64,000 nucleotides of DNA from Owenia fusiformis (Eukaryota): NCBI GenBank assembly GCA_903813345.2, contig CAIIXF020000001.1, positions 11,532,001-11,596,000 on the forward strand, written 5' to 3'. Every line of letters starts with the position of its first letter. Within the stretch, counting starts at the first letter, position 1. The translations under genes were made by a program, and so were the position numbers. A model generated the notes under the pieces. That model had not been told where the DNA came from. It worked only from the letters and a program-made list of their open reading frames with translations, and made no database searches. Positions 1-64,000 of the stretch are shown piece after piece.

Positions 1-116
1 GCAACAGCGATCGTTGTCCTCCCTGGTTCTCCAGTATCATCCATTTTTGGAGGAAATTCTTCTCGTATCGTGTGAAGGTTATTCGAGTTTTCGAGTTTGT
101 TTTGAAAAACTAACAT
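1..116 (-). CDS. Possible first coding exon of an unidentified gene running off the left edge (MLVFQNKLENSNNLHTIREEFPPKMDDTGEPGRTTIAV...)
   Basis: On the minus strand the ATG at 116 has a GCCGCCATG Kozak context and the frame stays open to position 1. TATAAATA lies about 35-40 nt upstream. No recognisable domain. Confidence 0.45.
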   Translation of the reverse strand, partial: MLVFQNKLENSNNLHTIREEFPPKMDDTGEPGRTTIAV

Positions 117-150
117 GGCGGCTTGCTAGGTAGTAAATCCTCTTATAAGC

Positions 151-158
151 TATTTATA
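151..158 (-). promoter_or_regulatory. Candidate TATA box for the left-edge gene
   Basis: TATAAATA on the minus strand just upstream of the Kozak ATG at 116. Confidence 0.3.
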
Positions 159-1765
159 CCACTGGCATATCTTTGTCAGATAACAATACATCAAGAATAA
201 GTTTGTTATATTTGATGAATGCTTCTATTGAACAAATCGTACCTTGCGTTTATTCGGGAGCATTCAGACGAACGATTGTTTGGTTAAAGTCTCTTAGCGA
301 CGGGCTTTCACTTAACTTTAGAGATCACGACCTGCTAAGTCGAATTGATCAAATGCATCTAAATCGATACAAGTGTCCCAGACTTGTCCTAGATCCATTA
401 GTGAGACAAAATAGTCAATTAGTGGCAAAGTGTCAGATAGATCGCGCAATAATTTAATGTAAACAATGCAACGAAATAGTATTGGAATCATTCTGGAAAG
501 CTTACATTGAGAATCGCGGTAACTTTTCAATTTCAGCAGACCACTTCTTCGAAATATGTGAATGCGTAATATACCTTTTGTTATGCTATTTGGTATATTT
601 ACAATTGTTTTATGAAATTGTGTAATATCTATTAAAGAAAACCGAATCACAGAACCTAGTTTTAAGGGTACATTCTTGTTTTGTTTGGATAGAAACCTAC
701 TTGAGCGCAAATTCAATAACACAATTTTAACTGTTCATTCGACTCGATATTTTATTTGCATCAGAATGGAAATGAAAAATCGATAGTTTTAGTTGAAAAG
801 TTAAAATTGTATTTTATTTATAATTATAATTAATAATAATATATAAATAATAATTATATGATAATTTATAAATTTGGAATCATATGGTCATCATCATGAA
901 CTATGGTTGTGAAGAATCACGTAGACATCCGTGAATATCCTATCCAGTAAAAAAATTCAAAATAAAAAATGCAGCGATGCAATTTGTTAATTAGTAATAA
1001 TATTTGTTGATCAAACACTAGAATACCTAGAGTGTCTGGTGAATCTATTGACAAAGTACAAATGTCACAGACAGACAGAAGGAAGCTATTGTCTGTTAAC
1101 CGCACCACATTTTCATTTTGCCTCACCTTTCGAACACATCATGCCATTTGTTACATTCTCATTATTGGATTATAAATGACAATACCAATCAACATCAGCG
1201 TTCTCAAAATAATCGTGGCAATTATATGATACAGACAAGGCATTTGACAGTGCAATTATCGAATTTATCTTAGGTAAACAATGACACGTTTTCAGAGACG
1301 ATGGATCTAAAACGCCACAGGCTAACTCGATGATTCGAACTTGCCGCCGAATAGTACTTATACGTGCTTATATGTATTAGGTTTCAGAAGCATAAAAACA
1401 AATATTTGTGAGGTACTTCAATGTTAATTTGATCTTATAAAAATGTATCGGTTTTGGTTTGATACGTATAGGCCTACCACTGTTCAAACTGTACTTTTTA
1501 CATGTATGTCCCCGGGGATTTGTAATTCAATACTTATACTAGCTTGTATCAAGAACACCAAAAGGTTTGATAAAGTGTAAGTAGGTTGTACGTGTCGATT
1601 ACCAATATTATATCTCATGATCAGTTCATTTGCATTCATGAATATAAAATTTCAAAGATACAATTTTTTTCTTTGAATTGTAAACCTACTCAGAAATTGT
1701 GCGTTTTTATATATTTTTGCATCCAAGGCTCTTCAAGTTGATGTGACGTTTCCGGCATTTACCGT

Positions 1766-1898
1766 TTAAAACTGAGGCCCAGGAATACGTTAAAAATGTT
1801 TAAAAAGTCCCCTAGTGTACTTTTACTATATTACTTACATTGAATAAGAATAAGACTGATTTTTTATCTATGACTGTATACCCGGGCCTCAGGTTTAA
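1766..1898. mobile_element. Small MITE with TTAA-flanked inverted ends
   Basis: TTAAAACTGAGGCCCAGGAATAC ... GTATACCCGGGCCTCAGGTTTAA. Confidence 0.5.
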
Positions 1899-4800
1899 AA
1901 CATAACGGTTTCATAATTTCATAATTTCAACAAGGCATTATCATGGAAAAGCACTACCTGTCATTTGTTACAGGCGCCCACCGCCTGACTACAATCGCCG
2001 AACACCGTCACAAGTTAGAGACCATATTACAATACATGTATGTCACCATTTTTGGCAAACAGGAATATGTCTAACGTCAATCTGCTAATGCTATTCCTAT
2101 ATTACTCCAGGAATACTGGGCAGTTTGGAAATTCTTAGCTATCTGGTATTTTCGGACACTTACAGTACCCGTTTATTCCTACACAAGTTTAGATCATCTA
2201 ATTACACAGGCAAAGGTTAATTAAATTTCTCATGTGTTCATAACGTGAATATTTGGCAAATTGTTGTTTATTCATCTGCGTACGTATGTTAGTAAGGTAG
2301 GAGACTTGATGGATGGGGGTTCAGCTGTTTAGCAACATTCCCATTCCTCTCTTAGCTAAACCTTTTCCTTGCTAGATAAATATTGTCTTATTCCTCAGCC
2401 CGTCAGCGTGACTAGTAATTAAAACACACAAAGTACGCAGCAAGCGAAAATAAACAGCCCGTACGAAGAAGGGAACCGTGTTTGGTAAATTATAATCATA
2501 TCATGATAGAATGTACGTTGAAGGCACGAAGTGGAAAGTACTGAGATGGGTTTAACGCCTGGAAAAATAAACGGAGCCCATTTAGAAGATGTATACATAA
2601 GTTGTTTAGCTAGTTAATCTTTGTTTTTACTGGTGATGTAGAATCTCCAACCATAAATCTTAAAGATGAACACCTTCCTTCGCCATTCCAAGTAAGAACA
2701 TCACAAGAAATGAATTAAAGGGGGGAAAGAAACCCGAATGGAATAGTGGCGGTCTGTAACTATTAAATTCCAAATTAATTTTTCACAACTCTGCCATGGG
2801 TCTTTCTGAATGTGTCAATCCCTGTGAATGTTTCTTCAACATTGACTTATCCCCGCCCAATCCTGTTTCCTCGCCATACCAAAACTAATTGAATTTACAA
2901 GATAATCTCTGCAATCCAAGGGTTTGGATTTTTATAGTCTTTGAGATAATTTTCTTGATGGATTAACATAATTTTTCCCACCATGTTTGCAGGTGGGCAT
3001 TCTCTTTCAGTCATTAAATGGCGTATTGCACGGGTTAACCATCTCTCAAGGGTTTACCTAAACACTAGATATTAAATGGCTTTATTGGTCTTTATCATAT
3101 TTAGCACTTTGAGGAAAGAAAGTGCCTTAGAATACGATTGTAAATGAACCATTGAGGATGTGTCACTTAATCCAAATAAAAACCTCAATCCTAAAATAAC
3201 ATTATTTCTGTGTTACCTTTCACAAGTCTTGACAAAAGTTTTCTTTGCGCGTTTATATTAGGAGGAGCGGTGCTAAGTGCGCACAAAGACGTGTCAATAT
3301 CATCGTTTATAGATTATCGTAAGGCTTTGTTGGAGCTGATCTTACTGTAAATATTGACTGTATGTTTTACTAATAGTATAGTCTCTTTGAATAATAGTTA
3401 CATTTTTTTCTTAAGTTCAGATAATAAGTTAGAAAGGTTGTCTGAGAGCCAGATCTCAATAGGTTAGGAACTGTAATACCACATACAAAGATTTTTTATC
3501 AAAATAAGTTTTGAGGAAGTGCAACAAAATGGTGCTTGAATGAAGTTAGAATAGTTCATTCAACGCGTACATACCCCTCCAAAAGTTTGGTAACTAAAAG
3601 TGGACCAATTTGGATTATGAGGTAAATCCCCGCGTTTGCTTTTTATCGCAAAAACTTGACTACTCAAAAAACTGGGAATCTATTCAATGACATCATTTCT
3701 AATTCCCGAATTTTTCTTCGTTAGCAATAGTCAGAAATAACTAAACAGGTTGATGCACTTTTGATAATCGTCGGACTGACTTTGACGACCTGTAATTTTT
3801 TGCCTTTGAAAAAATATTTGTCAGATGAAGTTAGTATTGTTAAATAAAAAATAAAACTTTACAGTGTACATTGTGGCGAAACAGAGGCAAGTATAATACA
3901 ACGGTCAATGCTCTACACTCATTTATTTTTACTTTCAATTCAGTTTACAAATTCTACAAACGGCAATTTTTTATTTGCAAAACTCAAAATGCATACATGC
4001 TAATATATATGAGAATGTACGTCATCGATTATCCAGGGGTACAGATGCAAAATTCGAAGGAATTCGGCAAATGCAAGATTATACAAGAACCAACAATTAA
4101 TCTAATTTAGAAGAATTTATTAATTCAGCATAATATTTTCCCAACGCGGGTAAATACTTTGAATTAATTCTAAAGGAAAAATATTTGTGTTGCTAACCTT
4201 TGTCGTACTAATTTGAGTATAATAAAGATTACCAAATGTGGGTACATATATACTTAAAATGACAATGAACGTCGGGTTTAAAAAGCTGAATTAGGGGATA
4301 ATAGATATAACATTATTCACAAAATATGAAGATTTACTTAAGTACATATACAGACGTAAATATTATTCGTAATAAGCACGCTTCATGTCACAAAAATGTG
4401 ACTAGTTACTTTATTTCGTAAAATAATGCTAATCCATTTATTGGTTTAACATTTTTTGGTTTTATGACTTCAGAAAGCTGGTAAAATCTCATCAACATTA
4501 AAGACGTTTGTAATGTTTGTGGTACAACATGTATTGATAGTTTGAACTAATGTATGCTTCAAAAAGGTTTGGAAATCGAGCCTCGGAGCAAATCGACGAG
4601 CTAATTTACCCAATTTTGAACACTACACAATGATGATATGCTTTTCAAATGACATGGTTTTGCTGTTATAGTATATTTTACGAAAGAATAGGGAATGTTT
4701 GACTCTATGGCGCTTGCACCCCACGGTTAGGGACAAGGGTATTGTTTATGTTGGAGAGAGCTTTAGCAAACAAGATCAAAATTCCGCGGGCTTTAGGGGG

Positions 4801-5888
4801 CTTTAGAAGTATATCGTATTCTAAGGTTCAAAGCTAAATATGGCATCATTATTGAACAAATCTTTTTTAGCTCACTAAAATTGAAATAACATCTCGGATT
4901 AGAAAACTGAAATTGCAGATTATGTGAAGGCAAAATGTCTGGTGTTTTTACTAAATATTATTCATATGTTTGTGTACACTCACACAACTCCAAAGATCGA
5001 GATGCCCAAAATAAACAAAACTACATAAAAACCAAATTCAACAAGCAGTTGAAAAATCATATCAAAAAAGAAGATGCAATATTTACCATAATATTTTGTA
5101 AAATTGAATAAAGGGTAATTATAATGGTAATTATAGATATGAATAAAAGTAACAAGACACAACAAATACCCGCGGAATATAGCCTCCATCTCATCTTCTT
5201 CATATTTCTTGAAACTAATTCCTTGACAACCATCATGAGAAACCATGGGCTTCTATTAGCTTCTTTCTCGAAGGATGTGTCCAGGCAGAAAGATACAATA
5301 TAAAGCTCCTCAAGATGTCACTAGTAGTCTATAGTGTTAATAATAGTATCAAACTGAAAGTCTAGATGTTTTACACACAACAGTTAGATGGCAGCACTGT
5401 CTTGCATGATGCGGGTTTGAAATCGTAGAGTTTTCTATCGAGAGATGGCGATCATTTCTACTGACAGTTTCTGGAATTGTTTTGTTGTTTTATCTTATAG
5501 ATGGAATGATCGAACCTGTTTTATATCTCTCAATGTAAAGGGTGATTGCGTTCCTATGAGACATCGCCTCTTTAACTTCTAAGTGTATTTGGATATCTAG
5601 ATAGCAGGTAAACGTACTCTCACTCCGTAGTCCGTACCCTGGGCCCAGAAGACCCTGGGGATATAAGTAATTGCTATTAATATTACCATATAGATAGACG
5701 CAACATTAGACTTAAAAAGCGAAGAGGAAAAGAGTAATAAAATACATAAAAATCTCTACTCTATATTCATATCGTGTTTGGAAGATCGGATGAGATATCC
5801 ATTCTACGATTGACTCTAGCGTGTATATCGTGTGATTTGCGTTTGAAAGATGGCGCTAACAGTGTTGAGTAAAACATCAAGCAATGTA

Positions 5889-6948
5889 CAGGGTGGTCCA
5901 AAAATGGGACACTCATATTTCAAAAATAAATATTGATTTTCTCGATGAAAACATGTCACGCTATATACCAGTGGATAGGGATTAAGGAATATACCCTTCT
6001 TTAATTTGGTATATCTTAAGTTTTTATAATGTCTGTCAACCAGCGTCCATAATACAAATGACATATTTCAAAAATAAATTCTGATCCTATTTATGAAAAC
6101 ATGTCATACTATATGCCATTGAAAAGGGAATTTAATTATCTTTAATTTGGTATATCATAAGTTCTTTTTTTGTTTCAAAACGGTTTTTCTAGCACTCGAT
6201 CTTGGCCTAAACTGGTCAATAACATCATTGATATGCTGCTGCGAAAATGAATAAAAACATTATTAACGGACTGATTTGATGTAAGGGGTTCATGGTACAC
6301 CAATTCTGTTAGTTGTACCGATACCTAGTAGTCCCAGACGTTGGCATCGGATGATCCAATTCTGTTTGAACCATCATTTTCGGAACATTATATTTTCCAA
6401 CAGATTGGGGTTCAAAGTCTAAGATCCAACAACACAGAAAAATATTTAAAGGAGAATGTGCCTGTCACACTCCCCTCCACCCAGATCACCCAAATGCCAA
6501 TGTCTGCGACTACCACATATGGAGAGAACTGATAATATAACAGAATAGGTGTGTACCATGAACCCCTTACATCCATTTAGTAAGGACAGAATTGCTCAAG
6601 AAGTGGAATTAATTGTCTCAACAGCATATCAATGATGCTATTGACCAGTTTAGTCAACATCGGGGGCTATAATTGATAAAATGGGGGACATATTGAGCAT
6701 ATGTTTATGCAAAAATAAAGTTGACAAAAAAGGTTTTTGCGAGTTCGAAAAAAACGTTTGAAACAAAAATGCCGTCAGTAATAATATGGACGCTGGTTGG
6801 CAGGCGTTATAGTTAATTTGAACTTATGATATACCAAATTAAAGATAATCAAATTCCCTTTCCAATAGTATATAATATGACATGTTTTCATAAATAAAAT
6901 CAATATTTGTTTTTGACATACGAATGTCCCATTTTTTGGACCACCCTG
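5889..6948. mobile_element. Tc1/mariner-type non-autonomous foldback element
   Basis: TA|CAGGGTGGTCCAAAAA ... TTTTTGGACCACCCTG|TA. Inverted similarity continues inward (6209-6238 vs 6622-6651; 6278-6301 vs 6548-6573). The left arm has a duplicated subterminal block. Confidence 0.85.
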
Positions 6949-8060
6949 TATGTATTCGAATCGTTGTTACAGGCTTTATAGATAGATCATTCATTGAGGG
7001 ATCCACGTCGTCTGTATTATCTCTTGTAGTCAAGCTTTATATAATAGAGGCAATCAGAATGTAGATCATTACTTAAAGACTCTAAACAATGGTAGTGGCA
7101 GTTTTACATTGATGTATTTTTGCAGGTACATGCTCGCGTTTCTAGTGTTGCCCCCAATATTTTTCAGCACAATGGTGGGAATTGGGATCCAGGTTATTCT
7201 TGAAGTAGGAAAGTCTAAACTTTATATTATGTTTCCACTTGAACTCCACATACATCAACGTACCAACAAAGATAAAACAATAAATACTTCAATTCAATTG
7301 TTTAGAATCTAACATACCACATAGCTAGATACTTAGAAATATTGGAAACCCAAAGCTAGTTTAATCCAATATAATTTCAAGTTTATTATCTTGAACTTTT
7401 TCAGTTTTGGAGGTAAACAAACTGCTCTAACTCCAATATTTACAATTAATTAACAAAATGTGTTTGACATTCCCAAAGCATAATATGTGAAATGCATCCA
7501 CGACATATCGAGTCCCTCTTTATCCAATGCTCACTGTAAAGGTTATAGAGGCACTGCCGGATCTGGGATGGGCATTACTGGGCCTTCTAAGGCCTTATTT
7601 TTAATTTTAGGACAAATTATCAAGAAAATGGGCCTTTAATTTACCCCCCCCCCTCCCCATTGTTGGTTTCCAGATCCGTCAAGGTGTGGTATGTAAAATC
7701 AATGTAAATACTTGTTAACCACATAGAAACGTGAATTAAAAGACAATAAAATGAAGAAATAAACTCGGTACTACTCATGGATGAACTTGGATGGACTAAT
7801 GGATGATATCGATATCCAGATCTATAAATAAAGTGTGAAAATAATGTATCGAACCAGAAGACGTGCCAGATGTCCTAATGTTACCATTTATAAACCTGTA
7901 GTAATAAGTCTAACATGCATGTTTTCCCTGTCTTAATTACTCCATCTTTGTCCGTGAATCTTATCAACGAAGTCATCACTCACAAGCTACTGAAACATGA
8001 CACAACATGGTTCATAACTTCAAGATAACATCACCGGTTCCAAGAGAAGGGACGAGATCC

Positions 8061-8138
8061 ATTGTGGGATCAACAGGCTCTAGTATCCCTTGAAATACTC
8101 ACCCTCTCAACAAGAGTGGCTCTGATAAATCAGAATGG
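8061..8138 (+). repeat. Dispersed ~80-105 bp repeat (other copies at 15464-15570, 20924-21011 and partial 18171-18240)
   Basis: Shared TGTGGGATCMACA...CTATCCYTTG...CTGATMAATCAGAAT, all in the same orientation. Confidence 0.65.
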
Positions 8139-9193
8139 GTGAGATCTCAGGCCAAGGTATTTCATATTCATATATGATAGACAGAGGGAAGAATATAACA
8201 GTATGAGGGGGCGAATCGAGACAAAAACCAGACGGCCGAGGTTAGGATAACCAATCCATCGCACTTTCTCTATCCCCTTCAATACGGTTTAATTTCGCTT
8301 CTTGGGAGTTTCGCTTACAATTACTATTGTACTAGTACCAGTCCCTTTGGCATCAGGACATACAGTCTCAGCATCTCCCTGTCGATATTTTTCAATATCA
8401 ATTTCATGATTAATATGAAGATTTAAGGTAGGCCGAGAGGAAAGAGTTACCTGTTTTATTGACTTGGAGCTTATTAACATGTTTATAATTATAACCTTTT
8501 GAATATCGGAGCACTTTTTATTTTTGTTTTATTTCGTTTGAAGTTACTTTGGTAATATTACTGAATAGAGAAAAATTATAAATATTTCAATACAACTTTA
8601 TGTTCATTGAATATACTTTGTCAAACTTGGAGCCATTTTAGAGAGAAATTTTGTGACTGATATAACTGAATCTGGTTATTCAAGGGTTAACGTTATGTTG
8701 ACTTTGTTTTCGTTTCCAAAGTGAGCACATATGGATGGAATATGGGTTATCATAGTCTTTCAATAGCCTATCCAATCCCCCCCCCCACATTATCTTTTCA
8801 ACAAATAAGGTATATGTTTAAAAAAAATTCATTTTGGGACATCCGGGAGACTACACTTTCCGATTTCTTGATTTCGCTAAATGGACGTAAACGGATTCAG
8901 TCGATTTGAATAGATATAGTATTTAAATCGTGCATTTTATATGTTTTAAATTAGTTTTTCGAATTAAAATCGGTAAACTATACACATACAATGGATTATT
9001 AAGTTTCACTACAAATTGAAACTTTGCCCGAGGCCTTTAAAAGTACGACCTTCATTATTTTCACTAGCTTTCTAGTACCAGTCCGGGTAAAGTAGCAGGA
9101 TTATTGAAAACTATCTATAATGCAAGATCGGAAATTCAAGATTATCTAGGTGTCATTTCCTCTTGAGATATTAAGGCAGTCAACCGTTGTTCT

Positions 9194-9268
9194 TACCCTT
9201 CGCGCAGAATGGCAGAGTAGAACGTAGAAGCTCTTTTAAGGAGCAAAGTCGAACGAATGCAAAGGGTA
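9194..9268 (-). mobile_element. Ultra-short MITE, TACCCT...AGGGTA family, 9-bp TSD
   Basis: Flanks CGTTGTTCT / CGTTGTTCC. Body matches copies at 15633, 17351 and 35457. Confidence 0.75.
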
Positions 9269-10494
9269 CGTTGTTCCGCGATCCATTGGTCGCTCCATTC
9301 TAATACTAGCTAATACCCGGACCACATTTGCCTTGCTAGACAGATACTGGAAGACATGTTATCTCTCACGATGAGGATTATCATGGCACCCGAACATCAT
9401 ATCGTGCATGTGGAGGGCACACCGCTTGAAGCCATGTCAGACAGTGCTTCACCGCAGACTATATATTAGCTTTCCATATGTCGTTCCACTGAGTTTTCTA
9501 TGAACTAAAGATTGAGTCATCATAAAAAGCATTGATCTCCGGGATTAATCCGGCTGGTGTCTGAAATTACACTCATTGTGATATTCATCACATCTTTCTG
9601 TTTTTCAACAAGGAAAAGGACGTTTAATCGGATGCCATGATTTCTCATGATGACTCACTCCACATTTATAACACTCATATCATGATATTCCCCAAGCAGG
9701 ATTATGCTTCGTAGTAAGTAGAATCATCTATGTACATAATATATGTACACATCGTATATATCGTACATAGGGAAAGTTACTTTGATATGAATGATGGACC
9801 TAGTTTATCGCTTTATTTCATTCAACTGGAATCAAATCAAAATCACAGCGGCCTTATCTGCGGGGGTAAGGATAATGCATTGATGAGATCTTACTTGTCT
9901 AATTAACATCCAGCTAGTAACTCAAAGGTGTTTCAGAGACCAATATACACTGATAGTGTGCTAATCTGTAATTTCTAAATAAATATGATTGCATTTTTCG
10001 ATTTGATGTGTTTATTTAATGGAGAAAACACGTGACCATTTTGAAATGCCTTCTGGTCTCAGTACCAATACTACACAGTTGGCCTAGCATTGGATTCGGA
10101 GTGGATGTAATAAAAGCATTGTCTGTCAACGGCAATCCAATCAAAATCACATCTGGTCTTAAGCAGACAGACGTAGTGAAATCAGCGTCAGTGAATCTCC
10201 ATTAGTACTCTCAACGTGAATAATTAGGAGCACTAGCCGGTGTTTATGGTACTGCTATTGTGCCGATGGGCGGTGACATATGAGGACATAAAATACACTG
10301 TCCTTAAAAATAACCACACATTGCACCAAAATATTGATAGCAGATATTAGGAGTCAAACGCTTTTACGTTAACAACTACGACGGAGGGTATTAGACTTGT
10401 GTTTTCATCGATCTAATTTAACCAGTACTCAACATCCGGAGGTTCAATGTACACAAAATAAGAAATTGAAACCACAAAGAAAACTTTTAAGAAA

Positions 10495-10552
10495 ATGAGG
10501 CTCAAGGAAAGGACATATCGCTGGATGGTTGATGTTGCTTTGACAGCTGTAG
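10495..10552 (+). CDS. PLPP: PLPP-like paralogue A, exon 1 (MRLKERTYRWMVDVALTAV)
   Basis: 58 nt, G|GTATGT donor, phase 1. Same length and WMVD motif as paralogue B exon 1. Confidence 0.8.
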
Positions 10553-11238
10553 GTATGTGTACATAACTTCAAATATACTTTGTGAATAAAGGCTATGTAA
10601 TCAAACATTATTCAGCTAATATATAGAGAAATATCCAGGTGATGGTCCTGAATGATACACCCGCAGCAATACCTTAAGCTATTGAGAAAATCGATCCGTA
10701 AATATATGAAATATTTAGGGATAAAATATAATCATGGGCATTCAATATTGAAAGCCCATGATATAATGTATGGTTTTGTACATAAATGTGATTTCTAAGT
10801 TCCAACTAATCTAACATTTTATTTTGATAAATGAAGTGATATTGAGGTTTTACATGTCATATAAAATGTGTATAATAAAACTTTAGTATATGATATTAAT
10901 ATTTAGCATAACATAATCGTGTCCTTTTTGGACAATAACCAACAAAAATCGAATAGCAGGTATTACGTGTATAAAGTATATAATCTGATAATATATAAAA
11001 TACTCGTGTGTATACACAGCTGACATATCGACCAAAAACGTACCGGTTAGTGGGTATCGGGTCAGTATAAATGAACTATTGCAAGCAAACAACAAGCATC
11101 AGACAACTAGTAAAAAGTTTCTGTTGAAACAGAAAGATATGTGATGAGTATAAGAATAGTTTTAAACTGATAATTACTGGCTCCATAAGAGAATCGCTGG
11201 TATACCTATTGTACATGTATTATATGGAAATGAAAAAC

Positions 11239-11340
11239 TAGTCTAGCTACAAGCCCTTGTGACCCCCTCTCCACTAACAAGTGTTGAGAATGTGTTTAGT
11301 CTAGTAGAGGGGGGGGGGTCACAGGCTTGTAGCTAGAGTA
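11239..11340. mobile_element. ~100-bp hairpin MITE, TAGTCT...AGACTA family, 9-bp TSD
   Basis: TAGTCTAGCTACAAGCC..TGTGACCCC / GGGGTCACAGGCTTGTAGCTAGAGTA. Flanks ATGAAAAAC / ATGAAAAAT. Confidence 0.75.
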
Positions 11341-12567
11341 ATGAAAAATTAACTCACGGAATAATATAATGCGATGGGTGGTCAAAAAGTTCTCATAATG
11401 TCCCTCTAATCTTTAATTTTTCAATATTCAATAATCGTATTCAATGGAATTTTCACAGTAACAAGGGAACTGTTCAATCTAGCAAATTTGTATAACGGAA
11501 ATGTTATTAGAAATGGTTGCAATAGTAACGATTGCCATTGTAATCAGGGGACTTTAGGATCACCCCTCGTATGTCTCAACATCAAGGAAATGAAAATCGA
11601 ATGTATTACTCCCACGGCTAGGTCACGTCATCTTACGTATTTCCAAGAAGATGGTTCGATTAACCTAGTCAGCTAAACACGGATGCTCATCACACGCTTG
11701 TTCAGGCTCGGAATCTTAATGTAGACGGTCAGAGATTGTGATGAATCGTGCCTCAACTCTTATTCATGTTTGCATCCTGGCGTGACACTTATAGCATTGC
11801 AAATGTCCTGATGGACAGAGCTTTAGCACGGGTGTTAAAACACGAATATACCATGAGCACATGCTTTGAGAATCCGCGTTGTTTGAACCTTCCGCCGAGC
11901 ACACTTATACATTAAGACCCGTTACACAGTCATGATACCGCCGAGCAAGCTCATTGCATCATCGGGTCTGCTTTACCCCCGTGTTTAGAAGGCGCGGCTT
12001 ACATCGATGACATTTTTGCTGTTTAACTTGTTTATACTATTATAGAATTGATTCACAAGGTTTCAGTTGCTCCAACTTACAACTTGTGTTATCATCATCT
12101 TGGAAATCGAAGATCTGATTCGGTATCATTTTTGGAATTGTCCATTGTTGTCTTTCTTTTCTAAATTCGGATTTACGTTTCCATATTGTTTATTATTTCT
12201 ACCGGGTATATGTTTAGAATTATATAGAAATAATCTCAAGTACAAATCAGAATCTTGATACAGTATAAACTATTTACAATAGACGTATAATGATGCATAC
12301 TAGTAAGTCGATCAATTAACAAGATATTACAGCATCGGCTACCCAGAGGCATAATCTAACTATGTACATGCATGGAGCCTTCTTTCAAACTCTTCTGTTT
12401 TCTCAGGGCTGAGAAGACATGTCTGAGATGTCATGGTTTATCACGATGCTTGGACAGGGGTATGCATTCACCCTCTCCTTCCCCTTTCAATCAATATACA
12501 TGTACATATTTCATTCTGATACCCATCACATATTTCTGTATTGCAACTGGCAAATTAGAGTAGAACA

Positions 12568-12666
12568 TAGTCTTGCTTCAAGACTTCAAGACTCTAGACC
12601 ACTGGCTCTTTATCTAAAGAACACCAGCCATCAAAGTAGATAGTCCAAGGTCTTGAAGCAAGACTA
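12568..12666. mobile_element. ~100-bp hairpin MITE, TAGTCT...AGACTA family, perfect 9-bp TSD
   Basis: Perfect 17-bp TIR TAGTCTTGCTTCAAGAC, flanked on both sides by AGTAGAACA. Confidence 0.85.
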
Positions 12667-12968
12667 AGTAGAACATGGAAGGCAATGATCTCACACGATA
12701 CGACGTCGATATTCCCAAAGAAATCTATAACCTGATTACATGCCAACCATTTCTAATATGGACTCATGAGGTGAATGCCAGGACCTATGTGATGTTACAT
12801 ACAGTACACATTTGTAACATATCCAAATTACAATTCTGATTCACAAATCAATGCAGTCCCACTAGCTACAGCGTAAGAGACATCGGCCTTCTATTAGTTC
12901 CTTTCTAGAAACATAATTACCTACCCTTTACATTAGTTCTTCGTTAGTTTGTAACTAGACTCTACGCT

Positions 12969-13468
12969 CACTGTGTAGGAACTCTTCAAACTAGTTACAG
13001 AAACGGATACGTTAACGTAACAAAATGTCGCAGCCTTGAAGGTTCGATTTTTCTTTTTTCAAGATTTCACGACTTTTTTTGGTACAAACATGCGTAAGCA
13101 TCATATGTTTATGAAAACCTAATAATTTGTGAACGAATAGTTCACGAGGCGCCAGAATGATCAAAATTATTCCTCACTATTATGACGAAAACGGAGCGGT
13201 TAAAAGTGCGGATGTTTGACCGTTTTCAACGTTCCGTTTTCGTAACTTAAGTGGAGAAGTTTATCGATGATTATGTCGTCTCGTGAATTATTCGATCGAA
13301 GACGTTTAGATTTTCTGAAACATATGTTGCTGCCACACATTTTTGCCCAAAACGTTGTGGACATTCTACCTACATCTCGCGTAATCAGTGAAAAAGTAGT
13401 ATCGTACATTTTGTTACGTAAACGGATCCGATCCGTTTACTAACATTTTGAAAAGTTCCTCCACAGTG
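12969..13468. mobile_element. Transib-like MITE (500 bp) with heptamer termini and 5-bp TSD
   Basis: ACGCT|CACTGTG ... CACAGTG|ACGCT, with an imperfect TIR of about 55-60 bp. Confidence 0.85.
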
Positions 13469-14375
13469 ACGCTCAGCCAGATGAAATTAACATAACGCAC
13501 CTGTTTAATTAATATACCGCGCCTGTTTAATACGATATCTATTTACTGTATACATAAACATATCTTGAGAGACTTGCAAATTTATGTTAATTTCGCTCTA
13601 AGTTGGGGGTTCCGATTGGGGTAAGAGTTGCCGAATATAGCCGAGCGAAAGCCTAGATTCGCCTGCTTTTTCTCAAAAAATCTCGTTCGCGTTGCCTTCT
13701 TGCCCATTTAAAAAGAATGGCAATTTAAGTAGGCATGTCGTTTAAGTACCCCGCCGTCATATTAGGGGGTTTAAGCTTACAATGTTTTTCAAGATCTAAA
13801 CGTAAAGTAAATCAAGTAAAAAAAATCAAGTAAATCTAAGATTTGAGACACGACATGTATGGAATGATACTAATTCAAATTCCCACGCTCATCTATAACC
13901 AGGCCCACACTAACCACTAATATTATAAAACTAATACAAGCTTACCATGTTACAGTCATTAGTAGATAAGACGCTAAAAAGGTGCAGAGTTACTAATGCT
14001 TCCTTATTTCCATATGATGCATAATCTCATTGTCATAGTTACAGAAAAAGTGTCACCTCATCGAAGTGACAATCATAGAGTGAGAGTTATAACCAGTAAG
14101 AAAAAATATTTAAGTGAGCCTACGACAATCGATTTCAACCCAAATAATCAGATCAAATGGGGCATAGTCTTGGTCCAAGTCTCTGGAGCCCCCCATTCAC
14201 CCTATCTACTTCGCCATAGATGTGTAGTGGGCGTTACAAGGGCCCTTGTAACTAGACAACACATATATATGGTAGATCTTTCTCCCCCCCCCCTTTGCTG
14301 TTACCAGCACTAAAACTCGTATCCAGACGCCAAGAGGTTAATCGTGTTAATACTTGGGTATAGAACCCGGGTATA

Positions 14376-15028
14376 CAGGGTGTCCCGAAAGTATGCCCCC
14401 CCCCCCCCCCCCTAGGCAGACATATACCAGTGTCGTCATAGTATGTGTCATATATCATTTTAAAGCTTATGCAAAGTTACATTGATTCGCCAAGTATCAT
14501 GGTTCAACTCTCAAAAGTGAAAAAATTACAGGCATTTCAAAATTTAGTGTTTGGTCAAAATTAAGTTCAATTTTACACCAAAACACTAGTCAATGTGTCC
14601 TCCCGGGCCATCTTAACAGCAGCAATTCTTTTCGGGTCGGATGGATATTGAGTTGGAAAAAGAGAACGGTGAAGGTAGAAACTTTAAGGAAACTCTTCTA
14701 AAGTCCCTTAAGTAACAGGTTTTAAGAGGGTTATAAAATTCCATATCCCTATTTGAAGGGCTTCTGAGGTCATATCTGAAAATAATTGCTGCTGTTAACA
14801 TGGCCAAGGGGGACACATTGACTAGTAATGTGGTGTAAAATTGAACATTATTTTGACAAAACACTAACTTTTAAAATTACTGTAACTTTTTCGCATTTGG
14901 GAGTTCAACCATGATACTTGGCAAATCAATGTAACTTTGGATAAGCTTTAAAATGATATATGACACATACTATGAGGACACTGGAATATGTCTGCCTAGG
15001 GGGGGGGCCATACTTTCGGGACACCCTG
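14376..15028. mobile_element. Tc1/mariner-type MITE with ~250-bp TIRs
   Basis: TA|CAGGGTGTCCCGAAAGTATG ... CATACTTTCGGGACACCCTG|TA. Arms at about 14376-14625 and 14784-15028 are highly similar. Confidence 0.92.
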
Positions 15029-15632
15029 TAGAACTCACTATGTACCCTTCGTCAAAATGTGCAGTATAATCTTGAAGTGCTGATGGCATAATGATGACGG
15101 ATAATAAGATTGTTTCACTTGTATGTGAAGTAGAACATAGAGGGTTTACATTTGCTATTTACAATATCGATACATCGTTTGGAAAGTCGGTTAACTTTGC
15201 AACCATACAAATTACCTTATGCGTCAAATATTGCCAATTACTCAGTACCGTCTCCATTACAACCATTTACACAATCAGTTCACGGTATATACTTGAGTAA
15301 AGATATGTGCGTTATGGACTGGTATACTCCCCAAATATTTAAAATAGTACAATAGAACAACATAACTAGCACCATAAGTGATTGTAAAATAGAATAGTAT
15401 ACATGTAATATGGATATAACATTAACAATATTATGTTATCCAAGTAGTGAGAGCCCATTGTTAATTGTGGGATCCACAACCTTTACTATCCTTTTGAATA
15501 GACAGGGCAGATTCTCTCTCAAGCTTTAGGTAAAGGGATCTGACTCGAGGGCTCTGATAAATCAGAATGGCGATCTAAACGTCACTGAGACCGGCTAAAA
15601 CGTCCACATTTGAAAATGCACTCATGGAATGG

Positions 15633-15718
15633 TATCCTTTGCATTCGTTCGACTTCGCTTCTTAAAATAGAGCTTCGTCTTCGTCGGTAGTTTATAACTA
15701 GACTCTGCGTGCAGGGTA
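15633..15718 (+). mobile_element. Ultra-short MITE, TACCCT...AGGGTA family
   Basis: Body matches 17351-17429. Degenerate 9-bp flanks ATGGAATGG / AGGGTATGG. Confidence 0.65.
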
Positions 15719-15771
15719 AGGGTATGGACACAATGGAAGAAAAAAGAATAAAGCATAAACATGTACAATGC

Positions 15772-15882
15772 CACCACCTGTCATTTGTTACAGACGCCGA
15801 CCGCCGAACATCATCCGCCGGACGCCGAACACAAAAAAGTTACCAATAGTTATTATGTTACCACTTTTGGTGGTGACATAAA
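15772..15882 (+). mobile_element. HINE/Helentron-like 3' fragment (relatives at ~1953-2056, ~60166-60260, ~60885-60995)
   Basis: Shared TTGTTACAGACGCC plus a CCGA/CCGC-rich microsatellite and a terminal hairpin TATGTTACCAC-TTTTG-GTGGTGACATA. Confidence 0.6.
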
Positions 15883-15916
15883 CAGAATTAACAATGGGAG
15901 GTGTGTGGATTAAATC

Positions 15917-17189
15917 GGGTACACCCCAGTTGTCCGAAACCCAGTTGTCCGAAACCCAGTTGTCCGAAACCCAGTCGTCCGAAACCCAGTTGTCCGAAAC
16001 CCAGTTGTCCGAAACCCAATTTCCCGAAACCCAGTTGTCCGAAACCCATTACTCCGAAAAGTAAAGTCATAATTTACAAGAGAAGGGGGGGGGGCGTAGC
16101 TTACTTAACCTTACGTCAGTTTCATGCCATGTATTTGGCCAAATTAATGGCATGGACGCATTCTGATATTCATAGATCTCTCTCTCACTTTGAATTGCAT
16201 CCATTGCATGGCGTTACCAGAATGGCAGGAACGGGAGATTTATTTTACATCGTGATTCTAAAAAAGGTTATTAAAACATAATATATATTACGGAACAGTT
16301 TATCTTATCTTCTTCAATCTCTTTTATATCTAGGCAAAATAAAATGAAACATTTTGAAACAGATAAATTAAGTTATCGCATAGAACTTTAAGAATAAAAC
16401 AGTATACAAATTACGTTGTCAATATATTTCGTCGCATTTAATTAATTTCTTAGTCTCGGTCTCTTATCAAATCGTAAAAGAATAAAACATTCTAAACTTA
16501 ATCACTTGGGATTTATGTTTCGGCATTCGTTGCAGGCATTTGTTTTTTATGTTCATCTCCTGAAATGTATTTGTTTGACAATAATCAGAGAAAGTGCTTA
16601 TACGTATAAATATGCCACGCAAACAAACGGGTGTGACTTCAATTTCTTGTCTGTCTGAGGACGTATTGGGAACGAGGTAGAATTAAAGAATTCTTATGAA
16701 CGAGTCAGGCAAGATACTAGAACTAGTAAAGTAATGTATTGGATAAGTTAATTTCTGATGGATCTGGATAAAATATATTTCAAAACTTTGTAAACACTAG
16801 ATAACTTCATTTAGGCAGATATAGTATCTTGATATATTTGGCTATCATGCGTTTAAAATACGTTCCTAAAACTATGAAGACGTTAGGTGAGAAATATTGC
16901 TATTGTACGTTCGAAAAGTATTTTGTTGTATTTTGTAGTTCTCAAGTTACCCATGAACTTTCGTGGGCTAATTAACGTCTTGACTTAGCATATTTAGCCT
17001 AATTTTGCAATGATGTCAACGTGATTCAAATGTTATGCTGTCGTGATTCGCAGAGGTTGTGACAAGATTCGTTTTAAGAAATTGTTTTTTTATAAGATCC
17101 CCTAATTTTCGGAGAACTGGGTTTCGGACAACTGGGTTTCGGAGAATTGGGTTTCGGACAACTGGGTTTCGGACAACTGGGTTGACCCC
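15917..17189. mobile_element. Mutator/Foldback-like non-autonomous element with modular TIRs and 9-bp TSD
   Basis: GATTAAATC flanks both ends and the termini are G-rich. The 15-bp unit CCCAGTTGTCCGAAA occurs x9 on the left (15925-16059) and inverted x5 on the right (17107-17181). Confidence 0.88.
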
Positions 17190-17350
17190 GATTAAATCAG
17201 GTATTGAGATTTGTTAGCATATTAGTTGACATAAGGTTCTATACATGCAGTAGTTCAACATTGTTACTTGATCTAACATCACCTGTCAAACAAGGCCATT
17301 TTGTAATACGATTACATCCTTCACATCATATAGATGATGATAGGACTTGT

Positions 17351-17429
17351 TACCCTTTGCATTCGTTTGACTTCACTTCTTAAAAGAGAGCTTCGTCTTA
17401 TAGTTTAACTAGACTCTGTACGCAGGGTA
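17351..17429 (+). mobile_element. Ultra-short MITE (79 bp), TACCCT...AGGGTA family, perfect 9-bp TSD
   Basis: AGGACTTGT|TACCCT ... AGGGTA|AGGACTTGT. Confidence 0.85.
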
Positions 17430-19492
17430 AGGACTTGTTATACTGTCACATTTATCTCATCAATTAATTGAGCCATGTCGACATGTTTCACGGTAGTTTG
17501 TAGCATAATATTGCGTCCAATCGCGCTAATTGGAACTTATCACACAAATTAATTGTCAAATATTAGCCAAACAGGATGTGTGGCATCTTGTTTCCTGATT
17601 CGACGAAGTATTGTTCACGGAAGGATCAAACATGAGGCCCGGGAATAATGAATAGTTTAACATCTTCAACATCAATTTACACTGTATATAACATTCAGGG
17701 TACTTAATCCTTGACCTGGGTCTACAAGACATCGTTATATGGTTAAAGGACGGTTACATTGAATATAATGGTTTACAGAGCAACGTTTTAAATGGTCTTA
17801 CAATAGAGAAACATTAAAGAAATGTTGTAAGATATGTAAAGCATAATACACGATTCCTTTCAAATCAATATGGTTGACAACCTTCCATGAATTGATGGAG
17901 GTCCATATGATTAAATTAGAGGATAGCGTGATTCAGATCATTGTGAAGAATGCATTTGTAAAGTAGAATGAGACAATGAGGTGCATACCCAATAGTATAA
18001 TGTACCTTTCATTGCCTGCCTCTTTGATAGTCCATAATTAAATCATGAGAAATCATGGCCCCGGGTCATGGCCTTATATTAGAAATATGAGTATCAATGT
18101 CATAATCATGACATCAACGTGCCTGAAATCTATGAGTTTCCATTATTGTTCTGTACTGTCCTTGTGAGTTCAGACTCTCTCGAATATTATACAACGATCG
18201 AGGCCCTGATAAATCAGAACAGAGACTGATCAGAATGAGTGCAATTTATTGTTGTAATTATACTAATAGTGCAACATGAACATTATAATACCAGTAAACA
18301 TGAAAATAATACCTGTAGTAAACATTATTATGATACCAGTATTATGTGAAGGTGTATATTATATCTGATTATTAGACATGCATTGATACTGGTTAGCGAC
18401 CGCGATCTGTGTGTCTCTGGTGTGTTTTACATTTGCTTGATCAAGTGACCGATATATTTGAAACATTTACTTTTTAGCTCAAATACTTAAAATAGACTAA
18501 AATTCGCTAATTTATAAAATTTGTGACCACCTGTAGAATACTGGACACTACTGGTTTACAATAAATGGATATTGTAAAAAATTAAAGACTGAAAAAATAT
18601 ATAGATAAAATTGATTGATACCATCTACACATTTTTCTGTCTTTAACTTATTCTGTAAATCCTCAAATTATCGATATGGAACGGAACTGATCTCTCACGA
18701 TGACCTTGTTTCATTGATCTCATTCTCTCTGTTGGAGTCAATATCCACAGAAATAACAGTTTGCAAGTCTCATGCGTCTAGAGATAGATCGATGAAAGGT
18801 GAATAGAATGGACATGTTATAATCACCAATGGCATCTGTCGCATCTGTTTGTATCCCTAAAACATCTCGTGATTTGTTGTCTCAGTTTGGACAATTAATA
18901 ATTGATATTGTTTTCATAAGGTCACAATGACCACTTTTGTTTGTATTCTATGTATTCTATTTAGTAGTACTTAAGGAGGTTAGCTGATCAGCTACTCTCA
19001 GTTCGAATGCAGTGTTTCATAAGTTTTTTTGACTCAGTCAGTGATTAACATGCTTTATGTTAATTTCGAACAGATTTGTAAAACCAAGTACTCGTGATTT
19101 TTTCATTTTCTCTACTCAAATCTGAATTGGTAACGATAGATAGATAATGCTCTAGGAATTTTATGCAGAAAATAACCATGGATACGTGACTTATATAATT
19201 GGGGGAGGGGATAAACTGGGCTACCCGTGAAATGTGAAACAAATTTAGTAATTTTAAATCTGTTATATAAATGGCCAGTGACGAAGCATGGTTTTGGGGC
19301 ATGTACAAAACAGCCATTTTTCTAAGATATATTGGAAAATGCATCATTTAAGTTCGAGTTCCAACATTTAAAATGATCCTCTGTCGTTATCAGACGGACA
19401 GACCGAGAAGTGGCTGATTTTTAAAATCCCAGTTATAGGATCAAAATCTAAGTGAATCAAGTCAATGTACTGTACTATTTTTTATATTCCAG

Positions 19493-19644
19493 TATGGATT
19501 ATTCTTCTGTCATGTTACTTTGTGGCTGTGCCCCCAGAGAAGGGATTCATCTGCTCAGATCCCCACATCAACTATCCTTATCGCCCAAGTACAGTGGGAA
19601 CAGCAGTATTAGTATCTTCCACCATGATCATATCAATGCTGTTG
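19493..19644 (+). CDS. PLPP: PLPP-like paralogue A, exon 2
   Basis: CAG acceptor and GTAAGT donor. Encodes PPEKGFICSDPHINYPY, the typical LPP GFxCxDxSIxYPY loop. 152 nt. Confidence 0.92.
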
Positions 19645-20064
19645 GTAAGTTTTGACAGCGGTCTTAATTTGTTCCCAATTTTATTCAAACCTTCTTTCGA
19701 CCATGAAAATATATTAAAGGGGGGGGGAGATCATTATGAATTTTAAATTAAAGCCAAGCTAATGCCTGAATATTAGTCTGGTAAATTAAAAGAAATATAA
19801 AACTCAAAATGTTTTTACCCTGGCCTTTTGCAAATGGACACCATTAATCAATTATCGAGTTGTGTCTCAGACCATACTGATGAGGCATCTATGATACAAT
19901 CCCTTATTAGGACTAAGCCATACCAAGAAATCACATAATCCTTTTCTCAAGCAGACACTCCAATTTGTTCATCCGAAATAATCAATAAACATCTACTACT
20001 CTCAAAGACTAGAAAAACGTAACAGTTAAATGTCATTTTAACCTATTGCAATATTATTTTCTAG

Positions 20065-20282
20065 ATTACTATCACAGAGATTTTCTTATGGGCTCCAATG
20101 AAAAGGGACAAGAAGCTACTTGGTATAAGATTAGGGCGCAATCTTCTGACCTTTATGTGGGGCTATGCAGTTGTATTTGATGTCGTTTTTGTAGCAAAAT
20201 ACTCAATGGGTGCATTGCGTCCAAACTTCATAGATGTTTGCCAACCGAAGTACATCACAACCAGTGGAAACTGCTCGAACAT
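20065..20282 (+). CDS. PLPP: PLPP-like paralogue A, exon 3 (C1 motif)
   Basis: KYSMGALRP fits KxxxxxxRP; NCS sequon; 218 nt; TAG acceptor and GTAAGT donor. Confidence 0.95.
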
Positions 20283-20324
20283 GTAAGTGAATAATACGAC
20301 CTTCCCACTTTCCATGAAATACTA

Positions 20325-20519
20325 CAGAGTGCCTCAAAAAATGTTACAGGTACAAAATGGTCAATATCTTTTGGCATTTACCCTAAAACATAATTGCAAG
20401 CTCTCTCGATCAATTTGACACAGAGCAGATTTAAAATCCTTCCATGGTTGACTGTACAGGACAGATTTTATGAACTCATGTGAACTCTGACTTGCGCTGA
20501 AATTTTTTGAGACACCTTG
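20325..20519. mobile_element. Degenerate Tc1/mariner-type MITE
   Basis: TA|CAGAGTGCCTCAAAAAAT ... ATTTTTTGAGACACCTTG|TA. Confidence 0.6.
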
Positions 20520-22609
20520 TACAATCCCCCATTGATCTCTTGCATGAGACATTCTGTTTGCAATAACCAACTTACTAAGAGGAATATCAATGATTCATGT
20601 TAGTTTTATCATTTCTGTCAGTGTAGTAACCTCTAAAGACAAGCATAAAATGTGACTCAATCAATATATGACTCAGATTGAGTTACTTTAAATCATTGGC
20701 CATCATTACTAGTCCTCTTTAATGAAGAGGAACTGATCTAGCCATTATGTGATTTTGAAGCTATTAGTGGCAGGTAAAACATTCAAAAGAATTTCAAGGC
20801 ATGAATTGTTTCAATATTCATCAATATGATTACTTCTCTCAATCTTTGTTTTCTTCTTAAATTGAGGCTAGAACCACATAGTAATTACTGAAGTTCGCTA
20901 GAGGCAAGTAAACTTAGTGGCAGTGTGGGATCCACAATCAATCTCTACTATCCCTTGGAATAGAGAGACGCTCACAACCTTTAGATAAAGAGAGACTGAT
21001 CAATCAGAATGAAGAAGTGGTAATAGTTTGCGAAGGTCTTTTCTAGAGACACAAACGAATCAATATTCTGATACTCATACATAGCCGTGGGGACCGGGGT
21101 TCGATCGGTTCGGACAAACCCCCGGTCTTGATTTTGTGGAAAATTTGTGGAAAAATTCATTGCAATAACCAGAAAAAATATATTCAATTTATATGACCAG
21201 TAGATAAAAAATGATAAAGTTACACTTCTCTCAAAAAGTTTGTCAACCTTAGACACGGGGTGGGATTGTTTAATCTTGGGAAGACCCCGGAGCATCATGA
21301 CATTATGCAAAAAGAAATATCAATTATTTGCACAATTTATTTTCTAACTTAATTAAAAGCTGCTCCATATCCGGTGAAGTAAACCAACTGTCTAAATACT
21401 GATGTAAACACATTTTCTTTCAAATGTTTGCGTCTCCGTTTTGTTTTATTCCAAACAAAAAATTCTTGCTAAGTCCCCGGGGCTGATAAGTCCCCAAGAG
21501 CAAATATTACATAATAGAAACATTTTCACCGTCCGTTTATGATATAATCCGCGGTAATGAACTTGTTGACATCACCACGAAATATAACTGATCATTTTAG
21601 TAAAAATGGTGACCTTACCCTGCAGAAATGTAGGTAATGTTCCACAGCTATTTCTGAGGGTGATACAACAGGGCCCAGTCTCCAGGGTATTGCTTTTACT
21701 TTCCAGGGGTAACAAATCTATACCTGGGCATAGTGTGGTTCTAAAGCCTTAGCGAAGTAACTTCCTTTGCCACCTATATTCGCCAAACCGTAAAAATTAG
21801 TTATTAAGTACAGATTATTTTTTATTTTCAATTCAAAGAAAGAACAAATAGATGTTTTCAGCACTAGGTGTTTTTTTGTTGCAAGGCATTGGAATTTAAA
21901 AGAAATTAGGTCGAGCACTCTTCTATTACAAAATGAAATAAAAATCTTTTGATTTGGAATCTTTTCAAAAAATTCATCTAATCTCAGTATTAAAGTGTGG
22001 GAATTGCATGTTCCAGAATTTGACATATCTTTGAATGAACCCTAAAGAATGAATAAGGAATGAGGATTTCAAAATAAAATAGCTCGTTAAAAATATGCTA
22101 GGATTTGCCCTTAACAAAAGTTAGCTCAATGTATGCTAACCTTGATTTGGATTTCATTAAACAAATGTTATATTAAAATGTATGATTTTGCCCCCAGATT
22201 TCAATATCTTTTCAGTAAAAGATTCACCAAAAACGCTCAATGGGGGTGTTACGGTTGCCAAAGGGAGGGGTGCAAATTGTATGTATGGCAAATACAAAAA
22301 TGCTTATATGAGGTACACCGATGAAGGGGGAGATTTGTGGATAACATAAAAATAGAACCCCTGGTCACCAAATCCTTGCTACGTCATTGCTCATATAATA
22401 ATAGGAGGTCTTTGTTGTGTCCAGACATGCCGGAAGGACAGAGATGGAGAGGCTGCAGCTTACCACAATGGAACTTTGAAAATAGTTCTAAAGAGAGTTT
22501 GGTAGATGAGAATAACCGATGCTCTCTTTTATACTAGCTACGAAAACAAACTATTGCAAAATGCATATTTGTATCGTTTGTCATTTGATCATGAAATTAT
22601 CTTTTTCAG

Positions 22610-22748
22610 TGTTGGTCAAATGAGGTATGTTGAGCCTGATATAGATTTTATCTGCACCAACCCGGACAAGAGAGCTATATCAGACGCAAGACAATCCTTT
22701 CCATCTGGCCACGCTGCAGCAGGGGCTTTCTGCGCAGCTTTCCTGTCT
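22610..22748 (+). CDS. PLPP: PLPP-like paralogue A, exon 4 (C2 motif)
   Basis: ARQSFPSGH. Phase-2 CAG acceptor and GTAAGT donor. Confidence 0.95.
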
Positions 22749-23950
22749 GTAAGTATGAAATCACGAGGGGAAACAATACCTTGTATCACAAAAATATTTC
22801 ATTCTTTTTCCGGTTAACACCTTTAAAAACGTTCGAACCTTCTGCAGGTTTGTTCCCCTGGCCTGATGGGGTTGGGGGGGGACGCTTTGCTAAAATCAGT
22901 GAGAAATTAACAGGTACTTATCTCTGTAGTTCATCTCAGTAAAATGAAAAATAGTGTAGGCTTATGTGGCAAAATCATTCACTGAGAGAATATTGTAAGA
23001 TTGTATTGTAATTGTATTGTATTGCTAGAATATAAGTATTTTATATACAGCAAAAAATATCACCGCAGCTTAGGATTTCCTTCTGTGTTTTCATTAACCA
23101 TATCATATTTAAAAAGCAAATTGTTGTTTTTTAATTTTGAAAGTAGTGCTTTTGATTTTTGGCGTCGTTACTCATTTAGTCTTGTTATACAACAATCAAT
23201 ATGTGGCAAGGGGATCATGGTGTGAGCTGATAATAAGATTGTAATTCGGTTCATGTCACAAAAACCGAACGAGGACTTCCGTTTTGGATCAGAATTATTG
23301 TCTACAATATAGATTAAAGAAAACAAGTGCAATGAATATATCACGATGACATTGCTTCCCAAGCAGTCCCAGAAACATGGATGCCAGATGTAAAATAAAC
23401 TAGCTCATAGTCTTTATTCCTTTTTTTAATTTTGATATTATTCTTGAAATACAGTACCAATGTCAAAATAAAGGAACAAGTCTGTAAGCTAAGGTAAAGT
23501 GAAATTCAGTTACCTACTAGTCTCACTGTCATTCTAGTCGTCCTGGTGGACAACTTTAAAGCCATCAAATGCTTTTTTATATACTTGATATACCTGTATA
23601 GTAGCATTGACGCATGCTCAATATATGGTACTTGTTATTCGTTTCCTGGAAAGAATTTGATGAGATTGAGCAACTGAATGTTCAGAACGCAATTTATGCT
23701 TCAATAAATAGAAAGTTGAATCTCACTGGGGACCAACTGGAAACGAAGACATGAATTCCTGCTACCCTAACTTTTTCATTTTGAAACTATATGTCATGGC
23801 ATTTGCAGGATAAATTGTTATAATGCAGTTCTACAATATCTGAATGTGTGGCAATTATCTCACAACTGCTAAATCCATTGAATTGAAATTAGAACATTTG
23901 TATCTTTACTTCCCAGACACCCTGTATCTATTTTATAACTGTTATTGCAG

Positions 23951-24127
23951 ATATATGCCCAATTCAAATGGCGAGTGGATTGGACAATGATTCTGGTGCC
24001 ATTCCTACAGATGACACTAGCGTGTCTTGCTCTATACAATGCAGTTTTGAGGGTAACAGACAACAAACATTACCAAATAGATATATGGGCTGGTGCACTC
24101 ATAGGATCTCTGGTAGCAATTCTTACC
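23951..24127 (+). CDS. PLPP: PLPP-like paralogue A, exon 5 (C3 motif)
   Basis: LRVTDNKHYQID fits (S)RxxxxxHxxxD. 177 nt. Confidence 0.95.
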
Positions 24128-24827
24128 GTAAGTATCCTAACCATTGATCAAACGTTTCCTGTAAGGCATTCGTTATAGGTTCTGTACTTTGGTTGTCTCA
24201 TATCAGTCTTTATTCCAAATAAGGCTTTACAAAGAGAGAGTTCTCTGCCTGATAGAAGACAACATACACATCCATTTGGGACTGGGAGAGATATGGCTAT
24301 CAACCCAACAATAGTACTAGCAACAGCAATATCATCCTGTATAGCACTGACATATTATTATGCAAGCTTTTGATATAATCATATGAGATGAGGGTACCCC
24401 TGTAATAATTTCAATAATTCCATATTGAATATCATCTCTCAAAACAACCTATTCCGTTGCTCGAAGTATTGTTAATATTATGAGTCTAAGACAGGACAAT
24501 TGACTGCTGCCGCTTTTGTTTGACAACGATAGCATTTGTTGCAATACAATCTTTTGAGTCTCTTTTGTAATTTATGTTTTCACTAATCAATGTTGCCGTT
24601 CCTTATTTAACAAAATATCAAATGACAACAGTAATTATAATACAAATGTTGCATCAAATGAAAGGATTAATTTCATTATTGATTCTATGACTAATTTTCC
24701 TCATTTTGTGACTGCTACATTGTACATTGTACGTGTCATATTCATGAGCTAATATTCACCCTAGTAGAAATGTAACTATGTATCTATGCTTGCCTCAAAC
24801 TGTAATATCAGTATACATACTCACGTA

Positions 24828-25295
24828 ACGTCTTTGTAACAAAAGGATGAACTTCCGTTATAGAAAATTTGTGAGATTTTTATTATTTTCTCCAGGAAAG
24901 ACTAGTCGATTTGTATTAAGATACCCGTATGTTAATAGAAACAAACATCCGGTTACTGCAAAGTTAGTCAGTCACGAGCAAATATATCCAGCTGCTCCAA
25001 TAAGCGAGAGAGAACTCCCTCACTTCAGCAAGCAGGATGGTGTCTGGTGGATTTCATAACGTCTTGGTTGCGTTGTGTTAACACCCTGGTTGCTAAAGCG
25101 GGTGGTTTCTCATTTGATTACTTGAACCATTGGCTCGTATATATTCGTGACTGATTCGTTCTTCAGTAACCGGATGTTACTCTAAACATACGGGTACCAT
25201 ATTTGGATACTCTGACAAATCAACCTCTTTCTTGGTGAAAATAATGAAAAAAAATCCCCGACGGAAATTCATCCATTTTGACGTCTTTATAACAA
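24828..25295. mobile_element. Long palindromic non-autonomous element, copy 1 (copy 2 at 28809-29281)
   Basis: ~200-bp imperfect inverted arms around a shared core (TTCATAACGTCT..GTTGCGTTGTG). The two copies are clearly homologous. Confidence 0.75.
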
Positions 25296-25619
25296 GTTTG
25301 GGACGAGTTTTAAAAACTGATCGCATGTTACTTTTAGCAAGATTCCGTGTCAGTCTATTCACAAAGAAGTACAATAACATTCAATTACATTGATCCTTAT
25401 TACATAGCTAAATAGAGAGTTATATCTAATACGAATATATGACTCATGAATGAGGCTATAGCAATGTCTGGAAACATATTCTTGAGTGCCATCATGCAAC
25501 TTTGACACTGAGAGAATTTCTCAATTCCAAGTTGATGCGAAAGGAATTGATTCACGATTGTGATAACAAAGTAAGTCAACTAAAAGTTTTTGACCACTTT
25601 TGGACCATTTGCTTTAAAA

Positions 25620-26170
25620 CCTGTGTCGATAGGATTCCCGTTTTAAGTTATATTTGTTCAACATCAATACAGAAAACTCCCCTATGACTCCTTGTTCAAC
25701 AGTTCCCCTATTCTCAAAATGGTCGCCATTTTTGTCACGCGAAATTCACCTTTGGCCCATTTCCTAGCTTTACAAATATTTCCCCGTGTCCTGCATTGTA
25801 AAAAGCCATGTCACTCTAAAGAGTAGTTATCTGATATAATTTTGTTACAAAAATCGGCAAAAAATGTATCCATTTTTTCAGCCATTTTAGTTAACTTTGA
25901 CCTCTGTCAATAGGATTCCCGTTTTAAATTATTTTTTGTTCAACACCAATGTAGAAAACTCCTCTATGACTCCTGGTTCAAAAGCTCGCCTATTTTCAAA
26001 ATGGTCGCTATTTTTGTCTTGCGAAATTCACTTGTGGCCCATTTTCTAGCTTTACAAATAATTTCAGGTGTCCTGCATTTTAAAAAGCCATGCCACTCTC
26101 AAGAGTTGTTGTATGAAATAATTTTGTGAAAAAATCGGCAAAAATTACATCCATTTTAGCCATTTTAGCC
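25620..26170. repeat. Tandem duplication of ~281-bp unit (x2), probably HINE-like core repeats
   Basis: GTCRATAGGATTCCCGTTTTAA at 25625 and 25906, with colinear similarity. Contains AAAATGGTCGC motifs. Confidence 0.8.
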
Positions 26171-26499
26171 ATCATTCACTTTTAAGCAACACCCACGGTA
26201 CTTTTTATCGGAACGTTTGATTTGTGAAAACACGATGTTTTATTGTGTAATCACTATCATGGACAAGAGGCAACCTTGGGGGTAAATTAAATATGCAGTG
26301 AAGGTGGCCATTATCTTAAAGCAATTTTTTGAAAGCCTTTGGCTCAACTGATCATAATATTTTGCTTGATAAACTTTCAAACTATGAAATCAACTGTAGC
26401 ATAGCGGTAACATGGTATAATAGATATGATTCGTGACATCCATTATTAGTGACTAGCTACCATGTGAGTGTTACATGTAGCGAAGTACTATTGACTATA

Positions 26500-26800
26500 A
26501 AGCCTAGAATAGTTGATGACTATACACGGCAATTCTTAGTCTTACATTTTTGTATGTAAATCATTTTGAGTGATTAAAAACCAGCGACCATACATTACTA
26601 GCGATTATATTTAATTGTTAAAGACTATATGTCATTGTTGGCGACTATATGCCATTGTTAGCGAGGTTGTTAAACCATTTAGCGAGTATATTCCATTTTT
26701 AAGGACTATTTACCATTGTTTGCAACTAGGTTATATACTATTGCTGGCGACTATATACAACTCTTAATCATTGACTGTATACCATGTTTAATGACTATCT
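26500..26800. repeat. Degenerate ~20-bp minisatellite
   Basis: Repeated GCGACTATATRCCATTGTTA-like units. Confidence 0.6.
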
Positions 26801-26993
26801 ATAGCTACAATACTACTTTTCAAGATATAGTTGTCATTTGATATTGGTTTCATTAATATAGCATGACTGAGGTTTGTGTTACTTCGTATCTCAAATGGTT
26901 AATCCTTTGTGAGTGCTTGTTCTAATAATTATTGGTCGTACAAAAGCATTCATTTATAGAAAACGTTATTTATTGAGATACTTTTATTTCCAG

Positions 26994-27251
26994 GCATATC
27001 GGTTATTCAGCTTCAAGGAAGACGTAGACGTTCCTGAACGTGTATACCAAAATGGCGTTAACCACAATCATATAAATCATGTTAGTGTCCCCCAATCACC
27101 AACCAGGCACAACAACATTCCATCCGCTCCGGATTGTCAATATCCACAAGAAGAGCATGGAGATAATGAACACCTAGATCAAGATCATGCCAGGACCGAT
27201 CTCGTTAGTGCTGAAACAAAGTTTAATAGTCAAGCGTTTCATAATGTTTAG
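26994..27251 (+). CDS. PLPP: PLPP-like paralogue A, exon 6 (cytoplasmic tail, stop)
   Basis: TTTCCAG acceptor in phase 0, open to TAG at 27251. His/Asn/Pro-rich tail. Candidate AATAAA at 27880. Confidence 0.8.
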   Translation, partial: AYRLFSFKEDVDVPERVYQNGVNHNHINHVSVPQSPTRHNNIPSAPDCQYPQEEHGDNEHLDQDHARTDLVSAETKFNSQAFHNV

Positions 27252-28808
27252 CTTTAAGTCGGTTGCAATAGATGGCGGGATTATCATAAATCCCAAGAGT
27301 GCAATTTTAATTTATATCTTCATTCCTTAATGTCACAAAATAATGTACAGGGTAGCCCAAAACTACAGCCATTTTATTAAGGGGGCAACTCTCAAATATT
27401 GTGGAATCTTCGTTTTATGTATATTGAGCACTCAATTGCAATTAGCGAATCAGATGTGTATTTGTATAGCAACAGCGAAATTATGTTGCAGAAGCCTCAA
27501 GTACATCATGGTTCCATCAGGGAAAATCCCGAATCTCTGATAGTTATTCTGATATTCATCAGAGTATCTTTCTGTTTCACCTGAAACATGTAACCCCAAT
27601 TAGATGAAATATGAGCTGGGATGAAAGATCTCAAAAATCCTCAATTTTGGCTTCTCTTGCATCACCAAATCTAGCTCATTATATCAGAGACATATATATG
27701 TCTCTGATTATATCATGGCATCTTAGGGCTGAGAAGAAATGTGATGTCATGGTTTATCACGATGCTGATAGTATCCACTCTATATTATTAGGCATACTAG
27801 ATATAGTATTAGTATAGATGGGTAGAATACTTGTCACAGTCCGACTCATTCAAAGATGCACCCCAAGCTAGTGCTGAGTAATAAAAACACCGACTAAAAA
27901 GACATAGATCGCGAGTATCTCGTCCATCAGAAAGAGCTGGATCTTGCAAAAAACTATATCCATACTATTAGGATTCCACACTAGGTACTTAAAAGATCTA
28001 AACACATGGAACAATTCAAGTCAAATGAACCCAGCTAACACTGATTATACTTGGATTTCAGAAAGATGACACACTGGCTTCTTTAATTTCCAGTGTTAAC
28101 CATTTGTCAGTTGCCAAAATACTGCAACTTAAGTTATTCTCTTACTATGTATTGTGTCTGTGAGTTTGTGTATGTAATGTATGATATATCAGTAATTAAA
28201 AATTAAGATATTCTTGAAATAGCTGGTTGAGAAATCCCAGATCATGATGGAATGTCTTAGTTTAATTGATATGTGAGTAATAATTGTATGATGTGCAGTT
28301 ACCTGTATTCATGTAATGATATTGATCTTCATAGTGCAACCTAATGCAAGTCTGTACAATATAAACATTAGTCCAAGCTAATGTGAGATACACGTAATAT
28401 ACACATAAGGAAAACAAACAATGACACAAATTACCTGTAAAATTCATCCAAACATTGACTTTAATTAAGGATCTAAACCCTGGACTCAGTGTAATGTGGA
28501 ATGACCATTCCACAAAGGCGTTGCTTTCCAAAATTTGCACGAGATGCCAAAGAGTTGTCAAAGAAACAACTCGGCCACTCTACAGATTGAAATTGATGCT
28601 ATGCCAACTTGATCCATGCAAAGTTTCATTCAAACCATGTTCTTTTAGTGCGATTTCGTATCTTTAAGTTGATTTCGTCGAAAATATTTTGCAATGTGTG
28701 AAAATAATTTAATATAATTGTGCAACCATGCGCATCACTGTGAAGGAAGAGTAAAATAGATCATAACTAAGGACAGGAAGGAAGGAGGAATACAGCGCTT
28801 AACCAGAA

Positions 28809-29281
28809 ACGTCTTTATAACAAAATGAATGAACCTCCTTCTGAGGAAATTATTTTCCATCATTTTTCCCAAGAAGGAGGTAGATTAGTATCCGAATATC
28901 TTACCCATGTTAATAGTAACATACGGGTTACTGAAAAACTAGTCAGTAAGAGAAAATATAATTCCAATGCAGCTCCAATAATCGAAAGAGAATTCCCCGA
29001 CTTCAGCAACCAGGAGGTTATTTGGTGAACTTCATAACGTCTCTGTTGCGTTGTGTAACGTCCTGGTTACTAAAGCTAGGGGTCTCTCTCTCGATTATTG
29101 GAGGCCTTGGATGTATAATATACTCGTGACAGATTCGCTTTTTAGTAACCGGATATTACTATCAACATACGGGTAGAATATTTGGATACAAATCAACCTC
29201 CTTCTTGGTGAAAATGATGAAAATAAAAATACCCTCAAAAGGAGGTTCATTTTGTTATAAAGAAGTATCGTCTTTATAACC
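28809..29281. mobile_element. Long palindromic non-autonomous element, copy 2
   Basis: ACGTCTTTATAACAAAATGAA ... TTCATTTTGTTATAAAGAAGT, followed by a direct repeat CGTCTTTATAAC. Confidence 0.75.
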
Positions 29282-30629
29282 AGGTGGGGGCCAGTGACAC
29301 TTCATACCTCTCAATACCACAAGAAGGGGGTCCAGAGACAACGTCAGCACAACAATGAATGGATGAGTTAGTCTTTCACTATAATCTGTGCTCTCAATGC
29401 CCAAATCACTTATTGTTATACAATGTATTATCTTATGGGGAGAGGGTTGTGGACAAATGGGCTTGGCAAAAGACGATGGTTATACAATGACAGAAAACGA
29501 TATCAGTCAAAGAACAATGCTCATGCCTTTACATTGTCTAATCACTTTTTAAATTATACTTTGCAGAATAAATATTTAAATGTGTACACTTTACATCCGG
29601 TATTGTTTGATACTTAAACAAAATGTTAAATTATATATACTTTGATCAAAAACTCTGTCAGTTAGCCCCTCCCCTGAAATAATAGAATTCGACGAAGTTC
29701 TCTTCTTTTTAGAGATGCGAAGTTATACTAGTAATCTATACAAATGGTACAAAATGCACAGTACAAATAAAACATGATATTTCCAAGTAAACTTTGTCCC
29801 TCGCGTCATAAAAGGTAAATTGATTGCAAAGTGGCACTTGATCTAAACCTTGGTCCACATTTAGAGAACATGGTTGATTGTACTGCCATCTTTTTGTAAA
29901 CATTATTTCTTGCAGTAGATGTCCTATACTTTCCAATATGTAAGACATGTAAGATTGATCTTGAGAGGTTCATCATACCCAAAGGCCAAAAATCACTTAA
30001 AAAGTGCTCAGAATAGTGAAAAACTGCATGGTTTTGAAGGAATTTATGGCCAGAGGAGGGGGGGGGGGGGGGCGAATTGCTCCCTTCCCTGGCCACGGGC
30101 CTGTTTATCTGATAATGAACCGGTCTCTGACCAGCAATAAAATTCTGTTTTGAATCACATCACCACGTATGGCATAAAGTAAACAAATGAGTAATTAATC
30201 ATCATTAATGAACCATATCAAAATCGTGCAATGAAGTTAGTGTTTCTGCTTTTTAAATGGTGCTTCTATTGAATAGATAAGTCAAATCATACTGTTATTC
30301 ATCGCATCATACATAGCATAATTTGATAGAGTCAAGTGTTAACTGGTGAACAATTTTTTGAACATGGATATTCTTTCGAGGTGACATCTATTTAACTACT
30401 ACACTATTTAACTTATATTTTACTCCACCATTAATGGTGAGAGTAGATAATACATCAAGTTGAAAGTATCAACGAACATGACAAATGAACCCAAACACTC
30501 AAAACAATACAACTTTTGCAATCTTCTAATTTTGAAATACTTTTTTCAATTTAGTGTTCGAAATGCAAGAGAGAACGTCCAAAATCATTAATAAGTTAAT
30601 GTTTATGACACACTATACAATATAACTAT

Positions 30630-30905
30630 ACTTCAAAATGGCCGCCAGAAACAAGATGGCCACCCAAAAGTTAATCAGCTCTAGAACTTGATATCCTCTA
30701 TCATGTGTGCGAATTTGGAGAAAATCCGAAGAGCGGATTTCCTGAAATGGCGATGACAAGATTTATCGAAAGCCTTCAAAATGGCCACCTGAAAACAACA
30801 TGGCCATCCAAAAGTTAATCAGCTCTAGAACTTAATATTTTCTATCATGTGTGCGAATTTGTAGAAAATCCGATGAGTGGTTTTCCTGAAATCGCGATGA
30901 CAAAA
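30630..30905 (+). repeat. Two tandem ~143-bp HINE-like core units
   Basis: CTTCAAAATGGCC...AAAAGTTAATCAGCTCTAGAACTT...TCTATCATGTGTGCGAATTT repeated twice. Confidence 0.75.
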
Positions 30906-31157
30906 AAGTGGGAAGATAACGATAACGCCGTCATCATGATGGATATATCCCATCGATGGTGTGATAAAAAAGAGTTGCATAAAATACATCATTCAAAGTT
31001 TTGCATGAGACTCCGACGCGGGAATGGGTGGGGGTTGACAAAAAAATGGACTGTCGCATCGAACTACCCAAGAAGCAACCTAGTGAATCTATCCCCCACA
31101 CTGCAGCTGGTAGCAACCATAGCCAATGTAGTCACATTTCAAATATGGTGCATTAGT

Positions 31158-31342
31158 CTTGCCCGTAGCCAGCTTTTACCAGGAGGGGGAGCTTTTTCCA
31201 AGGGGGGAGCTTTTTCACAATTTTGGCTAAAAATCATGCGAAAAATTCTCAGAAAGATGAAAAACTGCATGATTTTGAAAGAATTTCTGGCCAGGGGGGG
31301 GGAGCTTCTGCTCCCCCAGCTCCCCCTCTGGCTACGGGCCTG
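31158..31342. mobile_element. GC-rich-end MITE (possibly hAT-like); related partial copy ends at ~30103
   Basis: GCCCGTAGCCAG ... CTGGCTACGGGCCTG inverted ends with poly-G subterminal tracts. Confidence 0.65.
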
Positions 31343-31764
31343 TTAGTTCAATTCAAATATAATGGTCCATTCAATATATCGTATTTTATACTGACGGTCG
31401 AAAATAAACACAATATCCAAAAACGTCAGTTTTGTTTTTCAAGATGATTGGGGCTGATTGGTCCCATGTAGAGGAACTCACTGAGACTGAAGAGTTATTG
31501 GACTCCGTGGGACTTTATAGGGCATAGGTCCAATGCGAGATGACGTGATTCGATGGGATTCCATTTGGTACGTGAGACTTTGCCAATTGATATACAACTA
31601 TATCGTGTATGAGCACGGGGTTCACATCCATTTCAATACCTTATTACCTATAACCTCAGATGTATCAATGGAATATCATAATATGAGATTTCAAATCATC
31701 TACACTTATTCCATCTATCCGCAGTTTTAAACGTATCACTTATACATACTACAGAGAGTAACAG

Positions 31765-31773
31765 TATAAAAAG
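31765..31773 (+). promoter_or_regulatory. Candidate TATA box of PLPP paralogue B
   Basis: TATAAAAAG about 150 nt upstream of the ATG at 31918. Confidence 0.4.
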
Positions 31774-31917
31774 CAAATTAGTACAAGGCGATGCCATATG
31801 AATCTTCGTACTGTACTAGTCCGGACAGTTAAAGAGCAAGAACGGCACACGACTCAAAACATAACTAGGCTACCTAATAGCAAACGAGTCAGCTAATCTA
31901 CAGTCGGAAAATTCAAC

Positions 31918-31975
31918 ATGGGATGTGGACGAAGCACATGTGGATGGATGGTTGATATCTTGTTTGTTTTAATTG
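31918..31975 (+). CDS. PLPP: PLPP-like paralogue B, exon 1 (MGCGRSTCGWMVDILFVLI)
   Basis: CAACATGG Kozak context; 58 nt; G|GTAAGT donor; homologous to A exon 1. Confidence 0.85.
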
Positions 31976-32929
31976 GTAAGTTTTGTTTCAATTTTGTTGC
32001 AAAATTATTTATTACAACTCATTTTATTTAGTGTGTATGCAACTGAAATGTTACTTAAGTAATGAATGAAAAAACATCTCTATTTTGTATGAAGAATAAT
32101 ATCTACAATTATTTTTAGGTTATCAATTTAAATTTATTCTTCAATTTGTATTGTAATGACTTTGAACCGCATGCATGAATCGTGGGGGAGAGAGTATTAG
32201 ACATTGTTTGTTTTCACGTTAGATCATGGTTTGGGATAGTTGGGGTTTGTTTTCCTTATGGCTGGTGTACTCTTAGACGTTTTCTTGCTGTGTTACGTAA
32301 TCATTTTTAGTCCTTTCCCTTTGGCACTTGTGCATACATATCTACATGGGCGAAAATGTATAAATTTCCTATAAAATGTTAAAGTAACAGTTGCTCTAAA
32401 AAGGTTCAAGATAATTTATTTTTAATTTATGATTAAAGAGGCTCATGAGATTCTATATCACAAAAGCTTTGTAAAAATCGAATCAAATAAATGGTCATAT
32501 TTCATTTGGAAACAGCAACTAGTTCTTTAATTAGTACACTCACGCGAAATGTGCAAACTCGTTCTATTTAGTTTGAATGCAACTAAAACGTTGCCAAGAG
32601 GTATACCAAATAGTATAAACTATTAAGTAGTACATTAATAAGATCTGTTGATTCAAAAAATATCGCATCTATTCAACAAAGTTAATATAAAATTCCTTTA
32701 AATAAGATATTAAATGTTACAGTTACATTAAAAATGGTACAGATAGTTCATCGTTAATTCATATACACTTCACAAAAACTTGACCGAGAAACATTGAAAA
32801 AATTGACACATTAACAAAAAATGTTTTTCAGGTCATAATTCAGGTGTAAGCTCTAAAAATTAGCATATCCATACGAAACGTGCAATTCATAACTTAACTC
32901 CTCAATGGTCCCTTTTCTTATATGAAATT

Positions 32930-33470
32930 TTTATTGGTTCATTCAATGGCTTTAAATAAACTCAGTGGTGTTTTACAATGTTTGGTTCAATGAATTTATA
33001 AATTCGTTAACTTGGTGATGTTTTACAATGTTTGATTCAATGAACTCATATTTGGTGAACTTGGTGATGTTTTACAATGCTTGATTCAATGGACTTATAT
33101 TTGGTGAACTTGATGATGATTTACAATCGGTTCAATGGACTTATATTTGGTTAACTTTGTGGTGTTTTACAATGTTTGGTTCAATGAACCTATATTTGGT
33201 AACTGGGTGATAGTTTTATAATGTCTGGTTCAATAAATTTTTATTTGGTTAACTTGGTGATGTTTTACAATATTTGATTCAATGAACTTATATTTGGTCA
33301 ACATGGTGATGTTTTACAATGCTTGATTCAATGGACTTATATTTGGTGAATTTGATGATGTTTTACAATATTTGGTTCAATGAATTTATATTTACTTAAC
33401 TTGATGATGTTTTAAATGTTTTGTTCAATGGGCTTATATTTGGTTAACGTGTTTATGTTTTACAATGTTT
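32930..33470. repeat. 49-bp minisatellite, about 10-11 copies
   Basis: Unit TTGGTGATGTTTTACAATGTTTGATTCAATGAACTTATATTTGGTKAAC, e.g. at 33012 and 33061. Confidence 0.9.
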
Positions 33471-34123
33471 GTGCCTCGGTGTTTTCAAAAGCACTAAACA
33501 CCTCTTTATCAACGTGATTAATGGCAAATATAGTTAAATCCATTCATGAGGCAACTTATCATGTCATACAGAACTACTAGATCCTCGCATGCGAAATGCA
33601 ATACAACTTATTTCATGTACTATCACACTTTATTTTGATTAAATAAAGCTAGACCTTGAAACATAGGGTGTTAATGAATTCAAGTTGAATGAGTTTCTCA
33701 ATAACAATAATCTTGGTATTCAACTGCGATCAGGAAGCCACAGCCCCCCCCCCCCCCTTTGCAAACTAATGCAAACACTTTTCCTCTTATAATTTATATA
33801 ATTTAGGGTTCATTCATCCATGATAATTTTTTCGAAAATAAAACGTCAGAGAAGTATCAAAATATACAAGAGGCCACACATTAGTCAAACCACAAGCAAT
33901 CCAAGATTCATAAAAACCTTTTGCATGAGGCTGGAATATTAACGCATTTTCCATATAAATTGCCCTGTGGTCTTTTGATTCCTTATTTCTTAGATTTGAT
34001 AAGCTTTTGTGTTCACTGGATCGGGCTGTATATATTCGTGTTTACTTCATTTATCATGATACAAAAACCTTCTTGCCTAACTAAATATTTTGTCTGATTA
34101 TATTGCAATTATGTAATTTTCAG

Positions 34124-34275
34124 CATATGCAAGCCTGGCCTGCCTGGTTTTTTTCACAAAGCCACCAGAGAAAGGTTTCATGTGCTCAGATACTTCAATA
34201 CACTATCCATATATACATGAGACTGTGAGCATCATAACACTTCTAGCAACGACCATAGCTATACCTTCTTTATTG
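34124..34275 (+). CDS. PLPP: PLPP-like paralogue B, exon 2
   Basis: PPEKGFMCSDTSIHYPY; 152 nt as in A; CAG acceptor and GTAAGT donor. Not in the ORF track. Confidence 0.93.
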
Positions 34276-35456
34276 GTAAGTAAAATATTATATATGATCC
34301 CAATATCATAAACCTCGAGTCGTATAAGATAGAAGAATCTCTATTCAGACCAAACTTTTGAATTAATTCTTGAAAACATAAAATACTAGCTAGTAGATCA
34401 CAGAATCCAAATCTCTTTGATGAGATGTTATATTCATTCAAGGCACTAGAAATAGTAAACAAATCGTGAGAAATTCCTTGTTTCATGCCCCATCTTTCAA
34501 ACATCATTTGAAAGGATAATAACTCTTTTAATTGAGGACAAAAATGTTGACTTGATTTATAACGCGTGTTTTGTGAGAGATGCGTCAATATATAAACTTA
34601 ATATTCCGAAACTTTGTAGCTCTAAAGGGCTATGGAAGGAAGGTCTTTGCAAATATGATGTTTGCATTTGTAGCATGTGACATCAGACTCTTTAAAAATA
34701 GTGGATAATGAAATTTTGTTGTTTGCCAATGAACTAATATTGCTGACAAAATAATTGTTAAAAAAAGATCTTGTTTCAAGTTTTGCATATGCTGATAGGC
34801 CAGTTTAAAGATAGCATTTTTGGAAATGCGATTAACAAATTCTAATCCCTATATCCGAAATAAGGAGTGATAGTTTTGATCTTATCCAGACATCCGCATT
34901 TCAAAAATACCATTTGTATATCTTGTTCCTGGTATCATAGTTAAAAATATCATAATCATAATTGTCCCACGATAACTGTAAAGATTTGGGGCTTTTACTG
35001 TGTAAAACATTTTTGAACGTTTCAAATTTCCTTTAGATAGTACATGAGGAAACGGAAATGAAACAGGTTAGAGGGAGATAGATTGATAGGAAACATCAAT
35101 GTAGAATGGAAAAGCACATAGACATATTTATAACATTGTCTAATACTTAGGTAGAATTATATCAGATTTGATATGTGAAATCGAATGGGAGAAAAACTGC
35201 CAATACAAGCCTGAAGGCGCCACTTGGTCGTCATGTAGCACGTGAGATATTGTGCAGTTGGTGTCATTAATAAAGGAGCGTTCAAAATATTTTTCCTAAA
35301 GAAAGTTAGAATTGAATACCAGTTCGCAAAAACAGCCCCTCCCTTTCAAAAACCCTCGTAATACGGTCTAGGTGAAATGTCTTAGAATACGATGCTACCG
35401 CGGTATTAGTAGTAGTTCGTTTATAAACAATTCAATTCATGAACCTACCATGAATG

Positions 35457-35527
35457 TACCCCGCGCGCAGAGTCTACCGAAGACAAAGCTCTTTTTAAGA
35501 AGTGAAGTCGAACGAATGCAAAGGGTA
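35457..35527 (-). mobile_element. Ultra-short MITE, TACCCT...AGGGTA family
   Basis: Reverse complement of the 17351 body. Flanks CATGAATG / CATAAATG. Confidence 0.7.
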
Positions 35528-37694
35528 CATAAATGAGAACATACTGCGAACTTTATGAACGTCTGGAAATTATGTCATGTCAGAAATATTTTTGAAGGTA
35601 TTTTGTGGTACGGAAGAAAGACTGACTATATCATGTAATTCGGTCGAGTTAGGGCCTGTCAGCAGACATCTAACGAACAGACGCCAGAAAAGTTGTGAAT
35701 AGGCTCAAAGTTCTGGAGCATCTTCCTGTCCGAGCGCGTTCATGAAGTTCGTAAAGACACTAAATACATTAAATATTGTAATTTGTTCAGTCCATTAGCA
35801 TACAGTTTAAGCTTGTTCGGCAACAGTGTATTGAGAGCTAGTGTGACCATAACTTACTCTGCTAGTACGTTCATAAATTGTCTTCAATATGGTACGTCCA
35901 TCTCGTCTTCGTTGTAGGGCTTTGTAGTATCAAGTTCCCCCATGCGGACAACGTTTCCAAGCAGTTCATGCCCGTCCATGGCCAGTATGCGCCCATTATT
36001 AAAGGTCAAACCACCTCTACTTTGTTTGTACACGTCTGTTCAACTTTCAAGAACGTAGTGAGAACTATTTCGGTGAAACTGGAGGGATGGGAGAACATCG
36101 AAGTTTGATCACATCTTTCTGTTTCACAGAATATTGAGATGGCACGGTATCATGATGCCAGTTGGCGATCTTTAAAATATATTTATTTGCTTTTGAACCC
36201 CCTCCTCTCCCATGTCGGTACTTTTACAAACATAAATACGGACTGGGACAATATAATTCTGGTCGCGGTCGTTATAATGTTCTAGAAACTCAGCAACCCG
36301 AGAAATATCCCATATATTGTCCTTAATCCAACCGAAGGGTCCCCCAACATACGCAATGAAAAATATATTTCAACGTGTGAGGTTTGATGTGGCCATAATC
36401 CAAAACTCAACTGAAAATGGAAAGCTATCAATTCGATAAAAACAAAATTCTAAAAAAAGTTGCTTAACCGCCATTTTGAAAATACCGTTAGAGTTACTGT
36501 CGTAGCAACGTCATCCGGCTAATGACCGGTGAAATGATGGCATTTAGGTACAAGAGATGGGGAATTTACGTGCAAATCTTTACACTATACCTCACACTGA
36601 GAAAAACGTTACAAATAAAGAAACATAACAATAACAAGTGTCAATAAGACACTGGAATGCAGTATACACATGTTAAACACATTCTGAAAAGTTTACAAAA
36701 TAACAAATGTAGCAATTTCAGGCAAAAAATCTATGGAGGATGTATCTGTCACTGTGAGTTCCCAGGGTACTTTATCTGTGACAAAAATAACCGTCCCACT
36801 GAGGGAGTCAAAAGGTTAAGTGTTGTAATGTTCTAATTTGGTCTTCTTTGACATGTTTGGTGCAGTTTTCGGTGTACATTTTCTCAATGCTTTATGGTTG
36901 ATTAAGCGTAGTCAAAACAGCGTATGATAAGATGAAGAATGTCGACACAAGTGATACATAAAATAATCATTATTGTTTCGTCGCCAGATGTGATTATCTG
37001 CAGTACAGAGTAACTGAGTGGTAGAAGTTAAACTTAGAATTATATTGCAACTTGCAATCTATATTGGTTTTCCTGTGCGATATTGTATAAGGAAAGACAC
37101 GTGTGCCAGGCTAGCTCTCTGGTGTCAAAGAAAAGGTGGAAAGGCCGTGATGATTGCGATCAGACAAAGCCAATTATCGGTATCCATTTAAAATATGAAC
37201 AAAGTTTTTATTTGCGGTACTACTTTTCAAAGGGATAACTTTCAGTTGTATCATAACGCAATTGCATTGGATTCCACCATGTGGTACTTCACTTTCCTTT
37301 TCCACATTCGGAAGTGAATGAATTCTGCCACGGCCACTATACACAAGCATCATCTGAACAATTTCGGGTCATAGAGTGATAATATTAATATAGCTATTGA
37401 ATTGAGATCAAATTACATTTTGACCCGATATTTGTTTTGAGTTTTCATTGCCCAAGATGAAGTATAGGTTGAATATGGTTGAGCTAGTCTTCACTAAAAT
37501 ATTTTCACTTTCTTGGGGCGTCTTGACGGTTGCGTTGTTCACCATAGCAATATTGACCTATTTTAGGCATGAACATTATAGGCCTAGATCAGCCAGTGGC
37601 CTGCAACTTGCAAATAAAATATATAATAGAAGTATTTGTTGTAATAATCTGATTATATCTTTCAAATTTAATTGGTAACTTGTTTTATCTACAG

Positions 37695-37912
37695 ATTATC
37701 GTAACAGAGGTAAGCCTATGCGTGCGGTACAGGTACAAGAAGCGGCTCATGGGAACCGAACTTAGGAAGGGCCTATTGACATTTCTATGGGGATTCGCAG
37801 CAACAGCCTGCATCGTTTACATCATTAAAATGTCCCTCGGATCACTACGCCCGCATTTCATACAACTGTGTCAACCAAAGTACTTCACAAGCACTGGGAA
37901 CTGCACCGGAAC
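37695..37912 (+). CDS. PLPP: PLPP-like paralogue B, exon 3 (C1 motif)
   Basis: KMSLGSLRP; NCT sequon; 218 nt as in A. Confidence 0.95.
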
Positions 37913-38307
37913 GTAAGTTTAAAAACTTGTTTGTATGTGTAAGACGGGTAACAGTTGAGCAAACGGGGGTTGAAAAGAATAAAGCTACTTGTCCAAGGGT
38001 TTGAGTATACAGAAAGGGAAAGTGTCAGATATAAGGATAGATAGAATAATGTTATGAAGGTCTGTTAGTTACAATTAAATATTACGTTCATAAATAAGGG
38101 TAAATTTGTTCCAAACGATTTTAAATGTGGAAAAATGAGAAAAGTTTCGCTCAAATGAGTTATTTTTCTTACAAATTCTTTCACCCATCCACTAAATACT
38201 AAATGTAGAGTAGATTTATCAAAAATAGACCTCGACTTCATAATTTTACAGAGATTGACATTTAATTTTTTATTCAGAGGCTCCTTTTTCATTTTTGGAC
38301 GGACTAT

Positions 38308-38567
38308 ATTGGAGAGATTTCGCAACTCACTTACGTTTATTTTTCCGTATAACGTATAACTTATGAAGCGTTTGATAACGTAACATTTATTTCGCAGCTC
38401 TATACGTCCACAAGTGTGATATTCTTATAAATCGTCGTTTATACGTAAGAATATCACACTTATGGGCGTATAAAGCTTTGTAATAAATGATGACGTAATC
38501 GAACGCTTCATAAGTTATACAGGAATGAAAACATGCTATAAGTGAGTTGCGAAATCTGCTCTCTAAT
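38308..38567. mobile_element. Palindromic MITE
   Basis: AGATTTCGCAACTCACTTA..GTATAACTTATGAAGCGTT is inverted to AACGCTTCATAAGTTATAC..TAAGTGAGTTGCGAAATCT. Confidence 0.8.
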
Positions 38568-39480
38568 AGCGACCAGAAAATGCTCAAACTGAAACAACAT
38601 CAAAAACAACAATGACCTTATAAATAATCTAAAAATCGTGTCCATGAATATAAATATTACATTATGAACAATCTATATCCTGGCCTAATTTATCATGAAT
38701 ATTCCATTATGACATAAACAAAGATAATCGGAAATGCTCAAAGCCAGGATGTATAACAAGTGTAAGACTAGGGAGATTAGCATTCAGATTTTCAATGTCA
38801 GACAGATTCAAAGCTCTTACTGCCATAAAATATTTACATTCTAAATTGCGCAATTAACAGTGCATAAAAGTTCCCTGTGACCAGTAACAGATAAAAAACC
38901 TTATCACACCCCACGTGTTTGTTTCGCAACTCACCGAGCAGCACTAACAGTACCAACTGCCATTATGTACTGTGTCATTCAGTTCTTAAAAACAGATGTG
39001 CTTCAAACTCAACATTTGACAACTTTTAGAACAAATAAGGTTCATTCAAATCTGGTTCAGACGGCTGAGCGCAGGTTAATTGAAACTAGCTATGTCATAT
39101 GCGAAGTACAAGGCGGCTTGGACTTGTTTTCCAGTTGTTTCGATTTGAATTTTCTCATCTGACGAAATTAAAAAAGATGCTAGGTTTGACCAAATCAGGG
39201 CTAAACACTAATAGGGCATGATGATTAAGATGGAGAAATCCGGAACTACACTTACTGACCCATAGGTGTAACACAACCTAGACATTATAAAATAAACAGT
39301 CAGTAATCTAATGAGACTCCCGAAGAAAGTTCTCAGATACATACCAGACCAGATATGCAACAGACACCGGAGAATTAACTTTAGTTTATTCTGCCTAGTT
39401 TAGTTGTTAAACATTATAATTGAGCAATTGAACTAAATCATGACACTTTTACATTCCTGGAATATGAACCAAACTTGATA

Positions 39481-39657
39481 CAGTAACACCTGTAAAGGCA
39501 ACGCCTCTAAAATTAAAACACCTCCATAAGTGGAACACTTTGAAAATTATATTACAAATCACCTCAGTGTAAAATAAATGTTTGTAAGTGAAACAATGTT
39601 TGTTGTGGAACAATTTATAGAAGTATCAGAGGTGTTCCACTTATACAGGTTTTACTG
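39481..39657. mobile_element. pogo/Tigger-type MITE family (relatives at ~42591-42740, ~52596-52786, ~53819-53996, 57906-58019)
   Basis: TA|CAGTAAMACCTG ... CAGGTTTTACTG termini with internal GTGGAACAC / GTGTTCCAC motifs. Confidence 0.7.
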
Positions 39658-41221
39658 CGTTACTAAAACGAACTATTTTACCAATGTCCAGGAACTTGTA
39701 ATGCGCACCTGGGCAATTAATCTAAAAGTGATTAATTAAATCTGAGATAGTAAGTAGTTAAGTTATTTGAAAACATACACTTTATAAAGAAAACATTGGA
39801 ATTCTTAGAAGCCAAAATGTAAGGCTATCTGCAACTAACACTCACAAACATAGTGATCGTTGAAGATTATACTCCAAACAATACCAGGTGTTGCACAATC
39901 TTAGTGCAAAATCAAGTAAATCAAGAAAAGTATGCAAAAGTTTGATGAAAGACAGTTTAGATCTGCGTTTTGCCAGAATCAAGGAATAATCAGAGGGTGA
40001 AATGTATTGTCTTTAAATAGGCGCACATATTAACCCAAGACAAGAGCAATGCATAAAGAGTTCAAACGATACGTGCACATTTTGAGTTCAATGATGCTCG
40101 AGAAATTCCGTATTGGAACGAGACGAAATCGAGTGCCAGTACAGAATATCGAGACAGAATATATCCTGTATTGCACTTCAAATCATTCAATATCGTGTGA
40201 TCCTCTGTATTACTCCTGAGATTGTCCCCTCCGTAGGGGACAATATTTTCTGTGTTGCGACGGAGATGATCAACGGGGACAATCTCAGTAGCAATACAGA
40301 TTGGTACAGCACAAGAACTGACCATTCAGAGGGCTTCATTTTACAGATCATACGATAAAATGCAATAACGAGCGATCAAAAAATGAAGTTCACGTTGAAT
40401 CAAGACTCGGAGAATTTTTTGGGAAATTATAATGATAAAAATCGTACCATTATCGTGCAAGTCGTGTAAATACATGAGATAGAATAAAGTTTATGTTTAC
40501 ATTGCTCCATAACACATTTTAATGAACATGCTCTCTTTTCCAATATTACGTCACTCCAGTATCATATCAATCATTGTTTCCAGTAAATATTTATTCAAAC
40601 CGTTTTATTTGATTCCTACATTACATCATGAATTTGGCCTAAAATCAAAGTAACCTCTGGTGAATATTATCCACAATGATAAAGATAATAGGGAGTTTAA
40701 GCTTGCATATAAAATCAAAACACCAATCTATACGTATGACCAATCGCCCATACAAATGCATCGCTTAAATATCTTTCGTTCGCGTTTTGTGTACATTGCA
40801 AGCTCCCTATTATGTAAGAAAAAAACTGACGTTAACGTTTCGAAAACCAGGTAGCATATACCATATAAAGGCTTATTAGTAATTAATATTATCCCTCATA
40901 ATCTAAATCGCTATAATAGCCTACTGATTTCTCATACGATCTTTTCACTTGAAGAAAACAGCCAAATACATCTTAATGGCATTAAGTAACAAGGATCAAC
41001 GATAGGTTCTATCGAATGTTGCCCAGTATGTTTTCTGAAATAAATGGTATTGGTTGATTGAGTCATCAAAGTGTTTTCTGGGAATCCAATTACGATCGTA
41101 CCAAAAATGAACAAACGTTGTACATTCTTTCTGATTCAAATGTTTCACATAATTGAAAATGTATATGTTTATCATCTAAAGTTTACGCGTTTATTATCTA
41201 AAACGTACACGTTTATTGTAG

Positions 41222-41345
41222 ATATATGAGACTTAATATTGACTACGTCTGCACTAATAACAACACAAGGGCTGTCTGGTCAGCACGTCAATCCTTCCCC
41301 TCAGGGCATGCAGCATTGGGAGCATTCTCTGCAGCATTTCTTTTT
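41222..41345 (+). CDS. PLPP: PLPP-like paralogue B, exon 4 (C2 motif)
   Basis: ARQSFPSGH. Phase-2 TAG acceptor and GTAAGT donor. 124 nt. Confidence 0.93.
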
Positions 41346-41706
41346 GTAAGTTTTTTGTTACGCATTATGAAAATCATTAAAATTCATTGTATATGTATGT
41401 TACTTAAATACCTTGGTAATTACTTGATTATCAGACTGAAAACTATTGTTTATACTGAACAGTATATCAACTATTTTTTGTGTTATTTGTGTATGTACTG
41501 TAAGAGTATCTGTACTTGAAAGTTATGAACATTTCTAAAAAAAAACATGGATACTTTTTGGAGGAATTTGATATTCTAACATATCAGACAGCAAGAACGA
41601 AATCATAGAAATGAACAAAAGAATGCTTTTAAATCAATTATTAATCATGAAAATGAATCCGTCATAAATTCAACTGATTTAATTGTTTTGAACTTAAATA
41701 TTTCAG

Positions 41707-41883
41707 GTGTATGCCAAGTACAAATGGTCCATCAACAAAACAGTAATCCTTGTACCATTTGTACAAATGCTATTGGTGGCTGCTGCCCTTCACAATGCTG
41801 TACTACGAATCGTTGAGCACCAACATCGCCATATAGATGTATGGGCTGGTAGTTTGATTGGTGTTTGCATTGGCATTCATATG
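41707..41883 (+). CDS. PLPP: PLPP-like paralogue B, exon 5 (C3 motif)
   Basis: LRIVEHQHRHID; 177 nt as in A. Confidence 0.95.
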
Positions 41884-42852
41884 GTAAGAACTAGTTCGAT
41901 CAAACAAAATATAGTACAAGTTGAAGGAAATAGTGGTAAAGTTAAGAATAATCATTTTAAAGCACTTACAGTAACAACTGGGCAATAATTCACGAAGGAC
42001 TGTGTTGACCAATAGTAAAAACATTACATGTCAGTAAAGTTCTTCCCTCTATCTTATTGGATGGGAATAACAAACTCGAATATGAGTGAGGTATCAATCT
42101 TGTGCTTTGTTACAGGGGTTTACAGTGGTTTACGTGGAGCCAAAGGATGTTGGAAGAATGCGAGACAGTTCCTATCAACTTGAATCATCTGGTAGCGTTC
42201 CATCAATAGCAAAATCACCAGTTTCAATGGAAACCTTACATGTACATACAGACAGTTTACCTTAACATATATGATTTAGAAAGCTATAGAGCTTTGTAAT
42301 CGTTTACGAGATCCATTTGGGAACGGGAATCCAATACAAGATACTCATGCCTATGGAACACAGAAAAGCCATAAAGAACGTGGGACTTTAATACCCCGAT
42401 TACTGGACAAGAATGAATCTGAATGGAACATAGAATACCGAGTTGAATGAAAAACACTTATAATGTTGAGAGTAAACACTCTAACAAAATTAAAATCCTG
42501 ACATTCAAATGCCATTGAATGTTTAGTACAAAAAGAATCACTAATGCTGTCAAGAGCATTAGAAAAGCACTTGTAAAATACAACCTGAACTATAGTAAAA
42601 CCTGGCTTCATGGAACACAATCATTTGGTACCTCTAAAACGTGTTCCACTTGGGAAGTGCTCCACTTGCAGAGGTTCATTTAACACAATGTCTTGGAACT
42701 CTGAAAAGTGTTACACTAACAACGGTGTTCCACTTTACATATATGTACATAATTATGATAATTATCACATTATGTAAATATAATTCATTTTGAAAAAAGG
42801 TCTCTGATCACGACAACGTGTAATATATACACACTGTGTTCTTCTTATTCAG

Positions 42853-43008
42853 GTCAACATTAATCAGACCAGTCTGGCCCAGTTACCTCCTCCTGATGTG
42901 GTAGATTTACGACATTTCAGATTCATAGAGTGGATAACTGGATTAACTGGGCCAGATGGGTTTTGTTATGACAACATCCGAGAGTCACATATGGAGATTG
43001 TGATGTAA
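42853..43008 (+). CDS. PLPP: PLPP-like paralogue B, probable exon 6 (tail, stop)
   Basis: CTTCTTATTCAG acceptor, phase 0, 51 codons plus TAA. AATAAA at 43101-43106. No similarity to the A tail. Confidence 0.65.
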   Translation, partial: VNINQTSLAQLPPPDVVDLRHFRFIEWITGLTGPDGFCYDNIRESHMEIVM

Positions 43009-45013
43009 TTGTAGATTTAATGAAATAGTCAAATATATTTTGTAATGATATAGATAACATGTATATATGTATATTTTCGTCACAATGCTTTCACTGCCAT
43101 AATAAAGGCCAAGCCATGTTTAAATAGAATGTGTTTGTAAAGATGTGTATATCATCAAGAATAATTTTACAGTTATCGCATACAACCTGTAATTTTTAGA
43201 TTTGATTCATCAGTAACTTCGAGACAATCTCTGATTGATACTTCTGTATACAGAAGTTCAAAAGAAACTATTTTCGTAATTTCTTTTGAATATCTAAATC
43301 TTGAGTGGTGCAGGGTACCCATGTATTTTTTCATCCAAAATTCATTTATTGGTTTTTCAAGTGCATGTATGTCACAAAAGGGAAAATTCATAAAAAACAG
43401 GTATAATCTTGAGTAGGACTTGACCTTCATTTCGAATAAAAGTTGATCGAAATAAAAAAAGATTATTTTAATTAATTTTTGTTGATGAAGAATTGTGGCC
43501 TGGATATCCTGCATCATTCCTATTTAGATCTCAATAGAAATTAAATAATGAAATATGTTTTGAAGAAATTCTGTCCATAAATCAAGATATCTGATGAAAT
43601 GTCAGCATTGAATCACAACGCTTAGTTTAAACAGCACATATGCAGCTGAGTATTAACATACATGTACTGTTTTACAAGGGTAGATCAAAATAACAAAGGC
43701 GATTTATGTTATCTCTTCTTGGCATAACTACTCACACAAGGCATGTAAATCATCATCATTTTAAACAGAGGTGAGTAGATCCCATAATTACCTTGGTAGC
43801 AGGGGATTCCCCTTAGCTTTCCCTATATGGTCCTACAAGCCTTACCACATGATATTCAAAATGGCAGACAACAGTAATAATAGTAAGTTTAACAGTAAAG
43901 TTGGATTCCTATATGGTTCTATAAGCCTTGTATGGATCTATCACATGAAAACCGTGTGACCCGACACCAACACTGAACTTTTGGAGATCCCTGATTTTAA
44001 TTATGAACCAGGACCATTCAGCCATATTGAAATTTAATACTCAATCTTCAAGTTATTGGAAATGTCAAACTGTGATGTCATTGATGTCATCTGAGATATA
44101 CAGTTTGCAGTTATGAATTAGTTAATGAAACGGAATGAAATAATGTTGTTAGAAGCAATAAACATTTTATCTTCAAACTTCATTTTTATCTCTTGACCAT
44201 ATCTATTATTTTTCTTTATGACATCATGCCAAAAGAATGAAATAAATAGCAATAATATCTACAAACAAATAGTATTAAGATTTTTGCATGTATCATTTAT
44301 TTATTTGTTTTACTTGCAAACATAGAAATCTTTCTGTAATTTAATACATTCAAAATACATCCATTTCACATTAGACAGTACCATTCATTATTAAATAAAT
44401 AAAAAATATAGGCAAGTTACTGAATTTTCCTCAAATGTAGTTAAGATTCGAACACACCCATGGATAATCCGAACCACATTGGTTGCCCTGTACATTTATT
44501 TTGTACACATAAAAGTAGGACATTGTACATGTGTATATTGTGTGTTTACAGAATTCAGATAGCTATTTACTTTACAGCATATAATGGTCAAAAGCCAAGC
44601 AGAAATATTTGATGGACATACATGTAGGAAAGCCCTTTAAATTACAGCTGTATTATTGGGTCTATCATGAAAGTATAGGACTATGAACAATATATGCAAT
44701 TTATACTCTGTATTAAAAAATAAACATTAATTTTTCAGTAAAATTAAAATTTGTTATAATTTTCAATATGTACAGGGTGCTCCATCTTAGTCTGCATAAC
44801 AGAATGCCAGTTTGCAACTAGATTTTTGCCTCACTCTGTCAGTTTTATGAAATAGCAATAAATGTGCAGCTTTGAAAAAACATATTTTGTGGGATTTTTG
44901 AAATCTACAAGAAAGCTGGTAAGCACCCTGATGTTCTGCAATATGACAAGAGTCTATAGGATAGTTTGTATTTGTGACTGAGGCACATAAACTGTTAGTA
45001 TGTGTTAAGTTGA

Positions 45014-45588
45014 TCACCTTCCTGCACATATCAACTTGGAGACTGGATCCACCACATAAGACAACTGATCAAACTGATCAACAGCAAAGACATGATTCTC
45101 ATCATGAGCAATTGCATTAACCTCATAATCCTGCTTTAGTCCAATGCCAACAGCAATTATCTCAATTCCCTCAAAACTTGCTCTGTCAGCTTGATTAATA
45201 GTTTGACCACTGTTCAGGTTTGAAACTCCATCTGTTAGTAGTATGAGATAATCTGGGGCACTTGCCCTGCCCCCATTAAAGGCTTGGAACATCTGCTCTC
45301 TCACAATCTGTATTCCAGCTGCTGTGTTCGTCTGACCAGGCTCATATTTGATGTTGAAAACAGCTTCTTGTAAAGCATCAGTATCCTCATATTGTCCTAA
45401 GTAAATTTCAACCTTAGCATTTGTGCTAAATGTTGCAACTCCGAAACGACTTTGACCCTTTAATTCATCTATAACCGCATCAATGAATTTCAACATTGTC
45501 AAAAAGTTGGGGTCAGTTACACTACCGGATGTGTCTAACAGAAAGACAAGTTCTGCTACATTGCCACAGCCTGCGCCAGAACCGGGAA
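45014..45588 (-). CDS. Exon encoding a complete VWA domain (probably terminal)
   Basis: LVFLLDTSGSV (MIDAS DxSxS), GQTNTAAG, ILLTDG. Phase-1 acceptor. Ends at TGA 45014; an AG|GT donor at the same spot is an alternative. Confidence 0.88.
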
Positions 45589-45741
45589 CTTAAAATTAAC
45601 AAAGAAAAAGAAATATCTTAATTATGTGAACGTTAAATCTTAATTAATTAATATTAAGGCTAAAAAGAAAAAGCACAATGTGCATAATTAGAAAAAACGA
45701 TTTTAACAAAACAGCTCAACTATTGTGTATTTCAGTGGTGC

Positions 45742-46706
45742 TAAATAGCAAAGTACCCCACACACTAATTAGTGACAAACTTTCCCTTTATTGAATCATT
45801 ATGAAATTTCACATGGACAAACTACAAGCAATTTCCAACACTCAAATTTCTTTGATTTGCTTGAATTTCAATTTTCAAAATTTTATAGTCATTTTTCACA
45901 TTTATGCTATATTTATGTATATTTGACACTTGAATAAACTTCAACATCCATAACTTTCTAAGTAGTTTTCCAACACATGACTGTTATATGAATTTTAATA
46001 ACTGATGAACAAGTTGATAGCAATTATGATGACAGTGATTCATGTCTTTGTGTAGATTCATATATGCTTTATGGGCCATCTGAATACATGACGGATATCT
46101 TTGGCATCTGTTTCTCCTACCCGTCTTATCCCTTTACTTCCTGCAAAGCGTCTATTGAAATCTTTACCAGTAGCTCTCTTTTTGAAGAATTTTTAAGACA
46201 TCGGTGTTGTTTATCATATCACCAAACAGTCATTGACAGCAAGTTAACATTCTTCAAAAGATTGCGGGCCTACAGTTGTGTGACCATATTCATCACAGGG
46301 GTTGCCAGGGGGATTCCACCCTAATACCTTTTGCTGTTATTGAATAGCTCACAACCGTTAAGTAGATGGTCTTTTGGAGAGGGCATCACTACATCAACAC
46401 AATTTTCTTTTAATTTTACCCGGAATTCAGGGATATTGTAGTGCTGCTTGTATGGATTCATGGCCTTCCTCAAGCATCCTAATCTATCCCACACAAGGGT
46501 CAACATCCCCCCCCCTAGGAAAAAGCAGGTGAAGTCACGGTGGCACCCCCCTCCTGGCAGGCCTTGTGATTTGAAAGCCTTAATATTGAGTTTTGGAAAT
46601 TGCTTGTAGTTTGTCCATGTGAAATTTCATAATGATTCAATAAAGGGAAAGTGTTTAAAACAAGTTTCAAAGTTTGTGACTAATTAGTATGTGGGGTACT
46701 ATTTAA
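45742..46706. mobile_element. DNA element with ~95-bp TIRs and a nested smaller MITE (46296-46566)
   Basis: AGTACCCCACA..CTAATTAGT..TTTCCCTTTATTGAATCATTATGAAATTTCACATGGACAA is inverted at 46583-46700. Nested CAGGGGTTGCCAGG / CCTGGCAGGCCTTG. Confidence 0.75.
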
Positions 46707-46958
46707 TTGGCATACACACATTTAGTCTTTCACTTCAAACTTATACACGCTTATATATTTGTTATGTTTATCATGCTAGCACTTAAAGAATCCAGAATGA
46801 GCTTATTTAATCATACAAGATTTTTCATGATCTATATTTACAGATATACTGTATTAAACCTGAGTATCATGCACAAGATAACTAATGAGTCTATACAAAC
46901 TCACTTATATAACTGATACATATAAGTAATAGTACAGCAATGATATTCTCAGCCTTAC

Positions 46959-47111
46959 CTATTACGTTGTAGTCTCCTATATCTATGAAATCTTAACAGT
47001 TAAAGCCTGTCCATTCGGGGCTGCACTGACATGTGTAGCCATTTTGGCTTTCATAACATAAGCCGTTATTCTGACAGGGTTCGCTCTCACATGCTCCCTC
47101 ATCTGGTGAAT
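46959..47111 (-). pseudogene. EGF exon with in-frame stop
   Basis: ACESEPCQNNGLCYESQNGYTCQCSPEWTGFNC*DFID; phase 1-1; CAG acceptor and GTAAGG donor intact. Confidence 0.85.
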
Positions 47112-48685
47112 CTGAAAGAGGCGTATACATGTATGATATAGCTCAATAGATATACTTACTCAATGACCTAATTTACCAACATGTTAAAGGCCCTAATATG
47201 GCAAAACACTGAACAACAGAAATATATGCATAGGACATAAATATAACTGTTGCATTGCCTATTGGCTTGCATTTACAATTTAGAGATTCTTTTAATAGGA
47301 TAAGTGTTGTAATCATGAATTCATGTGAATTCAAAGATCCATCATGATGATTACAGTAGATCTCTTCATTTTCATTCACTTCGAATTCTAGGTGTGTTAG
47401 ACACATTTTAATTTTAGACATCAGGCTATTTATTACAAATCAGATTACATAATTGTTTAATGCATTTATATTTAATAAGTACATAATTTGTTTATTTATT
47501 GTCACACATACAAACACATAGAAATGAATTATTTTTTATGATATTTACTATTAAACAATTCTACTATTACAATCGCATAATTTCCTCCTGATAAATCATA
47601 ATTTTCTCTTTATATGGTCATAGTATACAGGTAGCTCTAAAGTAACATATTTACAACAGAAATATGAATACAGACATTTAAATATGACTAGACATACAAT
47701 ACTGAGTTAATTTTCTCATAAATCTTAGTGTGTATTGAGACATTCCAAATCCTGAATGGCATTGCAGCTTTCCCAAATCATCATTTTCATTGGTCCTTGA
47801 TTAGGCCATTAACTCTTTAAGAACAAGGAATCAAGTTTATGGATGAAATCGGAAATACAATATACAAGACTATTATTTCAAAACTGACCATCCTTCATGC
47901 TGTTAGGGATGGGGGCAGCAAATACAGTGTACTTTGTATTACTATTTTCTGAGATCCCTCTCCTGTCAAGCCCAAAAAGCAATATGTAATGAGCCTTCCA
48001 AATTATCAAAACTGCAATTTTTTGAAATCATTGTATGATGATGAGGACTTGTAAAAAATGAATCAAGCCATATTTTGTACAACTATTTGAGAGATTCCTT
48101 TTATTGACCAGGACCCCTTTAGTAAGCCATAGAAACTAGATAATATAGATGTACGCGAGATACACACAATTCAATGGCAAAAAACACAGCTGCACCTCAA
48201 CACCTCATGGTTGCTAATTAATGCTGTCCTGGGTAAATGGGATTTATAGAAAATACTGCTGGATATATCTTGAAAAATATATAAGAAATATCAGCAGGTC
48301 GTCACTTTTTAGATACTTGCACTATATGTATACATCATAGATTGTAGAAGCTGAAGATAATACAAATGAATGACTGAATCTGTACTCTGACAACAGTAAA
48401 TAGCATCGAACCGTAAAAATATTATATACACACTGCACTGTTTACAATAAAACTTATACAAAAGAAAGTTAAAGAATACAATATTGTGGGGATTTCAGAA
48501 CAAAAATAGAAAAAAGAAAAAAAAAGTACAAGACATTGTACATACACACTGTTCATTATAAAACTTAAATATTACTTCTATGGCAGTGCATTGCTTGTAC
48601 GAGTCGATGATGTGCTTTTGCATATATAGTATAGAATGAGCATTCCTGGTTTCTTTTTGTTTAAAAGTTGGTTTGTTAGTATTGC

Positions 48686-48767
48686 CTGAAGGTGAGATCC
48701 ATTGTATGGAGCCCAGTCCATATCTGTGCGTTTATGTATGGGGTGACAAGGCATGGATCTGGGGGTA
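48686..48767 (-). pseudogene. Decayed EGF-like exon
   Basis: Phase-1 TTTTAAG acceptor, then PPDPCLVTPYIN..WTGLH (C-to-Y change and an internal deletion inferred). Only a GC donor is available. Confidence 0.4.
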
Positions 48768-49599
48768 CTTAAAATAATATTTCTGCATCATGTAAACTTA
48801 GACTTATTTCCGGTCAACTATCTTGAATTATCAACATGTCTGTGTGAATCATTGAAAATATTTCTTAATGGGCATCATCACTTTGAACTCCCAGATCCAG
48901 CCCTGTGTTAGTGCAATAAAGCAGAGAGTAGAAGATAAAGATTCAAGTCAGAATGGTGGATAGAAAGCTACAGTATGTCCAGCTGATCAGCTAGTGAACA
49001 TTACATGGTGTTCACAAATACAGTACAGAATAAAGAATGCTCCAAAGCCAAGTGTACAGTACAGGGTGTCCCCTAGACTAGTTTCCAGGTACGTATGGGA
49101 GGTCATAGCCTTCACGATAGTAACGCCCATCAGGACCGTAAAAGCTGGGTCGCCCTGTAATCGAATCAAAGTGCGATGCAGTAAAACATATTACCAGTGT
49201 ATTGGTTAAATTTTGTAAGGTTACTTTATTGAGAGTTAAATCAAAATCTGGGTTAATAAAAATAACATGTTTTACTGCATCTTAAAATATAAATCTTACA
49301 AAGACAGAACAGTTAACATTAGTATGAGCAAATTATCTTCATTATTTTAAGATAAACATTTTACATATCTTAACATTAATGCATGCACTATAAGTCCTAT
49401 TATTAAGAGGAATAAATGTCTAGCTGAATTAATCAAATTATATTAATTAATTAATCAAAGCTAAGGTGTTTTTTACTTTATTTTTAGTAGAAGTGTTACG
49501 ATGTGCAAGGGAAGGGTTAGATTCATTCAGGTAACCATAATTCTAGCTATTGATGGGGTACAATAAGAAAAAAGACTGAACCATGAAATGATATGTCAG

Positions 49600-50331
49600 A
49601 CTCTATAAACCTACACATTATTAGGACCATAGAAAAAAAATCAGGGGAATGTAAACAGAGAAATAAATCCAGGGAATGGTATCGTTATACTAACAACACA
49701 ACAGTGATTAGTCAGGATTTCATAATAAAAGTTCAAGAAGACTAACTCTAATGATGAACCTACACATAAGTGGGACCATAGAAAAAAAATCAGGGAATGT
49801 AATCTGAGAAATAAATCCAGGGAATGGTATCGTAATACTAACAACACAACAATGATTAGTCAGGATTTCATGATAAAAGTTAAAGTAGACTAACTCTAAT
49901 GATAAACCTACACATAAGTGGGACCATAGAAAAAAAATCAGGGAATGTAATCTGAGAAATAAATCCAGGGAATGGTATCGTAATACTAACAACACAATGA
50001 TGATTAGTCAGGATTTCATAATAAAAGTTAAAGTAGACTAACTCTAATGATAAACCTACACATAAGTGGGACCATAGAAAAAAAATCAGGGAATGTAATC
50101 TGAGAAATAAATCCAGGGAATGGTATTGTAATACTAACAACACAACATTGATTAGTCAGGATTTCATAATAAAAGTTAAAGTAGACTAACTCTAATGATA
50201 AACCTACACATAAGTGGGACCATAGAAAAAAATCAGGGAATGGAATCTGAGAAATAAATCCAGGGAATGGTATCGTTATACTAACAACACAACATTGATT
50301 AGTCAAAATTTCATAATAAAAGTTAAAGTAG
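49600..50331. repeat. 148-bp tandem repeat, about 5 copies
   Basis: GGACCATAGAAAA at 49624, 49773, 49921, 50069 and 50217. Confidence 0.95.
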
Positions 50332-50336
50332 AAAAC

Positions 50337-50471
50337 CTTCAGCTTAAGGCTGAACTTTAGTTTCACAGAAGTCTCCTGTAAAAGCTTCCGGACAGGTACA
50401 TTGTGTAGCATTGGGGGTTGCGACATCACAAAATCCTCCATTTATACACTTAGCATCGCTACATAAATCAC
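50337..50471 (-). pseudogene. EGF exon with in-frame stop before the phase-1 donor
   Basis: DLCSDAKCINGGFCDVATPNATQCTCPEAFTGDFCETKVQP*AE. The EGF frame is missed by the ORF track. Confidence 0.75.
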
Positions 50472-50980
50472 CTGAGAATGGCATGATATTATTGGTTGGT
50501 TTGAATTATATTTAGATATACATGTATATAGTCCCGATGGTACAAAGTTACTGTGTCAGGCGCTCCCTCGTCTTTGTTCTGACCAGAGTACAGAGGATTA
50601 ACATCAAAATATTGAGATGAAATAATCTCCATTCACAAAAAAGCAATTTTTTACAATGTTTGGTTGGATTTAGAGTTATATATTATAATCACAAATTATT
50701 TTAAATATCAATGTTACTAAAATGTGAAGTATTAATTTAATTAAATTCATATTATACTTGATCAACAACATTGTTAATAGTGATTACAGTAGAAATGATT
50801 ATTCACAAAAAACAAGTTTTATTGATTTAGAGATTTATGAGTATATTAATGCATAAGTTCCAAATTCATTAATTCAATGATTAACATGGAAGAAAATAGT
50901 CCTTATTTTGAAGGGTCTTGGGAAGCATATCACACAAAAATATGCTTTAAAATAGACACATGATTTTATCCCTTATCATT

Positions 50981-52126
50981 AACAAAACCAGAACAACGGC
51001 AACGCCAAAGCGTAGCGAATCCCATCGAACATTTTTCAAAACGGGCACCTTCTACCAAAAGTGTCATAAGACAGTGTGCCATGCTTATAATATTCACATA
51101 CCAAATATGAACAAAATCGCTCTACTACTTTTCGAGTTATAGTAAAATACATTAAAATGAAAAATGGCCGCCTTCTACCAAAAGTGTCATTAGACAGTGT
51201 GCCATGCTTATACGTATTCACATACCAAATATGAACAAAATCACTCCACTACTTATCGAGTTATCAAAATGGCAGCCATTTTTCAAAATGTCCGCCATTT
51301 TTCAAAATGGCCGCCTTCAAACAAAAGTGTCATTAGACAGTGTGCCATGCTTACAGTATTCACATACCAAATATGAAAAAAATCGCTCCACTACTTTTCG
51401 AGTTATAGTAAAATATGTTAAAATGGCGGCCATTTTGAAAAATGACCGCCCTCTACCAAAAGTGTCATTAGACAGTGTGCCATGCTTATACATATTCACA
51501 TACCAAATATGAACAAAATCGCTCCACTACTTTTCGAGTTTTAGTAAAATAAGTTAAAATGGCAGCCATTTTTCAAAATGTCCGCCATTTTTCAAAATGG
51601 CCACCTTCTACCAAAAGTGTCATTAGACAGAATGCCATGCTTATAGTATTCACATACCAAATATGAACAAAATCGCTCCAATACTTTTCGAGTTACAGCA
51701 AAAATCGTAAAACAACGAGTAAAGGCCACCATTTTTCAAGATGGCTGCCATGTGCTTTTTAATATCTACATTTCCAGCTTTATTAATGTCCTATATAATT
51801 TTTTTACATTTAAAACATATTGCTATTACAGTTTTACATATTGCACCTAAATTACTGTAAAATCGGCACTAAAATGGCCGCCATTTTTAAATGAGCGGCC
51901 ATTTTGAAAATTGGCTTTCGAGCAGAACTTCTACCCCCATAGGGTATATGTGTACAAAATATGAATAAAATCGGGCGAACGGTATTTGAGTTATTGCCCG
52001 GACGGACGGACGGACGGACGGACGTACGGACGGACGTACGTACGGACGGATGTACGTACGGACGGACGGACGGACGGACGGAGGCGTTCCCTATATCCCT
52101 CCGAACTTCGTTCGATGGGATAACAA
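50981..52126 (+). mobile_element. Complete Helentron-associated (HINE/DINE-1/pearl-type) non-autonomous element
   Basis: 5' subTIR GGCAACGCC, about 5 tandem core repeats (CTACCAAAAGTGTCATTAGACAGTGTGCCATGC...), a (GGAC)n microsatellite at 52000-52080, 3' subTIR GGCGTTCCC and terminal hairpin ATCCC..CGAAC-TTC-GTTCG..GGGAT. Confidence 0.85.
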
Positions 52127-52348
52127 CTAACAAAATTGGTCCTCTTCGAATTCAAAAGTTGTTATTACATACATCAGAAATGTTCTTGTGCAAATCTTAA
52201 TGGACGTAAATTCTTTGTCACATATATCAACTTAATTACATCCAACTTACTATATTCGCTTTTTATATAAAAGCTTTCCTTTTGGAATAAATTCAAACGA
52301 TTCATACTGAAACGGCAATAGTGGAACTTGATTTATTATTTGACATAC

Positions 52349-52495
52349 CTCTCAATGGATATTCACAGTTGTAACCACCGAAGCCTGGAGCGCAGTCACA
52401 TGTGTATATTCCCAGCTCATCTATGCAGATTCCATTGTTCTTGCATGGGTTGGACTTACACTGGTCAGTATCAGCGGGGAATTCACAGTTTATAC
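52349..52495 (-). CDS. Calcium-binding-type EGF exon of the disrupted ECM gene
   Basis: [45 protein letters not shown]; phase 1-1. Confidence 0.9.
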
Positions 52496-52619
52496 CTACG
52501 AGCACAAATATTTTAAGACTCTTCAGCGTAAAACATCTTACACATTTTCATAAATAGGACCAGGTGGCATGACATTGCCTTTCTATTAATCTATATTGTA
52601 AAGTAAGTGGAACACCTCC

Positions 52620-52716
52620 AAGTCTTGCCTCAACACAGTATACCCCCCCTTCCCATAACAAGGTGAACTACACAGGAGAGGGGGGGGGGGGTGTGGACAG
52701 TCCTGGGGCAAGACTC
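52620..52716. mobile_element. TAGTCT...AGACTA-family hairpin MITE nested in a pogo-type MITE
   Basis: AGTCTTGCCTCA / TGGGGCAAGACT ends. 9-bp flanks AACACCTCC / ACCACCTCC. Confidence 0.7.
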
Positions 52717-54472
52717 ACCACCTCCCAAGTGAAACTCTTTAAGAGGTACCAAAGGTGTTGCCCCTGCAAAGGTTTTACTTACTGTAGTTGCTTAAAGACT
52801 AGTCAAAGATAGGAAAATTGTATGTTCTTGGAAAATTAAAGACAGCAGGGATAATGTTAAAGAATATGAAGAAGCAAAATGATGGAAAATATGAAGTTTC
52901 AGGAGACAAGGCAGATGAGGTTTCTACATGTTATCTGATCTGCAAATACTTTTTTAACAATATAATTTAAGACCTGATTATTAAAGCAGTAATGAGTTTA
53001 AGCTAATTTAAAGCTCATAAAAATGATTACATTAAGATCATAAAATGGTAAAATAATCTTTCAAAGCAACTGTGGATGATACAATATTACAGCAAGTATA
53101 TTTACCATGATCACTATGGTATTAGGTGTATAAAGCACTTCGATTAAAATGATATAGAGTGTTCTTTATACCCGAGATTTTTTGATTTTCTTTTGACTAG
53201 AGTGCACAAATAATATGGTGTACCAGAATCCTTGTAAGTACGGTAAATCAAAAGATGTACATACATGTATATAGATTATTTAGTTAGAAGGATTGAATAT
53301 GCATTTTATCCTGAGGGAGGGACAATATGATATTTCAACAGGTATCTAGAGAAAGTAAAGATTCGAGGTTGATTAACTCAAACCTTATGATATTTCCCTT
53401 GATGTTTCCCTTTAATATCATATTGCTCAAGTAGAATATCAAATCATAGGCTTTCAGAAGTTTTTTGAAAGCACATGATCAAATCACTTTAGTACTGTAT
53501 AAAACCCATGCTCAATCCCTCTCAGTAAATAACCTATATTTACCTACATTTATTCAACTAAACAGTATCTTATTTTGGTAACATATAATTCAAAATTTAG
53601 CTTAAATATGCTAATACACAACAGAGTAAGAAATACATTTTGGACAAGAGAAATATAACTTGGGAAAGATTATAAGTCATTGTTTATGTTTCTCACGTTA
53701 TGAAAGTGAGTAAGGTATGGAGCTGTAATTATGCAAAGTGGAATACACAGTTGAAAGTGAGGCTTGACAAATATGCAATATGCAGTAAATGGGTCTCTGA
53801 CTGAAGTAAAGTAAAGAAAAAAACCTGTATATAGTGAACACCTATGAAACCACAAACAAAGTGTTCACTGTAGGCAGGTTTTCACTACAGGTTATTACAT
53901 GAATAAAACGTGCCTTGAAGTGGTGTTCACTAAACACAGGTGTTCACAAGAGATAGGACTTCAAAAAAGGTGTGCATTAAAGACAGGTTTTACTGTTTTT
54001 TATGTGCAATATGATTTATACAGAGTGATACTAATATACAAGACTTCTTAATCGTAATCTTCTAATCTTCTTGATCTGCGATTAGCCAATGAGAAAGTGA
54101 GAAACATCCCAATGATATAATAATCAAATGCAATTAATTACACTAACTACGCTAAACAAAGTTACATATTTCTTTTTTTCCTTGGCCTTTAAATAAAGGA
54201 AATGGAAAACCCCATATTATTCAGCACTCCTTGTTTTACATGTGTATATCTTATCTTTCATGGCATGTGATTGATGTGACTAATCACAAAATGATAAGCC
54301 TTACATTTTGATTGTAAATATCCTATAATTTATGAATAATATTTCTAATTATTCATATTTTATTCATCTTTAGATGATTTTTATTCATTAGTAGATATGA
54401 TATGATAAAGTCTATAAAGAAGAAAATGATAGCATAGGAATCAACTAATGAATAAAAATGATCTTATAATCA

Positions 54473-55151
54473 CACTCTATGCAGACTGTGCTATACCAAA
54501 ACAAGCGGTGCGGATATCATGTGTGCAAAGTGGGGATATTAACGGTCATTTTTGAAATAGAATTTGTGATATTTCACAAACTAAGGCTTGTTGGGTACTC
54601 AATTATATTCATACATGTGTACAGGTTCCCTAATAAAAAGGAAATTATGTAAATCGGTGTAACCTTCATTCTATAGCAACACATCAAGATTGAGATGCCC
54701 TATCAATTCAAATTATATTTGCATTTTGAAAGTTGAAAGGTTTCTGTGTGATTTAATACAAAATGGGAAACATTAAACAATAATGTGCAACCTCTAAACA
54801 AGTGGTGCGGATATCCGTAAAGTGATGTTATCCGCACCGCTTGTTTAGAGGTAGAACATATCCAATAAATCTTTTTAATTTTTCAAAAATTCACATAGAA
54901 AGTTTTTGACTTTAAAAATGAAAAAATAATTTATGTTGATAGGTCATCTCGATCACCTATACTGAATGAAGGCCATAAACTGTGTATTAAAGCAGCAATA
55001 TCAAATTCTTTGCAATGGAGAAAGGATGAATGCTTAGTGCAACATGCCTTGTTTATGAAATACAACAAATTCAAATATGACCATTAATATCCGCACCTTA
55101 TGCACATGATATCCACACCGCTTGTTTTCTTTTAGCAGTCTGTATAGGGTG
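54473..55151. mobile_element. Transib-like (CAC...GTG) MITE with internal palindrome
   Basis: CACTCTATGCAGACTG / CAGTCTGTATAGGGTG with an ~80-bp TIR; flanks AATCA / AACCA; central hairpin at 54790-54852. Confidence 0.75.
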
Positions 55152-55946
55152 AACCATAACAGTCTATTAAGGTATAATTTCAATGTACATTTATCGATGT
55201 GGGCAATGATTTTGAAGCATCACAAGATACAGGGTGTTCAAAAAGAAACAGGAAAACATTGTGTAGTCCTATAACTTTATTTTGGGAAGACCTTCTACAG
55301 TATGTATTTCGCTGAGCTCATGGAATTCTATATATTGTATTAGGATATATCTACAGTACATGCTCAGCTATAACTTACAGTCCTCAGCTGCTTTCAAAGA
55401 TTCACAGTTAACACCTTTAATTTAATCAGAATAGATGTAAATTCTAAAAATTGAAATTACAGCTCAGACTCTATATCTTTATTCAGACTATATATCATTA
55501 TTCCTAATAATGGGTGAAAGTGTACATTTACAAAATTTGTTAGTTCCCGGCATAGCATCTTGAAGTACTAATGACAATGAGAGCAGTGGTGAAAAAAGAT
55601 AAGAACAGAGGGTGGGGGGAGTCTGAGCTGAGGTGGGTATGGGTGAAAACAGGGGAGATATTGCAAATATTTCATACAATACAAACTGTGAATTTGTAAC
55701 AATTTCCCAAAAAATTAAACGAGGCATAGCATGAACAAGAGCATATCACAAGGTAGGCACCAATCATATTAAGTATAATGACAAGAAAATGGAACAACAC
55801 AGAAAGTGTCCAAAATAGCTTCAAAAAATTTAATCAGCTCTAAAACTTGATACCATTCCAGCCTGATATCAAAATATTGCCGTATACAATGGTGGACATG
55901 TATTTATGATAGACTTTATGAGTATCATTTGTATGTAAAAACTCAC

Positions 55947-56045
55947 CAGTGAACTTAATCTTGCATTTACAGATGTAGGAGTTAATATCATCCACACAAA
56001 ATCCATCGTTCTTGCATGGGTTACTCAAACACTGGTCGCCATCGC
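55947..56045 (-). CDS. EGF exon (domain split by the following intron)
   Basis: [32 protein letters not shown], then G|GTGAGT. Continues as GINCE in the next exon. Confidence 0.88.
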
Positions 56046-56467
56046 CTTAATTCAAAACACAGTAATTAGAGTACCAAAAGGGAATAGTGTCAAACAGTTT
56101 GAAAGAGAACAGTACCAAACAGTTTGAAACATTTAAAAATGTATATTTTCCAACTCAATCATAAAAAAAACATTCAATCTCTTTCATAAAACTATCTGCA
56201 TCAACCAAATTGAAACTAAAACTAAAATATGTCATGCTGGCGAGGTTTTGAAATGAAGCATCAGACTGAAATATTTTAATTAAAAAAGAATTAAGTTAAA
56301 ACAGGAATATCACAATTATAATATATATATTTATGTATTCTAAATGTATATGTCCTTTTTATTCCATGTTTGGGCAAATTTTACAACACAACAGGAAGAG
56401 GTGTATAAGAGTAGGATACATGGAGCATTTTATGTAAAACATACATGTATACAGAGCACCTACATAC

Positions 56468-56613
56468 CTTTGACAGTCAGCATTACTGAATCTGAGGCCT
56501 GTTTCCTCTGACCATCATACACTGTTAATCTGAACTTATATTTTCCAGTTCTAAAGTTGGATATCACAGGCTTTGGCTGGTTAAACCGGCGAATGGTGGC
56601 CATAGCTGGTCCT
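56468..56613 (-). CDS. PKD domain 2, second half
   Basis: GPAMATIRRFNQPKPVISNFRTGKYKFRLTVYDGQRKQASDSVMLTVK; phase 2-1. Confidence 0.88.
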
Positions 56614-57308
56614 CTGTGGATAGAAATGAAGAATTTTATGGACAAACTGGTGAATAGTGGCCATAGCTGGTCCTCTGTGGATAGAAATATAGAAGGTTAG
56701 GGACAAACTGGTGAATGGTGGCCATAGCTGGGCCTCTTTGGATAGAAATATAGAAGGTTAGGGACAAACTGGTGAATGGTGGCCATAGCTGGGCCTCTTT
56801 GGATAGAAATATAGAATTTTATGGACAAACTGGTGAATGGTGGCCATAGCTGGTCCTCTGTGGATAGAAATATAGAAGGTTAGGGACAAACTGGTGAATG
56901 GTGGCCATAGCTGGGCCTCTTTGGATAGAAATATAGAAGGTTAGGGACAAACTGGTGAATGGTGGCCATAGCTGGGCCTCTTTGAATAGAAATACAGAAG
57001 GTTAGGGACAAACTGGTGAATGATGGCCATAGCTGGGCCTCTTTGGATAGAAATATAGAAGGTTAGGGAAAAACTGGTGAATGGTGGCCATAGCTGGTCC
57101 TCTTTGGATAGAAATATAGAAGGTTAGGGACAAACTGGTGAATGGTGGCCATAGCTGGTCCTCTTTGGATAGAAATATAGAAGGTTAGGGAAAAACTGGT
57201 GAATGGTGGCCATAGCTGGTCCTCTTTGGATAGAAATATAGAAGGTAAGGGACAAACTAATGGTGGCTCTTTGGATAGAAATATAGGAGGTAAGGGGCAA
57301 ACTAATGG
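56583..57308. repeat. 61-bp minisatellite (11 copies plus truncated units) spanning an intron/exon junction
   Basis: CATAGC recurs at 56601, 56662, 56723 ... 57211 with an exact 61-bp period. Confidence 0.95.
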
Positions 57309-57570
57309 CACCACCTGCGATTTGTTATTGACAGCATTTTTATAGACCTCATGTTTCAGACACTGACTGCAGAATGCTGAACACCAACCGCCATCCACAA
57401 AGTTTGAGACTGTACTATTATATCACTGCTTGGGGTGGTGATTTAATGATATCACTCAAAGTGATCTGATAATGTATAATACAACAAAAAATCTGGTTGT
57501 CATGTACAAAAAAACAACAACAATGTGTGATAATAATTTCCTCTTATATGTACAATATTTGAATACTCAC

Positions 57571-57703
57571 GCCTCTTGTGACCACCTATATCTCAAAATG
57601 CCCTTGTCATCTGAGCTCTTAGTGCCATCAAGCTGCACCTCAGGCTCACCAAATGTAGTCTCCACATCATCACCTGCATTGGCGATTGGTGGTGGGTTCT
57701 CAG
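57571..57703 (-). CDS. PKD domain 2, first half (KIAA0319-type)
   Basis: ENPPPIANAGDDVETTFGEPEVQLDGTKSSDDKGILRYRWSQE; phase 1-2. Confidence 0.9.
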
Positions 57704-58052
57704 CTGGAATACATTCATTATTCAATTTACATGTACACCAATTTCCATACCAGACCGTTCATACATAGGAAGTTTTTCCAATTTATACATGGTTTCACCA
57801 ATTTCAACATGCTCTAAAATTTTCCAAAATTTTGTTCGATCTGGTAAGGAAAAAATGAACTGAATGTTTTCGTATTCAAGCAGTTTATTTTTCATAAATA
57901 GATTACAGTAAAACCTGTCTTTGTGAACACCTCTCTCTAGTTACCCTCTGTAGTGAACACCTACCAAAACTGAAAGTTTTTTCTTGGCAAAAAATGTTCA
58001 ATATACCCAGATTTCACTGTACTATCTACAGTATGTGTATGAAATCCCTTAC

Positions 58053-58194
58053 TTTTGACCTCTACTCTGACTTTGTCTTCATCTTCCAGACCATCAGAGT
58101 CAGTGACCTTCACCTTAAACACATAGATCCCATCCTGCAGGTTGGACAATATTGCCTTTGGACCATTCTCACTTTTATATCAACTGGGGGACCA
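58053..58194 (-). pseudogene. PKD domain 1, second half, with a 1-nt frameshift
   Basis: GPPVDIK and ENGPKAILSNLQDGIYVFKVKVTDSDGLEDEDKVRVEVK lie in different frames. The exon is 142 nt where 143 is needed. Confidence 0.85.
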
Positions 58195-58517
58195 CTGAAA
58201 ATATAAGTTTTTATTTGTTTATATAGATATTTGTATATTAGAATATTGTATACAGATATGAACTGGAAAAACAAATAGATACTAGTATTGGTACATGTAC
58301 ATGTGTCTTAGAGATTTCATGATTCAGTTGAACAAATCAAGAACACAAAATAAACACACTTAAAAATGTCAAAAAATTCCTTTTAATCTTCTATAGGGAA
58401 AAGTTGACTATTCTATTATGACTTAAACCTGTTCCAACATAAAAATTTCAATTTTGTGATTTGAGTTGCCTAGCATTATGTGTCCATGCACTTGGTATGT
58501 ATGTATGGAAAGCCTAC

Positions 58518-58647
58518 CTTTGTTTCTCCCATTGGTATCTCAGGCCTGGTTGTTCATCCTTACTGCCAGAAGCATCCAATGTAACAGCCTCAGGTCCTGG
58601 TAATGAGATGTATTGGGCCTTGCCAGCATTCGCCTTAGGGGGGATTT
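58518..58647 (-). CDS. PKD domain 1, first half
   Basis: IPPKANAGKAQYISLPGPEAVTLDASGSKDEQPGLRYQWEKQ; phase 1-2. Confidence 0.9.
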
Positions 58648-58904
58648 CTAACAACAAAAATACATGTAATGTGTCTTGGTTATTTCAGAGCAATCCTCAA
58701 TATTTTCTCAACCAAATGCAAATTAAGTTAATATCAACCTAATCTCCATAGGAAACATAGAAGACTGGTTAAAATTAAGTTTACAAGAGAGGAACCGAAA
58801 TACAATGGTTTTACCTCCAAGATTTTGTCACCATTTCCAACAGCAATTACACAAATGTACCTTTGTAACTATTTCGGAAAATATGTCCAAAGCTTCCACC
58901 TTAC

Positions 58905-58989
58905 CTATTTTGATCGAGACATTCTTGATATCACATAGACTGTCATACACCTTCTTGGTTTCATTCACCAAAAGATCAAATGAAGGCAC
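58905..58989 (-). CDS. VWA domain 2, last exon
   Basis: VPSFDLLVNETKKVYDSLCDIKNVSIKI; phase 0-1. Confidence 0.85.
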
Positions 58990-59322
58990 CTGAAATCAAA
59001 TAATTCACAAGGAAATGTCATCAATGTGTAATATAAGCACACATGCCAAAAGGGAAAAAGAGGCATCTAAGAGCACAAGCAGTCATCAGGAAAACAAACA
59101 CCCCAATAACCCAAATTATGACCTAAATAACCTGGACACAAACACCCACTCTCCACTTTAATGAAATGGTGAAGATTTCAAATTCATAGCTTTCACAACT
59201 GCATTGAAAATTTCATTTTGAGATCACAGATAGCTAGCGTCTCGTCATCCCATGGTCACTCGAGAGAGTTTTTGACAGCTGACCCATAAAGTGGGCTGAG
59301 CAGCAGAGTAAAACATACTTAC

Positions 59323-59433
59323 CAAGAAGACTGATGATGGGTCATTGACTATTTTCTGCAGTTCTTCAGTTCTGTTTGACATGTTCACTCCAATACCTAT
59401 AATCTTAACACCAGAGTTACGCAGCTTTCGCGA
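59323..59433 (-). CDS. VWA domain 2, third exon
   Basis: SRKLRNSGVKIIGIGVNMSNRTEELQKIVNDPSSVFL; phase 0-0. Confidence 0.88.
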
Positions 59434-59746
59434 CTGAAATACACATTGAATAAATACCTAACTTACATATCTTTACTTTAAATGATAAATTATATCATAT
59501 ACAGTATACAGTTCAATGATTGAGCATTACATGCTAATAATATATGACATCAGAAAATGCTGAGCACCATGTATGTTCAATTTATTAATATTAAATACAT
59601 TTAATGGTTCAGTTTAAATATTTCAAAATGGGTCGAAAAACATGTATAACATCATATGATGAACTGTAACCAATACAAAAATTGCCTTGTGTATATGATA
59701 TACAGATGTGGCTCATGAGCTTTAGGGCTCCTTTCCGATCTCATAC

Positions 59747-59995
59747 CCCACTCAATGGAACTTCAGGGTTGATATTTGATTCTCCATCCACAATAAGTAT
59801 AACAATATTAGGTCTGTTTTTGCGATCCTTTCCATAAAACACGTCTTCATTCAACACTTGGAAGCCCTCTCCGGTGTTTGTGCTGCCCCCATAGTAGTCT
59901 GTTCTGTCTAGACCCCTCAGGACACCCTCCTTAGTGTAATACTGCTCAAAGCCAAATTGGATATCAGCCTCTGTACTGAATGTTACTAAGGCAAC
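59747..59995 (-). CDS. VWA domain 2, second exon
   Basis: VALVTFSTEA...YYGGSTNTGEG...RPNIVILIVDGESN; phase 0-0. Confidence 0.9.
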
Positions 59996-60305
59996 CTATA
60001 AAAGAACCATGGCGATTATTAACATTGACTTTCACAGAGTTGAACATATTGCACTCAACTGCCATTCAAACGAGTCAGTCAACTTAGACACCTTTATAAT
60101 TTATAATATTGAGTCGAAAAGCTCATAGTGGTCAGATTAAAATAGGCACTAACGTGCAAAATATCTGCCATTGGTTACAGACGCTGAAAGCTGAACACCG
60201 ACCACCGAACATCAATGCTAAAAAAGTTGAAGACTATATATACTACAGTATGTCCACTAAACTCTATACTGATCTATCTACGTATAAGTTGGAAAGTGTT
60301 ATTAC

Positions 60306-60439
60306 CTGAGAATGACTCCCTCCCACATGAAGTTTCTCAATTATGGTCTTCACAAATGCCTTGACCTTAGCAAAGTTCGACTCTCCCATTGAGAAGGACT
60401 GATCAAAAAGGAAAGCAAGATTCCTCCTTGCTGGACACC
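60306..60439 (-). CDS. VWA domain 2, first exon
   Basis: CPARRNLAFLFDQSFSMGESNFAKVKAFV (DxSxS); phase 1-0. Confidence 0.9.
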
Positions 60440-60534
60440 CTGAAGGAAAAAACATACATACAGACAAATGGAATAAGAAACAGGGCATTAATATGGCAAA
60501 AGGTCACCACCTAGTTGCTCACAATATTATTAGA

Positions 60535-60995
60535 TTAATCTTAAGTCAGATTTGAATTTCTTAAAACTCTGTAGAGGATTTTGAAAAAAATGTCAATTTG
60601 AAGCAAAAAAATACCTTTTTTTACCCTGAGAAGGTCATTGAAGGTGAAAACTGAAAGTCAGATTTGAAAGTCAGATTTGAACTTCTGAGAACTTGTAGAT
60701 GATTTTGAAACAAATTGGTCAATTTGAAGCAAGTTGAAAAAATACCTTTTTGAACCTTTTTTTAAAAGGTCAAATCTTAAATGTAAAGTCAGAATTGAAC
60801 TTCTGAAAACTTGTAGATGATTTGGAAAAAAATTGAAGTCAGTCTAAAAAGTATTTGTTAAGTTATTGGAAGTTTTAAGAATTTGTTACAGACGCCAACC
60901 ACCAACCGCCAGCCACCGATTGCCAACCACCGATCAACAACCGCAGCCACAAAAAACGGAGATCATAACATGATAACAATATGTCACCACTTTTT
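60535..60995 (+). mobile_element. HINE-like element with tandem core repeats
   Basis: Three to four AAGTCAGATTTGAA...TGTAGATGATTTTG units, followed by TTGTTACAGACGCC, a CCA/CCG microsatellite and TATGTCACCAC. Confidence 0.65.
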
Positions 60996-61124
60996 AATAT
61001 TTGTAATGGTATTTTGAAACAAGTTAAAAAGCCCTTTACTTTGTATTCTGCCTTCTTTATAACTAAAAAAATTCATCATTCAACACAGGAAAAGTCAAGA
61101 TTAAAAATATTTTCAGGCTCTTAC

Positions 61125-61238
61125 CATGTTCACATTTATCCCCTGAGAAGCCCTCTACACATTCACACACATAAGTGGTAATTTTGTCAACACATGAACC
61201 TCCATTCAAACAGGGGTTCTCTGTACAGAAACCTGTGT
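61125..61238 (-). CDS. EGF exon
   Basis: [37 protein letters not shown]; phase 1-1. Confidence 0.9.
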
Positions 61239-61511
61239 CTGAAATACATGTGGGAACATAAATCTTAAGTGGCAATTAAATCTTATGTAGATTTTTATCT
61301 CTCATGGGTCCCTTTAAGAATTATATGTGGTATTGAATTGGATGCAAATATACACATTTAAGTAATATCTTGTGATATTATTCTATTTCTATGTCAAATG
61401 ACAATTCATGAAAAGAATTTCGTCATAGAGATCTGATTCTTGAAAATATTGCAGGAATTCAAAAAGTCAATATTTTCAAAATGTTTTTTTTAATCAATGA
61501 ACTTGGCAAAC

Positions 61512-61710
61512 CTTGACAAATAGCCTTTATAATCTTTGTTTCTACTTTCTCAAGGTCTATAAACTCTTTCGCAATGCAATGTATGCATTCATTTCTGAAG
61601 GTTCACTGGCGATAGCGAGAAGTTCCTGGCGTCCTATGTCCGAGATGTTCATACCAACTGTTATGATGTGGATGTCATGCTTCTTAGCCTTTCTTGCTTC
61701 AGTAATTGTC
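61512..61710 (-). pseudogene. VWA domain 1, last exon, with a 5-bp duplication frameshift
   Basis: TITEARKAKKHDIHIITVGMN...ELLAIASEPSEMNAYIA, then the ATTGC duplication leads to TAG at 61559-61557. The repaired frame continues KEFIDLEKVETKIIKAICQ. Confidence 0.88.
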
Positions 61711-61901
61711 CTTATAAATAAAAATAACTCAAGGTTGATTTAGAGCTTGAAAATCTCCTTTACCAATTTTTACCAAAGAGAGGTGTCTATTTGAACTGAA
61801 CTTGAATAGTTCTATATTATATCATATGTACATGTATCTATTCAGAAAACATTGATTATATTGAATTGTCTGCCTCGATCCCTTTAACATTTGGTTCATA
61901 C

Positions 61902-62083
61902 CTGAATGTGTTTATGTTAGATTCCCCATCAGTCATTAGGATGGCAATGTTCTGTATATTTGGTCGATCACCATTGTAATGGCGGAACATCTTACGTCTC
62001 AACATGGAAAGAGCTGCCCCTGTATAGGTGTCGCCATATTCATATTCAAGAGCTCCAATAGCACGATGTAAACTCAATTTGTC
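61902..62083 (-). CDS. VWA domain 1, internal exon
   Basis: DKLSLHRAIGALEYEYGDTYTGAAL...GDRPNIQNIAILMTDGESN; CAG acceptor and AG|GTATGA donor. Confidence 0.9.
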
Positions 62084-64000
62084 CTGTAAATATTAAAATA
62101 TAAATGTGTAAATGCAAATGTTAAATCTTAAACCATTTTTGTTCTTGTTTTTCCTGTAGCTTTTATTTATTTTATGGATCAGGTTGATATTTCAAACATT
62201 GTATACTGATGAACTTGATGAATTCTGATTAACGTCAAGTTTTGGTAGTTGCAGATGGCTCTCAATTAAAATTAAAATATTCTCTAACACAAGAAAAACT
62301 AGGGATACTATAAACTTTTTATTTCTACTTTCCAGTTTTCATGCATCAAAACACTTCAACCATACTACACCTGTTGAGAATTCGAAAAATACCTTGTACC
62401 CTATTGAAATCATTTTTTGTTTGAGATTTTTGATACTTCTTATAATAATATTTTCGTCTTTTACATTACACTATACTTGGCAATATCACTTAAATATTTG
62501 GAGATCTCTTAAATAAAGAGTGAATGCATGGCCATAGCTAATGAAGCAGGTGAAAATATTCATCTAAATTCAATGTTAAGAGCAAACCAAACTCAGAATC
62601 CCATGTATTGCCCATGGTCTTACCGAAATTATTGTGTGGTTTAAAATGCAGCTCTAAAATTCATCCAGCTTTTCCATTTAATTTAATATCTAATCAAACT
62701 AATTCCCCCTCAAATGATCCCCATGTACATGTTACTGTAAATCATGTTATTGCCACAGAAATTCTTAAACAAAATAGTCTTAAAAAATTCCACAAAAAAA
62801 CTTTTTTTGATTACAATAATTATGATTAAAACCTCACAAACAAACTGATATTAGATAGCTTAGAATAATTTGAAAGGTCGGTTTTTCTATAAATGTGTTT
62901 TAATTGAGAAATATGAGCATAGAATTGACCAATTTCAAACAAAATGTGTTTTTTTAAATTGTCTTCCAGAGTGACCAGATCAGCCTGACCTTGTAATTCT
63001 TGCAAAGGCCATCAATTTCAATTCTAATAATAGATCTGTCAATCAAATCTTGGACTGCATTGTACTGAAATGTTATTTCTAGTTTGATTGTTCATGTTTT
63101 GGGATTTTGATTTTCTATAATAACTAGAATTGAAGTTTTGAAATAATGTTCAACATTTAATTTTGATGCATTATAAAAAGTATTCAAATATATGAGGTCA
63201 AAATGACCTATTTCATGCAACAAACTAGTGAGGTTTATAATCTAGGAAAATCAGCAATGATTTAAAATTATAAAAATGAATTTTGAAAGAAAAACATAAT
63301 TTCTGATAAAATCTTAGTTGATTGATTAAGTTGTTTGTAGATATCTACACGGGTAACTAGAGTATCCGCGTATATTGAGTATGACCGGTTCTTAGGCTAC
63401 GAATATGACCTGTTTTGGAAAGTCATGAGAGGCACAGCTGCTTAAAAATGGAAAATAAAGGTTAACTTCTATATTATCCTTTTTGAAATTGTGTTTGTTG
63501 AATATAGTTTATGCTGTATTTAATAGTAATGTAACAAAAAAATGTTAAACATGAGCTATTTTAGCAATGTAACTGTTCATAATGGAATATCAATCAGAAA
63601 GTACAGATTTCTCGCCTTAGAGCCAAATCATTAATATCACAGTAGAAAAAAACAAATCCCAAACCTTTTTATGGCTAACCTGAACAAGATCTCCAAATCT
63701 CAGTTTATATGATCCCCCGTAGAGTGAGCAATAGAAGGATCTATCTTTTCCCAGAGGATACGCTTGTGAAATGTCGTGGAAACGAGTGTAACACGGCCCA
63801 CTGATTGTTTCACAATCGTATTCTCCAATAATGGGGCACCAGTGACATTCGTATTCTCAAAAATTCAAAGATGTATCATATTTGGACAGAGCAGGCTAAA
63901 TTATTTAAAATATTCATGACTAATTCGTAGATCTAGCTATATATTATACATACGATGTGTCATCCTCTTCGGAGTTGCGTTGTGTTACACAAAAACTGAT

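What the first reader, a model, noticed from the sequence alone, without database searches (positions are those of the whole stretch)
45014..62083. Large ECM gene caught early in pseudogenisation: four or more independent lesions, splice sites mostly intact
Seen: all exons join in the correct phase once repaired and keep GT-AG sites. Yet there is a 5-bp duplication (61571-61580), a 1-nt deletion (~58173-58176), TAA at 50344-50346, TAA at 46993-46995 where E/Q normally follows the last EGF Cys, and a decayed exon near 48700. Inference: a recently dead gene copy or null haplotype that automated annotation would split or force into a false model. The 1-nt loss is next to an A-run and could be a sequencing error. 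The duplication and nonsense substitutions are not homopolymer-type errors.
Basis: partly seen in the sequence, partly recalled or inferred. Interest (0 to 1): 0.75.

Follow-up and report, generated by a model that had tools for sequence, protein, structure and literature searches.

The report
Broken reference copy of matrix gene
A large mollusc-type extracellular-matrix gene is broken in this assembly by two frameshifts and two stop codons, but other animals of the species carry or express unbroken versions at both frameshift sites, so this is a defective haplotype or an assembly error, not a gene dying in the species.

Summary
The minus strand of 62083-45014 holds 16 exons, all AG...GT, of a gene cut off at its 5' end. 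Its domain order is VWA-EGF-VWA-PKD-PKD-EGFx4-VWA. These are the 5-bp tandem duplication at 61571-61580, a missing base at 58173/58174, an in-frame TAA at 50344-50346, and an in-frame TAA at 46993-46995 directly after the last EGF cysteine. The "decayed exon near 48700" has no support.

Reads change the interpretation. Contigs of two other DNA samples from two studies both lack the 5-bp duplication. All 4 of 4 RNA reads from a third sample carry the base missing from the window. RNA depth is strand-specific and mostly over exons, so the gene is alive and expressed in the species. The window copy also has 4 private exonic substitutions, all non-synonymous, three of them at conserved VWA positions.

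The best reading is a degenerate null haplotype of a working gene. Assembly error is the main rival. The two TAAs could not be tested with reads. The public annotation models only a 160-aa fragment from the last exon. This is an ordinary phenomenon of low interest.

The parts
61902..62083 (-). Exon 1 seen in the window: middle of VWA1, starting in phase 0. The N-terminal half of VWA1 and the gene start are not in the window.
   Evidence: Pfam VWA 1.9e-11. Boundaries. No VWA-like ORF in 62092-64000.
61512..61710 (-). Exon 2: C-terminal part of VWA1, carrying the frameshift.
61571..61580 (-). Lesion 1: tandem ATTGC ATTGC, 5 extra nt. It leads to a premature TAG.
   Evidence: Sequence. 'Left out 5' at 61571 in X1 (123.6/123.6, 1 contig) and in X2 (16.8/16.8, 1 contig).
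61125..61238 (-). Exon 3: EGF1.
   Evidence: Pfam EGF 1.5e-11..
60306..60439 (-). Exon 4: start of VWA2 with the DxSxS motif. Window-private Phe at 60407, where the other samples have Leu.
59747..59995 (-). Exon 5: middle of VWA2. Window-private Pro (59758) and Gly (59748). The 59748 change also turns the donor context GAG|GT into GGG|GT.
59323..59433 (-). Exon 6: VWA2, third part.
58905..58989 (-). Exon 7: VWA2 C-terminal helix and Cys, with a linker.
58518..58647 (-). Exon 8: first half of PKD1.
   Evidence: Pfam K319L-like_PKD 4.7e-4..
58053..58194 (-). Exon 9: second half of PKD1, carrying the frameshift.
   Evidence: Pfam K319L-like_PKD 5.2e-8..
58173..58176 (-). Lesion 2: one base is missing between 58174 and 58173. 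It is a G on the minus strand, beside an A-run.
   Evidence: Frame change seen. 'Put in behind 58173: C' in 4 of 4 RNA reads (3 starts) of X21. X1 and X2 have no contig over the site.
57571..57703 (-). Exon 10: first half of PKD2.
56468..56613 (-). Exon 11: second half of PKD2.
   Evidence: Pfam K319L-like_PKD 1.1e-7..
56583..57258 (-). Tandem array of 61 bp x 11. Each unit copies the branch-site-like CTAAC, the pyrimidine tract, the AG and the first ~31 nt of exon 11. The result is about 11 decoy 3' splice sites upstream of the real one.
   Evidence: TRF, 94% matches. Copies shown in register.
55947..56045 (-). Exon 12: EGF2. Its last Cys is encoded at the start of exon 13.
52349..52495 (-). 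Exon 13: end of EGF2 and all of EGF3.
50337..50471 (-). Exon 14: EGF4 and a linker, with weak donor GTTTTC. A 148-bp x 4.9 tandem array (49605-50332) begins 3 nt after the donor GT.
50344..50346 (-). Lesion 3: in-frame TAA in the linker after EGF4. Not covered by any reads.
46959..47111 (-). Exon 15: EGF5 and a linker.
   Evidence: Pfam EGF 1.8e-7..
46993..46995 (-). Lesion 4: TAA where the other four EGFs of this gene have GAA (Glu). Not covered by any reads.
45014..45588 (-). Exon 16: complete VWA3 with DxSxS and flanking cysteines, ending at stop TGA 45016-45014. Its last 160 codons are the only part annotated as a public protein.
   Evidence: Pfam VWA 2.4e-39.. P0048 is 100% identical over 160 aa.

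Best explanation
This is a real gene for a secreted-type adhesive matrix protein of a mollusc-like animal, and the species expresses it. It contains at least three VWA domains. VWA2 and VWA3 carry the DxSxS metal-site motif. There are also five EGF modules and two K319L-type PKD domains. The copy in this assembly is a degenerate, non-functional haplotype (a null allele). It carries a 5-bp duplication, a 1-nt deletion, probably one or two nonsense codons, and several damaging amino-acid changes. Other individuals carry and transcribe intact alleles. Once the first lesion removed selection on this haplotype, later changes accumulated neutrally.

Shown: the lesions are in the assembly. Both frameshifts are absent from the other samples. 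RNA comes from the gene's strand.

Inferred: the lesions exist in the source animal's DNA, the TAAs are also private to this haplotype, and the protein has a matrix or adhesion role.
For: - Gene reality: 16 AG...GT exons in consistent phase, with 2 internal stops against about 57 expected. Pfam finds VWA, EGF and K319L-like PKD on the exons.
- The frameshifts are not fixed. The 5 nt at 61571 are left out in X1 and in X2, which come from two studies. The extra base behind 58173 is in 4 of 4 X21 RNA reads.
- Expression: X21 depth in unique bins is only on 'first mate on +'. It is above zero in most exon-bearing bins and zero in 4 of 6 purely intronic bins.
- The window is a distinct natural haplotype, not just a noisy consensus. 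Differences from X1 are mostly substitutions with many transitions. Among the 40 of 75 substitution rows shown, 9 unique-sequence sites have both X1 and X2 fully differing from the window.
- Relaxed constraint on the window lineage. The 4 window-private exonic substitutions are all non-synonymous: I110R, F175L, P288T and G291E, written window>others. The 4 exonic differences among the other samples are 3 synonymous and 1 non-synonymous.
- At 175, 288 and 291 the other samples' residues (L, T, E) match five homologues and the gene's own VWA1 and VWA3. The window's F, P and G do not.
- TAA 46993 is one substitution from the GAA found after the last Cys of the other 4 EGFs of this gene and in 3 of 3 aligned homologues. 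Substitution errors are not typical of assemblies (established knowledge).
Against: - No run is shown to be the assembled individual, so the two indels may not exist in real DNA. The 1-nt loss sits beside an A-run. A shared homopolymer-length difference at about 60220-60223 shows that such differences occur here.
- The N/S contrast rests on 8 sites (my own Fisher calculation gives about 0.07). 35 substitution rows were not shown.
- X1 and X2 have no contig over 58173, so the intact state there rests on 4 RNA reads of one run.
- Neither TAA was covered by reads, so they might be shared by all alleles.
- Contigs show presence, not absence, so the window alleles could be rare in X1 or X2 rather than missing.
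Confidence: 0.55

Rival explanations
1. Assembly or consensus artefact. The source animal's gene is intact at the two indel sites, and the frameshifts arose in long-read consensus or in polishing across heterozygous haplotypes.
For: - Both frameshifts are absent from every other sample that covers them.
- The 1-nt loss adjoins an A-run.
- A homopolymer-length difference shared by X1 and X2 lies at about 60220-60223.
Against: - A 5-bp tandem duplication is not a typical consensus error (established knowledge).
- The two TAAs and the four private non-synonymous substitutions at conserved sites are substitutions, which assemblies rarely invent.
- Apart from 61571 and the T-run, no other indel is shared by X1 and X2 in about 3.8 kb of unique sequence.
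Confidence: 0.25
2. The window is a recent extra copy, a dispensable paralogue present in some individuals only, that has died. The reads and contigs come from the functional paralogue elsewhere in the genome.
For: - Reads were accepted at 95% likeness or more, so a near-identical paralogue would lie on the window.
- Gene presence-absence variation is reported as massive in a mussel (PMC7653742; I saw the search listing and the start of the abstract only).
Against: - At window-private sites X1 and X2 show only the other allele, so the window copy is not present beside it.
- Depth is flat at single-copy level across unique bins.
- No whole genome is held to look for a second locus.
- No second VWA gene is in the window.
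Confidence: 0.12
3. Species-wide young pseudogene.
For: Four lesions lie in one copy with intact splice sites. The public annotation models only a fragment.
Against: Two of two testable lesions are absent in other samples, and strand-specific RNA carries the intact frame.
Confidence: 0.03
4. One or both TAAs are not lesions. The protein naturally ends after EGF4 or EGF5, and the downstream exons are an alternative 3' end or a relic.
For: No reads or orthologues cover these sites. The donor after TAA 50344 is weak (GTTTTC) and abuts a 148-bp array.
Against: - Both downstream exons keep phase, strong domain scores and cysteines (VWA3 at 2.4e-39).
- TAA 46993 replaces a Glu codon that is otherwise invariant.
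Confidence: 0.05

Closest known systems
Matrilin / cartilage-matrix-protein-like and collagen-VI-like VWA proteins of molluscs (the sources' own names for the best hits: Haliotis, Mactra, Elysia)
   Same: VWA domains alternate with EGF modules. Cysteines flank each VWA. DxSxS is present in VWA2 and VWA3. VWA3 is 36-40% identical to these proteins.
   Different: - Two K319L-like PKD domains lie between VWA2 and the EGF run, and the three best co-linear homologues lack them.
- The protein ends right after VWA3, with no coiled coil.
- No collagen triple helix is seen in the window.
- There is no close orthologue. Apart from the self fragment, the best HSPs are EGF-only matches of up to 57% identity over 37 residues or fewer.
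Segregating (polymorphic) pseudogenes, meaning null alleles of otherwise functional genes (a concept recalled from general knowledge)
   Same: One haplotype has several loss-of-function lesions, while other haplotypes are intact and expressed.
   Different: The frequency of the broken haplotype is unknown, and even its physical existence is not shown here. Two of the four lesions are untested.
Dispensable genes under presence-absence variation in bivalves (PMC7653742; search listing and start of abstract only)
   Same: An individual-specific state of a non-housekeeping, multi-domain gene in a mollusc-like genome.
   Different: Here the gene is present but broken, not absent. I did not establish that the organism is a bivalve.

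Membership tests
VWA-domain proteins (Pfam PF00092) | A VWA fold profile match above the curated cut-off | tested here: met
   Exon 16 scores 135.8 bits against a cut-off of 23.8. Exons 1, 4 and 5 are also above the cut-off. Exons 2 and 6 are below it, being short pieces.
VWA-domain proteins (Pfam PF00092) | The MIDAS DxSxS motif (motif recalled from knowledge) | tested here: met
   DQSFS in VWA2 and DTSGS in VWA3, read from the translation. The start of VWA1 is outside the window.
EGF-like modules (PF00008) | Six-cysteine module with a profile match above the cut-off | tested here: met
   Five exons score 28.7-44.7 bits against a cut-off of 21.5.
K319L-like PKD domain (PF22352) | Profile match above the cut-off of 27 bits | tested here: met
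   The second halves score 33.2 and 32.2 bits. The first halves (20.5 and 25.3) are below the cut-off because each domain is split over two exons.
Matrilins | A C-terminal coiled-coil oligomerisation module after the last VWA or EGF (recalled) | tested here: not met
   The stop codon comes 3 residues after the closing Cys of VWA3.
Collagen VI-like chains | A Gly-X-Y triple-helical region | tested here: inconclusive
   None among the 909 codons in the window. The 5' part of the gene is outside the window.
Unitary (fixed) pseudogene | Disabling lesions shared by all individuals | tested here: not met
   Lesion 1 is absent in X1 and X2. Lesion 2 is absent in 4 of 4 X21 RNA reads. Lesions 3 and 4 were not tested.
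Unitary (fixed) pseudogene | Relaxed constraint (dN/dS near 1) against an orthologue | not testable with these tools
   No close orthologue or paralogue was found. Only a count over 8 polymorphic sites was possible.
Segregating null allele | Broken and intact forms both exist as real DNA at one locus | tested here: inconclusive
   The intact form is shown. The broken form is known only from the assembly. Raw DNA run X24 gave almost no depth on unique sequence.

The most novel reading that the evidence does not exclude
A long-lived 'dead' haplotype of a large matrix gene persists in the population beside expressed alleles and has collected four or more independent lesions. That would make this VWA-EGF-PKD gene dispensable or recessive-null in a highly polymorphic marine invertebrate. 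The 61-bp array, which multiplies the 3' splice site and the start of exon 11 eleven-fold, may add a splicing hazard to the inactivation.
Probability: 0.3. Interest if true: 0.4.

Novelty: new member of a known kind. Interest (0 to 1): 0.22.

Why it matters
This matters mainly as a caution for annotation and comparative work. The reference sequence misrepresents a gene that is alive in the species, and the public annotation keeps only a 160-aa fragment of a protein of more than 900 aa. If the broken haplotype is real, it is a tidy example of a multi-lesion null allele. It could be used to ask how long such alleles survive in very polymorphic invertebrate populations. It does not open a new biological question.

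Tried and rejected
- Whole genome: none is held, so there was no search for a paralogue.
- The look-up of sequencing runs: no RNA holder was listed among the indexed runs. RNA evidence comes only from the raw-read run X21, which was added by species label.
  - Raw DNA run X24 gave near-zero depth outside repeats.
  - The joint table was filled by repeat-derived joints (15 of 157 shown), so no splice junction could be read.
  - 35 substitution rows were not shown.
- Search for same-species ORFs over the EGF5 exon, read with X at the TAA: no candidate.
- Exon 5 against longer proteins: 80 candidates, none significant.
- VWA3 against longer proteins and against all representatives: only distant VWA proteins plus the 160-aa self fragment. 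No orthologue-based check of the TAAs and no dN/dS was therefore possible.
- Alternative splice sites that would avoid the lesions:
  - An AG inside exon 9 would restore the frame but delete 7 domain residues.
  - Donors inside the last Cys codons of EGF4 and EGF5 would remove the sixth Cys.
  - I rejected all of these as normal forms.
- 'Decayed exon near 48700': rejected.
- Apparent truncation of EGF2: rejected, because the module is completed by the next exon.
- Earlier findings of the scan: none for this genome or its relatives. The one sequence hit was an unrelated bacterial note.
Full report
WHAT IS THERE

The window is AT-rich (GC about 0.30-0.40). On the minus strand from 62083 down to 45014 it carries a chain of 16 exons. 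Every exon has an AG acceptor, and all 15 internal junctions have a GT donor. Pfam assigns the exons to VWA, EGF and K319L-like PKD domains. The order is VWA1 (C-terminal two thirds only), EGF1, VWA2 (four exons), PKD1 (two exons), PKD2 (two exons), EGF2 to EGF5, and VWA3 (one 575-nt terminal exon, 135.8 bits).

The start of VWA1 and the gene's 5' end are not in the window. No VWA-like frame lies in 62092-64000. The best relatives of VWA3 are mollusc proteins that their sources name collagen alpha-4(VI)-like, matrilin-4-like or cartilage matrix protein-like, at 36-40% identity, so the animal is probably a mollusc. No other VWA gene is in the window. PAP2-type exons lie on the + strand at about 22.5-42 kb.

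CHECKING THE OBSERVATION

Read as it stands, the exon chain collapses into stops after exon 2. I masked five bases of the ATTGC ATTGC repeat at 61580-61571 and placed one N between 58174 and 58173. The chain is then 2730 nt, or 909 codons, in consistent phase, with only two internal stops at 50346-50344 and 46995-46993. The local stop frequency of 0.063 per codon would give about 57 stops.

- Duplication. It puts the conserved VWA1 C-terminal helix and cysteine out of frame.
- Missing base. The break in exon 9 falls inside the PKD1 domain. The parallel PKD2 exon shows that the seven residues before the break are domain residues. An internal AG that would restore the frame is therefore not a normal acceptor.
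- TAA at 46995-46993. It directly follows the sixth cysteine of EGF5. The four other EGFs of this gene have GAA at that position, and three aligned homologues have Glu there. Eleven open codons and a strong phase-1 donor follow, and they fit the last exon.
- TAA at 50346-50344. It lies in a linker, 7 nt before a weak donor (GTTTTC). That donor is itself 3 nt from a 148-bp tandem array.

The "decayed exon near 48700" has no Pfam hit even at E<=10. It has no DNA similarity to the EGF exons beyond shuffles, and it has no GT donor. The EGF2 exon looks truncated but is not. Its last cysteine is encoded at the start of the next exon.

WHAT THE READS SAY

One search found 24 runs of one species label, organism A. 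Eight of them hold half or more of the sampled words. I laid 57320-62100, chosen to avoid the long tandem arrays, on two contig sets from two studies (X1, X2), one raw DNA run (X24) and one raw RNA run (X21).

- Lesion 1. The 5 bases at 61571 are left out in X1 (depth 123.6 of 123.6; a 1126-nt contig spans 61106-62100). They are also left out in X2 (16.8 of 16.8; a 313-nt contig spans 61491-61808).
- Lesion 2. 4 of 4 RNA reads (3 starts) carry an extra C behind 58173 on the + strand, which is a G on the gene's strand. This restores the frame as ...AAG AGT.... X1 and X2 have no contig over that site.
- Expression. In unique bins the RNA depth is only on "first mate on +", as expected for a stranded library and a minus-strand gene. 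It is above zero in most exon-bearing bins (0.16-2.4) and zero in 4 of 6 purely intronic bins. Exon 2, exon 7 and part of exon 1 had no reads at this low depth.
- Limits. X24 gave almost no depth on unique sequence. Splice joints could not be read because repeat-derived joints filled the table (15 of 157 shown).

Both testable lesions are therefore absent from other samples, and an intact-frame transcript exists. A species-wide pseudogene is excluded for these two lesions.

IS THE WINDOW COPY REALLY DEFECTIVE, OR MIS-ASSEMBLED?

None of the runs is shown to be the assembled animal, so this cannot be settled. Three points favour a real, diverged haplotype.

1. The differences from X1 and X2 are mainly substitutions, with many transitions. 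That is not the indel-rich pattern of consensus error.
2. Among the rows shown (40 of 75), nine unique-sequence sites have both X1 and X2 fully differing from the window. Four of them are exonic, and all four change the protein: I110R, F175L, P288T and G291E, written window>others. The four exonic differences among the other samples are three synonymous and one non-synonymous. My own Fisher calculation on these 8 sites gives about 0.07, which is suggestive only.
3. At 175, 288 and 291 the other samples' residues agree with five homologues and with the gene's own VWA1 and VWA3. The window has Phe, Pro and Gly instead. The G291 change also weakens the exon 5 donor context from GAG|GT to GGG|GT.

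In addition, the TAA at 46993 is a substitution in an otherwise invariant Glu codon.

Points against: the 1-nt loss adjoins an A-run. X1 and X2 also share a homopolymer-length difference from the window at about 60220-60223. Some consensus error is therefore possible.

I put a real null haplotype at 0.55 and assembly error at 0.25. A dead extra copy present only in some animals gets 0.12, a fixed pseudogene 0.03, and natural stops 0.05.

ANNOTATION

A full HMMER scan of 1.84 billion representatives found one same-sequence protein, P0048. It is 160 aa and 100% identical to the last 160 residues of exon 16. It comes from NCBI/UniRef and sits on a 62.2-Mb contig. Exon 5 is in no protein of 147-2000 aa. 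The EGF5 exon read with X at the TAA found nothing. There is also no close orthologue in these libraries, so dN/dS against a relative could not be computed.

HOW THE GENE LIKELY WORKS (INFERENCE)

VWA2 and VWA3 have the DxSxS metal-site motif, and disulfide-closing cysteines flank the VWA domains. Together with tandem EGF spacers and PKD-type Ig-like domains, this is the make-up of a secreted, multivalent adhesion or matrix protein. It is not a matrilin in the strict sense, because there is no C-terminal coiled coil. No collagen helix is seen in the window.

OTHER STRUCTURE

A 61-bp x 11 array (56583-57258, 94% matches) is built from the last ~30 nt of the intron plus the first ~31 nt of exon 11. 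The intron part holds a CTAAC, the pyrimidine tract and the AG. The array therefore places about eleven decoy 3' splice sites upstream of the true one. Using any decoy would add 61n nt and meet a stop. The copies differ by about 6%, far more than the roughly 0.3-0.6% between haplotypes. The array is therefore probably older than the haplotype split and tolerated by working alleles. That is an inference and was not tested.

VERDICT

The headline interpretation is not. This is a working gene whose reference copy is broken, most likely a degenerate null haplotype and possibly in part an assembly error. That is an ordinary phenomenon in polymorphic invertebrate genomes. PMC7653742 reports massive gene presence-absence variation in a mussel; I saw only its listing and the start of its abstract.

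Noticed in passing
window 56583-57258 (minus strand), next to exon 11 at 56613: A 61-bp x 11 tandem array made of the 3' splice site (CTAAC, pyrimidine tract, AG) plus the first ~31 nt of the PKD2 second exon. It places about eleven decoy acceptors directly upstream of the real one.
   Followed up: partly
window 49605-50332: A 148-bp x 4.9 tandem array (95% matches) begins 3 nt after the GT of the weak donor of exon 14. The unit occurs nowhere else in the window (4 matches, all within the array).
   Followed up: partly
window 57800-58119 and 60360-60999: Very high-copy dispersed repeats lie in two introns. Contig word depth reaches about 1.3 million against about 150 in unique bins, and RNA and DNA reads pile up on both strands. 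These repeats swamped the joint and loose-end tables of the read lay.
   Followed up: no
window 60040-60199 (the 310-nt intron between exons 4 and 5): There is strand-specific RNA depth of 1.21, with 7 of 7 reads showing G>T at 60173, in what the model treats as intron. No in-frame cassette exon is visible, so this is possibly intron retention.
   Followed up: partly
window 22506-22814, 37653-37913, 41202-41516, 41698-41985 (+ strand): ORF pieces with weak PAP2 (phosphatidic acid phosphatase type 2) matches, all below the Pfam cut-off. This suggests one or two PAP2 genes convergent with the matrix gene.
   Followed up: no
window 51030-51703 and 51999-52082: A 290-bp x 2.4 repeat containing short palindromic AAAATGGCCGCCATTTT motifs, and a (CGGA)21 microsatellite. 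Both lie in the intron between exons 13 and 14.
   Followed up: no
window 59748: The window has GGG|GT at the exon 5 donor where X1 and X2 have GAG|GT. The same base change is the Gly/Glu difference at residue 291.
   Followed up: partly
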